A stretch of 64,000 bases of DNA, from contig JANQOX010000019.1 in NCBI GenBank assembly GCA_028285625.1, forward strand, positions 80,538 to 144,537, given 5' to 3'. Every line of letters begins with the position of its first letter. Positions within the stretch are counted from its first letter, which is position 1. Below are positions 1 to 64,000 of this stretch, one piece after another. Source of the DNA: Myxococcota bacterium (GTDB taxonomy: Bacteria > Myxococcota_A > UBA9160 > UBA6930). A program made the translations under genes and the position numbers. The notes beneath the pieces were generated by a model. That model was not told the DNA's origin, did no database searches, and worked only from the letters and a program-made list of their open reading frames with translations.

Positions 1-114
1 GCGCCCTCCGAGTCGGCCCCGACGGCGCGCAGACACTCGCGCGTCGGCGCACCGTCGGCGCCCGCGGGCTACCCTGCGGCCGGGCGTCGGAGGGCGCCCG
101 TGGGGGGAGATCAC

Positions 115-1593
115 ATGAACCGAGGGCTGCTCCGGGTCCTGGCCGTTTCCTGCGTGCTCGTCGCCACCTGGACGGTCGGCACCACCCAGGCCTGGGCGAA
201 GCTCCCGCCCCCCGGACGCTGCCCGGATGCGAGCGGCGAACCGGGGGGAGAAGCGCGCGGGCAGGACCAGGGCGGGCCGCAGCTCGAGGTCGGCCAGCGC
301 CTGGGTCTCGACGACCTGCTCCGGCTCCGGTCGCTTCTGCCCGAGGAGATCTGGGACCACCGCGAGGTCTTCTTCTTCGAAGGCATGAACATGGAGCTCG
401 GTGCGTGCCACCGCCGCTACCCGCCTTCGGACTTCTTCGTCGAGGCCACCGAGCGTTTCCGCGGCCAGACGCGGCTCGACAAGAAGGGCAACCTCGACGG
501 CTACGTCGCCGGCCTTCCCTTCCACCCGGACGACATCGACCCCGAGGAAGAGCACGCCGCGCTTCGTTGGGCCTGGAACTTCGAGCACCGCTACCGCGGC
601 GCCGGACCGTCGGGCACGTTTCGCATCTTCGACCTGCCCGGACGCATCGGCAAGCCGATGGTCTACGAGGGCTCGTTCTTCCTGCTGCGCACGGGCCACC
701 GCGCCGATCTCGAGGCTTCGGACTACCGCGTATCGGAGTCGAAGCGGACGCTCTGGGTGGGCGGAGGCGAGTTCGAAGAGCCGTTCTCGGCCCGCCACCT
801 CGCCTGGCGTCAGATCCGGGGCCGCGACACCGCCAAGAACTGGAAGAAGCCCGACACGACCTTCGTGTACGTGCCCACCATGCGCAAACCCCGCCGCGCG
901 GCGAGCGCCTGGGTCGATGGGGTCTACACCCCTCGCTACCGGGTGTCCGGCGACGACGGCGGCGGCCCCCTGCCCTTCGCCACCAACCCGGGCGAGTTCG
1001 GCACCGGCATCGACTCGATCCAGCCCACGGCCGGGCTCTCGATCGCCGCCACCGAGGACATCCGGCGCGGGTTCACGGGCCTGCAGATCCGCCCCAACGC
1101 CTACGACTGGACCCTCGTGGGCGAGCGCGAAGTCCTGGCCCCGCTCAACGGCTATCGCCAGGGCTGGCCGACCTTCGCCGACCGCAACTACGGCCCCTCG
1201 GGCCTGTCGGTGGCGAGCGACCGCTGGGACGTTCGATGGGCCGTCGTGATCGAGGGGCGCGCCCGGCGCATCGTGGACGACGTGGGCGTGGTTCAGCTCT
1301 GGATCGACTACCAGACGCAGCAGCCCCTCTACATGATCAACCGCCGCAAGAACGGGTTCTTGCTGGACATCGGCATCCTGGTCCACCGCTTCAGCGGCGA
1401 CCAGCCGCAGTACCCGTTCTACCCGGGTGGAGAAGCCGCCAACGTCTTCGACACCACGGCGGCCGTCTTCTACTGGGTGCCCGGCGGCGGCGGCGGCTGG
1501 CGGCGCGAGTCGTTCGACGTGAAGTCGCTGCCCCTCGACCCCAAGAAGATCCGCAAGTACACGACCACCGACGAGTTGATGAAGGGCAAGTAG
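115..1593 (+). CDS. DUF1329-family secreted protein (LolA-like periplasmic/outer-membrane associated)
   Basis: Signal peptide ending AWA; YVAGLPF, WNFEHRY, YVPTMRKPRR, YDWTLVGEREVLAP segments typical of DUF1329; GGAGA RBS before ATG115; neighbours two DUF1302 genes. Confidence 0.7.
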   Translation: MNRGLLRVLAVSCVLVATWTVGTTQAWAKLPPPGRCPDASGEPGGEARGQDQGGPQLEVGQRLGLDDLLRLRSLLPEEIWDHREVFFFEGMNMELGACHRRYPPSDFFVEATERFRGQTRLDKKGNLDGYVAGLPFHPDDIDPEEEHAALRWAWNFEHRYRGAGPSGTFRIFDLPGRIGKPMVYEGSFFLLRTGHRADLEASDYRVSESKRTLWVGGGEFEEPFSARHLAWRQIRGRDTAKNWKKPDTTFVYVPTMRKPRRAASAWVDGVYTPRYRVSGDDGGGPLPFATNPGEFGTGIDSIQPTAGLSIAATEDIRRGFTGLQIRPNAYDWTLVGEREVLAPLNGYRQGWPTFADRNYGPSGLSVASDRWDVRWAVVIEGRARRIVDDVGVVQLWIDYQTQQPLYMINRRKNGFLLDIGILVHRFSGDQPQYPFYPGGEAANVFDTTAAVFYWVPGGGGGWRRESFDVKSLPLDPKKIRKYTTTDELMKGK

Positions 1594-1621
1594 CCGCTCG
1601 CTGCGCGCCCGGGCCGCTGGC

Positions 1622-4555
1622 CTAGAACGTGTACCGCATCCGCAGGAACACCTCGTCGCGTTCCTTGATGGCGGACAGGCCGCGATAGGCGGTCTTGGCG
1701 TTGAAGTCTCCGCCATTGTTCGCGAGTGCCAGCTGATGCAGGGAGACGGGTGCCTTCTGCGGATTGCCCCAGAAGGTGGCGACGCCGAAGGTGATCGAGA
1801 AGTCCTGATCGAATCGATACGTGATCGACGGCAGGATCCCACCCGACCCCGAGCCGACGTCGTAGACCAGCACCGCCGACGGAAGCAGCCGGTCCTGGAA
1901 GTAGCCGGTGGCCACCGCCATGGTGAACAGCACGTTCAGGGGCCCGTTGCTCGTGAAGGTCTTGTCGTGCTCGGGGATCCACTGGAAGAACCACTGCGTG
2001 TTGAAGAAGAACGTGCGGTTCGCGTTCAGGAAGTTGATGAAGGTGGGGCGGTCCATGGACACGGTCAGGTTGAAGACGTCGGCGCGCTGGTTCTGGCTGC
2101 GCGACTCGTAGCTTCCGAAGTAGGCGTCAGCGACCCAGGTGAACTCCATGTTCCAGTTGGTCTTGGTGACGTCTTCGGCAAAGTCGGCCGACAGGCCGAA
2201 CGTGTTCACCTTGGGATAGCGGAGCAGCGCCTGGCCGCCGCCGTGCCAGAAGAAGTCGCGCCGCCCGTACTGCCCGTTGCCGCCCGCCTCGATGTCGGGC
2301 CGCTGCACGCCGGTCACGGCGAGCACCGTGTCGACGGTGCCGCAGTTGCGCAGCGTCGTGATGTCGCAATCCTCGTCGCCGCCCGCGATCGAGAGCAGCG
2401 CCAGGACGCGCCCGAAGTTGAGCGAGATCGCCTCCATCTCGCTGCGGAACGTGCGACCCGTGCGGTTGTCACGGATCACGCTCGCCCCGGCGCAGAGCTT
2501 GTGACCGGGGCCCACGCATCCGTCGATTCGCGGGTCGTAGCCGCGGTCACCCGGACCACGCGACCCGGGCAACATCCGGACGACATTGCCGATCAGCCGC
2601 GTCCCGACCGGCGCGTTGGGCTCGAGATGCGGAAAGGCCTGGATCAAGACGCTGGCTTCTGCGTTGAACAGGTCGATCCCGTCGAAGTCGCAGTTCGTCT
2701 GGTAGTAGGGGCCGCAGCCCAGGAGCGCCTCCTGCTGATCCGTGAGCACGACACTCACGCCTCCGAAGGGAACCCGCGGATCGGAGGGGCCATCGTTGAC
2801 GTCGATGTTGAGCGGCCCCGCGAATCGGCAGTCGTTGGGAATGCCGAACCCGGGAGCCGGGCACGGGGCGCCCAGGGGCGCGTCGGGATTGGCGAGCGCC
2901 TCGCCCACGATCTCGCCGATGATCGTCCCCGACAGCATCTCACCGATGGCGCTTGCCGGGCTGAAGGGGAAGGCGGGCGGAAGCCCTGGGAGAACCGCCG
3001 AGGAGTTCAGGAGGTCGAGCACACAGCTGTCTTCGAGCGCCGGAAGCAGCGCGCCGGCGATGCCGACGGTGGCCGAGCACGCGACGTCGAAGAACTGGCG
3101 GTTGCCCGGGTGCATCTCGCGTGCGTTGCCCGGGGTGAGCGGCTCGCCGCGCACGTCCAGCGGACGTCCGGTCCGCGGATCGACGTTGCGCGAGTAGTAG
3201 TTGAAGGCCTCGAGCACGGGGCCGTCCACGTAGCCCCAGTAGTCGGTGAGCGCGAAGCTGAAGCGCTCCCAGCGCCATTCGAGGCGCCCGCCGATCTCGA
3301 CGCCGCGCACGTTGTTCCACGGGTCGGGCGGCCGGATCTCGCCCGCGAGCCCGAGGCCCAGCGCCCCGTGGCCCCACAGGCCCAGCGACTTGCCGCACAC
3401 CAGCCACACCGTGTACGGCTCACCGCAGCGCCCCAGGTCGGTGGGCTCGAAGTCGTCGACGTTGGCGGCGACCTCGATGCGCACGTCCTGCAGCGGGCCC
3501 ACGTCGTAGAGCGACCAGACCGCGCGCACGGCCCAGAGCGCGATGCGTGACTCCTCGAGGGACGGCAGCGACGAGAGGCCGATGTCCTGGGGGTTGAAGT
3601 TGTCGGTGGTGCGGAAGAGCTCGGTCTTGCCCCAGACGATGTTCTGCAGGCCGGCCCGCACCCAGAGCCGACTGTCGAACATCTCGAAGTCGAGGTAGAG
3701 CTCCTTCAGCTCGTAGGTGTCCTGCTGGGCCGCCCCGTGGTTCCACTGCAGCGACTCCTGGGTGAAATTCTGGTCGAAGGGCCCGAACTTGTGCTGCACG
3801 TCGAGCAGCGGCTTGGACGGGATGTAGAGCCCCTGGGCCGCACGCCCATTGCCGTTGGTACTGCCGATGGAGGGCCGCATGGGCAGGCCCGCGGTCACGT
3901 TGGGAACATCGCGCAGCACGCCGATGGGCTGGATCTGGCTGCGCGTGCTCCAGGGGCCGAGCTGGGTACTGCCGTCCTCGCGCGTCCCGTTGGTTCTCTT
4001 GAAGGCGAACAGGTCGTCCTTGATGGGCGCGAGGGTGCCGTCGAGGTTGGTGGCGCCAGCCTCCACCAGGGGCGTGAGGAGCGGCGCGGAGAAGATCGTG
4101 AGCAGGTCGGAGGAGCCGCCGTGGATCGCCCGGGACTCGCTCTGGCAACAGCTGTTGGCGGTGAAGGTGCCGGTCACACCATCGCGCCAGTTGCTGGCGG
4201 GAGCGCGCTCTGCCCGGTCGCCGAAGTGCCGGTAGCTCCCCGCGATGCCGCAACCCGAGAAGGCGCACTCGAAGCGAAGCTCGACCCGCGCGAACCCGGT
4301 GACCAGGTCGAACGGGCCGAATCCGTCGGGCGCGATGTCGGCCTCGATCTCGAGGTTGAGCTGGTTGGCCCACTGGCTGAAGTACCAGTTTCGGGCGTCG
4401 AAGTTGTCGGAGAGGTACCGCAGCTGCAGCCCGAAGAAGCCGTGGGCCTGCAGGCGGCCATCGAACCACTCGAACGCACGGGCGGGGCCCGCATGAGCGA
4501 GACACAACAGGATCGCCGCAGTGGCCAGCAGCCACTGCGCATGGGCGCGCTTCAT
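1622..4555 (-). CDS. DUF1302-family outer-membrane protein, long Cys-rich form (paralog 1)
   Basis: Signal peptide ending ARA; LKELYLD, RAGLQNIVWGKTELFRTTD; C-terminal beta-signal RMRYTF; start set at MKRAHA. Confidence 0.7.
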   Translation of the reverse strand: MKRAHAQWLLATAAILLCLAHAGPARAFEWFDGRLQAHGFFGLQLRYLSDNFDARNWYFSQWANQLNLEIEADIAPDGFGPFDLVTGFARVELRFECAFSGCGIAGSYRHFGDRAERAPASNWRDGVTGTFTANSCCQSESRAIHGGSSDLLTIFSAPLLTPLVEAGATNLDGTLAPIKDDLFAFKRTNGTREDGSTQLGPWSTRSQIQPIGVLRDVPNVTAGLPMRPSIGSTNGNGRAAQGLYIPSKPLLDVQHKFGPFDQNFTQESLQWNHGAAQQDTYELKELYLDFEMFDSRLWVRAGLQNIVWGKTELFRTTDNFNPQDIGLSSLPSLEESRIALWAVRAVWSLYDVGPLQDVRIEVAANVDDFEPTDLGRCGEPYTVWLVCGKSLGLWGHGALGLGLAGEIRPPDPWNNVRGVEIGGRLEWRWERFSFALTDYWGYVDGPVLEAFNYYSRNVDPRTGRPLDVRGEPLTPGNAREMHPGNRQFFDVACSATVGIAGALLPALEDSCVLDLLNSSAVLPGLPPAFPFSPASAIGEMLSGTIIGEIVGEALANPDAPLGAPCPAPGFGIPNDCRFAGPLNIDVNDGPSDPRVPFGGVSVVLTDQQEALLGCGPYYQTNCDFDGIDLFNAEASVLIQAFPHLEPNAPVGTRLIGNVVRMLPGSRGPGDRGYDPRIDGCVGPGHKLCAGASVIRDNRTGRTFRSEMEAISLNFGRVLALLSIAGGDEDCDITTLRNCGTVDTVLAVTGVQRPDIEAGGNGQYGRRDFFWHGGGQALLRYPKVNTFGLSADFAEDVTKTNWNMEFTWVADAYFGSYESRSQNQRADVFNLTVSMDRPTFINFLNANRTFFFNTQWFFQWIPEHDKTFTSNGPLNVLFTMAVATGYFQDRLLPSAVLVYDVGSGSGGILPSITYRFDQDFSITFGVATFWGNPQKAPVSLHQLALANNGGDFNAKTAYRGLSAIKERDEVFLRMRYTF

Positions 4556-4801
4556 CTCGGCCGTTCCCCTCCGTGCGGGCCGAGCCCGCGTCGGACCCGC
4601 CGGATCCGTTTTTTGCGATTGGAGCACGGCCATTGAAACCCGACGGGGGCCCAAACATCAACCGAATTGCGAACGAACCGACGACCGAACCCGTCGAACG
4701 CGTGTACGCGAACGAAGTGCCAACGCAAAGCGGTCGGCACCCAGGTGGGTGCCGGCCGCCGTAGCCTCGGGTGAGACCCCCGATCGGGGCCCGGGTTCAC
4801 C

Positions 4802-7800
4802 CTAGAACGTGTACCGGATGCGCAGGAAGATCTCGTCGCGCTCCCGGATCGCCGAGAGGCCGTTCTCGACGAACGTGCTGTTCCGCGTCCCGCCGATCGA
4901 GTTTCCGATCGAACTCGGGCGCCACGCCAGCGATCGCTGCTCCTGACGGCCACCGAAGATGCCGAGCCCCACGCTGGCCGAGAAGGCCTCGTTGAAGCGG
5001 TAGGTCACCTGCGGAAGGATCGCGCCGGAGTTCGACCCGAAGTCGTACACGAACACGAGAGAGGGCAGCAGCCGGTCCTGGAAGTAGCCCGTGTTCACCG
5101 CGAAGGTGAAGAACACGTTCCAGGGTCCGTTGCTGGTGTGCCCCTTCGTGTAGCTGTTGATGTACTGGAAGAACCACTGCGTGTTGAAGAAGAACGTGCG
5201 GTTCGCGTTCAGGAAGTTGATGAACGTGGGGCGGTCGGCCGACACCGTCAGGTTGAAGGTGTCCACGTCGCGCAGGCCGTCGGCCTCGTCCACCGTCGAG
5301 AAGGGCTGCCCCTCGATGTACGTGAACTCGAAGCTCCAGTTCGACTTCGAGACGTCCTCGGCAAAGTCCACCGAGACGCCGAACACGTTGCGCTTCTCGT
5401 AGCGGAGGTACAGCTGCGCACCGCCCGCCCAGATGAAGTCGCGACGCCCGAACGAGCCGCTACCGCCGGCGCGAACGTCCGGTCGACCCACGCCGGTGAC
5501 CGCCAGGAAGCTCGAGACCGCCGAGCACAGGCCCGGGTTGCGGAACGAGCAGCGGTTGGCGCCCATGGCGTTGTTCGGATCGAAGCCCGTACCGTCGCTG
5601 GCGGTCGAGTTGGTGACCAGCAGCATCAGGAAGTTCCACGAGAAGATCGCCATCTCACTGCGGAAGTTCTGACCGGTGAACGGGTGCACTCGCGGCGAAC
5701 CGGGGATGCCCCCCGGCACCGTGAACGAGGTCACGTCCGGACCCGTGAGCGAGCCGTCCTTGTTGATCGAGTAGCCCGGATCCCCAGGGCCCCGGCAGCC
5801 CGGCAGGATGAACGCCCGCCCGCGCTCGAAGCGCGTGCACGGCGTCGCTCCCCCGAAGCCACGCGTACCCGGCTGGGCCAGGCGGCGGTTGGTGGTGTCC
5901 CAGGGGTTGCCGTTCTTCTGGTAGTTGAACGTCTCGGTCGAATCGATCAGCGGGAACGCCTGCAGGATGGCACTGGCCTCGGCGTTCATGAGGTCGATGC
6001 CGTCGTTGTCGCAGTTCGTGCGATAGAAGGGCCCGCAGCCGAGGAGCGCCTCCTGCTCGTCGGTCAGGTAGGCCGAGAGCTGCGACGGCCCGAAGGGCGC
6101 CAGCAGTCCGGTCAGCGGCGTGAAGGGCCCGTCCTGCGGATCGCGCGACAGCGGCACCAGCGGCGTCGGGCACGAGCCCAGGAACGCCGTCCCGGCACAA
6201 CCGTCCGGAATGGCGGCTACGAACCCGCCCAGGAACCGCTGGACGTTCGGGAACCGGGCCAAGGCCGCGTAGGTGCGCGCATTGAATCCGCCCAGGGCCG
6301 CGTGGATCGCCGCACCGGAGAACGCGTTTCCGAAGCCGTTCTGGCCGCCCATCACGAGCGCGAGCGCATTCGCGATCGGGAAGCCACTGGCGATGTTCTT
6401 GCTGTTGAAGACGTTGAGAGCGCAGGCCGTGGGATCGAGATCCGAGAAGCCCACGGTCGTGGCGCAGATCACGCCGAACAGCTGCTGGTTCACGCTGGCA
6501 TGGCTCAGCGACTCGCTCACGCCGAGGCAGGCCTCGCCCGCCCCGTTCTTGCAGCGGCGCTGGTTGTCCAGCTCGCTGCCCTTCCGCGGGCGGCCCGAGA
6601 GCGGGTCCACGTTGCGCGAGTAGTTGAACAGGCGCTCGGCGATGCCGCCGTCGCCGTATCCGTACCAGTCGCTGATCGCGACCGAGAACCGGTCGTAGCG
6701 GAACTCGATGCGGGCGCCGATCTCGATGCCCGAAATGTCGTCCCAGGGCTTGGGCGGCCGCACCTCGCCAGCGAGGCCGAGTCCCACGACGTTGTTCGCC
6801 GTCAGACCGAAGCTCTTGTCGCAGACCGGCAGCGGCGAGTAGGGCTCACCGCAGCGGCCGAGGTCGGTGGGCTCGAACTTGTCGAAGTTGAGCGCGATCT
6901 CGAAGCGGAAGTCCTCGAGCGGGCCCACCTCGTAGAACGACCACACGGCGCGCGCGGCCCACAGGGCGATGCGCGACTCTTCGAGAGACGGCAGCGACGC
7001 GAGGCCGAGGTCCTGCGGGTTGAACTGGTCGGTGGTGCGGAAGAGCTCGGTCTTGCCCCACACGATGTTCTGCTTGCCGAGCCGCACCCAGAGGCGGCTG
7101 TCGAACATCTCGAGGTCGACGTAGAGCTCCTTGAGCTCGCGCCAGTACTTCTGGCTCGCGCCGTGGTTCCAGGCCAGCTGGTCCTGGTTGAAGTTCTGGT
7201 CGAAGCTGTCGAAGCCGCCCGAGCTCAGTCGTCGCGCCAGCTTGTGGTTCGGGATGAAGAGGCCCTGGGCCTCGCTGTTGGGCGCCTTGAAGTCGATGCC
7301 CGCCAGGCTGCGGCCGCCGCCCACGAGGCCGTTGGGCCCGAAGTGGCGATAGTTGGGCGCGGGGCGGTACGGCAGGCTGAGGCCGCCGCCGTCCGTACCC
7401 TTGAAGGGATTGGGCAGGATGCGGGCCTGGTCCGGGCCCTCGATCTTGCACTTGGGGTCCCACGGGCCGAGCACGCGCACGCCGTTGCCGTTGGCGGAGC
7501 CCTTGGTCTTCTGGTGGTTGAAGTAGCACTTGTCCTTGCCGAACAGGCCGAGCTGCTTCCAGACGTTGGTGGCGGGATCAAGCCGGGTGTTCGCGTCTTG
7601 CCGGGCGGTCGCCGAGGTAAAACCCTCGAAGCCGGCGATGAACGGGAACCCGATCACCTTGCGCGAGTCGCCGGGACGCGGCCCGCCCACGCCGGGGCGC
7701 GGTCCCGCGCGCCCGTCGTTCGAGTTGAGCGAGTCGTGGTCGTGCACGCGGTTGTACTGGCGGACGTCGCCGGTGAAGGCGTTGCCCGAGAAACCACTTC

Positions 7801-8191
7801 GATGGCCTCCGGTCACGCGCTGGGCCTGCCGCCCGTCGTTCCCGTTGCCGTACATGTTCACGCTGGGGAACATCCAGCAGCCGTGACGCCACACGCAGTC
7901 GTATCGGGCTTCGACGCGCGCGAACGCCGAGACCAGGTCGAACGGACCCCAGCCATCGGGCGCGATGTCGGCTTCGATCTCGAGATTGAGCGTGTGATAC
8001 CACTGCGTCATGTCGAGATCGTTCGCAGGGTGGAAGTCTTCTTGGATGGCCCGGAGGGTCATCTCGTAGTAGCCGTGGATCTGGAGACGTCCGTCCCAGA
8101 ACTCGAAGGCCTTCGCCTGCGACCCCACGAACAGCAACACCACCACCGCACAGACCAGCTGCACGGGGCGCACCCCGCGTGTTCCCCTCAT
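4802..8191 (-). CDS. DUF1302-family outer-membrane protein, long Cys-rich form (paralog 2)
   Basis: Paralog of 1622-4555 (RLGKQNIVWGKTELFRTTD, FINFLNANRTFFFNTQWFFQ, terminal RIRYTF); AGGAGG RBS. Confidence 0.7.
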   Translation of the reverse strand: MRGTRGVRPVQLVCAVVVLLFVGSQAKAFEFWDGRLQIHGYYEMTLRAIQEDFHPANDLDMTQWYHTLNLEIEADIAPDGWGPFDLVSAFARVEARYDCVWRHGCWMFPSVNMYGNGNDGRQAQRVTGGHRSGFSGNAFTGDVRQYNRVHDHDSLNSNDGRAGPRPGVGGPRPGDSRKVIGFPFIAGFEGFTSATARQDANTRLDPATNVWKQLGLFGKDKCYFNHQKTKGSANGNGVRVLGPWDPKCKIEGPDQARILPNPFKGTDGGGLSLPYRPAPNYRHFGPNGLVGGGRSLAGIDFKAPNSEAQGLFIPNHKLARRLSSGGFDSFDQNFNQDQLAWNHGASQKYWRELKELYVDLEMFDSRLWVRLGKQNIVWGKTELFRTTDQFNPQDLGLASLPSLEESRIALWAARAVWSFYEVGPLEDFRFEIALNFDKFEPTDLGRCGEPYSPLPVCDKSFGLTANNVVGLGLAGEVRPPKPWDDISGIEIGARIEFRYDRFSVAISDWYGYGDGGIAERLFNYSRNVDPLSGRPRKGSELDNQRRCKNGAGEACLGVSESLSHASVNQQLFGVICATTVGFSDLDPTACALNVFNSKNIASGFPIANALALVMGGQNGFGNAFSGAAIHAALGGFNARTYAALARFPNVQRFLGGFVAAIPDGCAGTAFLGSCPTPLVPLSRDPQDGPFTPLTGLLAPFGPSQLSAYLTDEQEALLGCGPFYRTNCDNDGIDLMNAEASAILQAFPLIDSTETFNYQKNGNPWDTTNRRLAQPGTRGFGGATPCTRFERGRAFILPGCRGPGDPGYSINKDGSLTGPDVTSFTVPGGIPGSPRVHPFTGQNFRSEMAIFSWNFLMLLVTNSTASDGTGFDPNNAMGANRCSFRNPGLCSAVSSFLAVTGVGRPDVRAGGSGSFGRRDFIWAGGAQLYLRYEKRNVFGVSVDFAEDVSKSNWSFEFTYIEGQPFSTVDEADGLRDVDTFNLTVSADRPTFINFLNANRTFFFNTQWFFQYINSYTKGHTSNGPWNVFFTFAVNTGYFQDRLLPSLVFVYDFGSNSGAILPQVTYRFNEAFSASVGLGIFGGRQEQRSLAWRPSSIGNSIGGTRNSTFVENGLSAIRERDEIFLRIRYTF

Positions 8192-8292
8192 GACCCCTCC
8201 TGCTGCCCGGATTGCGTGCGCCCGAGCAAGGCGCGTTCCCCCGGTCGGTCAGGCGGGCCATCGGCCCGTTCCCCCCTGTCCAACCATCTGCA

Positions 8293-8321
8293 TTTATACG
8301 CGGAACCCGCTGCCGAAACAA
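8293..8321 (-). promoter_or_regulatory. Putative sigma70 promoter for the DUF1302 genes
   Basis: Minus strand TTGTTT-17 nt-TATAAA in an AT-richer patch about 100 bp upstream of ATG8191. Confidence 0.5.
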
Positions 8322-8366
8322 TGGGATTTCGTGGCCGACCGCCCCACGGTCGCCACCCGACCGGCC

Positions 8367-11234
8367 TCAGTCGGTCTCGGCCCCCTTGCCGCGGCGCGTC
8401 GAAGTCGTGCCGTCTTCCCCCTTGGTCTCGCGCGACTTCGTCGCCTTTGCGGTCTTCTTTCGCGTCGTCTTCTTGGTCGCGGCCTTCTTCCGGGTGCCAC
8501 TCTTTCGGGCAGCCGTCTTCTTCCGCGTCGTCGTCTTCTTCTTCGTGGTCTTCTTGCGGGTGGTCTTGGCCCCGGTCTTCTTTCGGGTCTTCTTCGTGGT
8601 GGGTTTCTCACCCGAGTCGTCCCCGTCGCTCTTCTTGGTGCGCGGCGGGAACTCGAACCCATGACGCCCCGTGTCCTTCAGCACCAACGTCGCCGAGAAG
8701 GGCCGACCGAACCGCGACGTGAAATCGGTCAGCAGTTCCGTCTTCCCTTCCCGCAGATACACCTCCGCCTCGTCCCGCGTGATCTCCCGCTTGCAGACCG
8801 TTCTCGGCAGCACCCATCCCGGATGGGGCGGCTTCTCGGGCTTGGTCGGGCTCGGGCCCTTGCCCTCGCGCGCCAGCCGCCGGGCCTCTCGCCAGGCCGC
8901 AGTTTCCTTTTCGGCACGAACCCACGTGGCACAAGCAAAATGCGTCGGCGTCTCGCCCACCTGGCAGGGCTCGCTCACGTCGCCGAACGGGCAGGCGCCG
9001 AGGGGCTGATCGTTGACGTCGTACTCCGGAAGCTCGCCGCTTCCGTCCTCGTTCCAGCCGGCCGAACGCACCTTGAGCTTCCACTCGTCGATGTCGATCT
9101 CGATCTCGCCCTTGTAGGTGCGGCCGTTGCGCGCCGTGAACCCGTCGAGGAGCACCGGCTTGCCCTTCGCATCGATGATGGCGCGCACCGAGCGGCGGTC
9201 GATGTAGCGGCCCGAGGTGTCCTTCCAGAAGCGCAGCGGGCAGTCGTCGTCGGGCTCGACGTCGGGAACCGGGTCGCACCGGTAGAACCAGGCGTACTCG
9301 CGCACCGGCCGTCCACAGCGCGGGCAGGGGCCGAGGTCCTCATCGAGTTCGTAGAGCTCTTCGTACTCGAAGGTCTTCGCGCGCTCGACCACCTCGCGGG
9401 CGTAGTTCTCGATCTCGGCCATGAAGGCCTCGGCCTGGCGCTCGCCCTTCTCGACCTCGCCGAGCTGATGCTCGAGCTCACCGGTCAGCTGCGCCGATGC
9501 CAGGCGGTCGATCTGGATGCGCTGGAGCGTGTCGATCAGGCGAATGCCCTTCACGGTCGGGCGCAGGCTCTTGCCCTGGCGCAGCGCATAGCCCTTGGCA
9601 ATCAGGTTCTCGATGATGTCGGCCCGCGTGGCCGGCGTGCCGAGCCCCTTGTCCTGCAGGGCGGCGGCGAAGGCGTCGTCCTCGACGCTCTTGCCCGCGT
9701 TCTCCATGAGCGAAAGCAGGCGCGCTTCGCTCACCCGCGGAGGCGGCTTCGTCTCTTCTCGCTCGGACACCGCCTCGTTGGCCTTCACGGCCACGCCGTC
9801 CACCTCGTCCTGGCCCGGCACGAGCGGCGGCAGCGTCTCGGTCTCGTCGTCGTCGCCCCCGGGCAACACGGCGCGCCAGCCGGGCTCGCGCAGCGTGCGC
9901 GCGCGCGTTCGGAACGACTCGCCGCCCACCTCGGTCACGCGCTCCACGCGCTCCCACAGGGCGTGCGGATGGAACGCGCCCAGGAAGCGGCGCAGCACCA
10001 GGTCGTAGAGGCGCTTGTCGTCGCCCGACAGGTCGTCGCCCTCGGGGAGCTTTCCCGTGGGCACGATCGCAAAGTGGTCGGAGACACCCGCGTCGTCGAA
10101 GATGCGCTCGGTGTTCTGCAGTCCGGCGTCGAGCAGACGCGCCGCATGCGGCGCGAACGGCGCGGCCAACCCCTCGCTCGCGCCCTGGTAGTTGCGCAGC
10201 ACCTCGTCCACGGTGGCGCGGTAGTCGTTGGGAAGGCAGCGAGAGTCGGTACGCGGGTAGGTCAGCAGCTTGTGCCGCTCGTAGAGCCGCTGGGCCGCGC
10301 CCAGGGTGCGCCGCGCCGACCAACCGAAGCGCCGGTTGCCCTCGCGCTGGAGGCTGGTGAGGTCGAAGAGCGGCGGCGCCGACTCGCGGCTGGGCTTGCG
10401 CGTCTCGCGCGCCGCGCCGGCCTGGCCGGAGACCGCTGCCACCACCGCCTGGGCGCGCTCCTCGTCGAAGATGCGGTCGTCCTTGCGGTCCTCGTCGTCG
10501 TCGGCCCGGAACGCCGGGTCGAACCAGGCGCCCTCGTAGGTGGCGTCGCCATGCTGAAGCTGCGCCGTCACCCGCCAGAAGGCGCGCGGGGTGTGCGCCA
10601 GCACCTCGAGCTCTCGGGCCACGAGCAGCGCCAGCGTGGGGGTCTGCACCCGTCCAGCCGACCAGGCCGTGCGCTCCTTGCGGGTCTTCAGCCGCTTGGT
10701 GAGCGCGCGGGTCGCGTTCATCCCGATCAGCCAGTCCGAACGCGCACGGCACTCGGCGGCCCGGGCGAGGCCCTCCATCTCGGAGCCCGGGATCAGCGAC
10801 TCGAAGCCGCTGCGGATCGAGTCGGTGGTCATCGACTGCAGCCACAGCCGCTCGATGGGCTTCTCGATGCCGAGAAACTGCACCACCTCTCGGAAGATCA
10901 GCTCGCCCTCGCGCCCCGCGTCGCAGGCGTTCACGATGCGGTCGACGTCGTCCCGGGCGGCGAGCTTCTGGATGGTGCGGATGCGATCGCTCTGGCCCTT
11001 CTTCTTCTTGAGCGAGAAGCGCTCCGGAATGATGGGAAGGATGTCGAGCGTCCAGCGCTTGTACTTCTCGTCGACCTCTTCGGGCTCGAGCAGCTCGAAC
11101 AGGTGGCCGACGGCGAAGGTGACGACGTAGTCGTCGCTCTCCCAGAACCCGTCGAGTTCGGTAAAGCCACCGAGGGCGGCCGCGATGTCTCGCGCCACGC
11201 TCGGTTTCTCGGTCAGGACCAGGGCCTTGGCCAC
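8367..11234 (-). CDS. topB: DNA topoisomerase III (type IA) with C-terminal repeats and Lys/Thr-rich tail
   Basis: EKPSVA, NACDAGREGELIF, SAGRVQTPTL, LTYPRTDS (catalytic Tyr), GLGTPATRA; start GTG11234 (alternative ATG11246). Confidence 0.9.
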   Translation of the reverse strand: MAKALVLTEKPSVARDIAAALGGFTELDGFWESDDYVVTFAVGHLFELLEPEEVDEKYKRWTLDILPIIPERFSLKKKKGQSDRIRTIQKLAARDDVDRIVNACDAGREGELIFREVVQFLGIEKPIERLWLQSMTTDSIRSGFESLIPGSEMEGLARAAECRARSDWLIGMNATRALTKRLKTRKERTAWSAGRVQTPTLALLVARELEVLAHTPRAFWRVTAQLQHGDATYEGAWFDPAFRADDDEDRKDDRIFDEERAQAVVAAVSGQAGAARETRKPSRESAPPLFDLTSLQREGNRRFGWSARRTLGAAQRLYERHKLLTYPRTDSRCLPNDYRATVDEVLRNYQGASEGLAAPFAPHAARLLDAGLQNTERIFDDAGVSDHFAIVPTGKLPEGDDLSGDDKRLYDLVLRRFLGAFHPHALWERVERVTEVGGESFRTRARTLREPGWRAVLPGGDDDETETLPPLVPGQDEVDGVAVKANEAVSEREETKPPPRVSEARLLSLMENAGKSVEDDAFAAALQDKGLGTPATRADIIENLIAKGYALRQGKSLRPTVKGIRLIDTLQRIQIDRLASAQLTGELEHQLGEVEKGERQAEAFMAEIENYAREVVERAKTFEYEELYELDEDLGPCPRCGRPVREYAWFYRCDPVPDVEPDDDCPLRFWKDTSGRYIDRRSVRAIIDAKGKPVLLDGFTARNGRTYKGEIEIDIDEWKLKVRSAGWNEDGSGELPEYDVNDQPLGACPFGDVSEPCQVGETPTHFACATWVRAEKETAAWREARRLAREGKGPSPTKPEKPPHPGWVLPRTVCKREITRDEAEVYLREGKTELLTDFTSRFGRPFSATLVLKDTGRHGFEFPPRTKKSDGDDSGEKPTTKKTRKKTGAKTTRKKTTKKKTTTRKKTAARKSGTRKKAATKKTTRKKTAKATKSRETKGEDGTTSTRRGKGAETD

Positions 11235-11491
11235 GCAGGCTCCCATCCCCGAGGGGCTCTCGGGTTTCGATGCGTCTCGAAGCGCTCCAGTGGGTTCGGC
11301 GGATCACCCTTAGCCCGGGGGTTCCGGGCCAGCAAGTTCGCCCACATCCGCACACCCTTCGCACGCATCGGTCGGGGTACACCGGCAGAAACTTGAGCGG
11401 CCACCGCATGCAACGCCGTGGGTTGCGTCCGGATTGCGGCTCGGCGAGAGTCCGCGATCGCAGATTCCCACGCATCCACGAGGAGATAGGC

Positions 11492-12274
11492 TTGAGCGAC
11501 GCCCAGCCGATCACCGGCCTCACGGCCGACCGAATCGCCCCCTACGTGTTCCTTTGCGGAGACCCCGCCCGGGTCGATCGCATCACCGAGGGCTGGTCCG
11601 ACCGCGAAGAGGTGCTCTCGGTGCGCGAGTACCGGATGATCCGGGGCAAGCGGGGCGGAATCCCCATGGCTGCCGCCTCCACCGGAATCGGCGCACCGAG
11701 CACGGCCATCCTCGTCGAAGAGCTGGTCAAGCTCGGCGCCCATACCTTCATTCGCATCGGCAACAGCGGTGGACTCGCACCCGACCTCGGGCTGGGCGAC
11801 CTGGTCGTGACGACCGGGGCGGTCCGCGACGACGGAACCTCACGCAGCTACGTCGCGCCCGAGTACCCGGCGGTGGCCGATGCCGGCATCGTCCAGGCGC
11901 TGCTCGGCGCGGCGGAGGGCCGCGGGCTCGCGTGCCGCGCGGGCATCACCTGGTCGCTCGACGCGTTCTACATGCGCAACGCCGTGCTCGAAGACGACGG
12001 CAGCATGGGCTCCATGAGTGTCGAGGGCTACTGGCCGCGCGCGCATGCCGCCCAGATCGAGGACATGCGCGCCGCGCGCGTGCAGAACTGCGAGATGGAG
12101 TCCGGCGCCCTGCTGACCCTGGCGGGGATCTTCGGCGTTCGCGCCGGCTGCATCTGCGTCGTGTCCGACCGCACCCCGTGGCCCGGCCCCGCCGAGATCG
12201 ACCTGGACCGCAACATGGGCCAGTGCATCGAGGTCGCGCTCGCGGCGATGGACGAGGTGGCCGGCCAGGGCTAG
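11492..12274 (+). CDS. Nucleoside phosphorylase (uridine phosphorylase family)
   Basis: GDPARV, STGIGAPS, FIRIGNSG, AVRDDGTS, EMESG; TTG start after AGGAG RBS. Confidence 0.85.
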   Translation: MSDAQPITGLTADRIAPYVFLCGDPARVDRITEGWSDREEVLSVREYRMIRGKRGGIPMAAASTGIGAPSTAILVEELVKLGAHTFIRIGNSGGLAPDLGLGDLVVTTGAVRDDGTSRSYVAPEYPAVADAGIVQALLGAAEGRGLACRAGITWSLDAFYMRNAVLEDDGSMGSMSVEGYWPRAHAAQIEDMRAARVQNCEMESGALLTLAGIFGVRAGCICVVSDRTPWPGPAEIDLDRNMGQCIEVALAAMDEVAGQG

Positions 12275-12987
12275 GCGGCGGGCTCGCGTCGCGCGCGCGC
12301 GTCGAGGAACAGGGCCGCAACCACGCAGAGCGCGACGACTGCGGGTCCGAGCGCGCCCCAGCCTTCGACTTCGGGCGGCGCGGGGAACCCATGCTCGGCG
12401 ATCGCGAGGTTCAGTCCCGCGTGGAGACCGAGCCCGAGCGTGATCGAGCCCGTGGCCCAGCGCAGTACGCCCAGTACGAGCCCCAAGGCGAAGGCGCCCG
12501 CCATCACCGCGGGGTGGAGATGGCTCACGGCGAACAAGGCCGCCGTCCCGACCACCGCCGCGATGGCGCCGAACCGGCGCAGCGCCGGGGCGAATACGAT
12601 CTGGCGGTACAGCGTCTCTTCGCACAGCGGCGCCAGCACCACCAGCACGACCCAAGCGGCCCAGCCAGGCGTCGAGGCGGACTGTGGGTACGCCAAGCCC
12701 GCGTCCGCCGCCGCTGCCGCCAGACATTGCGAGCCCAGCGGCAGCACCTCGAGGCCTGCGACCAACATGAGACCCGCGGCGGCGCCGGACATCGCGGGTA
12801 CCCGGCGCAAGCGTCCGGGCTCGCGCCAGAGCACGAGCGCGGCGGCCCCCGCGAACGCGAGCAAACGAGCCGTGTCCCGCCCCAGCACCGGCTCGAGGCC
12901 CAGGCCCACGGCGAGCAGTGCCCACACGGAGAGCAGGACGACCAACGCCTCTCCGAACCCAGCCTCCTGGATCTCCCCTTTGCTCAT
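12271..12987 (-). CDS. CPBP (type II CAAX/Abi) family intramembrane glutamic endopeptidase
   Basis: Multi-TM; APLCEETLYR (EExxxR), FAVSH (FxxxH), HAGLN (HxxxN); ATG12987 overlaps Rhs stop as ATGA. Confidence 0.85.
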   Translation of the reverse strand: MSKGEIQEAGFGEALVVLLSVWALLAVGLGLEPVLGRDTARLLAFAGAAALVLWREPGRLRRVPAMSGAAAGLMLVAGLEVLPLGSQCLAAAAADAGLAYPQSASTPGWAAWVVLVVLAPLCEETLYRQIVFAPALRRFGAIAAVVGTAALFAVSHLHPAVMAGAFALGLVLGVLRWATGSITLGLGLHAGLNLAIAEHGFPAPPEVEGWGALGPAVVALCVVAALFLDARARREPAA

Positions 12988-15900
12988 TCCCATTCTCCGG
13001 GTTGGCGTCGCGCGCGCCCGCCGACGCGGGCTGCGTGGGCGACGAGGACCAGGCTGAGGGGCGCCAGCAGCGGCAGCCAGGCCGCGAGTCCCGCCGGCGC
13101 CGCCGTGGCCGGACCGGCGCACCCGAATGCCAGGCCGCCGCCCGAGAAGTCGCCCAGCGACCCGAAGCCGCTCACCGCTCCGCTGGAGCCGCCGCGGCTC
13201 GATTCTCGCTGGCGCGAGGGCGGGCCCTGGTGGCGTGCCGGGCCCGGGCAGGCTCCTACGCAGCCCTTTTGTCGACCGACCGCCTGGCTGTTGGGCGAGA
13301 GCGCGCGTTCGGTGGGACGCGTGCCGTAGCCGGTCGGAGGGCCCGTTGCGCGTTGGCGGCCACCGTGGTGCGTGCGTACCCATGCCCCGGGCGAACCCGA
13401 GCGCGAGCGAAAGCCGTCCGGCGCCTCGGTCGGCTGGGTCCAGGCATCGTGATGGTGGTCGATGCTCGCGTCGACGCGCTGCCCGACCGCCCGCCCCGCC
13501 GCGGCCCCGGCGATGCCACCGGCGACCGCGCCCTTCGTGGTCTTGGTCAGCCCGCCTCCCGCGGCGGCGCCAACGATCCCGCCACCGTTCTCGAAGGCCT
13601 TGACCACGGCGCCGTCGGTCGTGTGCACGGGAGACAGGCCGCTCGGGTCGGAGAGCATCACGGGATTGCCCAGCGCGTACGCATGCTGGCTCAGCCACTG
13701 CGACACCGGGTCGGGTGCGAGAAACGAACCCGCCACCGGGTCGTACGGGCGATGGCCGAGCAGGACCGGATCGCCGGGCGCGTCGCCCAGGGCGAGGCCG
13801 CGCGCGAACGTGCGGTCGGTGGGATCGCCATGGCGAGCGTGCACGCCGTAGGCGTCGTAGTGCAGGAGCGTGCGTACGAGACCGGTGTCGTCGCTTACGG
13901 CCTTCACGTTTCCACGGAAGTCCAGGTGGCGATACCGGTTGGTGCGCCCGTTCAGGCCCAGCACCCAGTCGGTGCGGTCGAGTGCGCGCGGCGTGCCGCC
14001 GGCGTCGGTCTCGATCGCGCCGCCCCAGCCGAACCAGGACGCCGCACCCGCGACCTCGCGTTCGACGGGACGCCCGAACACATCCCACACGAACCGGTCG
14101 TCGCCGATGCGCGTCAGACGGCCCGCCGCATCGAAGGCGATCGACTCGGCGTCCCGGCCGACCGCGAAGCCCGCGGCGTCCCACGCATAGATGTGAGGGG
14201 TGTTGACGTCGTAGGCCCGTTGAAGCCGGTTGTGCTCCGCGTTCCAGACGAACGGGGTGCCCTCGAGGTAGTGCGTGCGATTGCCCAGCTCGTCATGCGT
14301 GTAATGGGAGATCGGCCACGTTCCCAGGAGGGGGAAGTCGCTGCCCACTCGCGAACCCACCGACCCGGCGCCGCCGAGCCAGTAGCGCTCAGCGACGCTG
14401 CCCACGAACCCCGCCGAGGTGGTCGTGGTCGCGTCCACCTCGATGTGGCCGAACCCGCCGGGCCGGATGGCCAGCGTCGAGCGCTCGACCTCGTTGCCGG
14501 CCACGTCGGTGGTGCGCAGTTGGGTGAGTGAACCCGTCTCGGCATCGAAGGTCGCGCGGCGCACGAGCCCGTTGCCGTAGGCGGTCTCGACCCGCCGGCC
14601 CGCCTCGTAGACATGGCCCACGAGCGACACGCCGTCGGCGGTCGTTCCGAGCGTCCGGTCGACCGCATCGTAGGTGTGGCCGAGCGTGACCACCGGCGTC
14701 CCGTCGGACGCCTCGAAGACCTCCGCAGTCACGCGGGAGCGCGCGTCGTACGACCAGCGCGTGACCTCGCCGCCGGGGTGCACCACGTGGTCGAGCCGCC
14801 CCGCCGCATCGTAGACGCGAGTCTCGATGCCGGCCCGGGCGGAGTCGTCGATGCTCGCCAGCTGCCTGCCCTGCCACCCGAACGTGGCCGCCGTTTCGAG
14901 CTGCCCGCCCCGCAGATGACGCGTGGCCACCACACGCCGGGCCAGATCGTGGTCCCATTCCTCCCGCATTCCATTCGCCCGGGTGCGATGGGCCAGGTTG
15001 CCCGCTGCGTCGTAGCCGAACGCCTCTACCTGGAAGGTCCCATTCACGCGCTCTCGGCGCTCGACCGGTCGACCCGCCAGGTCGTAGACGACCTCGAGGT
15101 CGCCGCCGTAGGGCCGCTCGATCCGCAGAACCTGCCCGTCGCTGCGGCGCACGATCCGCACGCCGTGGATCGGAGAACCCGCGAGGCCCATGGTCGTGGC
15201 CATGACGTGGAGTTCCACCAGTCGGCGCGCACCGTCGAAGCGGCGCGACACCAGCCCGGGCAGCCGGGCCTCGTGCCCGGGGTCCTCGCTCGCCACCACG
15301 TTGCCGACGGCGTCATAGGTGAACACCGCGTCGTGCTCGCCGCGGCCGACTCGCGTGGGGTGGCCGTGGTCGCCGTAGGCCTCGTACCGCACCACGCCCC
15401 CGTCGGGCAGGGTGTGCGACCCCAGCTCGCCGAGCGACCCCCAGACGAACGTCTCGACATCCCCCTCGCCGTTGGCCTGGCTCCGCATGCGGCCCGCCGC
15501 GTCGTAGGTGCGCACGAGCACGGGCCCGATCCTGTCGTCGATGCGCGCTACCGGGCGTGCGAAGGGGCGATCGAGGGCGATGGCATCGGTCGCGTAGGTC
15601 ACGGTGGTCGTGTTGCCGTCGGGTGTTTCGGTGACCAGCACGTCGGCCGAGGGGCGGGTATAACGCGTCTCGCCGAAGGGGCCCGTCTCGCGGGCCACCT
15701 CGAGGCCCTCCCACGCGAAGACCCAGTCGTCCCCGGTCGCGAAGTCCGTGCGCCTCAGAAGGCGCCGCTGCGCGTCCACGACCATCACCTCCTGCGCGCC
15801 GCCGGGGTGCGTGACGTCGGCGCGCATCCCGCCGCCCGCCGCCTTCGACCAGGCGAAGCCCAGCCCGGGCTCCGGCAGCCCCAGGCCGCGAACCTCGAGC

Positions 15901-16694
15901 AGGCGACCCGCGCCGTCGTAGTCGAACACCTGGGTTTCGCCCTCGGGGTTGGTGACGGAGCGGACCCGTGGGCCCCCATAGTCGATGGAGAGACCGGGCC
16001 CGCCGCTGGCCACGGACACGGGGCCGCGCACCGATCGCAGCAGGTCGGCGGCATCCCAGCTCAGCAGGGCGACCCGGCCCGCGCGGTCGTCCACCCGCAC
16101 CAGCCGCCCGACGGCGTCGTGGGTGAGGTCGAACACGTCCGAGCAAGCGGTCGCGGTCGTGCACTGCCGCAGCCCGACCAGTCCCTGGCCCGCTCCCACC
16201 GCCCCGCGCTCGTAGACGAGCCGCGGATAGGGGTGGCCAAGGGCGTGCGCGGCGGCGAGACCGCCATCCGTGCCAAAGGCGTGGACCAGGCCTCCGAGCG
16301 TCACCAGGGCAGTCGCGTCCAGCACCCGCCAGCCCGTTCCCGGAACGGGGTCGCCGGCAGCCAGCCCCGTGGTGTCATGTCGGCGCCCGTCGGCCGCGAC
16401 GAAGACCGTGCCGTCGTAGCGAGCGTCGAGACTCGTCCGCCAGGCCGCATCGGCAGAGCTCCACGCGAGCCCGAAGCCCAGGGTACCCAGCCGCGTATCG
16501 ATGGAGAGCAGCGGCAGCGCCAGGTGCAGCCCTCCGTCTGCGGCAGAGACCACGCCGTACGGGACGGGGATCTCGGTGGCCGCCTCGAAGGCGGCGCGCC
16601 CGACCTGCGGTCGCGGGACGGTCGGCGCGCCCCAGGGGCACGCGGTGACAAGGGAGGGGACCAGTCCGACCAACAGGATGGATGCTCGTCGCAA
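12984..16694 (-). CDS. Rhs/YD-repeat protein with N-terminal lipoprotein signal and C-terminal hydrophobic anchor
   Basis: Lipobox LVTA-C; many YDxxGR repeats; Rhs core HRPYDPVAGSFLAPDP...YALGNPVMLSDPSGL; 216-aa C-terminal extension. Confidence 0.9.
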   Translation of the reverse strand: MRRASILLVGLVPSLVTACPWGAPTVPRPQVGRAAFEAATEIPVPYGVVSAADGGLHLALPLLSIDTRLGTLGFGLAWSSADAAWRTSLDARYDGTVFVAADGRRHDTTGLAAGDPVPGTGWRVLDATALVTLGGLVHAFGTDGGLAAAHALGHPYPRLVYERGAVGAGQGLVGLRQCTTATACSDVFDLTHDAVGRLVRVDDRAGRVALLSWDAADLLRSVRGPVSVASGGPGLSIDYGGPRVRSVTNPEGETQVFDYDGAGRLLEVRGLGLPEPGLGFAWSKAAGGGMRADVTHPGGAQEVMVVDAQRRLLRRTDFATGDDWVFAWEGLEVARETGPFGETRYTRPSADVLVTETPDGNTTTVTYATDAIALDRPFARPVARIDDRIGPVLVRTYDAAGRMRSQANGEGDVETFVWGSLGELGSHTLPDGGVVRYEAYGDHGHPTRVGRGEHDAVFTYDAVGNVVASEDPGHEARLPGLVSRRFDGARRLVELHVMATTMGLAGSPIHGVRIVRRSDGQVLRIERPYGGDLEVVYDLAGRPVERRERVNGTFQVEAFGYDAAGNLAHRTRANGMREEWDHDLARRVVATRHLRGGQLETAATFGWQGRQLASIDDSARAGIETRVYDAAGRLDHVVHPGGEVTRWSYDARSRVTAEVFEASDGTPVVTLGHTYDAVDRTLGTTADGVSLVGHVYEAGRRVETAYGNGLVRRATFDAETGSLTQLRTTDVAGNEVERSTLAIRPGGFGHIEVDATTTTSAGFVGSVAERYWLGGAGSVGSRVGSDFPLLGTWPISHYTHDELGNRTHYLEGTPFVWNAEHNRLQRAYDVNTPHIYAWDAAGFAVGRDAESIAFDAAGRLTRIGDDRFVWDVFGRPVEREVAGAASWFGWGGAIETDAGGTPRALDRTDWVLGLNGRTNRYRHLDFRGNVKAVSDDTGLVRTLLHYDAYGVHARHGDPTDRTFARGLALGDAPGDPVLLGHRPYDPVAGSFLAPDPVSQWLSQHAYALGNPVMLSDPSGLSPVHTTDGAVVKAFENGGGIVGAAAGGGLTKTTKGAVAGGIAGAAAGRAVGQRVDASIDHHHDAWTQPTEAPDGFRSRSGSPGAWVRTHHGGRQRATGPPTGYGTRPTERALSPNSQAVGRQKGCVGACPGPARHQGPPSRQRESSRGGSSGAVSGFGSLGDFSGGGLAFGCAGPATAAPAGLAAWLPLLAPLSLVLVAHAARVGGRARRQPGEWE

Positions 16695-16847
16695 GACACG
16701 GCTCGCCGGGGCAGCCGGGGTGCGGACGAACAGCGTGCCTGGCGCGCGCGGGCGCCGAAAGCACCGGGTCCGGTCGCGTGCGAGCGCAGGCGGTCGGATT
16801 CGGACGCGACCGGACGGCCGAGCCGCCCGGTCGATCCGAAGTGGCGG

Positions 16848-18149
16848 CTACTCCACCAGGTCGACGGGCACCGCGTTCAGGTTCCAGGTGAGGACACTGG
16901 CGCCGTCGGTGCGCTTGAAGATGACCTCGCGATCGAAGCCGCTCCCGGACCAGCGGTAGCGACGGATCTCGGCGTCGTCGTCGCTGGCCACGTAGAGCTC
17001 GTCCTTGCCGTCGCCGTCGAGGTCGGTGAGAAGCGCCGCGTGCTCGAAGCCGTGCGACTTGGCGTCGATCAGCGTCTTGTCCCAGGTGGCGCGGGGATCG
17101 TCGCCCGGTCGCAGCAACCAGAGGCCGGTGTCCTTGGCGGCCAGGACCATCTCCTTCTTGCCGTCGCCGTCCACGTCACCGGCGGTGAGGAAGCGCGCCA
17201 TGGGATCGGTGACCGTGGCGATGGCCGCGCCCTCGTCGGCGGCGTCGTCGCCCTCGAAGCGCCGCACCTCGAGGTCGCCGCCCTGGGCGGCTTCGATCGA
17301 CACGTAGAGTTCGTCGCGGCCGTCGCCGTCGACGTCGTCCACCAGGATCTCCTTGGCGTGGCGGTCGCCGAGGTCGGCCACCTCGACGCGGCCCTCCCCC
17401 TTGGCGGGCACGTAGCGCACCACCGAGCCGTGCTGCGGCGTGCCGTCGAGCCGGTTGGGCTCGCTCGGCGTCGCGTAGACCTCGGGCACGCCGTCGCCAT
17501 CGAGGTCGCCGATCTCGATCTCGTGGACGAACGTCGAGGGCTCGGCGTCGATCTCGGTCACCTCGTAGCCGCCGCCCGCCTGGGGGCGGATCACGGCGAC
17601 GACACCCTGGTCGTGGGTCGCCACGGCCAGGTCCATGATGCCGTCGCCGAACAGGTCGGCCTGCTCGGCATCGCGCATGCGCGAGAACTTGCCGCCAAAG
17701 TTCTTGGTCCAGATCGTCTCGACCGGCGCGAAGCCGTCTGCGCCCTTGCGCCAGAGCTTGAGCGTGGCCGCCTTGCCCGGGGCAGCCCCGGCGAGGGTGA
17801 CGACCCCCGGCTCGCCATCGGCCGGGGTGAACGGCATGGCCTTGTGGAACACGAAGGCCTCCGGGTCCTGGTACGAGGTGGCCAGCCAGCCGCCACCACG
17901 CGCCACCAGCACGATCAGCTCCGAGCTCGGCAGGGGCCGTCCATCGGGCCCCTTGGCGAACTTGGAGATCGACACCAGCAGGCCCTGGTCGTGATCCAGC
18001 GGCGCGTCGGCCGCAGGCGCGGCCGGGGCCGCTGCGGCGGCGGGCGCCGGCGCAGGGTCGGGGGCGCCCGCGGTGGGCGCGGTCTCTTCGCTGCCCCCGC
18101 AAGCGGACAGGACGAGGACCAGGGCGAGAGCGGAGAACCGGCGGGACAT
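16848..18149 (-). CDS. FG-GAP/VCBS repeat lipoprotein (beta-propeller)
   Basis: Lipobox LSA-C, Pro/Ala linker, five DxDGDG-type repeats (DLFGDG, DLDGDG, DVDGDG x2, DLDGDG); AAGGAG RBS. Confidence 0.8.
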   Translation of the reverse strand: MSRRFSALALVLVLSACGGSEETAPTAGAPDPAPAPAAAAAPAAPAADAPLDHDQGLLVSISKFAKGPDGRPLPSSELIVLVARGGGWLATSYQDPEAFVFHKAMPFTPADGEPGVVTLAGAAPGKAATLKLWRKGADGFAPVETIWTKNFGGKFSRMRDAEQADLFGDGIMDLAVATHDQGVVAVIRPQAGGGYEVTEIDAEPSTFVHEIEIGDLDGDGVPEVYATPSEPNRLDGTPQHGSVVRYVPAKGEGRVEVADLGDRHAKEILVDDVDGDGRDELYVSIEAAQGGDLEVRRFEGDDAADEGAAIATVTDPMARFLTAGDVDGDGKKEMVLAAKDTGLWLLRPGDDPRATWDKTLIDAKSHGFEHAALLTDLDGDGKDELYVASDDDAEIRRYRWSGSGFDREVIFKRTDGASVLTWNLNAVPVDLVE

Positions 18150-18350
18150 CGATGCGCACTCCTTCGGCGAGTCGGGCGAGTTCGGCGGATCAGGGCGAGC
18201 CGGGCGGATCCGGTGGATCGGCCGAGCGACGACCCCAGCGCCTTCGGCCGGACGGCCGGGTCGCTGGACGCCGGAATCGGCAGGGAGGGGTAGCAACTCA
18301 ACCCCTCCCCGGCTCGCCGGGCGCGACGGTGGGTGCGAGAATCCGCGCCC

Positions 18351-19658
18351 ATGGCCAAGGCACCGCTCCAGCCCCCGCGCGGGACCCGCGACTTCTACCC
18401 CGACGCCTTCCGCAGGCGGGCGTGGCTATTCGACCACTTCCGCGAGGTGTCCCGGCGCTTCGGCTTCGAGGAGGTCGATGCGCCGGTGGTCGAGCACGCC
18501 GAGCTCTACCAGCGCAAGGCCGGCGAGGAGATCGTCGACCAGCTCTACCACTTCGAGCTGCACGACCGGCACCTGGCCCTGCGCTCGGAGTTCACGCCCT
18601 CGCTCGCGCGCATGGTGATGGCCCGCCAGGGCGGCCTGCGGCTCCCGATCCGCTGGTGCGCCATCCCGCAGTGCTGGCGCTACGAGCGCATGACCCGCGG
18701 GCGCACCCGCGAGCACTACCAGTGGAACATGGACGTGTGGGGCGAACCCGACGTCACCGCCGAGGCCGAGCTGATCGCCGCCATCTTCTCACTGCTCGAC
18801 CGCGTGGGCCTCGAACCGGGCGACGTGCGCATGCGCATCAACAGCCGCGCCCTGCTGGACGAGAGCCTGCGCGAAGGCCTGCTCCGCGACCGGCCCGAGG
18901 CGTTCGAGCCCCTGTGCGTGGTGATCGACAAGCTCGACAAGGTGGGCGCGGACACCGTGGTCGAGCAGCTCGCCGACCCGGCCGGCGCCGTGGCGATCTC
19001 CGAGTCGGCCGCGCGCGAGGTGGTCTCCCTGCTCTCCGTACGCGACCTCGAAGAGGCGGCGAAGCGCGCACCCGAGGGCTCGCCCGCCATCGCCGAGCTG
19101 CGCCGGCTCTTCGACCTTCTCGAGGCCTACGGCGTGCGCGACCGGGTGGTCTTCGACGCTTCGGTGGTGCGGGGGCTCGCCTACTACACCGGGGTCGTGT
19201 TCGAGGCGTTCGATACCGCGGGAAGCCTGCGCGCGGTCTGCGGAGGCGGTCGCTACGACCGGCTGCTCGAAACCCTGGGCGGAAAGCCCCTGCCCGCGGT
19301 GGGCTTCGGCTTCGGCGACGCCGTGATCGGCGAGCTGCTCGAGGAGAAGAAGCGCTGGCCCGAGCTGCCGCGCGCCCTCGATGCCCTGGTCTACGCCTTC
19401 GGCGAGACCGAACGGCCGGCGGCGATCGGCCTGGCCAGCCGGCTGCGCGACGAGGGCCAGGCGGTCGAACTGGTGCTCGGCCGCCCGAAGGTCAAGCGCG
19501 CCCTGGCCGACGCCGACCGTGCGGGGGCGACGCGCATCTACCTGCTGGGGCCCGACGAAACCGCCCGGGGCGTGGCCCGGGTCCGCGACCTGGCCAGCGG
19601 CGAGGAACGCGACGAGCCCCTCGCCGGCGACGCACCCAACCCTGCGGGCATCGGCTAG
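18351..19658 (+). CDS. hisS: Histidine--tRNA ligase
   Basis: PRGTRDFYP, LRSEFTPSLAR, RGLAYYTG, GGGRYD, GFGFG. Confidence 0.95.
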   Translation: MAKAPLQPPRGTRDFYPDAFRRRAWLFDHFREVSRRFGFEEVDAPVVEHAELYQRKAGEEIVDQLYHFELHDRHLALRSEFTPSLARMVMARQGGLRLPIRWCAIPQCWRYERMTRGRTREHYQWNMDVWGEPDVTAEAELIAAIFSLLDRVGLEPGDVRMRINSRALLDESLREGLLRDRPEAFEPLCVVIDKLDKVGADTVVEQLADPAGAVAISESAAREVVSLLSVRDLEEAAKRAPEGSPAIAELRRLFDLLEAYGVRDRVVFDASVVRGLAYYTGVVFEAFDTAGSLRAVCGGGRYDRLLETLGGKPLPAVGFGFGDAVIGELLEEKKRWPELPRALDALVYAFGETERPAAIGLASRLRDEGQAVELVLGRPKVKRALADADRAGATRIYLLGPDETARGVARVRDLASGEERDEPLAGDAPNPAGIG

Positions 19659-19668
19659 CTTGGCGCCC

Positions 19669-21570
19669 GTGCACGGCTGGAGCGTGAAGGACAGCCTCGA
19701 GTTGTACGGGGTCCCGGCCTGGGGCCGCGGCTACTTCGACGTGCTCGACACGGGGCACCTGGCCGTGCGGCCCCAGGGTCCGGGCGGCCCGGCCATCGAC
19801 CTGCGCAACCTCGTGGACGACCTGCGCGGGCGCGGACTGCGCAGCCCCATGCTCGTGCGCTTCTCGGACGTGCTGGCGGGCCGCATCGCCTCCATCGCCG
19901 GGGCCTTCGGCGGCGCCATCGAGGCGTACGAGTACACCGGTCAGTACCGCGGCGTCTACCCGATCAAGGTGAACCAGCAGCGCCACGTGGTGGAGGAGAT
20001 CGTCTCGTTCGGCGCGGAGTTCGGCGTCGGGCTCGAAGCGGGCAGCAAACCCGAGCTGCTGATCGCCCTGGCCGAGCTCGACACGCCGGGCGCCCTGATC
20101 GTGTGCAACGGCTACAAGGACCGCGCCTACGTCGAGACGGCACTGCTCGCCCAGCGACTGGGACGGACGCCGGTGATCGTGATCGACCGCTTCCACGAGC
20201 TCGAACTGGTGATCAAGACGGCCAGCGAGCTGGGCATCCGGCCGCACCTGGGCGTGCGCGCGCGGCTCTCGTCGCGCGGCGCCGGCAAGTGGCAGGAGAG
20301 CACCGGCGATCGCTCCAAGTTCGGGCTCAGCAGCGCCGAGATCGTCGAGGCGGTCGAGCGGCTTCGCGCCGACGACATGGTCTCGTGCCTCGAGCTGCTG
20401 CACTTCCACATCGGCTCCCAGATCACGTCGATCCGGGCGCACAAGGACGCCCTGCGCGAGGCCAGCCGCATCTACGTGGGCCTGCACGAGCTGGGAGCGC
20501 AGCCCCACCTGTTCGACGTGGGGGGCGGGCTCGGCGTCGACTACGACGGCTCGCAGACGAACTTCCACTCGAGCAAGAACTACTCGGTGCAGGAGTACGC
20601 CAACGACGTGGTGGCGACGATCCAGCAGGCCTGCGACGAGGCCAGCGTCCCGCACCCCGACGTCGTGACCGAGGCTGGACGCTGGATGGTCGCCCACCAC
20701 TCGATGCTCGTATTCGACGTTCTCGGCGTGAACGAGGTGCGACCGCGTGGCGAACCGGCGCCGGTCTCGGCGGAAGACCCGCAGGTGCTGCAGGACCTGC
20801 AGGAGGTGCTCCGGACCGCCAACCGCAAGAACGCCACCGAGTGCTACCACGACGCCATCCAGCTGAAGGACGACGCCGCCGCACTGTTCTCGTTGGGCCA
20901 GATGGACCTGCGCACCCGCGCGCGCGTAGAGCGCCTGTTCTGGGCGTGCCTCGAGCGGATCCAGCGTTGCGCGCGCGAGCTGCCGCGCATCCCCGAAGAC
21001 CTCGAGGACCTCGAGAAGCACCTGGCCGATACGTACTACGGCAACTTCTCGGTCTTCCAGAGCGCGCCCGACCACTGGGCGGTGAAGCAGCTGTTTCCGG
21101 TGATGCCGCTCCATCGGCTGGACGAGCGCCCCACGCGACGCGGCGTGCTGGCCGACCTCACCTGCGACAGCGATGGCAAGATCGATCAGTTCATCGACGC
21201 GCACGACGTGAAGGACGTGCTCGAGCTCCACCCCTTCGACGGCCGGCCCTACTACCTGGGCGTGTTCCTGATGGGCGCCTACCAGGAGATCCTCGGCGAC
21301 CTGCACAACCTGTTCGGCGACACCGACGCCGTGCACGTCCGCCACGCGGGCGACGGGAACTACCAGGTCGAACACGTGGTCGAAGGCGAGCAGATCCACG
21401 ACGTGCTCGCCTACGTCCAGTACGACCAGAAGGCCCTGAAGGAGAAGGTGCGCCGGCTCTCGGAGCAGGCGCTTCGCCGCGGCGACATCTCGCTCGAGGA
21501 GTCGACCCGGCTGCGGCGTCGCTACGAGCAGGGTCTCTGGGAATACACGTACCTCGACCCCGACGCCTGA
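19669..21570 (+). CDS. speA: Biosynthetic arginine decarboxylase
   Basis: YPIKVNQ (PLP Lys), GLEAGSKPEL, HFHIGSQI, DVGGGLGVDYDG, DLTCDSDG, GAYQEILGDLHNLFG; start approximate. Confidence 0.95.
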   Translation: MHGWSVKDSLELYGVPAWGRGYFDVLDTGHLAVRPQGPGGPAIDLRNLVDDLRGRGLRSPMLVRFSDVLAGRIASIAGAFGGAIEAYEYTGQYRGVYPIKVNQQRHVVEEIVSFGAEFGVGLEAGSKPELLIALAELDTPGALIVCNGYKDRAYVETALLAQRLGRTPVIVIDRFHELELVIKTASELGIRPHLGVRARLSSRGAGKWQESTGDRSKFGLSSAEIVEAVERLRADDMVSCLELLHFHIGSQITSIRAHKDALREASRIYVGLHELGAQPHLFDVGGGLGVDYDGSQTNFHSSKNYSVQEYANDVVATIQQACDEASVPHPDVVTEAGRWMVAHHSMLVFDVLGVNEVRPRGEPAPVSAEDPQVLQDLQEVLRTANRKNATECYHDAIQLKDDAAALFSLGQMDLRTRARVERLFWACLERIQRCARELPRIPEDLEDLEKHLADTYYGNFSVFQSAPDHWAVKQLFPVMPLHRLDERPTRRGVLADLTCDSDGKIDQFIDAHDVKDVLELHPFDGRPYYLGVFLMGAYQEILGDLHNLFGDTDAVHVRHAGDGNYQVEHVVEGEQIHDVLAYVQYDQKALKEKVRRLSEQALRRGDISLEESTRLRRRYEQGLWEYTYLDPDA

Positions 21571-21577
21571 CCGAGCC

Positions 21578-22384
21578 TTGGCGCGTCCGCTCCGCATCGT
21601 CTCCTGGAACGTGAACGGCCTGCGCGCGTGCGCGCGCAAGGGCTTCGGCGACTGGCTCGCGCGTGACCGCGCTTGGCTGGTGGGCGTGCAGGAGGTGCGC
21701 GCCCTTCCCGAGCAGCTGCCCGACGAGATCGCCCGCCCTCGCGGCTGGCACACGCACTTCGTGGCGGCCGAGAAGAAGGGCTACAGCGGCGTCGGGTTCT
21801 TCGCGCGCCAGGCCCCCGACGAGGTGCAGACGAGCCTCGGAATCCCCAGCCTGGATCGCGAGGGACGCCTCGTGATTGCGCGCTTCGGCCGGTTGGTGGT
21901 GGCCAACGGCTACTTCCCGAAGGGCAGCGGCACGGCACGCGACAACAGCCGCGTGCCGTACAAGCTGCGCTTCTACCGCGCCGTCTTCGACCGCCTGGCC
22001 ACCCTGCGCCGGGGCGGCCGCCGGGTGCTGGTGATGGGCGACCTCAACACCGCCCACCGCGAGATCGACCTGGCCCGGCCGAAGGGCAACCGCGAGAACA
22101 GCGGCTTTCTCGACGTCGAACGCCGCGAACTCGACCGCTGGCTGGCCGCCGGCTGGGTGGACACCTTCCGCCGCTTCGAGCCGGGGCCGGGCCACTACTC
22201 GTGGTGGAGCCAGATGCCGGGCATGCGCGAACGCAACGTGGGATGGCGCATCGACTACATCCTCGCCTCGGCCGCGGCCATGCGCTTCGTGCGCAGCGCG
22301 TTCATCACGCCCGACGTACGCGGCTCGGACCACTGCCCGGTGGGCGTCAGCGTCGACGCCGGGATCCTCGGGGCCTCTTCGTAG
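21578..22384 (+). CDS. xth: Exodeoxyribonuclease III / AP endonuclease
   Basis: SWNVNGLRA, KGYSGV, GDLNTAH, GWRIDY, GSDHCP. Confidence 0.9.
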   Translation: MARPLRIVSWNVNGLRACARKGFGDWLARDRAWLVGVQEVRALPEQLPDEIARPRGWHTHFVAAEKKGYSGVGFFARQAPDEVQTSLGIPSLDREGRLVIARFGRLVVANGYFPKGSGTARDNSRVPYKLRFYRAVFDRLATLRRGGRRVLVMGDLNTAHREIDLARPKGNRENSGFLDVERRELDRWLAAGWVDTFRRFEPGPGHYSWWSQMPGMRERNVGWRIDYILASAAAMRFVRSAFITPDVRGSDHCPVGVSVDAGILGASS

Positions 22385-22397
22385 GAGAGCTCCCGCA

Positions 22398-23918
22398 TCA
22401 GGCGTCGCCACGCGGGTGGATCCACGCCGGAAGCAGGTCGTTGGGGTCGATCTTCGGGGCGTTCCCCGCGGCGCAGAGCGAATGGTCGAGCGCGCCCCCG
22501 GCGTAGGCGTCGAAGAGGTCGGTGCAGCCGCCGATCCACTTCCCGCCCACGTAGATCTGCGGGATCGTCGAGGCCCCGGTCCGCTTCGAGAGCACGGCGC
22601 GGATCCGACCTCCGAGGTCGTCTCGTTGGAAGGGCACCGAGTCGAGATCGACGCTCCGGAAGTCCACCGCCAGGTGCGCGAAGAGCTTGCGAGCCGACCA
22701 GCAGAACTCGCACCAGGCCAGGGCGAACATGACGACGTGGTTCTCCGCCACGACTTCGTCGACGAAGCGCTCCGCTTCTTCGTCGACGAAGCGCTCCGCT
22801 TCTTCGTCCACCGGCTCGCGCTCGCGGACCGCGGGGCGCTCGGGGCGGGGGCCCGGCGTGGGTGCCGGCGCGGTCACGTCGAAGCGCTGGCTCGGTGTCG
22901 AGCGCGAGATCGCGCGCTCGTCCGCGTCCATCTCTTCCGCGACGCCTTCGAACAGGGGCGTCGAGAGGTAGCGCTCCCCCGTATCCGGAAGCATGCAGAC
23001 GATGCGGGAGCCCTCCGGAGCCTCCGAGGCAACGAGCAGGGTAGCGGCGAGGGTGGCCCCGCTCGAGGTTCCTGCGAAGATGCCCTCCTCCCGCGCCAGC
23101 GCGCGCGCGCGTTCCATCGCATCCTCGCCGGACACGCCCACGACCCGATCGACGAGGCCCAGGTCCTGCGCCTCCTCGGTCAGCTTCGAGACGAAGTCCG
23201 GGCTCCATCCCTGCATCAGGTGGGGGCGGAAGCTCGGATGGCTGCCGCTGGGCCGGCCCGCCTCGTCGCGCGGCTGGGGGACCCGGCTGCCCAACAGGGG
23301 AGCGTTGTCGGGCTCGGCGGCCACGACACGAATCGACGGCCGGCACGCCTTGAGCCCGCGGGCCACACCCTTCAGGGTGCCCCCCGTACCGAAGCCGGAC
23401 ACGAAGAAGTCGGGTCCATCGCCGTCGAAGTCGTCGAGGATCTCGCGTGCGGTCGTCTCGGTGTGGATGTCGGCGTTGGCTTCGTTCTCGAACTGTCGGC
23501 AGAGATACCAGCCGTGTGCGTCGGCGAGCTCGACGGCCTTGTTGAGCATCCCCGTCCCCTTCTCGGAAGCCGGGGTGAGCACCACCTGCGCGCCGAGGAA
23601 CCGGAGCAGCCGGCGGCGCTCGATGCTGAAGTTCTCGGCCATCGTGACCACGAGCGGATGCCCCAGGCGCGCACAGACCATCGCCAGACCGATGCCGGTG
23701 TTGCCGCTCGTCGCCTCGATCACCGTCTGCCCGGGAGCGAGGTGGCCGCGCGCGCGCGCGCGCTCGACCACCGCGCGCGCCATGCGGTCCTTCACGGAGC
23801 CCATCGGGTTCATCGACTCGACCTTCGCCCAGACCTCTACGTGAGGCGGAGCGAGCCGTGCGAGCCGAACGAGGGGTGTGTTTCCGATCGTGTCGAGGAT
23901 GCTGTCGTAGCGAGCCAT
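22398..23918 (-). CDS. cysK: Cysteine synthase A-like PLP enzyme fused to a C-terminal glutaredoxin
   Basis: IGNTPLV, NPMGSVKDR, ATSGNTGIG, GTGGT, PDTGERYLST; C-terminal WCEFC, TIPQIYVGGKWIGGCTD. Confidence 0.85.
   Translation of the reverse strand: MARYDSILDTIGNTPLVRLARLAPPHVEVWAKVESMNPMGSVKDRMARAVVERARARGHLAPGQTVIEATSGNTGIGLAMVCARLGHPLVVTMAENFSIERRRLLRFLGAQVVLTPASEKGTGMLNKAVELADAHGWYLCRQFENEANADIHTETTAREILDDFDGDGPDFFVSGFGTGGTLKGVARGLKACRPSIRVVAAEPDNAPLLGSRVPQPRDEAGRPSGSHPSFRPHLMQGWSPDFVSKLTEEAQDLGLVDRVVGVSGEDAMERARALAREEGIFAGTSSGATLAATLLVASEAPEGSRIVCMLPDTGERYLSTPLFEGVAEEMDADERAISRSTPSQRFDVTAPAPTPGPRPERPAVREREPVDEEAERFVDEEAERFVDEVVAENHVVMFALAWCEFCWSARKLFAHLAVDFRSVDLDSVPFQRDDLGGRIRAVLSKRTGASTIPQIYVGGKWIGGCTDLFDAYAGGALDHSLCAAGNAPKIDPNDLLPAWIHPRGDA
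22754..22809. repeat. 24-bp in-frame tandem duplication (DEEAERFV x2) in the CysK-Grx linker
   Basis: cttcgtcgacgaagcgctccgctt occurs twice, plus a partial copy. Confidence 0.85.
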
Positions 23919-23995
23919 CGGGTTCTCCTTGGGTTGGGCGAGCCGGCGCGTCGCCGGGCCGCGAGCGGTGTCTCGCCGCTCGTTGCCCGGACCCA

Positions 23996-24013
23996 ATCCA
24001 AGACGCGTGCCAA
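23996..24013 (-). promoter_or_regulatory. Putative sigma54 promoter for cysK-grx
   Basis: Minus strand TTGGCACGCGTCTTGGAT: perfect -24 TGGCAC, variant -12 TTGG. Confidence 0.5.
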
Positions 24014-24066
24014 GGCCCGTCCTCCGCGAAGCCACCGGATTCCAGGGACTTGCCACGACGGACGGC

Positions 24067-24138
24067 TCACGGGATCTCGCGACTCCCGAGATCTCGGAGC
24101 GCCGAGAGCGAGATCCCGGGAGTCACGAGAGCCCGGCT
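24067..24138. promoter_or_regulatory. Array of four imperfect 16-bp palindromes (candidate enhancer-binding-protein UAS)
   Basis: TCACGGGATCTCGCGA (24067), TCCCGAGATCTCGGAG (24084), GAGCGAGATCCCGGGA (24106), TCACGAGAGCCCGGCT (24123). Confidence 0.65.
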
Positions 24139-24184
24139 CCCGGCGGATGCGAGCGTTTCCGGGGAGTTGACGCGGACCGAGGCG

Positions 24185-24201
24185 TCGGCACGCCCCTTGC
24201 T
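24185..24201 (+). promoter_or_regulatory. Sigma54 -24/-12 promoter for the ferritin-like gene
   Basis: TCGGCACGCCCCTTGCT with GG-N10-GC spacing. Confidence 0.7.
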
Positions 24202-24289
24202 CTTGCACGGGGCCACGAGCGCTCACGCTCGTCCGCGACGACGACCAGCGCGGTCGCCCGCGGCATCCACATCACGAGAGGATCGAGTC

Positions 24290-25252
24290 ATGAGCCAGAG
24301 CACTTCCTTCCACCACGAAGATCGACATGCCCGCTGCATCGCGGCTTCCAAGCGCGTCCGCTGGACGATCGAGGACCTGCTCGGGGAACGCAGCCTGGAC
24401 TTCGGGCGCAAGTTCCTCCCGGATGCGCTGACCGGTGTCGCGAGTGCCGGGCTCGCCCCGGATGACCAACGGCTGGTGAGCCAGATCCAGGGCCGCACCT
24501 ACGCCAACATGTTCGGGCTGGTCGAGCGCTACATCAACGCCAAGGTCGTGGACGTGCAGCAGCAGTACGTGCTCGGCGACCAGGTCGCACTCGAAGCCCT
24601 GGTCCGCTTCAGCGATGAGGAGCTCAAGCACCAGGAGCTGTTCCGCCGCGTGGAGCAGATGACCGTACCGGGCATGCCCGCGGGCTACTCGTTCGCGGCC
24701 GACCCCGACGAGGTCGCGGCGGCGGTGCTGGCGCACTCGCCGTGGTCGGTGCTGGGGCTGACCCACGCAATCGAGCTGGTCACGCAGGTGCACTACCGCG
24801 CGAGCATCGGGCCCGAGCCCGACCTCTGCCCGCTGTTCAAGGACATCTTCCACCACCACTGGATGGAAGAAGCCCAGCACGCGACGCTCGATGAGATCGA
24901 GTGGCAGTGCGAGGACAGGCGCCTGTCGCATCGAGAGCGCGACCAGGGCGTGGACGATCTGATCGCGCTCGTAGGCGCCGTCGATGGCATCCTGCGTTCC
25001 CAGGCCACGGCGGACGCGGCCTACTTCATGCACGCCAGCTGGCGCTCTCACGGCGGCGACAGCCGCACCCGGATCGAGCAGCTCTTCCTCGACGCCTACC
25101 GGTGGCAATACATCCTCTCGGGCGTGACCCTGCGGCGCTTCCAGGAGGTGCTCGGGGCCATGGTCTCGAAGCGGCAGCTGGATCGGATCCAGCGTGCCCT
25201 CGCGGGCCTGGCGCCTCAGGCGGGATCGGCCTTCGCCGTCCGCCTGACCTAG
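24290..25252 (+). CDS. Ferritin-like diiron-fold protein of unknown function
   Basis: E..EELKH and E..EEAQH paired ExxH motifs; helical; start MSQSTS. Confidence 0.65.
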   Translation: MSQSTSFHHEDRHARCIAASKRVRWTIEDLLGERSLDFGRKFLPDALTGVASAGLAPDDQRLVSQIQGRTYANMFGLVERYINAKVVDVQQQYVLGDQVALEALVRFSDEELKHQELFRRVEQMTVPGMPAGYSFAADPDEVAAAVLAHSPWSVLGLTHAIELVTQVHYRASIGPEPDLCPLFKDIFHHHWMEEAQHATLDEIEWQCEDRRLSHRERDQGVDDLIALVGAVDGILRSQATADAAYFMHASWRSHGGDSRTRIEQLFLDAYRWQYILSGVTLRRFQEVLGAMVSKRQLDRIQRALAGLAPQAGSAFAVRLT

Positions 25253-25273
25253 TGCGCTGGTTCGAAGGGGAGG

Positions 25274-25297
25274 CGGGCGGGCCGACCGGCCCGCCCG
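25274..25297 (+). terminator. GC-rich hairpin after the ferritin-like gene (no U-tract)
   Basis: CGGGCGGGCC-GACC-GGCCCGCCCG, perfect 10-bp stem. Confidence 0.4.
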
Positions 25298-25402
25298 TCG
25301 CACCGGACTCCAGCGCCCCATCGGTTTGCGATCCGGGTCGTTTGCGACGAAGGTCGGGTAGTTCGTCGCGCCTCGTGCGACAGGGAACTCCAGGAGCCAC
25401 CG

Positions 25403-26959
25403 ATGAGATCTTCCGACGAGAGCCGGCTCCAGGTCGACCCGCAGGTCCTCACCGCGATCGTGGAGGGCACGGCGGTCGAATCGGGCGAGCGGTTCTTCCA
25501 CCAGCTCGTCCGGCATCTCTCGCGCGCCCTGGGCACGCGGTGCAGCTGGGTCACGGAGTGGCTGCCGGCCCAGCGCCGACTACGCGCCCTCGCCTTCTTC
25601 GTGGACGACGTGGACCAGGGCGACTACGAGTACGCCATCCAGGGCACGCCCTGTGAGCCGGTCATCGACAACCGCGAACTCGTGCACGTTCCCGAGCGCC
25701 TGATCGAGCTCTACCCGGACGACCCGGACCTCGAGCCTCTGCGCGCGGTCAGCTACCTGGGGATCCCCCTCTTCGACACCGACGGCCGGCTGCTCGGCCA
25801 CCTCGCCGTCATGCACGACGAGCCGATGCAGGCGAACGAGGAGAGTCGGGCCATCTTCGAGATCTTCGCGGGTCGTGCGGCGGCAGAGCTTCGTCGCATG
25901 CAACGCGACCGCGCGCTCGAACAGAGCGAGAGCGACAGGGCGTACCTCTCGAGAGAGCCGGGTGCGCGTCCCGGCTCGGGCGAGATCATCGGTGAGAGCG
26001 CGGCACTCGACGAGATGCTCCGGGACGTCGCCCGGGTCGCGGCCACGCCCACGACCGTCCTCATCACGGGAGAGACGGGGACCGGCAAGGAGCTCGTGGC
26101 GCGCGCCATCCACAACCGCAGCGACCGGGCCGACGGGCCGCTCATCAAGGTGAACTGCGCGGCCATTCCCGCAGGCCTCCAGGAGAGCGAGTTCTTCGGG
26201 CACGAGAAGGGCGCGTTCACCGGCGCGACCGCGCGCCGGGCGGGCCGATTCAAGCTGGCGGACGGGGGGACCATCTTCCTGGACGAGGTGGGCGAGCTGC
26301 CGCCCGACCTGCAGGCGAAGCTCCTGCGGGTGCTCCAGGAGGGGGAGTTCGAGGCGGTGGGGGGAACGCGGACCGAGCGCGTGGACGTGCGGGTGATCGC
26401 GGCGACCCACCGCGACCTGCCCAGACGGGTCGAGGAAGGACGGTTCCGCGAAGACCTCTACTACCGGCTGAACGTCTTTCCCCTGCACGTGCCGCCGCTT
26501 CGCGACCGCGGCGAAGACACGCTGCTGTTGGCGGAGGGCTTCGCGGCACGATACGCGCAGGGGCTGGGTTGGGGTGTCCCACGCCTCGAAGACGCCGACC
26601 GACGCCGGCTTCTCGCCTACGACTGGCCCGGCAACATCCGCGAGCTGCAGAACGTGATCGAGCGCGCCGTCATCACCTCGACCGACGGCAGCCGGCTGAA
26701 CCTCGAGCGAGCGCTCCCGGACCTGGCGCGGTCCGCCGCCGATCTGCAGACCGAGGCGGTCCTCCGTGAGCCCGACGCGATCCTCAGTGACCAGGAAGTC
26801 CGTACGCTCGAGCGGGCGAACATGGTCCGCGCGCTCGAGGCCAGCGGGTGGAAGATCTCCGGGGCCGCCGGTGCTGCAGCGCGCCTCGGCCTTCGACCGA
26901 ACACGCTGAGCTCGCGGATGAAGTCGCTCGGCATCCAGCGGGGGCCGAAGGGCGGCTAG
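25403..26959 (+). CDS. Sigma54-dependent transcriptional activator (GAF + AAA+ + HTH)
   Basis: N-terminal GAF (GTPCEPV, YLGIPL); [31 protein letters not shown]; C-terminal HTH. Confidence 0.92.
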
Positions 26960-26982
26960 CAGCCTCGGGCGCGCCGCCGACC

Positions 26983-27011
26983 TCGACATTATACCGTCCA
27001 GACGGTATAGT
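26983..27011 (+). promoter_or_regulatory. Sigma70-like promoter with embedded perfect palindromic operator upstream of betA
   Basis: TCGACA-17-TATAGT; TATACCGTC-CA-GACGGTATA at 26990-27009. Confidence 0.7.
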
Positions 27012-27021
27012 AATCGGCCCC

Positions 27022-28665
27022 ATGGCGACCCGACCCTCTTACGACTTCGTGATCGTCGGCGGCGGCTCCGCGGGCTGCGCACTGGCACGGCGCCTCTCGG
27101 ACGACCCGTCGGTGCGGGTGCTGGTCCTCGAGGCCGGGCGTGCCGACGCGTGGTGGGACGTGGGCATCCACATGCCCGCGGCGCTGATGATCCCGCAGGG
27201 CAACCGCTTCTACGATTGGCGCTATCGGTCGGAGCCCGAGCCGCAGATGGCCGGCCGCCGCGTCGACCACGCCCGCGGCAAGGTGCTGGGCGGCTCGAGC
27301 AGCATCAACGGCATGATCTTCCAGCGCGGCAACCCGGCCGACTACGACGGCTGGTCGCGCGAGCCGGGGCTCGACCGGTGGAGCTACGCCCACTGCCTGC
27401 CCTACTTCAAGCGCATGGAACGCTGCGCCGACGGCGACCCGGCGTTTCGCGGCCGCGAAGGACCGCTCGTCCTCGAGCGAGGACCTGCCCAGGGCCCGCT
27501 GTTCGACGCGTTCTTCGCCGCGGCCGAGCAGGCGGGGCACCCCCTGCGCGACGACGTGAACGGCGCCGAGCAGGAGGGATTCAGCCGCTTCGACCGCAAC
27601 GTCGAGCGCGGGCGCCGACTCTCGGCTGCGCGTGCCTACCTGCACCCGGTACGAAACCGTCCGAACCTCGAGGTCGTCACGCGCGCGTTCGCCACGCGCA
27701 TCCGCTTCGAGGGCCGCCGCGCCGTGGGCGTCGACTACCGCCGCAATGGCCGCATGCAGCACGCGCCGGCGGGCGAGGTGATCTGCAGCGGCGGCGCCAT
27801 CAACTCTCCGCAGCTGCTCCAGCTCTCCGGCGTCGGCCCGGCGGGCCTGCTGCGCGACACGGGCGTCCCCCTGGTGCACGACCTGCCGGGGGTGGGCGCG
27901 AACCTCCAGGACCACCTCGAGGTCTACGTCCAGCACGGCTGCACCCAGCCGGTCTCGATGGCGCCGCACTTGAAGCTGTGGAAGCGCCCCTGGATCGGCC
28001 TGCAGTGGCTCGCCGGCCGGGGCCCCGGCATGACGAACCACTTCGAGGCCGGGGGCTTCATCAAGAGCCACCCGGGTGCGCCCTACCCCAACCTGATGAT
28101 CCACTTCCTGCCGCTGGCGATCCGCTACGACGGCACCCGACCGACCGCAGGCCACGGCTACCAGCTCCACATCGGGCCGATGCTGTCGGACGCGCGCGGC
28201 TCGGTCCAGATCCGCTCGGCGGACCCGCGCGTGCCCCCGAGCCTGCGCTTCAACTACCTGTCCACCGAGCAGGATCGCCGCGAGTGGGTCGAGGCCATCG
28301 CAGCGGCACGCCACCTGCTGGAGCAGCCGGCCTTCCGCGCGTTCGACCGCGGCGAGCTCTCGCCGGGGCCCGAGGTGGAGACCGAGAAGCAGGTGCTCGA
28401 CTGGGTGGCGCGCGACGCCGAGACGGCGCTGCATCCCTCGTGCAGCTGCCGCATGGGCACCGACCCGCTCTCGGTGGTCGACCCCGACTCGCTTCGCGTG
28501 CACGGGACCGAAGGCCTGCGCGTGGTGGACGCCTCGGTCATGCCGCGCATCACCAACGGCAACATCTACGCCCCGGTGATGATGATCGCCGAGAAGGCCG
28601 CCGACACCATCGCCGGCCGCACCCCGCTCCCGCCCGAGCGCCTGGCCGCCGCCCGCGCGGCCTGA
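27022..28665 (+). CDS. betA: Choline dehydrogenase (GMC oxidoreductase)
   Basis: [50 protein letters not shown]. Confidence 0.85.
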
Positions 28666-28736
28666 CGCGATGCGGCCGCCCGACGCGGTCGCGAGCTGAC
28701 CCGACAGCCTCCAGGCCGGCCGATCGTCCGCCCTGC

Positions 28737-29420
28737 CTAGTGCAGCGGTGCGCGGTCTCCCGTGTCGCCGGTGACGCCGCCGCAGGCGCGCAGCTGCTCG
28801 CCCAGCGCTTCGGCTCGCACGCGTCGGCGCTCACGCTTGCCGTCGGTGTCGCACAGGCGGTCGAGCACCTCGCGACCCCAGGCGATGTGGCGCTGGGTCT
28901 TGCGCACGATGTCGTCGAGGATCTCGATGGTGGGCGCGTCGCAGATGGTGTCCGTCTCGCGCATGTGGCGTTCGTAGACCAGCACCAGGTGCGGCTTCAG
29001 CACGTCGATGAGACCCGCGAGCTTCTCGATCGTCTGGTCCGGGCGCTCGGGGTCGGCGATGGCCTGGATGAATCCGGCGAAGCCTTCGTTCGGCGATTCG
29101 GACGAGTTGACCGCCTTGCGCCCGCAGCGAAGCTCGGGCAGCCGCTTGCCGAGCTCGTCGGCCGCCTTGGCGTCCTCCCAGATCAGCTTGCCGAGACCCG
29201 TCTTGACCGGCACCTCGGGCACCGTGGCGAGCCAACCGCCCATGGTGAGCATCATCCACTCCTGGGCATAGCGGAAGTTCCGCACGCGGCGGGCGGTCGC
29301 CTCGACGTCGTAGCGCCCATGCAGCTCGCGCAGGTCGGCCGGGATGTCGAAGGCCGAGTAGGGGTCGAAGGTGGTCTTCTCTTCGGGGCCATAGCCCGGA
29401 TACATGCGGCCTTCGCTCAT
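28737..29420 (-). CDS. Hypothetical protein, degenerate ferritin-like helical fold
   Basis: GGWLATVPE..K..LGK..WEDAKAAD (ExxH His lost); ATGA overlap with upstream ferritin-like gene. Confidence 0.55.
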   Translation of the reverse strand: MSEGRMYPGYGPEEKTTFDPYSAFDIPADLRELHGRYDVEATARRVRNFRYAQEWMMLTMGGWLATVPEVPVKTGLGKLIWEDAKAADELGKRLPELRCGRKAVNSSESPNEGFAGFIQAIADPERPDQTIEKLAGLIDVLKPHLVLVYERHMRETDTICDAPTIEILDDIVRKTQRHIAWGREVLDRLCDTDGKRERRRVRAEALGEQLRACGGVTGDTGDRAPLH

Positions 29421-30367
29421 CGGGTGGCCTCCTGCTCGCGACGCGCGAGATGGCGCTCACGAAGAATGCGCGCGGCTTCGGAGAGGGTCTCCCGCGAGGG
29501 GCCCTCGCCCGAGACCTGGGTCAATTCCTGCAGCTCTTCTTCGGTGAAGCCCGCTTCGACGCGGTCGTCCCAGGCGATCGGGATGGCCGCATCCTCGCGG
29601 TCTGAACGCGCCCCCCCGAAGCTGAACTGCTTGTCCACCTCGCGGCGGAAGTCCTGCGCGGCCTTGTAGCGGTCGGGATCGTCCTTGGTGAAGGCCTTCA
29701 CCCAGTCGCTGCCGAACCGGACGTGCGTGAGTTCGTCGGCGAGCACGTAGTCCACCGCCTGCGTCATCACCTGGTCCTCGCTGGCTTCGCCGTAGCGGAT
29801 CATGTCGCGAAAGACGTCACAGGCGAGGCCTTCGAGGCCGCGGTTCACGCCGGCCACGCGCAGGGCCGGATCGTCGGCACAGGCGCACTCGAACAGGAAG
29901 GTGCTCTCGGGGAACATCCCCACCTCGCCGCCCGTGTGCTCGAGCAGCTTCTCGAAGATCTGCACGTGCCGCGCCTCGTCCCAGCACTGCCGGGCCATGT
30001 TCATCTTGAACTCCCACGGCGCATCGGGAAAGTCCCAGAGCGAACGGCCCGCGCCCTCGAGCGCCTGGAGCTCGCCCACGAAGATGCCGTGCATGCGCAG
30101 CTTGAGGCGGGTCACCGCCGCCGGGTCGTTGGGCCGGAGGGGTTCGTTCAGCGTGACCAGGGCGAAGGCCGGACCGTAGGCCTCGAACAGGGGCTCGGCC
30201 GCCGTGCCCTTCACCTGGGCCTCGATGGCCGGCGCGAACTTCTCGAACGCGTCGACGACCTGGTCCACGTCGTCCGGCAACGCCGCGAGGATCGTCGCCT
30301 GGGCGTTGTCCTGGCGCACGAAGCGGCTGTCTCGTGCGAGTTCGTGGGGCTCGATGAATCGCTTCAC
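29417..30367 (-). CDS. Ferritin-like diiron protein (DUF455-like)
   Basis: ELQALE, WDEARH, LEGLACD, DELTHV form a complete diiron ligand set; GGAGG RBS. Confidence 0.7.
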   Translation of the reverse strand: MKRFIEPHELARDSRFVRQDNAQATILAALPDDVDQVVDAFEKFAPAIEAQVKGTAAEPLFEAYGPAFALVTLNEPLRPNDPAAVTRLKLRMHGIFVGELQALEGAGRSLWDFPDAPWEFKMNMARQCWDEARHVQIFEKLLEHTGGEVGMFPESTFLFECACADDPALRVAGVNRGLEGLACDVFRDMIRYGEASEDQVMTQAVDYVLADELTHVRFGSDWVKAFTKDDPDRYKAAQDFRREVDKQFSFGGARSDREDAAIPIAWDDRVEAGFTEEELQELTQVSGEGPSRETLSEAARILRERHLARREQEATR

Positions 30368-30504
30368 GGTGGGTCCTCCATGGGTCGGGGGCGCGACGAT
30401 CGATGGTACGCGGGCTCCCGCCCCCGTGCACGAGCCCCGGCGGTCGACTCGGTGCTACAGAAGATGGCCCCGGCCCGCCCGGGCCACCCCAGCCAGGAGC
30501 CGAC

Positions 30505-30918
30505 GTGCCCAGCCGACCCGTTCCCCAGCCCACGCCCGAGACCCAGCACTTCTGGGACGGCACCCGCGCGGGCGAGCTGCGCCTGCAGCGCTGCCTCGAC
30601 TGCGGGGCGATCTACTTCCCGCCGCGCCCGTTCTGTCCCGCCTGCTCCTCGGGCGACGTGGAGGTCTTCGCCGCCAGCGGCCGCGCGCGCCTGGCGAGCT
30701 TCGTGATCAACCACCGCCCGGCGCCGGGCTTCGAGGCGCCCTACGTGATCGCCCTGGTGGACCTGGAAGAGGGCCCGCGCATGATGACCAACCTGGTGGG
30801 CGTCGACCCCGTCCCCGAGGCGCTGTCGGTCGACATGCCGCTCGAGGTCGTGTTCGAAGCCGTGTCGGACGAGATCCAGCTGCCGCTGTTCCGCCCGGCC
30901 GGGGGGAGCGCGTCGTGA
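30505..30918 (+). CDS. Zn-ribbon/OB-fold (DUF35, ChsH2-like) protein
   Basis: FWDG, CLDC...CPAC, VDLEEGPRM, LPLFRP; coupled to thiolase. Confidence 0.85.
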   Translation: MPSRPVPQPTPETQHFWDGTRAGELRLQRCLDCGAIYFPPRPFCPACSSGDVEVFAASGRARLASFVINHRPAPGFEAPYVIALVDLEEGPRMMTNLVGVDPVPEALSVDMPLEVVFEAVSDEIQLPLFRPAGGSAS

Positions 30919-32054
30919 ACGAAGCCATCGCGATCGTGGGCGCCGCCGAGACCACCGACCTCGGCAAGATCCCGCACATGTCCCAGATCCAGCTGCACGC
31001 CGACGCCGCCCGCAACACCCTCGCCGACTGCGGCCTCGGGCCGGGCGACATCGACGGCATCGCCACGGCCGGCGAGTCGCCCGTGAACCTCGCGCACTAC
31101 CTGGGCATCACACCCGCCTGGGTCGACGGCACCTCGGTGGGCGGCTGTTCGTTCATGGTCCACGTGCGCCACGCCGCCGCGGCGCTGCGCGCAGGCCTTT
31201 GCAAGACCGTGCTCATCACCCATGGCGAGAGCGGCCGCTCGCGCGTGGGGCGCGGGGGCTTCGCCCGACCGGCCGCCTCGCTGTCGGGCCAGTTCGAGAT
31301 GCCCTTCGGGCCCGTGGGACCGCCCACGCTCTTCACCCTTCCGGTGATGCGGTACCTGCACACCTACGGCGTCACCGAGGAGCAGCTGGCCCAGGTCGCC
31401 GTGGTGCAGCGCGACTGGGCCGGGCGCAACCCGCGGGCCTACATGCGCGACCCCATCAGCGTCGACGACGTGCTGGGCTCCACCATGATCGCGTGGCCGT
31501 TTCGCAAGCTGATGTGCTGCCTGGTGACCGACGGGGGCGGCGCCCTCGTACTCACCACGGCCGACCGCGCGCGCGACCTGCGGCGCCCGCCGGTCTGGGT
31601 GCTCGGAACCGGCGAGGCGGTCGAGACCCCCATGGTGAGCCAGATGGAAGACCTCACCTCTTCGAAGGCCTTCCGGCTGGCGAGCGCCCAGGCCTTCGGC
31701 GAGGCCGGCATCGGCCCGCGCGACGTCGACCACCTGATGATCTACGACGCCTTCGCCCACCTGCCGCTCTACGGCCTCGAAGACCTGGGCTTCGTGGGGC
31801 GCGGCGAGGCGGCCGCATTCATCGGCGACGGCCACACCGCCCCCGGCGGCCGGCTGCCGCTCAACACCAACGGAGGCGGCCTCAGCTACGCGCACTCGGG
31901 CATGTACGGCATGTACGCGCTGCAGGAGAGCGTGCGCCAGATGCGCGGCGTGGCGCCCGCCCAGATCGAGGGCGCGAACCTCTCGGTGGCCCACGGCGTG
32001 GGCGGCATGTTCGCCGCGAGCGGCACGGTGGTGATGTCGCGCGAGCTTCCGTAG
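30915..32054 (+). CDS. Thiolase-superfamily protein (SCP-x/Ltp2-like)
   Basis: VGGCS, CCLVTDGGGA, IYDAFAH, NTNGGGLSYAH. Confidence 0.85.
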   Translation: MNEAIAIVGAAETTDLGKIPHMSQIQLHADAARNTLADCGLGPGDIDGIATAGESPVNLAHYLGITPAWVDGTSVGGCSFMVHVRHAAAALRAGLCKTVLITHGESGRSRVGRGGFARPAASLSGQFEMPFGPVGPPTLFTLPVMRYLHTYGVTEEQLAQVAVVQRDWAGRNPRAYMRDPISVDDVLGSTMIAWPFRKLMCCLVTDGGGALVLTTADRARDLRRPPVWVLGTGEAVETPMVSQMEDLTSSKAFRLASAQAFGEAGIGPRDVDHLMIYDAFAHLPLYGLEDLGFVGRGEAAAFIGDGHTAPGGRLPLNTNGGGLSYAHSGMYGMYALQESVRQMRGVAPAQIEGANLSVAHGVGGMFAASGTVVMSRELP

Positions 32055-32091
32055 CTCGCGCGAGCTTCCGGAACGACACGCAGGAGCACCC

Positions 32092-32949
32092 ATGGGCAGA
32101 CTCGACGGCAAGGTGGCGTGGGTGACCGGGGCGAGCCGAGGCATCGGCGAGGCCATCGCGCGCGGCTTCGCCGCCGAAGGGGCGCGGGTGGCCTGCAGCG
32201 CGCGCACCCTGCGCGAGGGCGACCACAAGCTCTTTGCGGGCTCGCTCGAAGCCACCGTCGACGCCATCCGAGCGGACGGGGGCCAGGCCGCGGCGATCCC
32301 CTGCGACGTCTCCCGCTACGAGTTCTGCGAGCAGGCGCTGGCCGCCGTGCACGCCGAACTCGGGCCGGTCGACGTACTCGTGAACAACGCCGCGCTCACC
32401 TACTTCGTGCCCGTCGCGAAATACGAGATCACCAAGTGGCACCGCTCGCTCGACGTCAACTTCAACGCGCCGTTCTACCTGTCGAAGCTGGCGCTGGGCG
32501 ACATGATCCCGGGTGGCGGCGGCGCCATCGTCAACATCTCGAGCGGCGCCGCCATCGGCCCCGGGCGCGGCCCCTACGACGAGGCGGCCCAGCGCCTGCT
32601 GCGCGGCAGCGTGCTCTACGGCGCCGAGAAGGCCGCACTCGAACGCTTCACCCAGGGTCTCGCCGCCGAGGTGCAGGCCCATGGCGTCTCGGTCACCTGT
32701 GTGAGCCCGAGCAAGGTCGTGCCGACGCCCGGCACCGTGCACCACCGGTTGGTGGATGGCATGGACGATCCCCGCGGCGAGCCGCCCACGGTGATGGCGC
32801 AGGCGGCGCTCCTGCTGGCGAGCGAACCCCTCGAGCGGGTCACCGGTCGCGTGACCTACAGCCAGGAGATCCTGCGCGAGTTCGGCTGGATCGAAGACGC
32901 CGGCGGGCTCGGCGTCGACCGCCCCGGCTCGGGATACGCCCAGACCTAG
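32092..32949 (+). CDS. Short-chain dehydrogenase/reductase
   Basis: TGASRGIG, NNAA, YGAEK (YxxxK). Confidence 0.9.
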   Translation: MGRLDGKVAWVTGASRGIGEAIARGFAAEGARVACSARTLREGDHKLFAGSLEATVDAIRADGGQAAAIPCDVSRYEFCEQALAAVHAELGPVDVLVNNAALTYFVPVAKYEITKWHRSLDVNFNAPFYLSKLALGDMIPGGGGAIVNISSGAAIGPGRGPYDEAAQRLLRGSVLYGAEKAALERFTQGLAAEVQAHGVSVTCVSPSKVVPTPGTVHHRLVDGMDDPRGEPPTVMAQAALLLASEPLERVTGRVTYSQEILREFGWIEDAGGLGVDRPGSGYAQT

Positions 32950-32971
32950 GCCGGGTCGCGCGCCGAAGCCG

Positions 32972-34465
32972 CTAGGAGGCCGGCGCGGCAGCCAGCGCGG
33001 GCGGTTGCCCGTTGACCTCGCCGCCCGGGGTGCGCCCCCAGATCTCCGGCGGCGGACCGGCCGGCAGCCCCGCGCGCTCGCGCAGCGCCGCGAACGAGTC
33101 GGCCAGCGCCGCCGTGAAGTCCTCGACGTCGGGCACGAGGTCGTAGTCGGCGTTGATGCCCCAGTGGAGCGTGCCGTCGTAGGACAGCAGCGCGATCCCG
33201 AGGCCCATGTAGTCCACCAGCGGCACGTGCGGGAAGGTCTCGAGGAGCCGCGCGCCCAGCAGATACATGGGTACCTGCGGGCCCGGCACGTTCGTGCACA
33301 CCGCATTCGCCGGGAGCAGGCGTGTGGCGTTGCGCGCACCCAGCGCCATCAACGTGGCGGGGGTCCACTCGGCGGCCTGGGTCAGGACCTCGGCACCGAT
33401 CGCCGATCGCGACTCCTTGAGCTCCTGGGTGGCCGCTTGGATGCGGTCGAGCTGCTGCGCCGGGTCCGACTCGTCGAGGGGCAGCGGCACCATCCATGCG
33501 GATACGCGGTTGCCCAACGCACCGGACTCGTCGGCGGCTCGAACGCTCACCGGTGTCATGACGCGGAAGTCGAGGTCGTCGACGCGCACGCCGCGGTCGG
33601 TGAGGAAGCGCCGGAACGCACCGGTCACCACGGTGAGCACCACGTCGTTGAGGCTTCCGCCGAGAACCTGGCGCACCTCCTTCACGGCCTTGATCTCGGT
33701 CTTGCACCAGTCCCAGCGGCGGTGCGGCCCGATCGGCTCGTTGATGGGGGTATCCGAGGCCGAACGCAGGTTGGTGAGCGTCTCGCCCACCGCGCGCGCC
33801 CGTACGCTGAGCTCGCGGCGAACGTCGGTCGCCTCGCGCGCGAAGTGCGAGAAGTCGCGCACCGCCCGCAGCGGCAGGGTGATGCGACGGGTGATCTCGT
33901 CCCGCAGCAGCTCGAGCGGCGTGGGCTGCGGGCGCGGCACATAGGCCGGCGGGTCGGGCAGCGTGACCTCGGACTCGGTGGACAGCAGGATCTGGAGCAG
34001 GTCCACCCCCGAAACGCCGTCGATCATGCAGTGGTGCACCTTCGAGATCAGCGCGAAGCGGTTGCCCGAGAGGCCCTCCACCACCCAGCTCTCCCAGAGC
34101 GGGCGATCGCGGTCGAGGTGCTGCTGCATGATGCGCGCGGCGAGTTTCTTGAGCTGGGCGTCGCTGCCCGGCTTGGGCAAGGCCGTATGGCGCAGGTGGT
34201 AGTCGATCTCGAAGTCGTGGTCGTCGACCCAGACCGGCGTTCCCTCGACGGGCGTCCAGCGCAGCACCTGTCGGTAGCGGGGGATGCGATGCAGCAGCCG
34301 CTCGTGCGCGTCACGGATGGCCTCGAAATCGATGCCTCCATCGTCGCGCCGCAGCGGCCCGGCCTCGAACACCTGGGTCGAGCCCACGTGGGTGTACTGG
34401 TTGGGCTTCTCGAGGATCAGGAACGAGTTGTCGAGGGCGGTCAGTCGGTCGTAGTGGGCGGGCAT
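32972..34465 (-). CDS. Wax ester synthase/diacylglycerol acyltransferase
   Basis: LTALDNSFL, LDRDRPLWE, HHCMIDG (HHxxxDG), TNVPGP. Confidence 0.92.
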   Translation of the reverse strand: MPAHYDRLTALDNSFLILEKPNQYTHVGSTQVFEAGPLRRDDGGIDFEAIRDAHERLLHRIPRYRQVLRWTPVEGTPVWVDDHDFEIDYHLRHTALPKPGSDAQLKKLAARIMQQHLDRDRPLWESWVVEGLSGNRFALISKVHHCMIDGVSGVDLLQILLSTESEVTLPDPPAYVPRPQPTPLELLRDEITRRITLPLRAVRDFSHFAREATDVRRELSVRARAVGETLTNLRSASDTPINEPIGPHRRWDWCKTEIKAVKEVRQVLGGSLNDVVLTVVTGAFRRFLTDRGVRVDDLDFRVMTPVSVRAADESGALGNRVSAWMVPLPLDESDPAQQLDRIQAATQELKESRSAIGAEVLTQAAEWTPATLMALGARNATRLLPANAVCTNVPGPQVPMYLLGARLLETFPHVPLVDYMGLGIALLSYDGTLHWGINADYDLVPDVEDFTAALADSFAALRERAGLPAGPPPEIWGRTPGGEVNGQPPALAAAPAS

Positions 34466-34470
34466 TGGGG

Positions 34471-35118
34471 TCACTCCGGGATTCGCAGCTCGCCGAGCGA
34501 GGCGGCGAGCACGGTTCGTCCGATCTTGCGCAGGCGCTCTTCGTCGAGGCCGCGCAGCTTCATCTGTACGTGCATGAGCGCACTTCCGATGTGGAAGCGC
34601 GCGGCGAGGTCGGCATCGACGTCCGCCGCGATGGTGCCTTCGGCCTGGCCGCGCTCGATCGTGCGCCGGTGGTTCGCGATCAGCTGGTCGTTGAAGGCCT
34701 CGTAGCGTGGCCAGATGCCGTTGCGATAGGCCGTGCTCCAGTCGAGCCACACGCGCGTGTGGTCGGGATGGCTCTCGAGCGAGTCCAGGAAGGCGCTGCC
34801 GTGGCGGCGGATCACCTCTCGGGCCGGCTGCTCCGGGGTGTGGATGCGCTCGGCCATGCCCAGATAGAAGCGCTCGACCTCATCGAGGACGGCGTCCACC
34901 AGGGCTTCGCGGTTCGGGAAGTAGAGGAAGGCCGTCGAGACGGCGACGCCGGCTTCTTCGGCCACCTCGGCATGGGCGGCACGGCCGAGGCCCCGCCGCG
35001 CGAACACCCGAAGCGCGCACGCGAGAAGCTGGGCGCGCCGCTCGGCGGGGGGCAGCCGCTTCGAACGCGTGGTCCGCCGCGGAGGCGCTCCGCCCTGTTC
35101 CGGAGCCCCGGCGCTCAC
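34471..35118 (-). CDS. TetR-family regulator, Vibrio LuxR/HapR/SmcR-like
   Basis: ALRVFARRGLGRAAHAEVAEEAGVAVSTAFLYFPNREALVDAVL and VWLDWSTAYRNGIWP; GTG start overlaps upstream stop (GTGA). Confidence 0.85.
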   Translation of the reverse strand: MSAGAPEQGGAPPRRTTRSKRLPPAERRAQLLACALRVFARRGLGRAAHAEVAEEAGVAVSTAFLYFPNREALVDAVLDEVERFYLGMAERIHTPEQPAREVIRRHGSAFLDSLESHPDHTRVWLDWSTAYRNGIWPRYEAFNDQLIANHRRTIERGQAEGTIAADVDADLAARFHIGSALMHVQMKLRGLDEERLRKIGRTVLAASLGELRIPE

Positions 35119-36515
35119 AGGACGGCGAGAACCTCGTCGACGCTCTTCACCATGCACTCCCGCAGCAGCGCCGGGTCGGAGACCGCCGCCGGGTCGGTCG
35201 CGATGCCGATGCCGACGGTGCCGTCATAGCTGAAGGCCGTCACGTTGATCGCAGAACCGGCCAGGGGGCCGAAGCCGAAGATCTGCTCGACCTTGGCACC
35301 CGAGAGGTAGACCTCGAACTGCGGGCCGGGCACGTTGCTGGTGACGAAGTCGATGGCCTTGAGCATGCCGCCGGCGACGCCGACCCGGGTGTTGCCGGGC
35401 AGCTGGTTCAGCAGCGCCGAGACGGGCTCGAGTAGCCCGTTGGCGGGCTCCTTGCGCTGGGCCCGCACCCGCGCACCGATCTCGCGCATGCGCTCGGCGG
35501 GGTCGGCGATGTCCATGGGCACCACGAAGCGGGCGGGTGCGAACTGGTTGCCCGCGTGGTTCGCCCGTTCGCCGTCACGCATGTTGATGGGCATCGTCAT
35601 GCGCAGGCCGTCGATCTCGTGGCCCAGGTGCTCGTGGTAGCGGCGCAGCCCCCCGGCGATCGCAGCGACGAAGGCGTCGTTCACCGTCCCACCTACGGAC
35701 TTGCCGGCCCGCTTGAGCTCGGCCAGCGGCACCTCGATCTGCTCGAAGTGCACGCCCAGCGAGCGCTCTCGCATGACGGGCGACATGGGCTCGGTCACGG
35801 GCTCGAGAAAGCGCCCGACCGACGCGGCGGTATCGGCCGCTCGCCGCACCGCGGCGGCGGGGTCGCGCAGCGTCGTGGCGGCCTCGTCGACCAGGCTTCG
35901 CAGCAGCGCACCCGCGGTGTCCCGCGCCTGCCGCGCACGGTGCGCAATGGCCTCGCGGGTCTGCTCCACCGGCGAAAGCACCGGGCCCTCGGGCACCGGG
36001 ATGGGCCGCGGGGTCCGGTTCGGGTCGGGCACGCGCCAGGTCTCGACCATGCTGCTGGTCATGCTGACCATGCCCACACCGTCGGACACGGCGTGGTGCA
36101 GCTTCATGAGGAAGGCGCAGCGGCCGCCCTCGAGGCCCGTCAGCAGGTAGAGCTCCCAGAGCGGGCGGTCCTTGTCGAAGGCCTGGACGGCGATCGGCTC
36201 GAGCAGGTCGAGCACGTCGCGAAGCGTTCCCTCGCCCGGGACGCGCATGCGGCGCACGTGGTAGGCGACGTCGAAGTGCGGGTCGAACTCCCAGCGCGGG
36301 GGCGCGATGCCGAAGGGGTCTTCGACCACGCGCTGGCGCAGCCGGGGGATCTTGCGGGTCGCCCGCTCGATCTTCGCATCGAAGCGCTCCGGGTCGGGCT
36401 CACCATCGAGCACCCAGACGCCGGAGATGGTGCTGCGCAGCAGCGGGTCGCGCTCGACGGCCCAGGTGAGAGCGTCGCTGTCGCTCATCCAGTCTTCGAA
36501 TACCGTCTCGTCCAT
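35115..36515 (-). CDS. Wax ester synthase/diacylglycerol acyltransferase
   Basis: FDKDRPLWE, HHAVSDG, GTVNDAF, SNVPGP. Confidence 0.92.
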   Translation of the reverse strand: MDETVFEDWMSDSDALTWAVERDPLLRSTISGVWVLDGEPDPERFDAKIERATRKIPRLRQRVVEDPFGIAPPRWEFDPHFDVAYHVRRMRVPGEGTLRDVLDLLEPIAVQAFDKDRPLWELYLLTGLEGGRCAFLMKLHHAVSDGVGMVSMTSSMVETWRVPDPNRTPRPIPVPEGPVLSPVEQTREAIAHRARQARDTAGALLRSLVDEAATTLRDPAAAVRRAADTAASVGRFLEPVTEPMSPVMRERSLGVHFEQIEVPLAELKRAGKSVGGTVNDAFVAAIAGGLRRYHEHLGHEIDGLRMTMPINMRDGERANHAGNQFAPARFVVPMDIADPAERMREIGARVRAQRKEPANGLLEPVSALLNQLPGNTRVGVAGGMLKAIDFVTSNVPGPQFEVYLSGAKVEQIFGFGPLAGSAINVTAFSYDGTVGIGIATDPAAVSDPALLRECMVKSVDEVLAVL

Positions 36516-36585
36516 GGGGGTCTCCTTGGAAGGGTTGGATCCCCCTGGGGGAATCATCTTTTGGTCAGTAGGTCGAGGGGTCGGC

Positions 36586-36646
36586 TACTGATGAATCTCT
36601 CATCAACAGATGAGGTTGTACCTCACTAATGATGGATCTGTCAACA
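36586..36646 (-). promoter_or_regulatory. Promoter with two 20-bp operator boxes for the WS/DGAT-TetR-WS/DGAT operon
   Basis: Minus strand TTGACA (36644-36639)-18-TACAAC; boxes TACTGATGAATCTCTCATCA (36586-36605) and TAATGATGGATCTGTCAACA (36627-36646). Confidence 0.65.
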
Positions 36647-36709
36647 AGGGCGCGTGCAACGAATCCGGACCGCTCGCCCGGGCCCGCCCGTGGGCTATAC
36701 CGCCGTCCG

Positions 36710-38041
36710 ATGCGCAGCAGCAGGATCCGGCGTGGGTCGACGGCCGCCCGAGGCGTCGCGGCATTCGTGGGCTGCCTCTGGCTGGCCGCGGCCTGCGAAC
36801 CCGGGCGAGAAGCAGCGGCCCCGCCCCCCGCCAACCCCCCGGCAGCCGTCGCCGACCGCGACCCGGCCGAGGGCTCGCCTGCAGAGCTGACCGAGCACCA
36901 ACGCGAACTGCTCGAGGCGCTCGGCTACGTCTATTTCTCGCAGGACGAGCCGAGCGACGCGAGCGGCGTGGTCGTGCACGATCGCGCCAGGGCCCACCCC
37001 GGCGTGAACCTCCACTCCATCCGGTTCCTGTGTCGTGCGGAGCTTCGCGACATGGACGGCGCGCTGCTGCACGCCTGGGAGCAGAAGCCGTGCCGCTACT
37101 GGTCCACGGCCGAACTCCTGCCCGGGGGCGACCTGCTGGTCACGGGCATGGATCCGACGAGCGCGGCCGACGACTACGACCCCGCCGCCATGTTCCTGAT
37201 GCGCCTCGCCCCCGACGGCAGCGTGCGCTTCAAGCGCGCGATCACCGCCCACCACGACGCGAGTCTCACGCCCTCGGGCGAGATCTTGACGATCGCCCTG
37301 CACAACCGGCCGGCGCGGCGGCTCTTTCCGCACGCCCTGGTCGAAGACGAGCGACTCACCCTGCTCTCGGGGGATGGCGAGGAGATCGTCGCCGAGACTT
37401 CGGTGCTCGACGCCATCCTGCGGCCGGGCTCGACGTTCCCGATCCGCAAGATCCGCCCCCGCAAGATCGCAGGCGAGCTCGTGAGCCAGATGTTCCACGC
37501 CAACGCCATCGAGTGGATCGACCGGCCGGATCTCGCGGGCACGCACCCGGTCTACGCCGCCGGCAACGTGCTGACCTGCCTGCGCAACCAGGACCGCATC
37601 GTGATCCTTTCCTACGAGACGGGCGAGATCTTGTGGTCGTGGGGCCTTCGCAAGCTGGAGCTGCCCCACCACCCGACCCTGCTCGACAATGGCAACGTGC
37701 TGCTCTTCGACAACGGCACCGGCCGCAAGTGGTCGCGCGTGCTCGAGGTGGACCCGCGCACCGACGAGATCGTCTGGTCCTACCAGGCCGATCCGCCCGA
37801 GTCGTTCTTCTCGGCGAACCGCGGCTCCAACGAGCGGCTCCCGAACGGCAACACCTTGATCGCCGACTCGGACAGCGGCCGCGCCTTCGAGGTGACGCCC
37901 GAGGGCGAGACGGTGTGGGAGTTCTTCGCTCCGCAGGTCGACGCCGAGGGCCGCCGCGCCACCATCGAACGCATCAAGCGCTACGACCCCGCCGACCTTC
38001 CGTGGCTGGCCGTACCCGGCGCGGCGACCGCGACCGACTAG
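36710..38041 (+). CDS. Arylsulfotransferase (ASST)-like beta-propeller lipoprotein
   Basis: Lipobox LAAA-C; AHHDA, FHANAI, LFDNG, RLPNGNTLI. Confidence 0.7.
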   Translation: MRSSRIRRGSTAARGVAAFVGCLWLAAACEPGREAAAPPPANPPAAVADRDPAEGSPAELTEHQRELLEALGYVYFSQDEPSDASGVVVHDRARAHPGVNLHSIRFLCRAELRDMDGALLHAWEQKPCRYWSTAELLPGGDLLVTGMDPTSAADDYDPAAMFLMRLAPDGSVRFKRAITAHHDASLTPSGEILTIALHNRPARRLFPHALVEDERLTLLSGDGEEIVAETSVLDAILRPGSTFPIRKIRPRKIAGELVSQMFHANAIEWIDRPDLAGTHPVYAAGNVLTCLRNQDRIVILSYETGEILWSWGLRKLELPHHPTLLDNGNVLLFDNGTGRKWSRVLEVDPRTDEIVWSYQADPPESFFSANRGSNERLPNGNTLIADSDSGRAFEVTPEGETVWEFFAPQVDAEGRRATIERIKRYDPADLPWLAVPGAATATD

Positions 38042-40188
38042 CCTCGCCGCGTCTCGGCGTAGCCCGCCAGCGCGGCCAGCGCGCGAACGGCGCGGTGCGC
38101 GCTCGGGTAGCAGTAGCGCCCCTCTTCGCGCACGCCGATCGGCCCGGAATTCCCGTAGTCGCGGTCGGTATGGACCAGCTCGGTGGCGGTGAGGATCGGC
38201 ACGCCGTGGCGCTCCGACGCTTCGCGGGCGGCCTCGGCATAGCGGCGGTCCTGGCGCGCGTGGAAGTCGGCCATGCGCTCGAGACCATGGTCGGGGTGGA
38301 AGGGCCCGGAGCGGAACAACTCGGCCGTCGCCGCCTGGATGCCGATGCCGAGATGCACCACGGCATCGACGTCGGGGTGCCCGGCCACCAGGTCGAGCAC
38401 CTTGGGGATCGTGTCGCGCGTCTCGCCCCCGGCGAGGTCGATGGGGTTGTTGCGGCTCCAGCGCGGCGGCACCAGCTCGCCAATGGCATCGCGCAGGTCA
38501 TCGGGCAGCGGCATCAGTTCGAGCCCGGCTTCGGCGCAGGCATCGGCCGCCAGCACGCCCCAACCTCCGGCGGTGGTGAAGACGATCGTCCGCCGCCCCT
38601 TCGGCAGCGGCTGCGTGGCGAAGGTGGCCGCCCATTCGAAGGCCTCTTCGACCGTGCTGGCGCGGAGGGCACCGCACTGACGCGCCACGCCGTCGAAGAC
38701 GCGGTCGTCGCTGGCGAGCGATCCCGTATGGCTGGCCGCGGCGCGCTTGCCCTCGGCGGCCACGCCGCCCTTGACCAGCACGACGGGCTTGCGCGCGGTG
38801 GCGCGGCGCAGGGCCTCGGCAAAGCGGCGGCCGTCGGGCACGCCCTCGAGGTAGAGCAGCGCCACGTCGGTCTCGGGGTCGGCGCCGAAGTACTCCAGGT
38901 AGTCGGCCAGGGTGGTCTGGGCCGAGTTGCCCGCCGAGATCGCCTTGGCGATGCCGACCCCCGACTGCACGGCGTAGTTCAGGAAGCTCGAGACCAGGTT
39001 GCCGCTCTGGCTCGCTACCGAGATGCGGCCGGCCGGCGGGTACGGCGCCACGATCTGCGCGCACATGGAGCGCGCCGTCGCGATCACGCCCTGCCCGTTC
39101 GGGCCCGCGACGACGATGTCGAGCTCTTCGGCGAGCGCCAGCAGGTCGCGCTGCCGGGCCACGCCCTCTTCGCCGGCCTCGCCGTAGCCGCCGCTCGCGA
39201 TGAAGGCCGCGCGTACGCCCCGCGCCGCGCACGCGCGCAGCAGGTCTTCGTTCACCTGGTAGGGCGTGCATACGAAGACCAGATCGGCCGCGCCCTCGGG
39301 CACCTCGGAGACGTCGCGCAGGGTCGGCCGACCCAGGATCTCCTCGCCACCGCGGTGGATCGGGAAGAGCTCGCCGTCGTAGCCGAAGCGCAGCAGGTTG
39401 TGGAGCGTCACGAAGCCGAACTTGCCCGGGTGGGACGAGACCCCGGCCACGATGATCCCGCGCGGATCGAACAGCGGCTGGAAGCGCGCGCGGATCTCTT
39501 CGTCGCTGCGCGCCTTCGAAGGCGCGGCGGCGGGCGAGGGCTCGCCCAGCTCGACCAGCGCGTCGACGGCCACGGGCTTTCCCTCGGCGAGGATCAACGG
39601 GTTCACGTCCACGCTCACCACATCGGGGCGCGCTTCGGCCAGGCGCCCCAGGCCCACCAGCACGTCGGCGAGGGCATCGAGGTCGGTGCCGGGCTCGCCG
39701 CGGAAGGGCTCGGTGACCAAACGGCTGGTCTCCAGCCGGCCTACCATCGCTCGCGCTTCGGCGGCGTCCAGGGGTGCCGCAGCGAAGGCCACGTCGCCGA
39801 GGGCTTCGGTCAGGATGCCGCCCAGCCCGAGCACGACGCACGCACCGAACTGCGGGTCGCGCACGAGCCCTGCGATCAGCTCGCGCTTGCCGCGCACCAT
39901 CTCGGCCACGAGCAGATGCACCGCGCCGTCTTCGGGCTGCGCCTTGCCCAGCAGCTCCGCGGCGGCGGCGCGCACGGCGGCGGCGTCACCCAGTCCCAGA
40001 CGCACCAGGTCGCGCTCGCTCTTGTGGGCGATGGCATCGCCCCCGAGCTTCAGCACGACCGGGAAGCCCATCTCCTCGGCCGCGTTCGCGGCGGCCTCGG
40101 CCGAATCGGCCACCGACTCGCGTGCGACGGGTACGCCGAATTCGGCGAGAAGGGCTTTCGAGTCGTGCTCGGAGAGGGTCGTGCTCAT
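38038..40188 (-). CDS. ADP-forming acyl-CoA synthetase (ATP-grasp domain first, CoA-binding domain second)
   Basis: GFPVVLK, HKSE, DVNPL then GPNGQG, SQSG, ASHTG, NPIDL. Confidence 0.85.
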   Translation of the reverse strand: MSTTLSEHDSKALLAEFGVPVARESVADSAEAAANAAEEMGFPVVLKLGGDAIAHKSERDLVRLGLGDAAAVRAAAAELLGKAQPEDGAVHLLVAEMVRGKRELIAGLVRDPQFGACVVLGLGGILTEALGDVAFAAAPLDAAEARAMVGRLETSRLVTEPFRGEPGTDLDALADVLVGLGRLAEARPDVVSVDVNPLILAEGKPVAVDALVELGEPSPAAAPSKARSDEEIRARFQPLFDPRGIIVAGVSSHPGKFGFVTLHNLLRFGYDGELFPIHRGGEEILGRPTLRDVSEVPEGAADLVFVCTPYQVNEDLLRACAARGVRAAFIASGGYGEAGEEGVARQRDLLALAEELDIVVAGPNGQGVIATARSMCAQIVAPYPPAGRISVASQSGNLVSSFLNYAVQSGVGIAKAISAGNSAQTTLADYLEYFGADPETDVALLYLEGVPDGRRFAEALRRATARKPVVLVKGGVAAEGKRAAASHTGSLASDDRVFDGVARQCGALRASTVEEAFEWAATFATQPLPKGRRTIVFTTAGGWGVLAADACAEAGLELMPLPDDLRDAIGELVPPRWSRNNPIDLAGGETRDTIPKVLDLVAGHPDVDAVVHLGIGIQAATAELFRSGPFHPDHGLERMADFHARQDRRYAEAAREASERHGVPILTATELVHTDRDYGNSGPIGVREEGRYCYPSAHRAVRALAALAGYAETRRG

Positions 40189-40332
40189 CGCGGGGCTCCC
40201 GCGGTCCGGTGGGGCGGAAGCCACGCGTCCGCGAAGCGGTGTCGGAGATCGGCGAACGGCTTATCCTAGGCGAGCCCCCCTGCCATGCCCACGCCCGGCG
40301 GGCACGCCCCGGGTGCACGAGGAGGAGCAGCA

Positions 40333-41811
40333 GTGGAGGGCAACGGGTTCATCGCGAGCCTCGAGGCCGGCTTTCAGCGCTACGTCGTCGACCCCATCGA
40401 GTCGGTGATCTTCTGGGATCTCGCCTTCTGGGACGACTCGATGGAGCTGCAGCTGGTCGTCGTGTGGCTGATCCTCGGCGCGGCGTTCTTCACGCTGCGC
40501 TTCCAATTCGTGAACCTGCGCGGGTTCCGCCACGCCCTCGATTGCGTGCGCGGTCGCTACACGCGGCCGGACGAGCCCGGCGAGATCAGCCACTTCCAGG
40601 CGCTCTCGGCCGCGCTCTCGGCCACGGTGGGTCTCGGCAACATCGCCGGGGTCGCCGTCGCCGTGGGCCTCGGCGGCCCGGGCGCCGTGTTCTGGATGAT
40701 CGTTGCCGGCTTCCTGGGCATGAGCAGCAAGTTCGCCGAGTGCACGCTCGGGCAGATGTACCGCGTGACGCGCGCCGACGGGCACGTGTCGGGCGGGGCC
40801 ATGCACTACCTGACCACGGGCCTCGGCGAGAAGGGCCTACCGCGCCTGGGCAAAGGCCTCGCCATCGTCTTCGGCGTGATGTGCATCGGCGGCAGCTTCG
40901 GCGGCGGCAACATGTTCCAGTCGAACCAGTCGTTTGCGCAGTTCGCCAACGTCTTCCCCGCGCTCGGCGGCACCGCCGGCGCCATCGTCTTCGGCGGCAT
41001 CCTCGCGTCGCTGGTCGGCCTGGTCATCATCGGGGGCATCCGCCGCATCGGTGAGGTGGCCGGGATCCTCGTGCCGGTGATGTGCAGCGTCTATGTGCTG
41101 ACGGGGCTCGTCGTCCTGGTGCTCCACGCCGACCGGATCGGTGAGGGGTTCGGCATCATCGTGACCCAGGCGTTCCGACCCGATGCCGCGTTCGGCGGCT
41201 TCGCGGGCGTGCTCATCCAGGGGTTCCGCCGCGCGGCCTTCAGCAACGAGGCGGGCACCGGCTCGGCAGCCATCGCCCACTCGGCGGCCGCTACGGAAGA
41301 ACCGGTGCGAGAAGGCATGGTGGCGCTGCTCGAGCCCTTCGTGGACACGCTGATCGTGTGCACCATGACCGGGCTCGTGATCGTGGTCACCGGCGCCTGG
41401 CAGGCCGACGATGCGGGCTCGGGCATCGCGATGACGTCGTACGCCTTCGAGACCGTCTTTCCCTGGTTCAAGTACATCCTCTCGGTGTCGGCCATCCTGT
41501 TCGCGTTCAGCACGATGATCTCGTGGAGCTACTACGGCGAGCAGTGTTGGGCACAGCTGTTCGGGCTGCGATCGATCCTGCTCTACAAGGCGATCTTCCT
41601 GGCCTTCGCATGGGCCGGCGCGGTGTTCGCCTCGGGCGCGGTGATCGCCTTCGGCGACGCCATGATCCTGGGCATGGCCTTCCCCAACATCGTGGGTGTG
41701 ATGCTGCTTTCGGGCCGGGTGAAGGCCGCCCTCGACGACTACCTGGGGCGGCTGCGCTCGGGAGCCATCCGGCCCGTGGCGGAGGCGGCGTCCGATCCGG
41801 GCCCCGGCTGA
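40333..41811 (+). CDS. Alanine/glycine:cation symporter (AGCS family)
   Basis: ATVGLGNIAGVA, GGPGAVFWM, FSNEAGTGS, FSTMISWSYYGE. Confidence 0.92.
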   Translation: MEGNGFIASLEAGFQRYVVDPIESVIFWDLAFWDDSMELQLVVVWLILGAAFFTLRFQFVNLRGFRHALDCVRGRYTRPDEPGEISHFQALSAALSATVGLGNIAGVAVAVGLGGPGAVFWMIVAGFLGMSSKFAECTLGQMYRVTRADGHVSGGAMHYLTTGLGEKGLPRLGKGLAIVFGVMCIGGSFGGGNMFQSNQSFAQFANVFPALGGTAGAIVFGGILASLVGLVIIGGIRRIGEVAGILVPVMCSVYVLTGLVVLVLHADRIGEGFGIIVTQAFRPDAAFGGFAGVLIQGFRRAAFSNEAGTGSAAIAHSAAATEEPVREGMVALLEPFVDTLIVCTMTGLVIVVTGAWQADDAGSGIAMTSYAFETVFPWFKYILSVSAILFAFSTMISWSYYGEQCWAQLFGLRSILLYKAIFLAFAWAGAVFASGAVIAFGDAMILGMAFPNIVGVMLLSGRVKAALDDYLGRLRSGAIRPVAEAASDPGPG

Positions 41812-41891
41812 CCGACCGGGCCCGATGTGCGCTCCCCTACCGGCGCGCCCTACCCTCTCGTTTCGCCTGCCTTCGGCGACCAGGAGACCCC

Positions 41892-42863
41892 ATGACCGAG
41901 CCGCAGATCCACCGCTGGGAGACCCTCACCAAGAAGCAGTTCGACACGATCGACCGCAACCGCGCGATCGTGCTCGTGACATGCTCGCCGCTCGAGGTTC
42001 ATGGACCCCACCTGCCGCTGGGCGCCGATGCGCTCGAGGGCGAGGGCCTCTCGGAGAGGACGATCCGCCACCTGCCCGAGGCCCACCAGGACCGGCCGTT
42101 CCTGAAGCTGCCGTTCGTCTACGCGGCCTGCGACCCGGTGCCCCAGCCCGGCTCGCTGTCGTTCCGCCCCTCGACCATCCGCGCCTTCCTCGAAGACCTC
42201 GGCGACTCGCTCGCGGCGCAGGGCTTCCGACACGTGGTGGTGTCGAACTTCCACGGCAGCCCGCGGCACTTCGTGGCCATCGAGCAGGCGTGTCACGCCG
42301 TGTCCGAACGCACCGACATGCAGATGATCCCGATCTTCTCCGTGATGGTGGGGCGCCTGTCCGCAGGCGGCTCCGAGCTCGGCCAGACGCTGGGCGCCCT
42401 GCCGGGCATGACCGAGGCCGACTTCGAGGGCGACACCCACGGCGGCCTGGTGGAGACCTCGCAGCTGCTGGCGCTCCACGGCGACTGGGTCGACCCCGAC
42501 TACAAGGAGCTGCCCAAGCGAACCGTCGACATCTGGCTGGAGGAGAAGGGGGAGCAGCGCACGCGGCCCGAGGGCTCGGGCCTGCGCGACCTGCCGGGCA
42601 TGGTCAAGGGGTTCAAGGCGGGCATCGCCTACTTCGCCGAGGAGACCTACACCGGCCAGCCGGCCAAGGCGTCGGCCGAACTCGGTGAGCAGATCCTCGA
42701 CCTGCTGGCTAGCAAGGCGGCCGAGGGGCTGACCGAGATCCTCGAAGGGCGCCTGCCGCGCAGCGAGTGGCACTCGCCCGTGTGGAAGCTGCGCCACGTC
42801 TTCACGCACCCCGCGGCTGTCGCGTTCTTCGATCGCCTGCTCGAGAAGCCGAAGACCGTCTGA
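41892..42863 (+). CDS. Creatininase/MftE-family amidohydrolase
   Basis: EVHGPHLPLGAD, NFHG, DTHGGLVETS. Confidence 0.75.
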   Translation: MTEPQIHRWETLTKKQFDTIDRNRAIVLVTCSPLEVHGPHLPLGADALEGEGLSERTIRHLPEAHQDRPFLKLPFVYAACDPVPQPGSLSFRPSTIRAFLEDLGDSLAAQGFRHVVVSNFHGSPRHFVAIEQACHAVSERTDMQMIPIFSVMVGRLSAGGSELGQTLGALPGMTEADFEGDTHGGLVETSQLLALHGDWVDPDYKELPKRTVDIWLEEKGEQRTRPEGSGLRDLPGMVKGFKAGIAYFAEETYTGQPAKASAELGEQILDLLASKAAEGLTEILEGRLPRSEWHSPVWKLRHVFTHPAAVAFFDRLLEKPKTV

Positions 42864-42876
42864 CACGGGGTCATGG

Positions 42877-43050
42877 TCAGCCGTCGAAGTGGCTCGCCTG
42901 CATGCGGCGTTTTTCGGGCGCGTTGCGGCTGAACAGCGGCTTCACCTCGGGATGCCGGTCGAACAGCTTGGCGTAGAAGGGCGTGGCAATGCCCCGCTCG
43001 CCGTCGGGCAGGTTGGGGAGGTCGGCTTCGATTCGTTCGGCGTGATTCAC
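42877..43050 (-). pseudogene. Truncated globin fragment (57 aa)
   Basis: FYAKLFDRHPEVKPLF is the globin B-C-CD signature; the frame ends before the F-helix proximal His. Confidence 0.55.
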
Positions 43051-43116
43051 GGCAGCATCCTCGTCGGGGTGGGGGCGGGAGCATACGGCACGAGCGGCCC
43101 CCGGGACTACGGTAGG

Positions 43117-43659
43117 ATGCAGTGGCGGAGGCACGGGTTGAGCGACTCCCTCGCGAGCTGGCTTGCAGCCACCGGCAGCGACATCGGCCTCGTCTTCAGT
43201 GACGTGGTGGACTCGACCGAACTGCTCTTCCAGCGAGAGACGGTGGCCTACCGCACCCTGCTGCGGCGCCACCGGGCCCGCGCGCGAGGCCTGGCCACGG
43301 AGCACCTCGGACGCATCGTGGAGGCGCGCGGCGACGAGATCTTCGCAGCTCTTCCGGACGCCGGAGGGGCCCTCGCCTACGCAAGGGCGCTCCACCGCGC
43401 GCCCGGTGCCGACGGCCTACACGTCCGCGTGGGCGTGCACCTGGGCCACGTCCTCGCCGACGGAGATGCGCTGGTAGGCCGCAACGTCCACCTGGCGGCG
43501 CGGGTGATGCAGCGCGGCGTGGGCGCAGAAATCTGGATGAGCGATGCCGCACGCGACGCCCTGGGGCGCGACGGCTTCGAAGACCAGAATTGGATCGAAC
43601 GGGACCTCCGTCCGCTCAAGGGCGTCCCGGGCGAACATCGTCTTTGGCGACTGGCCTAG
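43117..43659 (+). CDS. Stand-alone class III nucleotidyl cyclase domain protein
   Basis: FSDVVDST, VEARGD, RVGVHLG, GRNVHLAARV, LKGVPG. Confidence 0.75.
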   Translation: MQWRRHGLSDSLASWLAATGSDIGLVFSDVVDSTELLFQRETVAYRTLLRRHRARARGLATEHLGRIVEARGDEIFAALPDAGGALAYARALHRAPGADGLHVRVGVHLGHVLADGDALVGRNVHLAARVMQRGVGAEIWMSDAARDALGRDGFEDQNWIERDLRPLKGVPGEHRLWRLA

Positions 43660-43771
43660 GCGTGGCCGCTCGACCTGCTCCCGGCGATGCCCGCGCTTCT
43701 CTCGCCTGAAGACGTTGCGGACGTGCATCGCCTGCGCCACGCTGCGGCCCCGACCCCTGGAGGAAAACCCT

Positions 43772-45298
43772 ATGCGCCTCGTGCTGTCACTCGTAGCCAC
43801 GATCATCCTCGCTTCGCCGGCTACTGCCGCCGACCAGCCCAACATCCTCGTGATCTGGGGCGACGACATCGGCCAGTCGAACATCAGCCACTACACCCAC
43901 GGCATGATGGGCTACCAGACGCCGAACATCGATCGCATCGCGCGCGAGGGCATGGCGTTCACCGACTACTACGGCGAGCAGAGCTGCACCGCCGGACGCT
44001 CGTCGTTCATCACCGGTCAGAGCGTGTTTCGAACGGGGCTCTCCAAGGTGGGGCTCCCGGGCGCCGACCTGGGCATGCGCATCGAGGACCCGACCATCGC
44101 CGGGCTGCTGAAGGCGCAGGGCTACGCCACCGGCCAATTCGGCAAGAACCACCTGGGGGACAAGGACGAGCACCTGCCCACGAACCACGGCTTCGACGAG
44201 TTCCTGGGCAATCTCTACCACCTGAACGCCGAAGAAGAGCCCGAGAACGAGGACTACCCGAAGAATCCGGAGTTCCGGAAGCGCTTCGGCCCGCGCGGTG
44301 TCATCCACAGCAAGGCCGACGGCTCCATCGAGGACACGGGCCCGCTCACCAGGAAGCGCATGGAGACGATCGACGACGAGACCGTCGCCGCCGCCATCGA
44401 CTTCATCGAGCGCCAGAACACCGCCGGTAAGCCCTTCTTCGTGTGGTGGAACGGCACGCGCATGCACTTCCGCACGCACGTGAAGGCCGAGCATCGGGGC
44501 ATCTCCGGGCAGGACGAATACTCGGACGGCATGGTCGAGCACGACATGCACGTGGGCCAGCTGCTCGACGCCGTCGACCGCCTGGGCATCGCCGAGAACA
44601 CCATCGTCTTCTACAGCACCGACAACGGGCCCCACTACAACTCCTGGCCCGATGCGGCTTCGACCCCCTTCCGCGGCGAGAAGAACACCAACTGGGAGGG
44701 CGGCTGGCGCGTGCCCGCCATGGTGCGCTGGCCCGGCAAGATCGCGGCGGGCTCGTGGTCGAACGAGATCATGCATCACATGGACTGGCTGCCGACGTTC
44801 GTGGCGGCGGCGGGCGATGCGAACATCAAGCAGAGCCTGCTGTCGGGCACCCGGGCCATCGGGCGCAGCTACAAGGTGCATCTGGACGGGTACAACTTCC
44901 TGCCCTTCTTGACCGGGCAGAGCGAAGAGGCCCCGCGCGACGAGATCTTCTACTTCTCGGACGACGGCGATCTCACCGCGCTGCGCTACCGGGACTGGAA
45001 GCTGATCTTCATGGAGCAGAAGTCCCAGGGCACGTTCCGCGTCTGGATGGAGCCCTTCGTGCCCCTTCGTCTGCCGCTCATCTTCCACATGCGTCGTGAC
45101 CCGTACGAACGAGCGTCGACCACGTCGAACACCTACTTCGACTGGTTGATCGATCGCGCCTACCTGCTGGTGCCGGCCCAGGCTTACGTCGGTGAGTTCC
45201 TGAAGACGTTCCAGGAGTACCCGCCCAGGCAGAAGGCGGCGAGCTTCAGCCTGGACGAGGTGATGGAGCAGCTCACAGCGCCCGCAGGCAACCCGTAG
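43772..45298 (+). CDS. Secreted arylsulfatase (Cys-type)
   Basis: Signal peptide; PNILVIWGDD, SCTAGRS, GKNHLG, STDNG, EGGWRVP. Confidence 0.92.
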   Translation: MRLVLSLVATIILASPATAADQPNILVIWGDDIGQSNISHYTHGMMGYQTPNIDRIAREGMAFTDYYGEQSCTAGRSSFITGQSVFRTGLSKVGLPGADLGMRIEDPTIAGLLKAQGYATGQFGKNHLGDKDEHLPTNHGFDEFLGNLYHLNAEEEPENEDYPKNPEFRKRFGPRGVIHSKADGSIEDTGPLTRKRMETIDDETVAAAIDFIERQNTAGKPFFVWWNGTRMHFRTHVKAEHRGISGQDEYSDGMVEHDMHVGQLLDAVDRLGIAENTIVFYSTDNGPHYNSWPDAASTPFRGEKNTNWEGGWRVPAMVRWPGKIAAGSWSNEIMHHMDWLPTFVAAAGDANIKQSLLSGTRAIGRSYKVHLDGYNFLPFLTGQSEEAPRDEIFYFSDDGDLTALRYRDWKLIFMEQKSQGTFRVWMEPFVPLRLPLIFHMRRDPYERASTTSNTYFDWLIDRAYLLVPAQAYVGEFLKTFQEYPPRQKAASFSLDEVMEQLTAPAGNP

Positions 45299-45300
45299 CC

Positions 45301-46305
<1,005 letters not shown>

Positions 46306-46311
46306 GGGAGC

Positions 46312-46337
46312 TCCAACTGGATTCGAATCCAGTTGGA
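46312..46337. repeat. Perfect 26-bp palindrome between convergent genes
   Basis: TCCAACTGGATTCGAATCCAGTTGGA equals its own reverse complement. Confidence 0.8.
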
Positions 46338-46414
46338 CCCACACGCGAAGCCCAGGGCTTCTCTAGCTCGCCGGCGGCGCCGTCAGCAGATCGATGATCG
46401 ACTGGATCGCTCGT

Positions 46415-47005
46415 CTACAACGAGGAGGCCGGCTCTGAGCCCGTCGCGTCCTCCTGGCCAACGGAGTCCGGCCGCGGCACCAACCAGCGGCCCAGCCGGC
46501 GGAGCGTGGGGCGCGACTCGGCGAGGAAGCGTTCGTAGCTCTGGCCGGTGCGGCCGAGCCAGGACTGGTTGGCCAGCACGAACGCCAGCTCGCGGCTGCG
46601 GCGGCGCAACGGGTAGAGGTAGGCGGCGTAGCCGACCCAGGGCACCGCGGCGATCAGCAGGACCGGCGCCGAGTGTACGCTTGCCTCGGCACGGCGGCCG
46701 CGCAGGGTCTCGACCACGCGGTTGCCGGCGACCCAACCCACCCGGGCGATCGTGCCCAACGGCAGGGGCACCATGTCGAACGCGAAGATCACGCCGATCG
46801 CGAGGTGGGCTCCGAGGTGCCCCAACACGTAGCGCGACCCGTCGAGCTGCCCGTGCACCCGCGCGCGAAGCTCGTTCGCATCGGCGCGCTCGAGGACACC
46901 TTCTTCCACCAGTGCATCGAGCGTGGTCTCGAGAGCGGCGGGGTCGAGCAGCCGGGCCTGCGTCTCTTCGAGCGCACGCGAGAAGCGCTCTCGAATGCCC
47001 GGCAC
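46415..47005 (-). CDS. Hypothetical membrane protein
   Basis: 196-aa ORF with two hydrophobic segments, 13 bp downstream of the P450 on the same strand. Confidence 0.55.
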   Translation of the reverse strand: MPGIRERFSRALEETQARLLDPAALETTLDALVEEGVLERADANELRARVHGQLDGSRYVLGHLGAHLAIGVIFAFDMVPLPLGTIARVGWVAGNRVVETLRGRRAEASVHSAPVLLIAAVPWVGYAAYLYPLRRRSRELAFVLANQSWLGRTGQSYERFLAESRPTLRRLGRWLVPRPDSVGQEDATGSEPASSL

Positions 47006-47018
47006 AGGTGTTCCGAGC

Positions 47019-48290
47019 CTAGGCCCCGCCCGCCGTCCACTCGCACGACATGTGCTTGATGCCGTGGATGAACATGCTGGCGAGGCGCTGGGGTTCGCCC
47101 GTCACCTGGAGATCGGGGATGCGGGTGAAGAGCTCGCGGAACATCACCGTGATCTCGCGGCGGGCCAGGTGGGCGCCCATGCAGTGGTGCGGCCCGGGGC
47201 CGCCGAAACCCACGTGCTCGTTGGGGGTGCGCCCGACGTCGAACCGGTGCGGGTCGTCGAACACCTCGTCGTCGCGGTTCGCCGAGTTGTAGAAGAGCAC
47301 GAGCTTGTCGCCCTCGTGGAGCTTCTGGCCACGAAGCTCGGTGTCGCGCGTGGCCGTGCGCCGGAAGTGGATGACCGGCGTGGCCCAGCGCACGATCTCT
47401 TCCACGGCGGTACCGGCCAACCCTTCGAAGTCGGCGGCCCAGCGCGCGCGCTGGTCGGGATGATCGCAGAGCGCCTTCATGCCGTGGCTGATGGCGTTGC
47501 GCGTGGTCTCGTTGCCGGCCACGGCGAGCAGCACGAAGAACGACCCCAGCTCGTTGTCGTCGAGCTGCTCGCCATCGATCTCGGCGTTCACCAGCAGGGA
47601 CGTGAGGTCGTCGCCGGGGTTGCCGCGGCGGGTCTTGCCCAGCTCCTGGGCCAGCTGCGACAGCTCGGCACCGGCCTGCAGCAGCTTGGGGACGATCTGC
47701 GCGGGGTCGTCCACGTACTCGGGGTCGCCGGCGCCCAAGATCACGTTGGTCTTGTCGAAGACGAACTGATGCTGGCTCTCGGGGATGCCCATCATGTCGC
47801 AGATGATCCAGAGCGGAAGCCGCGCCGCGATGTCCACCACGAAGTCGCACGACCCCTGCTCGATCACGTCGTCCACGATGCGGCTGGCCACGCGCTGCAC
47901 GTCGCGCTCGTAGCGCTGGATCATGCGCGGCGTGAAGCCGCGCGCGACGATGCGTCGGAAGCGGCCGTGCCGCGGGTCGTCCATGTTGATCATGGAGCCG
48001 AAGAACTCGTCGAACATGGGCGGCTGATCCATGATCTGCGTGCCCTTGCCCGAGCAGAAGACGTCCGCGTTCTTGCTCACGTGCACCAGGTCGGCGTGCT
48101 TGGTGACGGCGTAGAAGCCGGGGCCCTTGGGCATCGGCGAGAACTCGAAGTGCATCTCCTCGAAGAACGGCAGCGGCCGCTCTTCACGCAGGCTGGCGAA
48201 GGCGCCCTCGCGCTCGGCCTCGGGACGGATCCAGAACTCGGGGACCGAGAGGTCGATCTCGTCTACGGAAAGGACGCGTTTCGGCTGCAC
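47019..48290 (-). CDS. Cytochrome P450 (CYP124/CYP125-like)
   Basis: AGNETTRN, EEIVRW (ExxR), GFGGPGPHHCMG heme Cys. Confidence 0.92.
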   Translation of the reverse strand: MQPKRVLSVDEIDLSVPEFWIRPEAEREGAFASLREERPLPFFEEMHFEFSPMPKGPGFYAVTKHADLVHVSKNADVFCSGKGTQIMDQPPMFDEFFGSMINMDDPRHGRFRRIVARGFTPRMIQRYERDVQRVASRIVDDVIEQGSCDFVVDIAARLPLWIICDMMGIPESQHQFVFDKTNVILGAGDPEYVDDPAQIVPKLLQAGAELSQLAQELGKTRRGNPGDDLTSLLVNAEIDGEQLDDNELGSFFVLLAVAGNETTRNAISHGMKALCDHPDQRARWAADFEGLAGTAVEEIVRWATPVIHFRRTATRDTELRGQKLHEGDKLVLFYNSANRDDEVFDDPHRFDVGRTPNEHVGFGGPGPHHCMGAHLARREITVMFRELFTRIPDLQVTGEPQRLASMFIHGIKHMSCEWTAGGA

Positions 48291-48378
48291 GACACCTCCA
48301 GGGCCACCGGGCGCGATGCTACCCGACCCCTGCGCCCGAGACCGCTGGGGCTTCCCCTGTGCCCGAGGCGTGCCCGCC

Positions 48379-61456: not shown

Positions 61457-61544
61457 TCATGCTGCGGGTGCGCCCGACACGAGCGGTCATGCTGCAGGTG
61501 CGCCCGACACGAGCGGTCATGCTGCAGGTGCGCCCGACACGAGC
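61457..61544. repeat. 30-bp tandem repeat, about 3 copies, at the SCO/thiO junction
   Basis: TCATGCTGCRGGTGCGCCCGACACGAGCGG at 61457, 61487 and 61517. Confidence 0.9.
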
Positions 61545-62362
61545 CGCACCAGATCGGCCTGCAGCTCCTCGGTCGCGTGGTCCATGCCGAGGTAGCGCTT
61601 GATCACGACGCCCTCGCCGTCGATCAGGTAGGTGATGATCATGTGCTCGATCTGGTCGCCATCGGTCCCGCCCACGCCGACGCCGTAGCGCTCGAGGACG
61701 CCGGCTACGGTCTCGGCATCGCCGGTCAGGAACGACCAGCGTTCGAGGTCGATGCTGCGCGCCTCGGCGTAGGCGCGCATGGCGGGCGGGTCGTCCCGGG
61801 CCGGGTCGAGCGAGATCGAGACGAAGTGCACACGTTCGCGCACCTCGTCGGGCAGGCCGTTCAGGACCTCGACATGGGCCGCCGTCTGGATCGGGCACGG
61901 GCCGTCGCAGTTGGTGTACATGAAGTCGAGCAACAGGGCGCGGCCGCGCAGGTCGGCCAGCGCCAGGGTCGAACCGTCCTGGTCGACCAGCGCGAAGTCC
62001 GGTGCGGGCTCGTCGGCCGGCGCGGCGTTCTCGATCCCGAGCTGCGTTCCCCGGCTGCCCGATTCGCCCACCACCTGGGCGTCGATCACGCGATAGGCGC
62101 GGCCGGTGAACTGCACGCGAAACGCGACCCGTTGGCCCGGGGCCAGCCGACCCAGCAGCGCCGGGTCGGGAACGTCGAAGTTCATGGTCATCGCGGGCAT
62201 CAGGCCCTCGATGTCGTCGTGGTCGATCACCGCCTGGGCGTATTCGGCGTTCGTGCTCACGACGACGCCGGTGGCGTCGTAGATTCCCTGGGCCGGGTGT
62301 CGGTCGCTGGGCCCGCAGGCCACCGCCAGCACGAGACCCATGAGGAGGGGGAGGAAGCGCAT
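61517..62362 (-). CDS. SCO-family copper chaperone lipoprotein with N-terminal CusF-like domain
   Basis: Lipobox LAVA-C; HDDIEGLMPAMTMNF; CDGPC (CxxxC) plus His in IEH; SLDPARD. Confidence 0.85.
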   Translation of the reverse strand: MRFLPLLMGLVLAVACGPSDRHPAQGIYDATGVVVSTNAEYAQAVIDHDDIEGLMPAMTMNFDVPDPALLGRLAPGQRVAFRVQFTGRAYRVIDAQVVGESGSRGTQLGIENAAPADEPAPDFALVDQDGSTLALADLRGRALLLDFMYTNCDGPCPIQTAAHVEVLNGLPDEVRERVHFVSISLDPARDDPPAMRAYAEARSIDLERWSFLTGDAETVAGVLERYGVGVGGTDGDQIEHMIITYLIDGEGVVIKRYLGMDHATEELQADLVRLVSGAPAA

Positions 62363-62414
62363 GCCGAGATCCTAGCGATCCGACCCGGCGCGATCGTCTC
62401 CCCTGGTGTCGCGC

Positions 62415-62759
62415 CTAGAACATGCCCCAGGTGTAGTACTTGATGGCAGCGACCGCGGCGATGCCGAGCACCTGCCCGATCATGCGCCAGGCGGGGTCCT
62501 GGGTGATCGTGAGCTGCGGGCAGAGCTTGTGACGGCGCAGCGCGAGCTTGTCCATCTGCATGATGCTCGACTGTTCCCAGCTGGCGTTGCCGCGATTGCG
62601 CGCCATCTGGGCGTCGCCCGCGTAGCGAATGATCTGCTTGGTCAGCTTGATGCACTCGCCGCGGTGGGGCATCCGCGCGGGAAACGCGTCCTCGATGCTC
62701 TGCGCATGGACGCTGCTGCTCGCGAGGAGCAGACCCATGATGATGACCAGAACTCGCAC
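62415..62759 (-). CDS. Small secreted/membrane-anchored hypothetical protein
   Basis: GGGAGGGAGG RBS, GTG start, signal peptide ending VHA, two Cys, C-terminal hydrophobic helix. Confidence 0.6.
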   Translation of the reverse strand: MRVLVIIMGLLLASSSVHAQSIEDAFPARMPHRGECIKLTKQIIRYAGDAQMARNRGNASWEQSSIMQMDKLALRRHKLCPQLTITQDPAWRMIGQVLGIAAVAAIKYYTWGMF

Positions 62760-62908
62760 GGCCTCCCTCCCAGGCATGCCGATCGGCACCCTGCGTATCG
62801 GCCGACGGGCCCCGGCGCTCAAGTGATGCGTGTCACATCCCGGCCGACGGGATGGGCCCGCTTCCCCACGCCCATGACCCTCGAGCCACGAGGAGGCGTG
62901 TGGCGGGC

Positions 62909-64000
62909 CTAGAGCGCCTCTTTGACCACTCCGGCGCTGCGGTGGGCCAGGGCCATGCCGGTGAACATGGGGTTGACCGAGGTGCAGCGCGGGAAGATGC
63001 CGGTGTCGGCGAGCCACAGGTTGTCGAGGTCGTGGCAGCGGCCAAACTCGTCCACTACCCCCTGGCTCGGGTCGCCGTGCATGCGGGTCGAGCAGAACGC
63101 GTGGGTCGAAGCGTTCACGAAGTCGCCGGCGGCAAACTCGCGGGTCTGCAGGACGCGCGCCTCGTCGAGCGAGTGCATCTCTTCGGCCACGCCGTGGATG
63201 CCCGGCAAGACCTTGTGCGCGCCGGCCGCGAACAGCAGTTCGGCCAGCACCCACGACGCATGGCCGAGGACCTGCACGTCCTGGGGGTCGAAACGCCAGC
63301 GCAGCGACGGGTTCATCGAACGACCCCGCCGCGCGCGGACCTCGCCCGTGGAGTTGTGACACGAGGCGATGGCGTCGAAGATCGACGCGCGAGAGAGCTC
63401 GGCCAGGCGCCGCTTCAGGTCGTGCCCGAACCCCGGCATGCGGACGCCGAACACGCCGGGCGGCGCCCAGAGCGTCTCGAGCTTGAAGCCATCGCGCAGG
63501 TAGTGGAGCGACTGGTAGCCCTGGGTGGCACCGAAGTACGGCTGCACGGGGTCGGGAAAGACGCCGATGGTCGCGGTGCCGGGATGGAACTGGAGGTTGC
63601 GCCCGACCTGACCGGAGCCATTCGCCAGATTGCCGCTCTTCTGGAGAATCACCGGCGTCGCCATCACACCCGCCGCCAGCACGACGGCACGGGCTTCCAC
63701 CTCGAAGCGCGCGCCCGGCTTGCCCGTGAACGGCGCCACGATCTGGCCGGCCACGCCCGTCACGCGCCGTCCCTGCGCGCGCACCTCCTGCACCTGGACG
63801 GACGTGAGCACCCGGGCGCCAGCGCGAATGGCGGCCGGCACGTAGCTCAGGTCCATGGACTGCTTGGCGCGCGCGCGACAGCCGGTGAAGCACTCGCCGC
63901 TGCCCACGCAGCCGCGCACGTTGCGCGCGATGGGCTCGCTCGAGATGCCCAGGGCGTCGCAGCCCTGGCGAAACAGCAGGTTCCGGTCGCCCTGGACGTC
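62909..64000 (-). CDS. GMC-family oxidoreductase (5' part outside window)
   Basis: GCVGSGECFTGC, LAAGVMATP, GRNLQFHP, FPRCTSVNP; frame open to window edge. Confidence 0.85.
   Translation of the reverse strand, partial: DVQGDRNLLFRQGCDALGISSEPIARNVRGCVGSGECFTGCRARAKQSMDLSYVPAAIRAGARVLTSVQVQEVRAQGRRVTGVAGQIVAPFTGKPGARFEVEARAVVLAAGVMATPVILQKSGNLANGSGQVGRNLQFHPGTATIGVFPDPVQPYFGATQGYQSLHYLRDGFKLETLWAPPGVFGVRMPGFGHDLKRRLAELSRASIFDAIASCHNSTGEVRARRGRSMNPSLRWRFDPQDVQVLGHASWVLAELLFAAGAHKVLPGIHGVAEEMHSLDEARVLQTREFAAGDFVNASTHAFCSTRMHGDPSQGVVDEFGRCHDLDNLWLADTGIFPRCTSVNPMFTGMALAHRSAGVVKEAL

Follow-up and report, generated by a model that had tools for sequence, protein, structure and literature searches.

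The window, a 64,000-nucleotide stretch of a Myxococcota contig, carries on its minus strand a gene for an Rhs/YD-repeat lipoprotein, overlapped at its stop codon by a gene for an intramembrane protease of the CPBP/Rce1-like family. The features are as follows.

12984..16694, minus strand: Rhs/YD-repeat lipoprotein gene, 1236 aa, TTG start, TGA stop at 12984-12986
16638..16694, minus strand: predicted signal peptide and lipobox (LRRASILLVGLVPSLVTA-C19), from the translation; hydropathy window 4-23 reaches 1.6
13635..13859, minus strand: RHS-associated core ending PDPVS-x17-DPSGL, predicted aspartyl autoprotease and cleavage site
13467..13586, minus strand: glycine zipper-like stretch GGGIVGAAAGGGLTKTTKGAVAGGIAGAAAG, sub-threshold for PF13488 and PF05433
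13143..13466, minus strand: low-complexity Gly/Pro/Arg/Thr linker, with the Cys pair KGCVGAC at 13248-13268
12987..13142, minus strand: tripartite C-terminal tail (Gly-rich run, Cys1192, spacer, helix, basic cluster, QPGEWE)
12271..12993, minus strand: CPBP/Rce1-like glutamic intramembrane protease gene (PF02517, E 1.7e-16, 60.7 bits against 22.4)

The Rhs reading frame contains YD/RHS repeats (PF05593 RHS_repeat, E 1.9e-28, six stretches; TIGR01643, E 3.8e-28) and an RHS-associated core at residues 946-1020 (TIGR03696, 35.3 bits against a cut-off of 32.5). Full-length orthologues of 33-41% identity are present in the loci of 27 relatives, and the solved relatives in the PDB are Rhs cores only (8qjd, E 9e-8). 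DPSGL is encoded at 13635-13649 on the minus strand, and both catalytic Asp residues are invariant in the 23 aligned orthologues (D359 and D380 of alignment A2); the motif described for Tse5 is DPXGX18DPXG, together with a catalytic Asp pair (PMC10684867). A lipobox Cys aligns after the N-terminal hydrophobic stretch in 23 of 24 orthologues, which suggests lipoprotein processing at Cys19. A Pfam scan of the protein gave no match to a PAAR domain. We rejected a T6SS-delivered Rhs effector on the absence of PAAR and the presence of the signal peptide and lipobox Cys in those 23 of 24 orthologues. The protein is encoded by a single-copy gene with orthologues in relatives; a single C-terminal architecture is conserved among them, and no toxin domain has been swapped in. 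An Rhs polymorphic toxin was also rejected, as no known toxin family in Pfam or NCBIfam matched the C-terminus, the C-terminal architecture is shared by orthologues and the position of the downstream protease gene varies.

The 216 residues that follow DPSGL fill, with the stop codon, positions 12984-13634. The original prediction had described them correctly: reading frame and translation agree, and all the strings that it quoted lie where it placed them, including a Gly/Pro/Arg linker with CVGAC. Its remark that they lack a nuclease or deaminase motif also holds, since no such family matched and the only hits were to glycine-zipper models below threshold. The glycine zipper that it named is present as sequence but misses the Pfam gathering cut-offs over the 216 residues (PF13488, E 0.0013, 19.1 bits against 25; PF05433, 14.1 against 24.2), and most orthologues have at this position a more hydrophobic, Gly/Ala-rich two-helix hairpin. 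Irrespective of tail type, 61 of 65 distinct orthologue tails have one or more hydrophobic 17-aa segments within 110 aa past DPxG; the stretch in the window reaches only KD 0.82, and one orthologue (G028) has similar glycine-zipper scores. The linker is disordered. Its Cys pair is kept in the same-genus orthologue (GR.KGCVGAC..GP, BLASTP E 2e-5), and other Rhs orthologues also have linker pairs of the form C-x(1-4)-C.

The tail reads GGGLAFG-C-AGPATAAPAG-LAAWLPLLAPLSLVLVAHAA-RVGGRARR, with Cys1192 at 13119-13121, a 20-aa helix at 13029-13088 and the basic cluster at 13005-13028, six residues from the C-terminal end. The helix contains three Pro and reaches KD 2.04. Only two 19-aa windows of the 1236 residues have a KD of at least 1.6, one at the N-terminal signal (4-23) and one at the tail helix (1198-1225), in agreement with the transmembrane segment predicted there. 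An invariant Cys, a hydrophobic helix and an Arg-rich cluster at the extreme end make up the layout of Cys-type sorting signals (Haft 2023, bioRxiv 10.1101/2023.06.07.544157), and the tail has all three parts. The tail had been likened to the MYXO-CTERM type; that comparison survives for the layout but not for the family, because none of the curated CTERM models matches the tail. TIGR03901 (model threshold 20 bits) matched neither the protein nor the tail at E<=10, had none of its 33 matches at E<=1 in a six-frame scan at the tail, and matched none of 12 orthologue tails, and the JDVT-CTERM model NF033191 matched neither the window Rhs nor the orthologue tails.

The tail is nonetheless conserved. 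The motif Cys-[SA]-P..P..helix(LLPLQLLL)..RRR is found in 18 of the 27 relatives' orthologues; the Cys is the only invariant column of their alignment (18/18, alignment A1), and the Pro and Gln within the helix are conserved. The original prediction had named failure of homologous Rhs proteins to conserve the tail as its refutation, and it passed this test: this type of tail (type A) is kept in 42 of 72 distinct orthologue C-termini, all from uncultured Myxococcota. Those 42 comprise 38 identified by profile, three by eye and one in the +1 frame after a poly-G run, and the 72 combine the orthologues of the 27 relatives with 60 of 74 loci from GTDB species genomes. A profile of the 18 tails is matched by 21 tails outside it (E 1e-17 to 4e-5). 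Against 28,750 ORF C-termini of the window's own genome it ranked the window tail first (E 6.4e-12; next match, E 0.0057); this is the only tail of its kind in that genome, with the Rhs protein as the single client. With the window and same-genus tails removed from the profile, the window tail still ranked first but only at E 0.011 (next, 0.034), so it is a divergent copy of the motif, reading C-A-G-P from the signature Cys and having no Gln in the helix. The same-genus orthologue keeps CAGP..WLPLL.PL in the same frame. Seven orthologues have instead another Cys tail (CGLGFE-type), also found on at least 12 unrelated proteins of the window's own genome; such an exchange is what one expects of a modular sorting signal. 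At the level of sequence, the prediction of a protein tethered at both ends is upheld by the lipobox Cys of the orthologues together with the C-terminal tail.

The CPBP gene starts either at ATG 12993 (240 aa) or at ATG 12987 (238 aa), the latter forming ATGA with the Rhs stop codon, so that the two genes overlap by 10 or 4 nt. GGAG lies ahead of both starts at 12995-12998, and no promoter- or terminator-like site was found between the genes. The product has the Pfam match and the three motifs of a CPBP/Rce1-like protease: EETLYR (12604-12621), FAVSH (12520-12534) and HAGLN (12409-12423). The corresponding EExxxR, FxxxH and HxxxN are invariant in all 27 aligned CPBPs of relatives. Scores against curated Mrt models fell far short of the cut-offs (MrtS, 34.4 against 130 bits; MrtJ, 34 against 75; Mrt_core, 19.4 against 100), and the best Mrt_core match in the whole genome was 28.8 bits against the cut-off of 100. 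In a tree, the window enzyme lies just outside a weakly supported cluster (81/58) that holds 21 of 22 Rhs-adjacent CPBPs. The presence of this gene at the Rhs stop codon, absent from the original prediction, is the strongest evidence for reading the tail as a sorting signal.

Across relatives, the CPBP gene goes with the tail. In the fetched flanks, a CPBP was encoded within a few kb at 23 of 42 type-A loci versus 0 of 27 loci of Rhs proteins without a type-A tail (none in each of the seven CGLGFE-type, 18 tail-less and two other loci). It lay downstream on the same strand in six type-A loci, upstream on the same strand in 8-10, convergent in six and divergent in two. The post-DPxG hairpin is kept in 15 of 16 tail-less and six of seven CGLGFE-type orthologues, all without a CPBP nearby; thus, CPBP tracks the tail rather than the putative membrane-active part. 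In two relatives (G014 and G024) the synteny of the window (HisRS, FG-GAP, Rhs, uridine phosphorylase, topoisomerase III) is kept, with tail and CPBP both missing. A CPBP profile (A5) scored at least 129 bits in 16 of 41 related genomes, 14 of which had contributed to the profile's own alignment; 15 of the 16 have a type-A Rhs tail, and in the other (G009) no Rhs was found. The remaining 25 genomes gave at most 82 bits or nothing, and only three of them have divergent A-like tails (G001, of the same genus, G028 and G039), with no high-scoring CPBP. No CPBP was found in the flanks of 19 of the 42 type-A loci, some on short contigs, and in one genome (G017) the type-A Rhs and the CPBP are 400 kb apart. 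The loci are kin and not independent samples: the Rhs shell tree offers only three well-supported independent contrasts, which went in the expected direction two or three times and in the opposite direction never (sign test, p 0.25-0.5). A His/Glu-rich membrane protein (family A6) adjoins CPBP in 12 related genomes and was not found in the window's own genome, which is 91.8% complete. Related genomes have four-gene versions of the operon, of which the window holds a two-gene form.

On balance we think it likely, though well short of certain, that the last 52 residues form a Cys-type tripartite sorting or anchoring signal, that the CPBP of the overlapping gene is a dedicated, myxosortase-like processing enzyme and that the Rhs lipoprotein is its client. 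The CPBP would then probably be a private enzyme that trims the Rhs tail. We propose that the precursor is exported by Sec through its N-terminal lipoprotein signal (Cys19) and that the C-terminal helix halts transfer and retains the chain end in the inner membrane; the Arg cluster would be cytoplasmic and Cys1192 about 10 residues outside the membrane. Cys1192 would be modified, presumably with lipid, and CPBP would remove the helix and the Arg cluster. The Rhs aspartyl autoprotease would cut after DPSGL, giving a fragment of about 170 aa (glycine zipper, linker and modified Cys) that has lost its covalent bond to the shell. The working model for MYXO-CTERM and MrtX runs through Sec, Cys lipidation, CPBP cleavage and T2SS, and we suggest T2SS export here too; a GspD secretin above cut-off (529 bits) indicates that a T2SS is present in the genome. 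The tail fragment might thus be lipidated and displayed at the surface, where the released cargo may be anchored, as first predicted, and its zipper part could serve either as a payload that inserts in a membrane or as a tether.

A bolder version is speculative, and we regard it as doubtful: the Rhs cocoon would be a T6SS-independent surface device held by its own cargo. After cleavage the zipper or hairpin fragment would stay in the shell, with the linker leaving through the shell mouth and ending in the lipidated, CPBP-trimmed Cys. The shell would shield the peptide during export and present it on the surface for contact-dependent insertion into another cell. Family A6, always beside CPBP in the fuller operons, would be the Cys-modifying enzyme long sought for such sorting signals.

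The CPBP could alternatively be an Abi-type immunity protein, with the post-DPSGL fragment a membrane-depolarising toxin like Tse5-CT and the tail a part of the toxin or its anchor. A CPBP gene immediately downstream of, and overlapping, the Rhs gene is the classical toxin-immunity layout, and CPBP/Abi proteins encoded downstream of bacteriocin genes have been proposed to act in self-immunity (Haft 2023). A glycine-zipper-like sequence comes after the cleavage motif, and the Rhs shell of Tse5 encapsulates a pore-forming C-terminal fragment (PMC10684867). However, in 16-18 of the 23 linked loci the CPBP gene lies upstream of the Rhs gene or is convergent with or divergent from it, and none lies near the 27 orthologues without the type-A Cys tail, although the hairpin is kept in 22 of the 24 scored. 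Neither a toxin domain nor another candidate immunity gene was found, and single-copy orthology without domain swapping also argues against a toxin-immunity pair, which we consider unlikely.

It is similarly improbable that the tail is a permanent inner-membrane anchor, never removed, with a periplasmic shell and a CPBP that acts in regulated release, quality control or another cleavage such as that of the hairpin. The helix and its Arg-rich end fit the positive-inside rule, the hairpin and final helix give a consistent three-span topology, and in six related loci a rhomboid protease gene lies directly downstream of the Rhs gene, so that more than one membrane protease may act on Rhs. A plain anchor, however, would need neither an invariant Cys (18/18) at a fixed short distance before the helix nor conserved Pro and Gln inside it, and the seven orthologues that swapped the tail took on another Cys tail type.

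Finally, the tail could come from an incorrect frame that happens to be open in DNA of 72% GC, from a frameshift or from misassembly, with the true end soon after the zipper; this is highly improbable and, as far as sequence data allow, refuted. In its favour, codon-position GC is flat over 13440-13210, the Arg/Gly/Pro-rich linker resembles wrong-frame translations of high-GC DNA, and a word-based protein search returned no protein other than this one (1 of 8000 scored candidates). Against it, third-position GC holds the Rhs frame to about 13480 and, flat in the linker, returns over the tail (13170-13030), the same-genus orthologue keeps in frame the motifs that flank the linker, the type-A tail recurs in 42 orthologues, and the Rhs stop codon is coupled to the start of the next gene. 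A Logan contig of run X1 covers 12200-14200 with no differences and no gaps relative to the window; run X1 is probably the source sample, which makes this a second assembly rather than a second sample.

The prediction that CPBP proteases cut Cys-type C-terminal sorting signals dates from 2023 (Haft 2023), with proof for one system following in 2025 (PMC11980579). If our preferred reading of a sorting signal with a dedicated CPBP is right, the window adds a further family caught by no current model, which would also be the first to have an Rhs shell protein for its client. The means by which diderm bacteria hold Sec-exported Rhs proteins on the cell is described as not known (PMC10433427), and the window Rhs carries an explicit anchoring signal at both ends. 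The C-terminal signal sits on the fragment that autoproteolysis would free, which would give cargo and shell separate anchors and alter the picture of Rhs payload release. The enzyme that modifies the Cys of such signals is reported as still unknown (PMC11980579), and the related four-gene operons offer a candidate; the two-gene form of the window is small enough for E. coli co-expression as used with MrtX. The literature searched contained no link between Rhs/YD-repeat proteins and such signals, and 'Rhs' does not occur in the main text of the Haft preprint, whose supplements may list such clients. Within that literature, anchoring of Rhs proteins by such a tail and a CPBP appears undescribed.

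Among known systems, JDVT-CTERM/MrtJ (NF033191/NF033192) offers several parallels. Sixteen of its 17 linked pairs are adjacent, a genome with a dedicated sorting system typically has one client for it, and residues inside the helix are conserved in signals that intramembrane proteases read (Haft 2023). The Rhs system shares the one invariant Cys, the tripartite tail, the conserved residues in a Leu-rich helix, about one client per genome and a CPBP that is often adjacent (23/42 loci). Unlike it, the window has no NF033191 match and a CPBP that scores 34 bits against the MrtJ cut-off of 75, and the Rhs tails have C-[SA]-P..P..LLPLQLLL in place of a Cys with DP nine residues later. The host is one of the uncultured Myxococcota, from which JDVT-CTERM is reported to be always absent (PMC11980579), and the client is an Rhs lipoprotein, whose tail lies on the segment expected to be set free by autoproteolysis.

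In the MYXO-CTERM/MrtX system (TIGR03901, NF040914), cleavage of the signal by MrtX is Cys-dependent and takes place both in M. xanthus and in E. coli (Guo, Haft and Wall 2025, PMC11980579). The window resembles that system in phylum, Cys-helix-Arg layout, CPBP-family enzyme and a T2SS in the genome. MYXO-CTERM signals, however, lack Pro and charged residues in the helix and have a frequent second Cys (GCGC), dozens of clients and a housekeeping myxosortase (Haft 2023), whereas the Rhs tail does not match TIGR03901, has three Pro in the helix and a single signature Cys, and is borne by one client, and the adjacent enzyme reaches 19.4 bits against 100 for Mrt_core.

Tse5 (RhsP1) of Pseudomonas aeruginosa is similar in its YD-repeat shell, aspartyl-protease motif and non-enzymatic, glycine-rich or hydrophobic C-terminal fragment (PMC10684867, PMC9637101). 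Its N-terminus is PAAR-like, and delivery is by the T6SS, whereas the window Rhs has a lipoprotein signal peptide and no PAAR; going by its published description, Tse5-CT lacks the Cys-helix-Arg end. Abi/CPBP bacteriocin immunity also has a CPBP membrane protein encoded directly after the gene for a membrane-active peptide (Haft 2023), but here the CPBP goes with the sorting-type tail instead of the membrane-active stretch, and its position is free. The Sec-dependent, T6SS-independent kin-discrimination Rhs proteins of Myxococcus xanthus likewise have signal peptides and are thought to be at the cell surface; they are of about 4000 aa, polymorphic and prophage-borne, and their description names no anchoring signal (PMC10433427). 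The window Rhs family, in contrast, is of about 1200 aa, single-copy and conserved, and carries explicit signals at both ends.

The 1236-aa ORF preceding the CPBP gene was identified as an Rhs protein by family-model scanning (RHS repeats, E 1.9e-28; YD repeats, E 3.8e-28). It lies in a part of the window (8000-22000) where GC content is 66-77% in 500-base windows.

Features of the Rhs locus and of other genes in the window
12984-16694, minus strand: Rhs ORF, 1236 aa, its frame backed by third-position GC along almost the whole length
Rhs N-terminus: LRRASILLVGLVPSLVTA-C, a lipobox
Rhs residues 946-1020: RHS-associated core (model match), with DPSGL at its end
Rhs C-terminus, from the translation: tail, GGGLAFG-C1192-AGPATAAPAG-LAAWLPLLAPLSLVLVAHAA-RVGGRARR-QPGEWE
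12271-12993, minus strand: CPBP/Rce1-like glutamic intramembrane protease, the next gene after Rhs (PF02517, E 1.7e-16)
100-1593 (plus strand), 1622-4654 (minus strand) and 4802-8191 (minus strand): one DUF1329 and two DUF1302-like proteins, side by side

The DUF1302-like proteins are very long, at 1010 and 1129 aa, with about 80-100 residues apiece matching the model.

The original prediction counted 216 residues after DPSGL, and the translation gives exactly that number, running from a zipper-like stretch through a low-complexity linker with KGCVGAC to the tail. A zipper-like stretch stands where it proposed a glycine zipper, with a Pfam score of 19.1 bits, below the cut-off of 25. Over the whole protein, hydropathy reached membrane-helix grade in just two segments, the N-terminal signal and the last helix. 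The linker Cys pair KGCVGAC lies at 13248-13268; pairs of the form C-x(1-4)-C (CGAEPC, CGC, CSC) recur in the otherwise variable linkers of orthologues, often preceding a short strand-like V/I-x-I-E/D-L element.

The CPBP has EETLYR, FAVSH and HAGLN intact, motifs that are invariant across all 27 relatives. One CPBP start codon, at 12993, is 10 nt within the Rhs ORF, while an alternative ATG at 12987, preceded by GGAG at a distance of seven bases, overlaps the Rhs stop as ATGA. A promoter and terminator scan of 11800-17200 returned no sites, and so none between the two genes. The best NCBIfam matches of the protease were sorting proteases of Cys-type signals (MrtS, MrtJ and Mrt_core), all so far under their cut-offs that we place it in no named subfamily. 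A PDB search with the CPBP profile gave no meaningful match, and the CPBP tree was poorly resolved: its other members cluster with weak support, and the window enzyme lies just outside.

A word-based protein search with Rhs residues 1015-1236 found the Rhs protein itself as sole match among 8000 scored candidates, so relatives were sought by genome searches. The last 404 aa of Rhs were matched in 29 of 41 related genomes, and the 27 loci fetched from related genomes each held a single orthologue of about 1160-1270 aa, with 33-41% identity and near full-length alignment. Scanning GTDB species genomes with an 8-row alignment of Rhs orthologues yielded 74 further loci, almost all titled uncultured Myxococcota or 'Deltaproteobacteria' MAGs. 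We analysed 60 of these (L071-L130); the other 14 (L131-L144) were the weakest matches, from other phyla and with E values of 5e-11 or above. The orthologues share an order of signal peptide, shell, PDP-x17-DPxG, hydrophobic stretch, variable linker (often with a Cys pair) and C-terminal end. The signal peptide and lipobox Cys are present in 23 of 24 aligned orthologues, and both Asp residues of PDP-x17-DPxG are invariant in 23 of 23. The hydrophobic stretch is Gly/Ala-rich and usually two-helix-like; 61 of 65 distinct tails have one or more hydrophobic segments there.

The C-terminal end exists in three forms: type A, type B and tail-less. Type A opens with Cys-[SA]-P; a short spacer, in many cases with Pro as its last residue, leads to a helix (consensus LLPLQLLL) and then to an Arg cluster. 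The type-A Cys is invariant in all 18 aligned orthologue tails. In type B, Cys-Gly-Leu-Gly-Phe-Glu is followed by a helix and Arg. The original prediction of a Cys-helix-Arg tail had been made contingent on its conservation in homologous Rhs proteins, and it is conserved, with 42 of 72 distinct C-termini (after duplicate removal) being type A.

Forms of the Rhs C-terminus (n = 72) and presence of a CPBP gene in the flanks (about 4-6 kb, where the contig permits)
Type A: 42/72 (38 by profile, 21 of them outside the profile's building set; 3 by eye; 1, in genome G005, in the +1 frame); CPBP 23/42
Type B: 7/72 (by motif; L047, L079, L101, L102, L107, L115 and L123); CPBP 0/7
No such tail: 18/72; CPBP 0/18
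Odd C-terminal end: 2/72; CPBP 0/2
Cut by contig end: 3/72

The window tail is a divergent type A, reading C-A-G-P and with a helix lacking Gln. A profile that excluded both this tail and that of the same-genus orthologue from G001 scored it at only E 0.011, yet still ranked it first of 28,750 ORF ends; the type-A tail was found once in the window's own genome. The G005 orthologue (L048, about 4690-4900) loses frame in a poly-G run, whether through misassembly or a true frameshift, with the type-A tail intact in the +1 frame and the tail region 81% identical at the DNA level to its counterpart in G021. Genome G030 has a second type-A ORF end (E 6.6e-8; L149:9042-9320, minus strand) at the end of contig C46, followed on the same strand by a gene of an unnamed membrane-protein family, A6, and a high-scoring CPBP. 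G030 has its full-length Rhs orthologue on a different contig, which ends 278 nt past the Rhs stop, and the second tail is either a second copy or the product of a split assembly.

Type B, as [AP]-C-G-L-G-F-E, helix and RRRR, terminates at least 12 unrelated proteins of the window's own genome (for example loci L059-L069: G000:C1:13687-16701, C20:68453-70087, C5:96932-98350 and others), and acidic double-disulfide repeats (NF033662) often stand before it. No NCBIfam CTERM model matched type B, which probably serves this lineage as a further, unnamed housekeeping sorting signal. Many ORFs of the same genome end in a PEP-CTERM-like VPEP-helix-RRR, for example C26:51655-52710, C12:770212-770997 and C20:90539-91267.

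Within the flanks, CPBP genes were confined to type-A loci. Among the 19 type-A loci without a CPBP nearby, some are at a contig end, and in G017 the two genes are 400 kb apart. Placement relative to Rhs is free: same-strand downstream in 6 cases, upstream in 8-10, convergent in 6 and divergent in 2. Genomes G014 and G024 retain the synteny of the window (HisRS, FG-GAP, Rhs, uridine phosphorylase, topoisomerase III) without tail and without CPBP, whereas their genus-mates G021 and G005 have both. The upstream FG-GAP gene (16848-18296) was rejected as an Rhs partner, its adjacency to Rhs being kept in G014 only. Best CPBP-profile scores in the 41 related genomes were bimodal, with 16 genomes at 129 bits or more and 25 at 82 bits or less or with nothing. 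A type-A Rhs tail was present in 15 of the 16 high scorers, 14 of which sat in the profile's own alignment, and divergent A-like tails in just 3 of the 25 low-scoring genomes. In the remaining high scorer, G009, Rhs and tail were not found, the sole weak tail match being in a non-coding frame. Orthologues without CPBP retain the hydrophobic hairpin after DPxG, so the protease tracks the tail and not the putative membrane-active part. The Rhs shell tree required at least 8 tail-type changes, with just 3 well-supported independent contrasts. All three were in the expected direction or neutral (sign-test P = 0.25-0.5), and with only three such contrasts the test is underpowered. Kin are not independent.

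Curated CTERM models gave nothing above cut-off for the window tail or 12 orthologue tails; the best sub-cut-off matches were to the C-terminal end of the myxosortase-dependent phytase model (E 0.093) and to PVV-CTERM (E 0.31). A six-frame scan of the window's own genome with TIGR03901 returned 33 weak matches, four barely above 20 bits and none at the Rhs tail. The two of these places that could be matched to tails seen in the genome both end in PEP-CTERM-like tails, and it is the VPEP-helix-RRR ends, rather than the Rhs tail, that account for the weak matches.

In Haft 2023 (bioRxiv 10.1101/2023.06.07.544157), tripartite C-terminal signals that contain Cys (MYXO-, JDVT-, Synerg- and CGP-CTERM) are each paired with a matching CPBP protease, and 'dedicated' systems, with one client per genome, are shown to have the protease adjoining the client. 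Guo, Haft and Wall 2025 (PMC11980579) report proof of Cys-dependent MYXO-CTERM cleavage by MrtX, also in E. coli, and propose that Sec export and helix anchoring come first, then lipidation of the Cys by an as yet unidentified enzyme, then cleavage by the CPBP and finally export through the T2SS. The window pair resembles the dedicated Cys-type systems in its invariant Cys, conserved within-helix residues, Arg cluster, single client and overlapping protease gene, and differs from known CTERM/CPBP systems in fitting none of the curated models. Since the pattern fits feature by feature and no curated model does, we read the Rhs tail and CPBP, with moderate confidence, as a new family of Cys-type sorting signal and protease. 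A GspD secretin in the same genome also agrees with the pattern. For the Rhs protein itself, we infer tail cleavage, Cys modification, autoproteolysis and the final location.

Classically, a gene that overlaps the last codons of Rhs would be taken for an immunity gene, and a role in bacteriocin immunity has been proposed for CPBP/Abi proteins (Haft 2023, bioRxiv 10.1101/2023.06.07.544157). That the CPBP protects against the Rhs protein is nevertheless unlikely, as its gene order relative to Rhs is free and it is absent near orthologues that bear the hairpin but lack the tail. We hold it similarly improbable that the tail simply anchors the protein without being cleaved, the CPBP having some other role: this would account for neither the invariant Cys nor the swap to type B, which ends at least 12 unrelated proteins of the window's own genome.

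GC this high lets any reading frame stay open, and the linker resembles wrong-frame sequence, with a flat codon-position GC signal over 13440-13210. That signal returns over the tail. The G001 orthologue retains GR.KGCVGAC..GP (E 2e-5) and CAGP..WLPLL.PL in the Rhs frame, the two motifs flanking an otherwise different linker. A Logan contig of sequencing run X1 spans 12200-14200 with 0 differences and 0 gaps; X1 is probably the source sample, which makes this contig a second assembly rather than a second sample. The stretch is present in that single run, from one study, and no RNA run is among those listed with it. Together with the coupling of the Rhs stop codon to the CPBP start, the returning GC signal, the G001 motifs and the X1 contig indicate that the tail is real and, to the extent that sequence can show it, rule out an artefact, which is left barely credible.

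Some relatives carry a fuller operon, in which three further genes accompany type-A loci. A6 is a multi-span membrane protein, about 260 aa long, in which YGH, H-x-x-E-N and three more His are invariant (L104:993-1781, plus strand; L088:7018-7995, minus strand; and 10 more). Its gene was present in 12 of 42 type-A loci against 0 of 27 others; in 12 of the 41 related genomes it lay directly beside the high-scoring, tail-linked CPBP, and nowhere else in those genomes. A6 had no Pfam, NCBIfam or PDB match and is labelled 'hypothetical protein' in the Atlas; in particular, 0 of 12 members matched an Lgt model from either family database at E<=10. Speculatively, it is a candidate for the Cys-modifying enzyme of such signals. 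It was not found in the window's own genome (91.8% complete), and we therefore regard the window as holding the minimal two-gene form.

Other neighbours recur. Directly downstream of Rhs in six type-A loci is a rhomboid-domain protein (PF01694, matched at E 9e-19 by the one that was scanned; L045:2270-3499, L048:4813-6153, L086:6887-8896, L089:6869-8260, L091:6908-8914 and L104:5281-6612); the window's own genome has a single weak relative outside the window, at C22:66130-66822. A PMT_2-type glycosyltransferase is encoded divergently upstream of Rhs in nine type-A loci of one subclade (L086, L088, L091, L097, L113, L114, L119, L121 and L122). An endonuclease/exonuclease/phosphatase-family gene follows CPBP in five loci, and the window has a homologue at 21578-22384, 5 kb from the Rhs gene.

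Known Rhs toxins are described as T6SS-fired, or as large, Sec-dependent proteins of the cell surface whose toxin ends are polymorphic (PMC10684867, PMC10433427). Unlike these, the window Rhs family is single-copy and conserved, is a lipoprotein at its N-terminus, and has the proposed sorting signal on the very fragment that its shell protease should free. In Tse5, the C-terminal fragment is reported to stay inside the shell (PMC10684867). If the same holds here, the linker would have to exit, leaving the shell tethered to the membrane by its cargo.

Follow-up and report, generated by a model that had tools for sequence, protein, structure and literature searches.

A WS/DGAT operon of a Myxococcota bacterium encodes a distant relative of the Vibrio regulators LuxR, HapR and SmcR and is preceded by two operator-like boxes

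Bacterial WS/DGAT enzymes include AtfA of Acinetobacter baylyi and Tgs1 of mycobacteria. The window analysed here, a stretch of 64,000 nucleotides from a Myxococcota genome, carries two WS/DGAT genes, WS1 and WS2, on either side of a gene for a LuxR/HapR-like regulator of the TetR family (hereafter TetR; Table 1). This arrangement, proposed in a first-pass annotation together with its tight junctions, was confirmed on the minus strand: the GTG start codon of TetR overlaps the stop codon of WS1 as GTGA, and WS2 begins after a gap of 5 bp from the TetR stop codon. WS1 and WS2 are members of the WS/DGAT family, as both domains score above the cut-off in each protein and the catalytic HHxxxDG motif is present (HHAVSDG and HHCMIDG, respectively); with the NCBIfam model TIGR02946 they reach 327.1 and 414.5 bits (cut-off 309.95). 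WS2 and WS1 are 28% identical and come from different WS/DGAT subgroups; to four other WS/DGAT paralogues of the same genome, WS2 is 47–51% identical. Among the nine WS/DGAT paralogues encoded there, WS1 and WS2 are the only ones behind the operator-like boxes described below. Divergent from WS1 lies a gene for an arylsulfotransferase-like lipoprotein, whose likely start was read from a lipoprotein-type signal peptide in the open reading frame.

Table 1. Genes and sequence features of the WS1–TetR–WS2 locus (window coordinates).
Feature	Position	Strand	Details
WS2, second WS/DGAT, 497 aa	32972..34465	-	PF03007 1.9e-64, PF06974; start ATG 34465
TetR, LuxR/HapR-like regulator, 215 aa	34471..35118	-	PF00440 41.8 bits; start GTG 35118
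WS1, WS/DGAT, 466 aa, first gene of the operon	35115..36515	-	PF03007 1.1e-48, PF06974 5.6e-27; AAGGAG 36527-36522, start ATG 36515, stop TGA 35117-35115 (ORF list and sequence)
Divergent intergenic region, site of the presumed WS1 promoter and of both boxes	36516..36709		
Operator-like box 2, 20 bp	36586-36605		Minus-strand reading TGATGA-GAGATTCA-TCAGTA; 25.0 bits, genome rank 2
Operator-like box 1, 20 bp	36627-36646		Minus-strand reading TGTTGA-CAGATCCA-TCATTA; 29.4 bits, genome rank 1
Arylsulfotransferase-like lipoprotein gene, divergent from WS1	36710-38041		Pfam PF14269; likely start 36710

TetR has the N-terminal helix-turn-helix (PF00440) and the all-helical ligand and dimerisation domain that define the TetR family. 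The first-pass annotation had regarded it as a distant member of the LuxR/HapR/SmcR family with similarity beyond the DNA-binding domain. The peptides quoted in support, RLPPAERRAQLLACALRVFARRGLGRAAHAEVAE, YFPNREALVDAVL, and VWLDWSTAYRNGIWP, are present in the translation, the Vibrio strings given for comparison agree with PDB chains in the HMMER output, and both parts of the assignment held. In a phmmer search the 18 best PDB chains were all LuxR, HapR, SmcR, or OpaR (E 1.4e-32 to 5.5e-22), a likeness that chance cannot account for; no other TetR scored better than KstR2 with E 1.1e-8, a gap of 24 orders of magnitude. The alignment to 8zf3 extends over residues 17–199 of 215 and covers the C-terminal domain (8ZF2 and 8ZF3 are Photobacterium proteins according to their Foldseek titles). 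The best NCBIfam model was quorum_TF_HapR (NF040929) with 95.5 bits, followed by MtrR with 44.8, and the equivalog cut-off of NF040929, 350 bits, is not reached. A Vibrio representative that scores 398.6 bits with this model and clusters with Vibrio proteins named LuxR, HapR, or OpaR is 36% identical to TetR over 170 aa (BLASTP, E 5e-31). A quick tree of 73 rows, rooted on five other TetRs from the same genome, united all 68 HapR-like rows (SH-aLRT 96). TetR thus groups with Vibrio LuxR/HapR in a wider clade that excludes the other TetRs, although it occupies a separate subclade (starred in the tree). TetR shares the WxxWS...R....WP block of the wider clade, and an alignment of 49 homologs shows no variation at W127, R132, and W136. 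The AF2 model (pLDDT 93.6) retrieved LuxR/HapR/SmcR structures at Foldseek ranks 1–43, whereas VIA-align also placed this family first but by a margin of only 1–3 Z units. Structure is thus a weak discriminator here, and the case rests on sequence. These comparisons make TetR a genuine, though distant, relative of Vibrio LuxR/HapR/SmcR, a cousin rather than an orthologue. Besides sequence, the fold and, as described below, the arginine arm at the N-terminus and an operator-like box support its place in the wider family. The literature found on the LuxR/HapR family concerned only Vibrio and close kin, and other publications are possible.

The predicted DNA-binding hardware is largely retained. 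R18 and R21 of TetR align to Arg9 and Arg11 of the LuxR N-terminal arm, which contact the minor groove in Vibrio (PMC8034623). By alignment, TetR thus possesses the N-terminal arginine arm, and minor-groove contact is predicted. Further predicted DNA contacts conserved in TetR are R17, R32, R36, T52, F54, Y56, P58, and R60. Residue 65, in contrast, is Leu where the Vibrio proteins have Asn55. As described in PMC8191795, Asn55 is required at asymmetric “activated” sites and confers flexible recognition, and the SmcR variant N55I is restricted to near-palindromic “repressed” sites.

The region upstream of WS1 contains two inverted repeats, located by script, which are newly described here. In the direction of WS1, box 2 follows box 1 at a distance of 41 bp and precedes the WS1 start codon by 71 bp. 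On the other side, box 1 is 64 bp ahead of the position where the divergent gene probably starts. A scoring matrix was built from 10 boxes of six other WS1-TetR loci only, the window boxes being left out. With this matrix the window boxes ranked first and second among the approximately 5.67 million positions of the genome (5.67 Mb); the third-best position scored 17.6 bits, and the two window boxes are the only ones above 18 bits. The earlier suggestion that TetR is tied to a WS/DGAT gene is borne out in that the two strong boxes of the genome stand in front of WS1. A global regulon with many degenerate sites, the Vibrio trait, was not seen on this genome-wide scale. The published SmcR consensus operator is TTATTGATWWRWTWNTNAATAA (PMC2859563), and Vibrio LuxR/HapR operators comprise 20–22 bp of the form TTATTGATWWRWTWNTNAATAA or YTATTGA...AATAR. 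Each window box matches this Vibrio-derived consensus at 14 of 20 positions, box 1 being tied for best in the window. As 23 genome positions score at least 14/20, the significance of the boxes rests on the clade-derived matrix. In 26 of 27 loci the upstream box is the best SmcR-consensus match of the locus (13–18 of 20 positions), and boxes of relatives reach 15–18 of 20.

Boxes and regulator also occur together in other genomes. Our neighborhood survey covered 28 loci of a family with 286 cluster representatives and detected the WS/DGAT-TetR-box module in seven of them, all in one clade of the tree. In the six loci other than the present one, WS1 orthologues (52–63% identity) lie directly upstream of the TetR homolog, and the seven junctions comprise four overlaps of 4 nt, one of 1 nt, and gaps of 18 and 36 nt. 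WS2, however, is absent downstream of TetR in all six, and in a same-genus relative a DUF455 gene takes its place. The embedding of TetR between two WS/DGATs therefore holds for this genome, whereas as a conserved trait only the WS1-TetR pair recurs. In G050 and G024, open frames of 710 and 719 aa surround the TetR match; they were considered as WS/DGAT-TetR fusions and rejected, because WS1 and TetR are in different frames (tblastn) and meet at a GTGA overlap junction. Such a TetR is missing from 22 of 27 WS1-orthologue loci, and no box of at least 18 bits on the clade matrix was found in these 22; all five TetR-bearing WS1 loci among the relatives searched have TetR and box together. With the same matrix, 17 of 21 non-WS loci have a box of 19.8 bits or more immediately ahead of the homolog or of the co-directional gene that precedes it. 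The Aeromonas homolog L059 has weak boxes only (at most 17.4 bits). Genes next to TetR relatives encode WS/DGATs, acyl-CoA dehydrogenases, luciferase-like monooxygenases, P450s, and di-iron oxidases, mostly enzymes for lipids or hydrophobic substrates. This diversity implies that ligands may differ between subclades. A TetR-controlled WS/DGAT operon did not appear among the best matches of our literature search.

The computations show to which family TetR is related, how the operon is built, that the boxes are unique and conserved, and that TetR and box co-occur; from this we infer box binding, the sign of regulation, and a ligand as follows. TetR probably is a dedicated, autoregulated local repressor of WS1-TetR-WS2 that is released by a lipid ligand. 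A TetR dimer most likely would bind both 20-bp dyad boxes and occlude the WS1 promoter, so that both WS/DGAT genes and TetR itself would be repressed. A hydrophobic metabolite in the C-terminal pocket, in our best guess a long-chain acyl-CoA, fatty acid, fatty alcohol, or fatty aldehyde, would then free TetR and so start the synthesis of neutral lipids (wax ester/TAG). If so, boxes and TetR would constitute a simple, transferable switch for wax ester/TAG synthesis.

The first-pass annotation, whose interpretation is supported in part, took the locus as a hint that the pocket of the family binds an acyl ligand. Only 7 of 18 SmcR pocket residues are identical in TetR, compared with 36% overall identity, so that the pocket does not stand out in conservation from the remaining protein. 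They vary even within the WS-linked members, where W124 is replaced by L or A in four of seven. Outside the LuxR/HapR family, fatty-acid regulators account for three of the first five Foldseek matches, among them B. subtilis FadR (3whc with stearoyl-CoA, TMq 0.74) and a putative fatty-acid regulator of C. perfringens (6azh, 0.70); KstR2 ranks beside FadR (0.65). In VIA-align, however, the top non-family places go to unrelated TetRs instead of fatty-acid regulators. An acyl ligand may occupy the TetR pocket, but a ligand-gated local repressor could also respond to a non-acyl effector, for instance a xenobiotic, an aromatic compound, or a redox signal. In favor of this, residues in the polar half of the pocket are variable, the top non-family VIA matches include TetR structures that contain choline or benzamidine, and relatives adjoin genes for FAD monooxygenases, P450s, a soluble di-iron monooxygenase, and a KshA-like Rieske oxygenase. 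Still, we consider a non-acyl effector unlikely, as the enzyme of the WS-linked clade uses acyl-CoA plus an alcohol or diacylglycerol and acyl-CoA dehydrogenases are linked to sister rows.

The same TetR and boxes could instead activate the operon, or both activate and repress it, as Vibrio LuxR does at luxCDABE. LuxR/HapR proteins act in both directions (PMC2628434 and PMC8191795), and tandem sites are described as typical of activated Vibrio promoters, where the median site number is nearly double (PMC8034623). Moreover, no sigma-70-like promoter was predicted in the window between 32800 and 36800. A TTGACA-N18-TACAAC motif, read by eye as a promoter candidate, fails the prediction rule; its TTGACA lies within the left half of box 1. 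The occlusion geometry is therefore borrowed from orthologous loci, in three of which (L038, L039, and L040) predicted sigma-70-like sites overlap the boxes. In L040 and L039 the predicted -35 hexamer falls inside box 1 and the final base of the -10 hexamer is also the first of box 2, and in L038 the box begins 11 nt past the predicted -10. These overlaps argue against activation, as do the dyad symmetry of the boxes, which marks the repressed type of LuxR site in Vibrio (PMC8034623 and PMC8191795), and the Leu in place of Asn55. Activation thus appears improbable. To about the same degree we doubt that TetR is a ligand-independent autoregulator, with negative feedback buffering operon output and a pocket that is merely structural. 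Such a role would fit a regulator encoded within the operon that it would repress, and a 2026 paper states that decades of study have yielded no native ligand for any LuxR/HapR protein (PMC12977469). However, the ligand domain of TetR is modeled with all nine helices and a pLDDT above 90, the SmcR pocket binds small molecules (PMC2859563) and every “apo” crystal of LuxR/HapR/SmcR has unexplained density there (same 2026 paper), and characterised local TetRs are nearly all ligand-gated (PMC2628434). It is very unlikely that the linkage is incidental and that TetR acts elsewhere or only on the divergent gene: despite the position of box 1 ahead of that gene and the many WS1 orthologues without TetR, no other genomic site exceeds 18 bits, a same-genus locus retains WS1, TetR, and boxes while lacking the divergent gene, and TetR and box co-occur in all five TetR-bearing WS1 loci among the relatives searched.

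LuxR, HapR, and SmcR are central to group behavior and virulence control in Vibrio, and the present data suggest that they are part of a larger family whose members regulate lipid genes locally. Cousins with the same operator type and DNA-binding hardware adjoin genes for WS/DGAT, acyl-CoA dehydrogenase, luciferase-like monooxygenase, and di-iron oxidase, which points to lipid-derived effectors. More tentatively, and with considerable doubt, the Vibrio proteins could be a twig of an old and widespread group of autoregulated, ligand-gated local repressors of lipid or hydrophobic-substrate metabolism, with the operator TATTGATA-N4-TATCAATA and the arginine arm kept in at least Myxococcota, Methylomirabilota, Binatia, and Gammaproteobacteria. 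In that case one would expect the long-sought native ligand of the Vibrio proteins among fatty-acyl metabolites (acyl-CoA, fatty acid, aldehyde, or alcohol), and Asn55 would be a derived change that loosened site recognition. A local repressor might thus have become a global activator and repressor via position 55 and the loss of strict palindrome dependence. The locus and its relatives offer a comparative handle on the native-ligand question in Vibrio.

Compared with known systems, WS1 and WS2 resemble AtfA and Tgs1 in passing the family models and in their HHxxxDG motif. The proposed regulation follows the paradigm of TetR/QacR local repressors, with autoregulation, a dyad operator over the promoter, and one or two target genes (PMC2628434); there, however, the regulator is divergent from its target, whereas TetR is downstream and, as proposed, co-transcribed, and its operator is of the LuxR/HapR type. 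FadR/YsiA of B. subtilis and FasR and KstR2 of M. tuberculosis resemble the proposed mode in that a local TetR beside lipid genes is released or modulated by acyl-CoA, but their sequence similarity to TetR is weak (KstR2 E 1e-8, FasR model 40 bits, FadR model 32 bits) and their operators differ from the boxes. The production of LuxR/HapR in Vibrio is controlled by the Qrr sRNA/LuxO quorum-sensing cascade; a search for Qrr RNA (RF00378) gave no match in the present genome (91.8% complete), nor in the control genomes. TetR falls below the NF040929 cut-off and into a separate subclade, and unlike the Vibrio proteins it is encoded inside a WS/DGAT operon of a high-GC genome whose named relatives are Myxococcota MAGs. 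Vibrio LuxR/HapR has hundreds of target regions, TetR one candidate target region. Shared with the Vibrio LuxR/HapR/SmcR/OpaR/LitR proteins are the fold (28–34% identity in structural alignments), the amphipathic pocket, and the arginine arm with most DNA-contact residues. Judged from sequence, the boxes have the frame and TTGA...TCA core of the Vibrio operator. Finally, just as the luxR and hapR promoters of Vibrio hold binding sites of their own type (PMC2628434), TetR has candidate sites upstream of its own gene.

In phmmer searches of the PDB, the window TetR matched 18 distinct LuxR/HapR/SmcR/OpaR sequences (E 1.4e-32 to 5.5e-22, aligned up to residues 17-207), and the next match after this set was KstR2 (1.1e-8). 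Among NCBIfam models quorum_TF_HapR (NF040929) scored highest, although its 95.5 bits fall short of the 350-bit cut-off. Exhaustive HMMER searching of 1.84 billion cluster representatives returned 59 homologs at E ≤1e-30, 286 at ≤1e-10 and 7705 at ≤0.001. When 93 of the 150 listed representatives, chosen as roughly full-length, were scanned with NF040929, only P0262 passed (398.6 bits), a representative whose cluster includes Vibrio tritonius and V. porteresiae proteins annotated by NCBI as LuxR/HapR/OpaR; two others stayed under the cut-off (218.7 and 165.6 bits). The window TetR and P0262 share 36% identity over 170 aa (E 5e-31). A quick IQ-TREE phylogeny of 73 rows combined 29 homologs from the loci with 36 representatives sampled at intervals down the list of 150, three Vibrio-like rows, and as outgroup five other TetRs from the same genome (a sixth candidate, L008, had no tblastn match and was left out). 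All 68 HapR-like rows were united (SH-aLRT 96), the Vibrio-type rows formed one subclade with Aeromonas and Agarivorans, and the window TetR fell into a separate subclade of 27 rows (98; starred in the tree). Because these subclades are separate, the tree identifies the window TetR as a cousin of the Vibrio regulators and not an orthologue. The distant LuxR/HapR/SmcR relationship proposed in the first-pass annotation is thus borne out by phmmer, tree and identity to P0262; the peptides quoted there are found in the window protein, and the Vibrio strings it gave match PDB chains in the HMMER output.

The papers listed in our literature search on the LuxR/HapR family concerned Vibrionaceae only. 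Among 14 control genomes, Methanosarcina acetivorans gave an NF040929 match below the cut-off, a hint that the wider HapR-like clade reaches archaea. An unannotated HapR-like protein of Aeromonas caviae (L059; 40.6% identity) keeps Asn at the position of LuxR Asn55 and groups with the Agarivorans and Vibrio rows; PLSDB classes its 4.9-Mb record, which has 18 annotated features, as a 'plasmid', though it is probably a chromosome.

DNA-binding residues were compared through HMMER alignments and an alignment of 29 homologs. In LuxR, a 'LuxR-arm' places Arg9 and Arg11 into the minor groove, a feature that, according to the authors, no other TetR-family proteins share; R17, R32, R36, S49, T52, Y56, P58, T59 and R60 contact the backbone, and S49, A51, F54 and N55 contact bases (PMC8034623, excerpts). 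The window TetR has R18 and R21 for the two arm arginines, retains R17, R32, R36, T52, F54, Y56, P58 and R60 (as R27, R42, R46, T62, F64, Y66, P68 and R70) and carries A59, S61, N69 and L65 at S49, A51, T59 and N55. In the 29-homolog alignment, most environmental rows have L, V or F where LuxR has Asn55, and the Aeromonas row has N. The SmcR N55I variant binds near-palindromic 'repressed' sites only and fails at activated ones (PMC8191795, excerpts).

The window (G+C about 70%) is part of contig C22, and its genome measures 5.67 Mb (26 contigs, 91.8% complete). The TetR gene and two wax ester synthase/diacylglycerol acyltransferase (WS/DGAT) genes, WS1 and WS2, run head to tail (see table). 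As first annotated, and confirmed on the sequence, WS1 stops and TetR starts within a shared GTGA, and 5 bp separate the TetR stop from the WS2 start. WS1 and WS2 both pass PF03007, PF06974 and TIGR02946 in Pfam and NCBIfam scans and contain HHxxxDG. The genome encodes nine WS/DGAT paralogues, and WS2 is assigned to a different paralogue group; three of the nine are consecutive on contig C12. The stretch of WS1 leader from box 2 to the ribosome-binding site contains a G+C-rich palindrome (TCCCCCTGGGGGA) that is followed by a T-run and was called terminator-like on the strand opposite WS1 by a prediction tool.

Features of the window and of related loci, with coordinates
Feature	Location	Strand	Remarks
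WS1	window 36515-35115	minus	466 aa; AAGGAG ahead of ATG
TetR	window 35118-34471	minus	215 aa; GTG start
WS2	window 34465-32972	minus	497 aa
Box 1	window 36627-36646		operator-like
Box 2	window 36586-36605		operator-like
Palindrome and T-run	window 36540-36552	plus	WS1 leader
Extra genes relative to same-genus locus	window 29417-32949, 36710-38041		both sides of WS1-TetR core
Consecutive WS/DGAT paralogues	G000:C12:160121-165923		same genome
Second HapR-like TetR	G000:C6:73049-73597		L055; same genome
HapR-like protein, A. caviae	NZ_AP026896.1:4060475-4061014		L059
Luciferase-like monooxygenase (PF00296)	L009:4-930, L010:2126-3385, L011:4-936, L012:4888-5868		divergent from TetR
Ferritin-like di-iron protein	L016:4620-5861, L017:4677-5861, L044:4668-5894, L051:4699-5976, L052:4687-5874		divergent from TetR
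AurF-like di-iron protein	L043:1576-2637, L050:3449-4582
Group II intron reverse transcriptase/maturase	L010:6376-8023		over two frames; 2 kb from TetR homolog

The position of the TetR between two WS/DGATs, as first described, holds in the window, but among relatives only its WS1 side recurs. We compared 28 loci with a HapR-like TetR, namely the window, seven unique loci of nine from a contig scan (two duplicated loci already in the set) and 20 regions from relatives. Seven of them, from five genera and two families, have a WS1 orthologue (52-63% identity) immediately upstream in the same orientation, with a start-stop overlap in five of the seven, whereas WS2 is absent from all six other WS1-TetR loci; in the same-genus locus (L037), DUF455 and a hydrolase follow the TetR instead. 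In a careful 29-row tree, the seven WS1-linked rows group with two rows linked to acyl-CoA dehydrogenases in a single clade (92/97), a topology that fits one origin and one later relocation. WS1 orthologues of at least 50% identity occur in 27 of 61 related genomes, with TetR and boxes at only five of those loci, and 14 genomes of the 401 in the phylum sample, all from one class that they share with the window, yielded the TetR. Relative to L037, the WS1-TetR core of the window is flanked by additional genes, with WS2, an SDR and a ChsH2-like OB-fold protein with a thiolase downstream and an arylsulfotransferase-like lipoprotein upstream. An ADP-forming acyl-CoA synthetase, a Na/alanine symporter and DUF455 are common to both.

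All seven WS1-TetR loci carry one or two AT-rich dyads of frame 6-8-6 upstream of WS1, such as TATTGA-CAGAGTTA-TCAATA in L040, TAATGA-TATTTCTA-TCATTA in L038, and TGTTGA-CAGATCCA-TCATTA and TGATGA-GAGATTCA-TCAGTA in the window. The six other loci supplied the 10 boxes of a matrix that leaves out those of the window; scored with it, the window boxes reach 29.4 and 25.0 bits and rank first and second in their own genome, where only these two positions exceed 18 bits and the next best reaches 17.6. Boxes of at least 19.8 bits also lie 22-255 bp ahead of the homolog, or of a co-directional gene preceding it (L015), in 17 of the 21 non-WS loci; the matrix missed L049 (15.9), L054, L055 (11.5) and L056 (17.5). 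In the 22 WS1-orthologue loci without the TetR no match reaches 18 bits; three of these loci have an upstream flank too short to judge. The full V. harveyi consensus string was checked through published position labels only. At these critical LuxR positions (G5, A6, A8, T15 and A17; PMC2628434) the box core fits, as it does the HapR motif 'YTATTGA...AATAR' (PMC2677876). The printed SmcR consensus, TTATTGATWWRWTWNTNAATAA (PMC2859563, excerpts), served as an independent yardstick: in 26 of 27 loci that upstream box was its best match, agreeing at 13-18 of the 20 specified positions, and the window boxes, at 14 of 20 each, are the top two in the 64-kb window, with 23 positions reaching 14 genome-wide. 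The second HapR-like TetR of the genome (L055), 43-44% identical, adjoins DUF1329/DUF1302 outer-membrane proteins and a Coq4-like gene, and its upstream dyad is related yet different (TAGTGAAGATTTCTTCAATA), so that cross-talk between the two paralogues is probably absent.

The WS/DGAT linkage stands in seven of the 28 loci. The partners of the other homologs are diverse: a divergent luciferase-like monooxygenase (four of four loci of the L009-L012 clade), a divergent di-iron protein, ferritin-like and weakly similar to R2lox/AurF (seven loci), acyl-CoA dehydrogenases with a zinc-type reductase (three), P450s, a soluble di-iron monooxygenase with a CoA-transferase, a co-transcribed upstream FAD monooxygenase or a KshA-like oxygenase (one each), and other or no clear partners (three). 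Judged from these annotations, the common thread, though not a uniform one, is chemistry of an oxidative or acyl-transfer kind with hydrophobic substrates. The L009-L012 records, titled Methylomirabilota, 'delta proteobacterium' and others, have near-consensus boxes (30-38 bits) between TetR and luciferase-like gene. Among NCBIfam models, LLM_2I7G fits the L010 monooxygenase best (78 bits), luciferase alpha reaching only 43 bits; an ancient link between LuxR and luciferase is no more than speculation. The di-iron protein (about 400 aa) had no Pfam match at 1e-5 and matched 'R2-like ligand-binding oxidase' weakly (30-37 bits). Its L016 and L044 versions are 81% identical, and the TetRs of both loci are only about 50% identical to the window TetR. 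A long-chain fatty acid accompanies R2lox proteins through purification.

The first-pass annotation had also hinted at an acyl ligand. Seven of the 18 SmcR pocket residues (PMC2859563, excerpts) are identical in the window TetR in the HMMER alignment (W114, S118, N133, Q137, A163, F166, H167), and seven are changed conservatively (F75Y, M100F, F115L, F129Y, N136D, V140A, C170S). This conservation is no higher than that of the whole protein, and several pocket positions vary inside the WS-linked clade (29-homolog alignment). The predicted pocket is amphipathic as in SmcR, yet names no ligand by itself; according to excerpts of a 2026 paper, no native ligand is known for LuxR/HapR proteins (PMC12977469).

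A promoter tool called no promoter in the window and predicted promoters in three orthologous loci (L038, L039, L040), with a mean of 0.1 sites in shuffle controls (50 shuffles each). In L040, the -35 of TTGACA-17-AATACT lies within box 1 and box 2 begins on the final base of the -10; the L039 layout is the same, and the single box of L038 begins 11 nt past CATAAT. This predicted geometry is that of promoter occlusion, the classical TetR mode. The family relationship, operon anatomy, box uniqueness and TetR-box co-occurrence were computed, and DNA binding, the sign of regulation and a ligand are inferred. The best reading is a model of four parts. The TetR would act as a local repressor dedicated to WS1-TetR-WS2 and would regulate its own gene; it would repress through two LuxR/HapR-type operators; a lipid-derived effector would probably release it; and accumulating acyl precursors would thereby switch on storage-lipid synthesis. 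In Vibrio, the dyad-symmetric sites are the repressed ones (PMC2677876, PMC8034623 and PMC8191795, excerpts).
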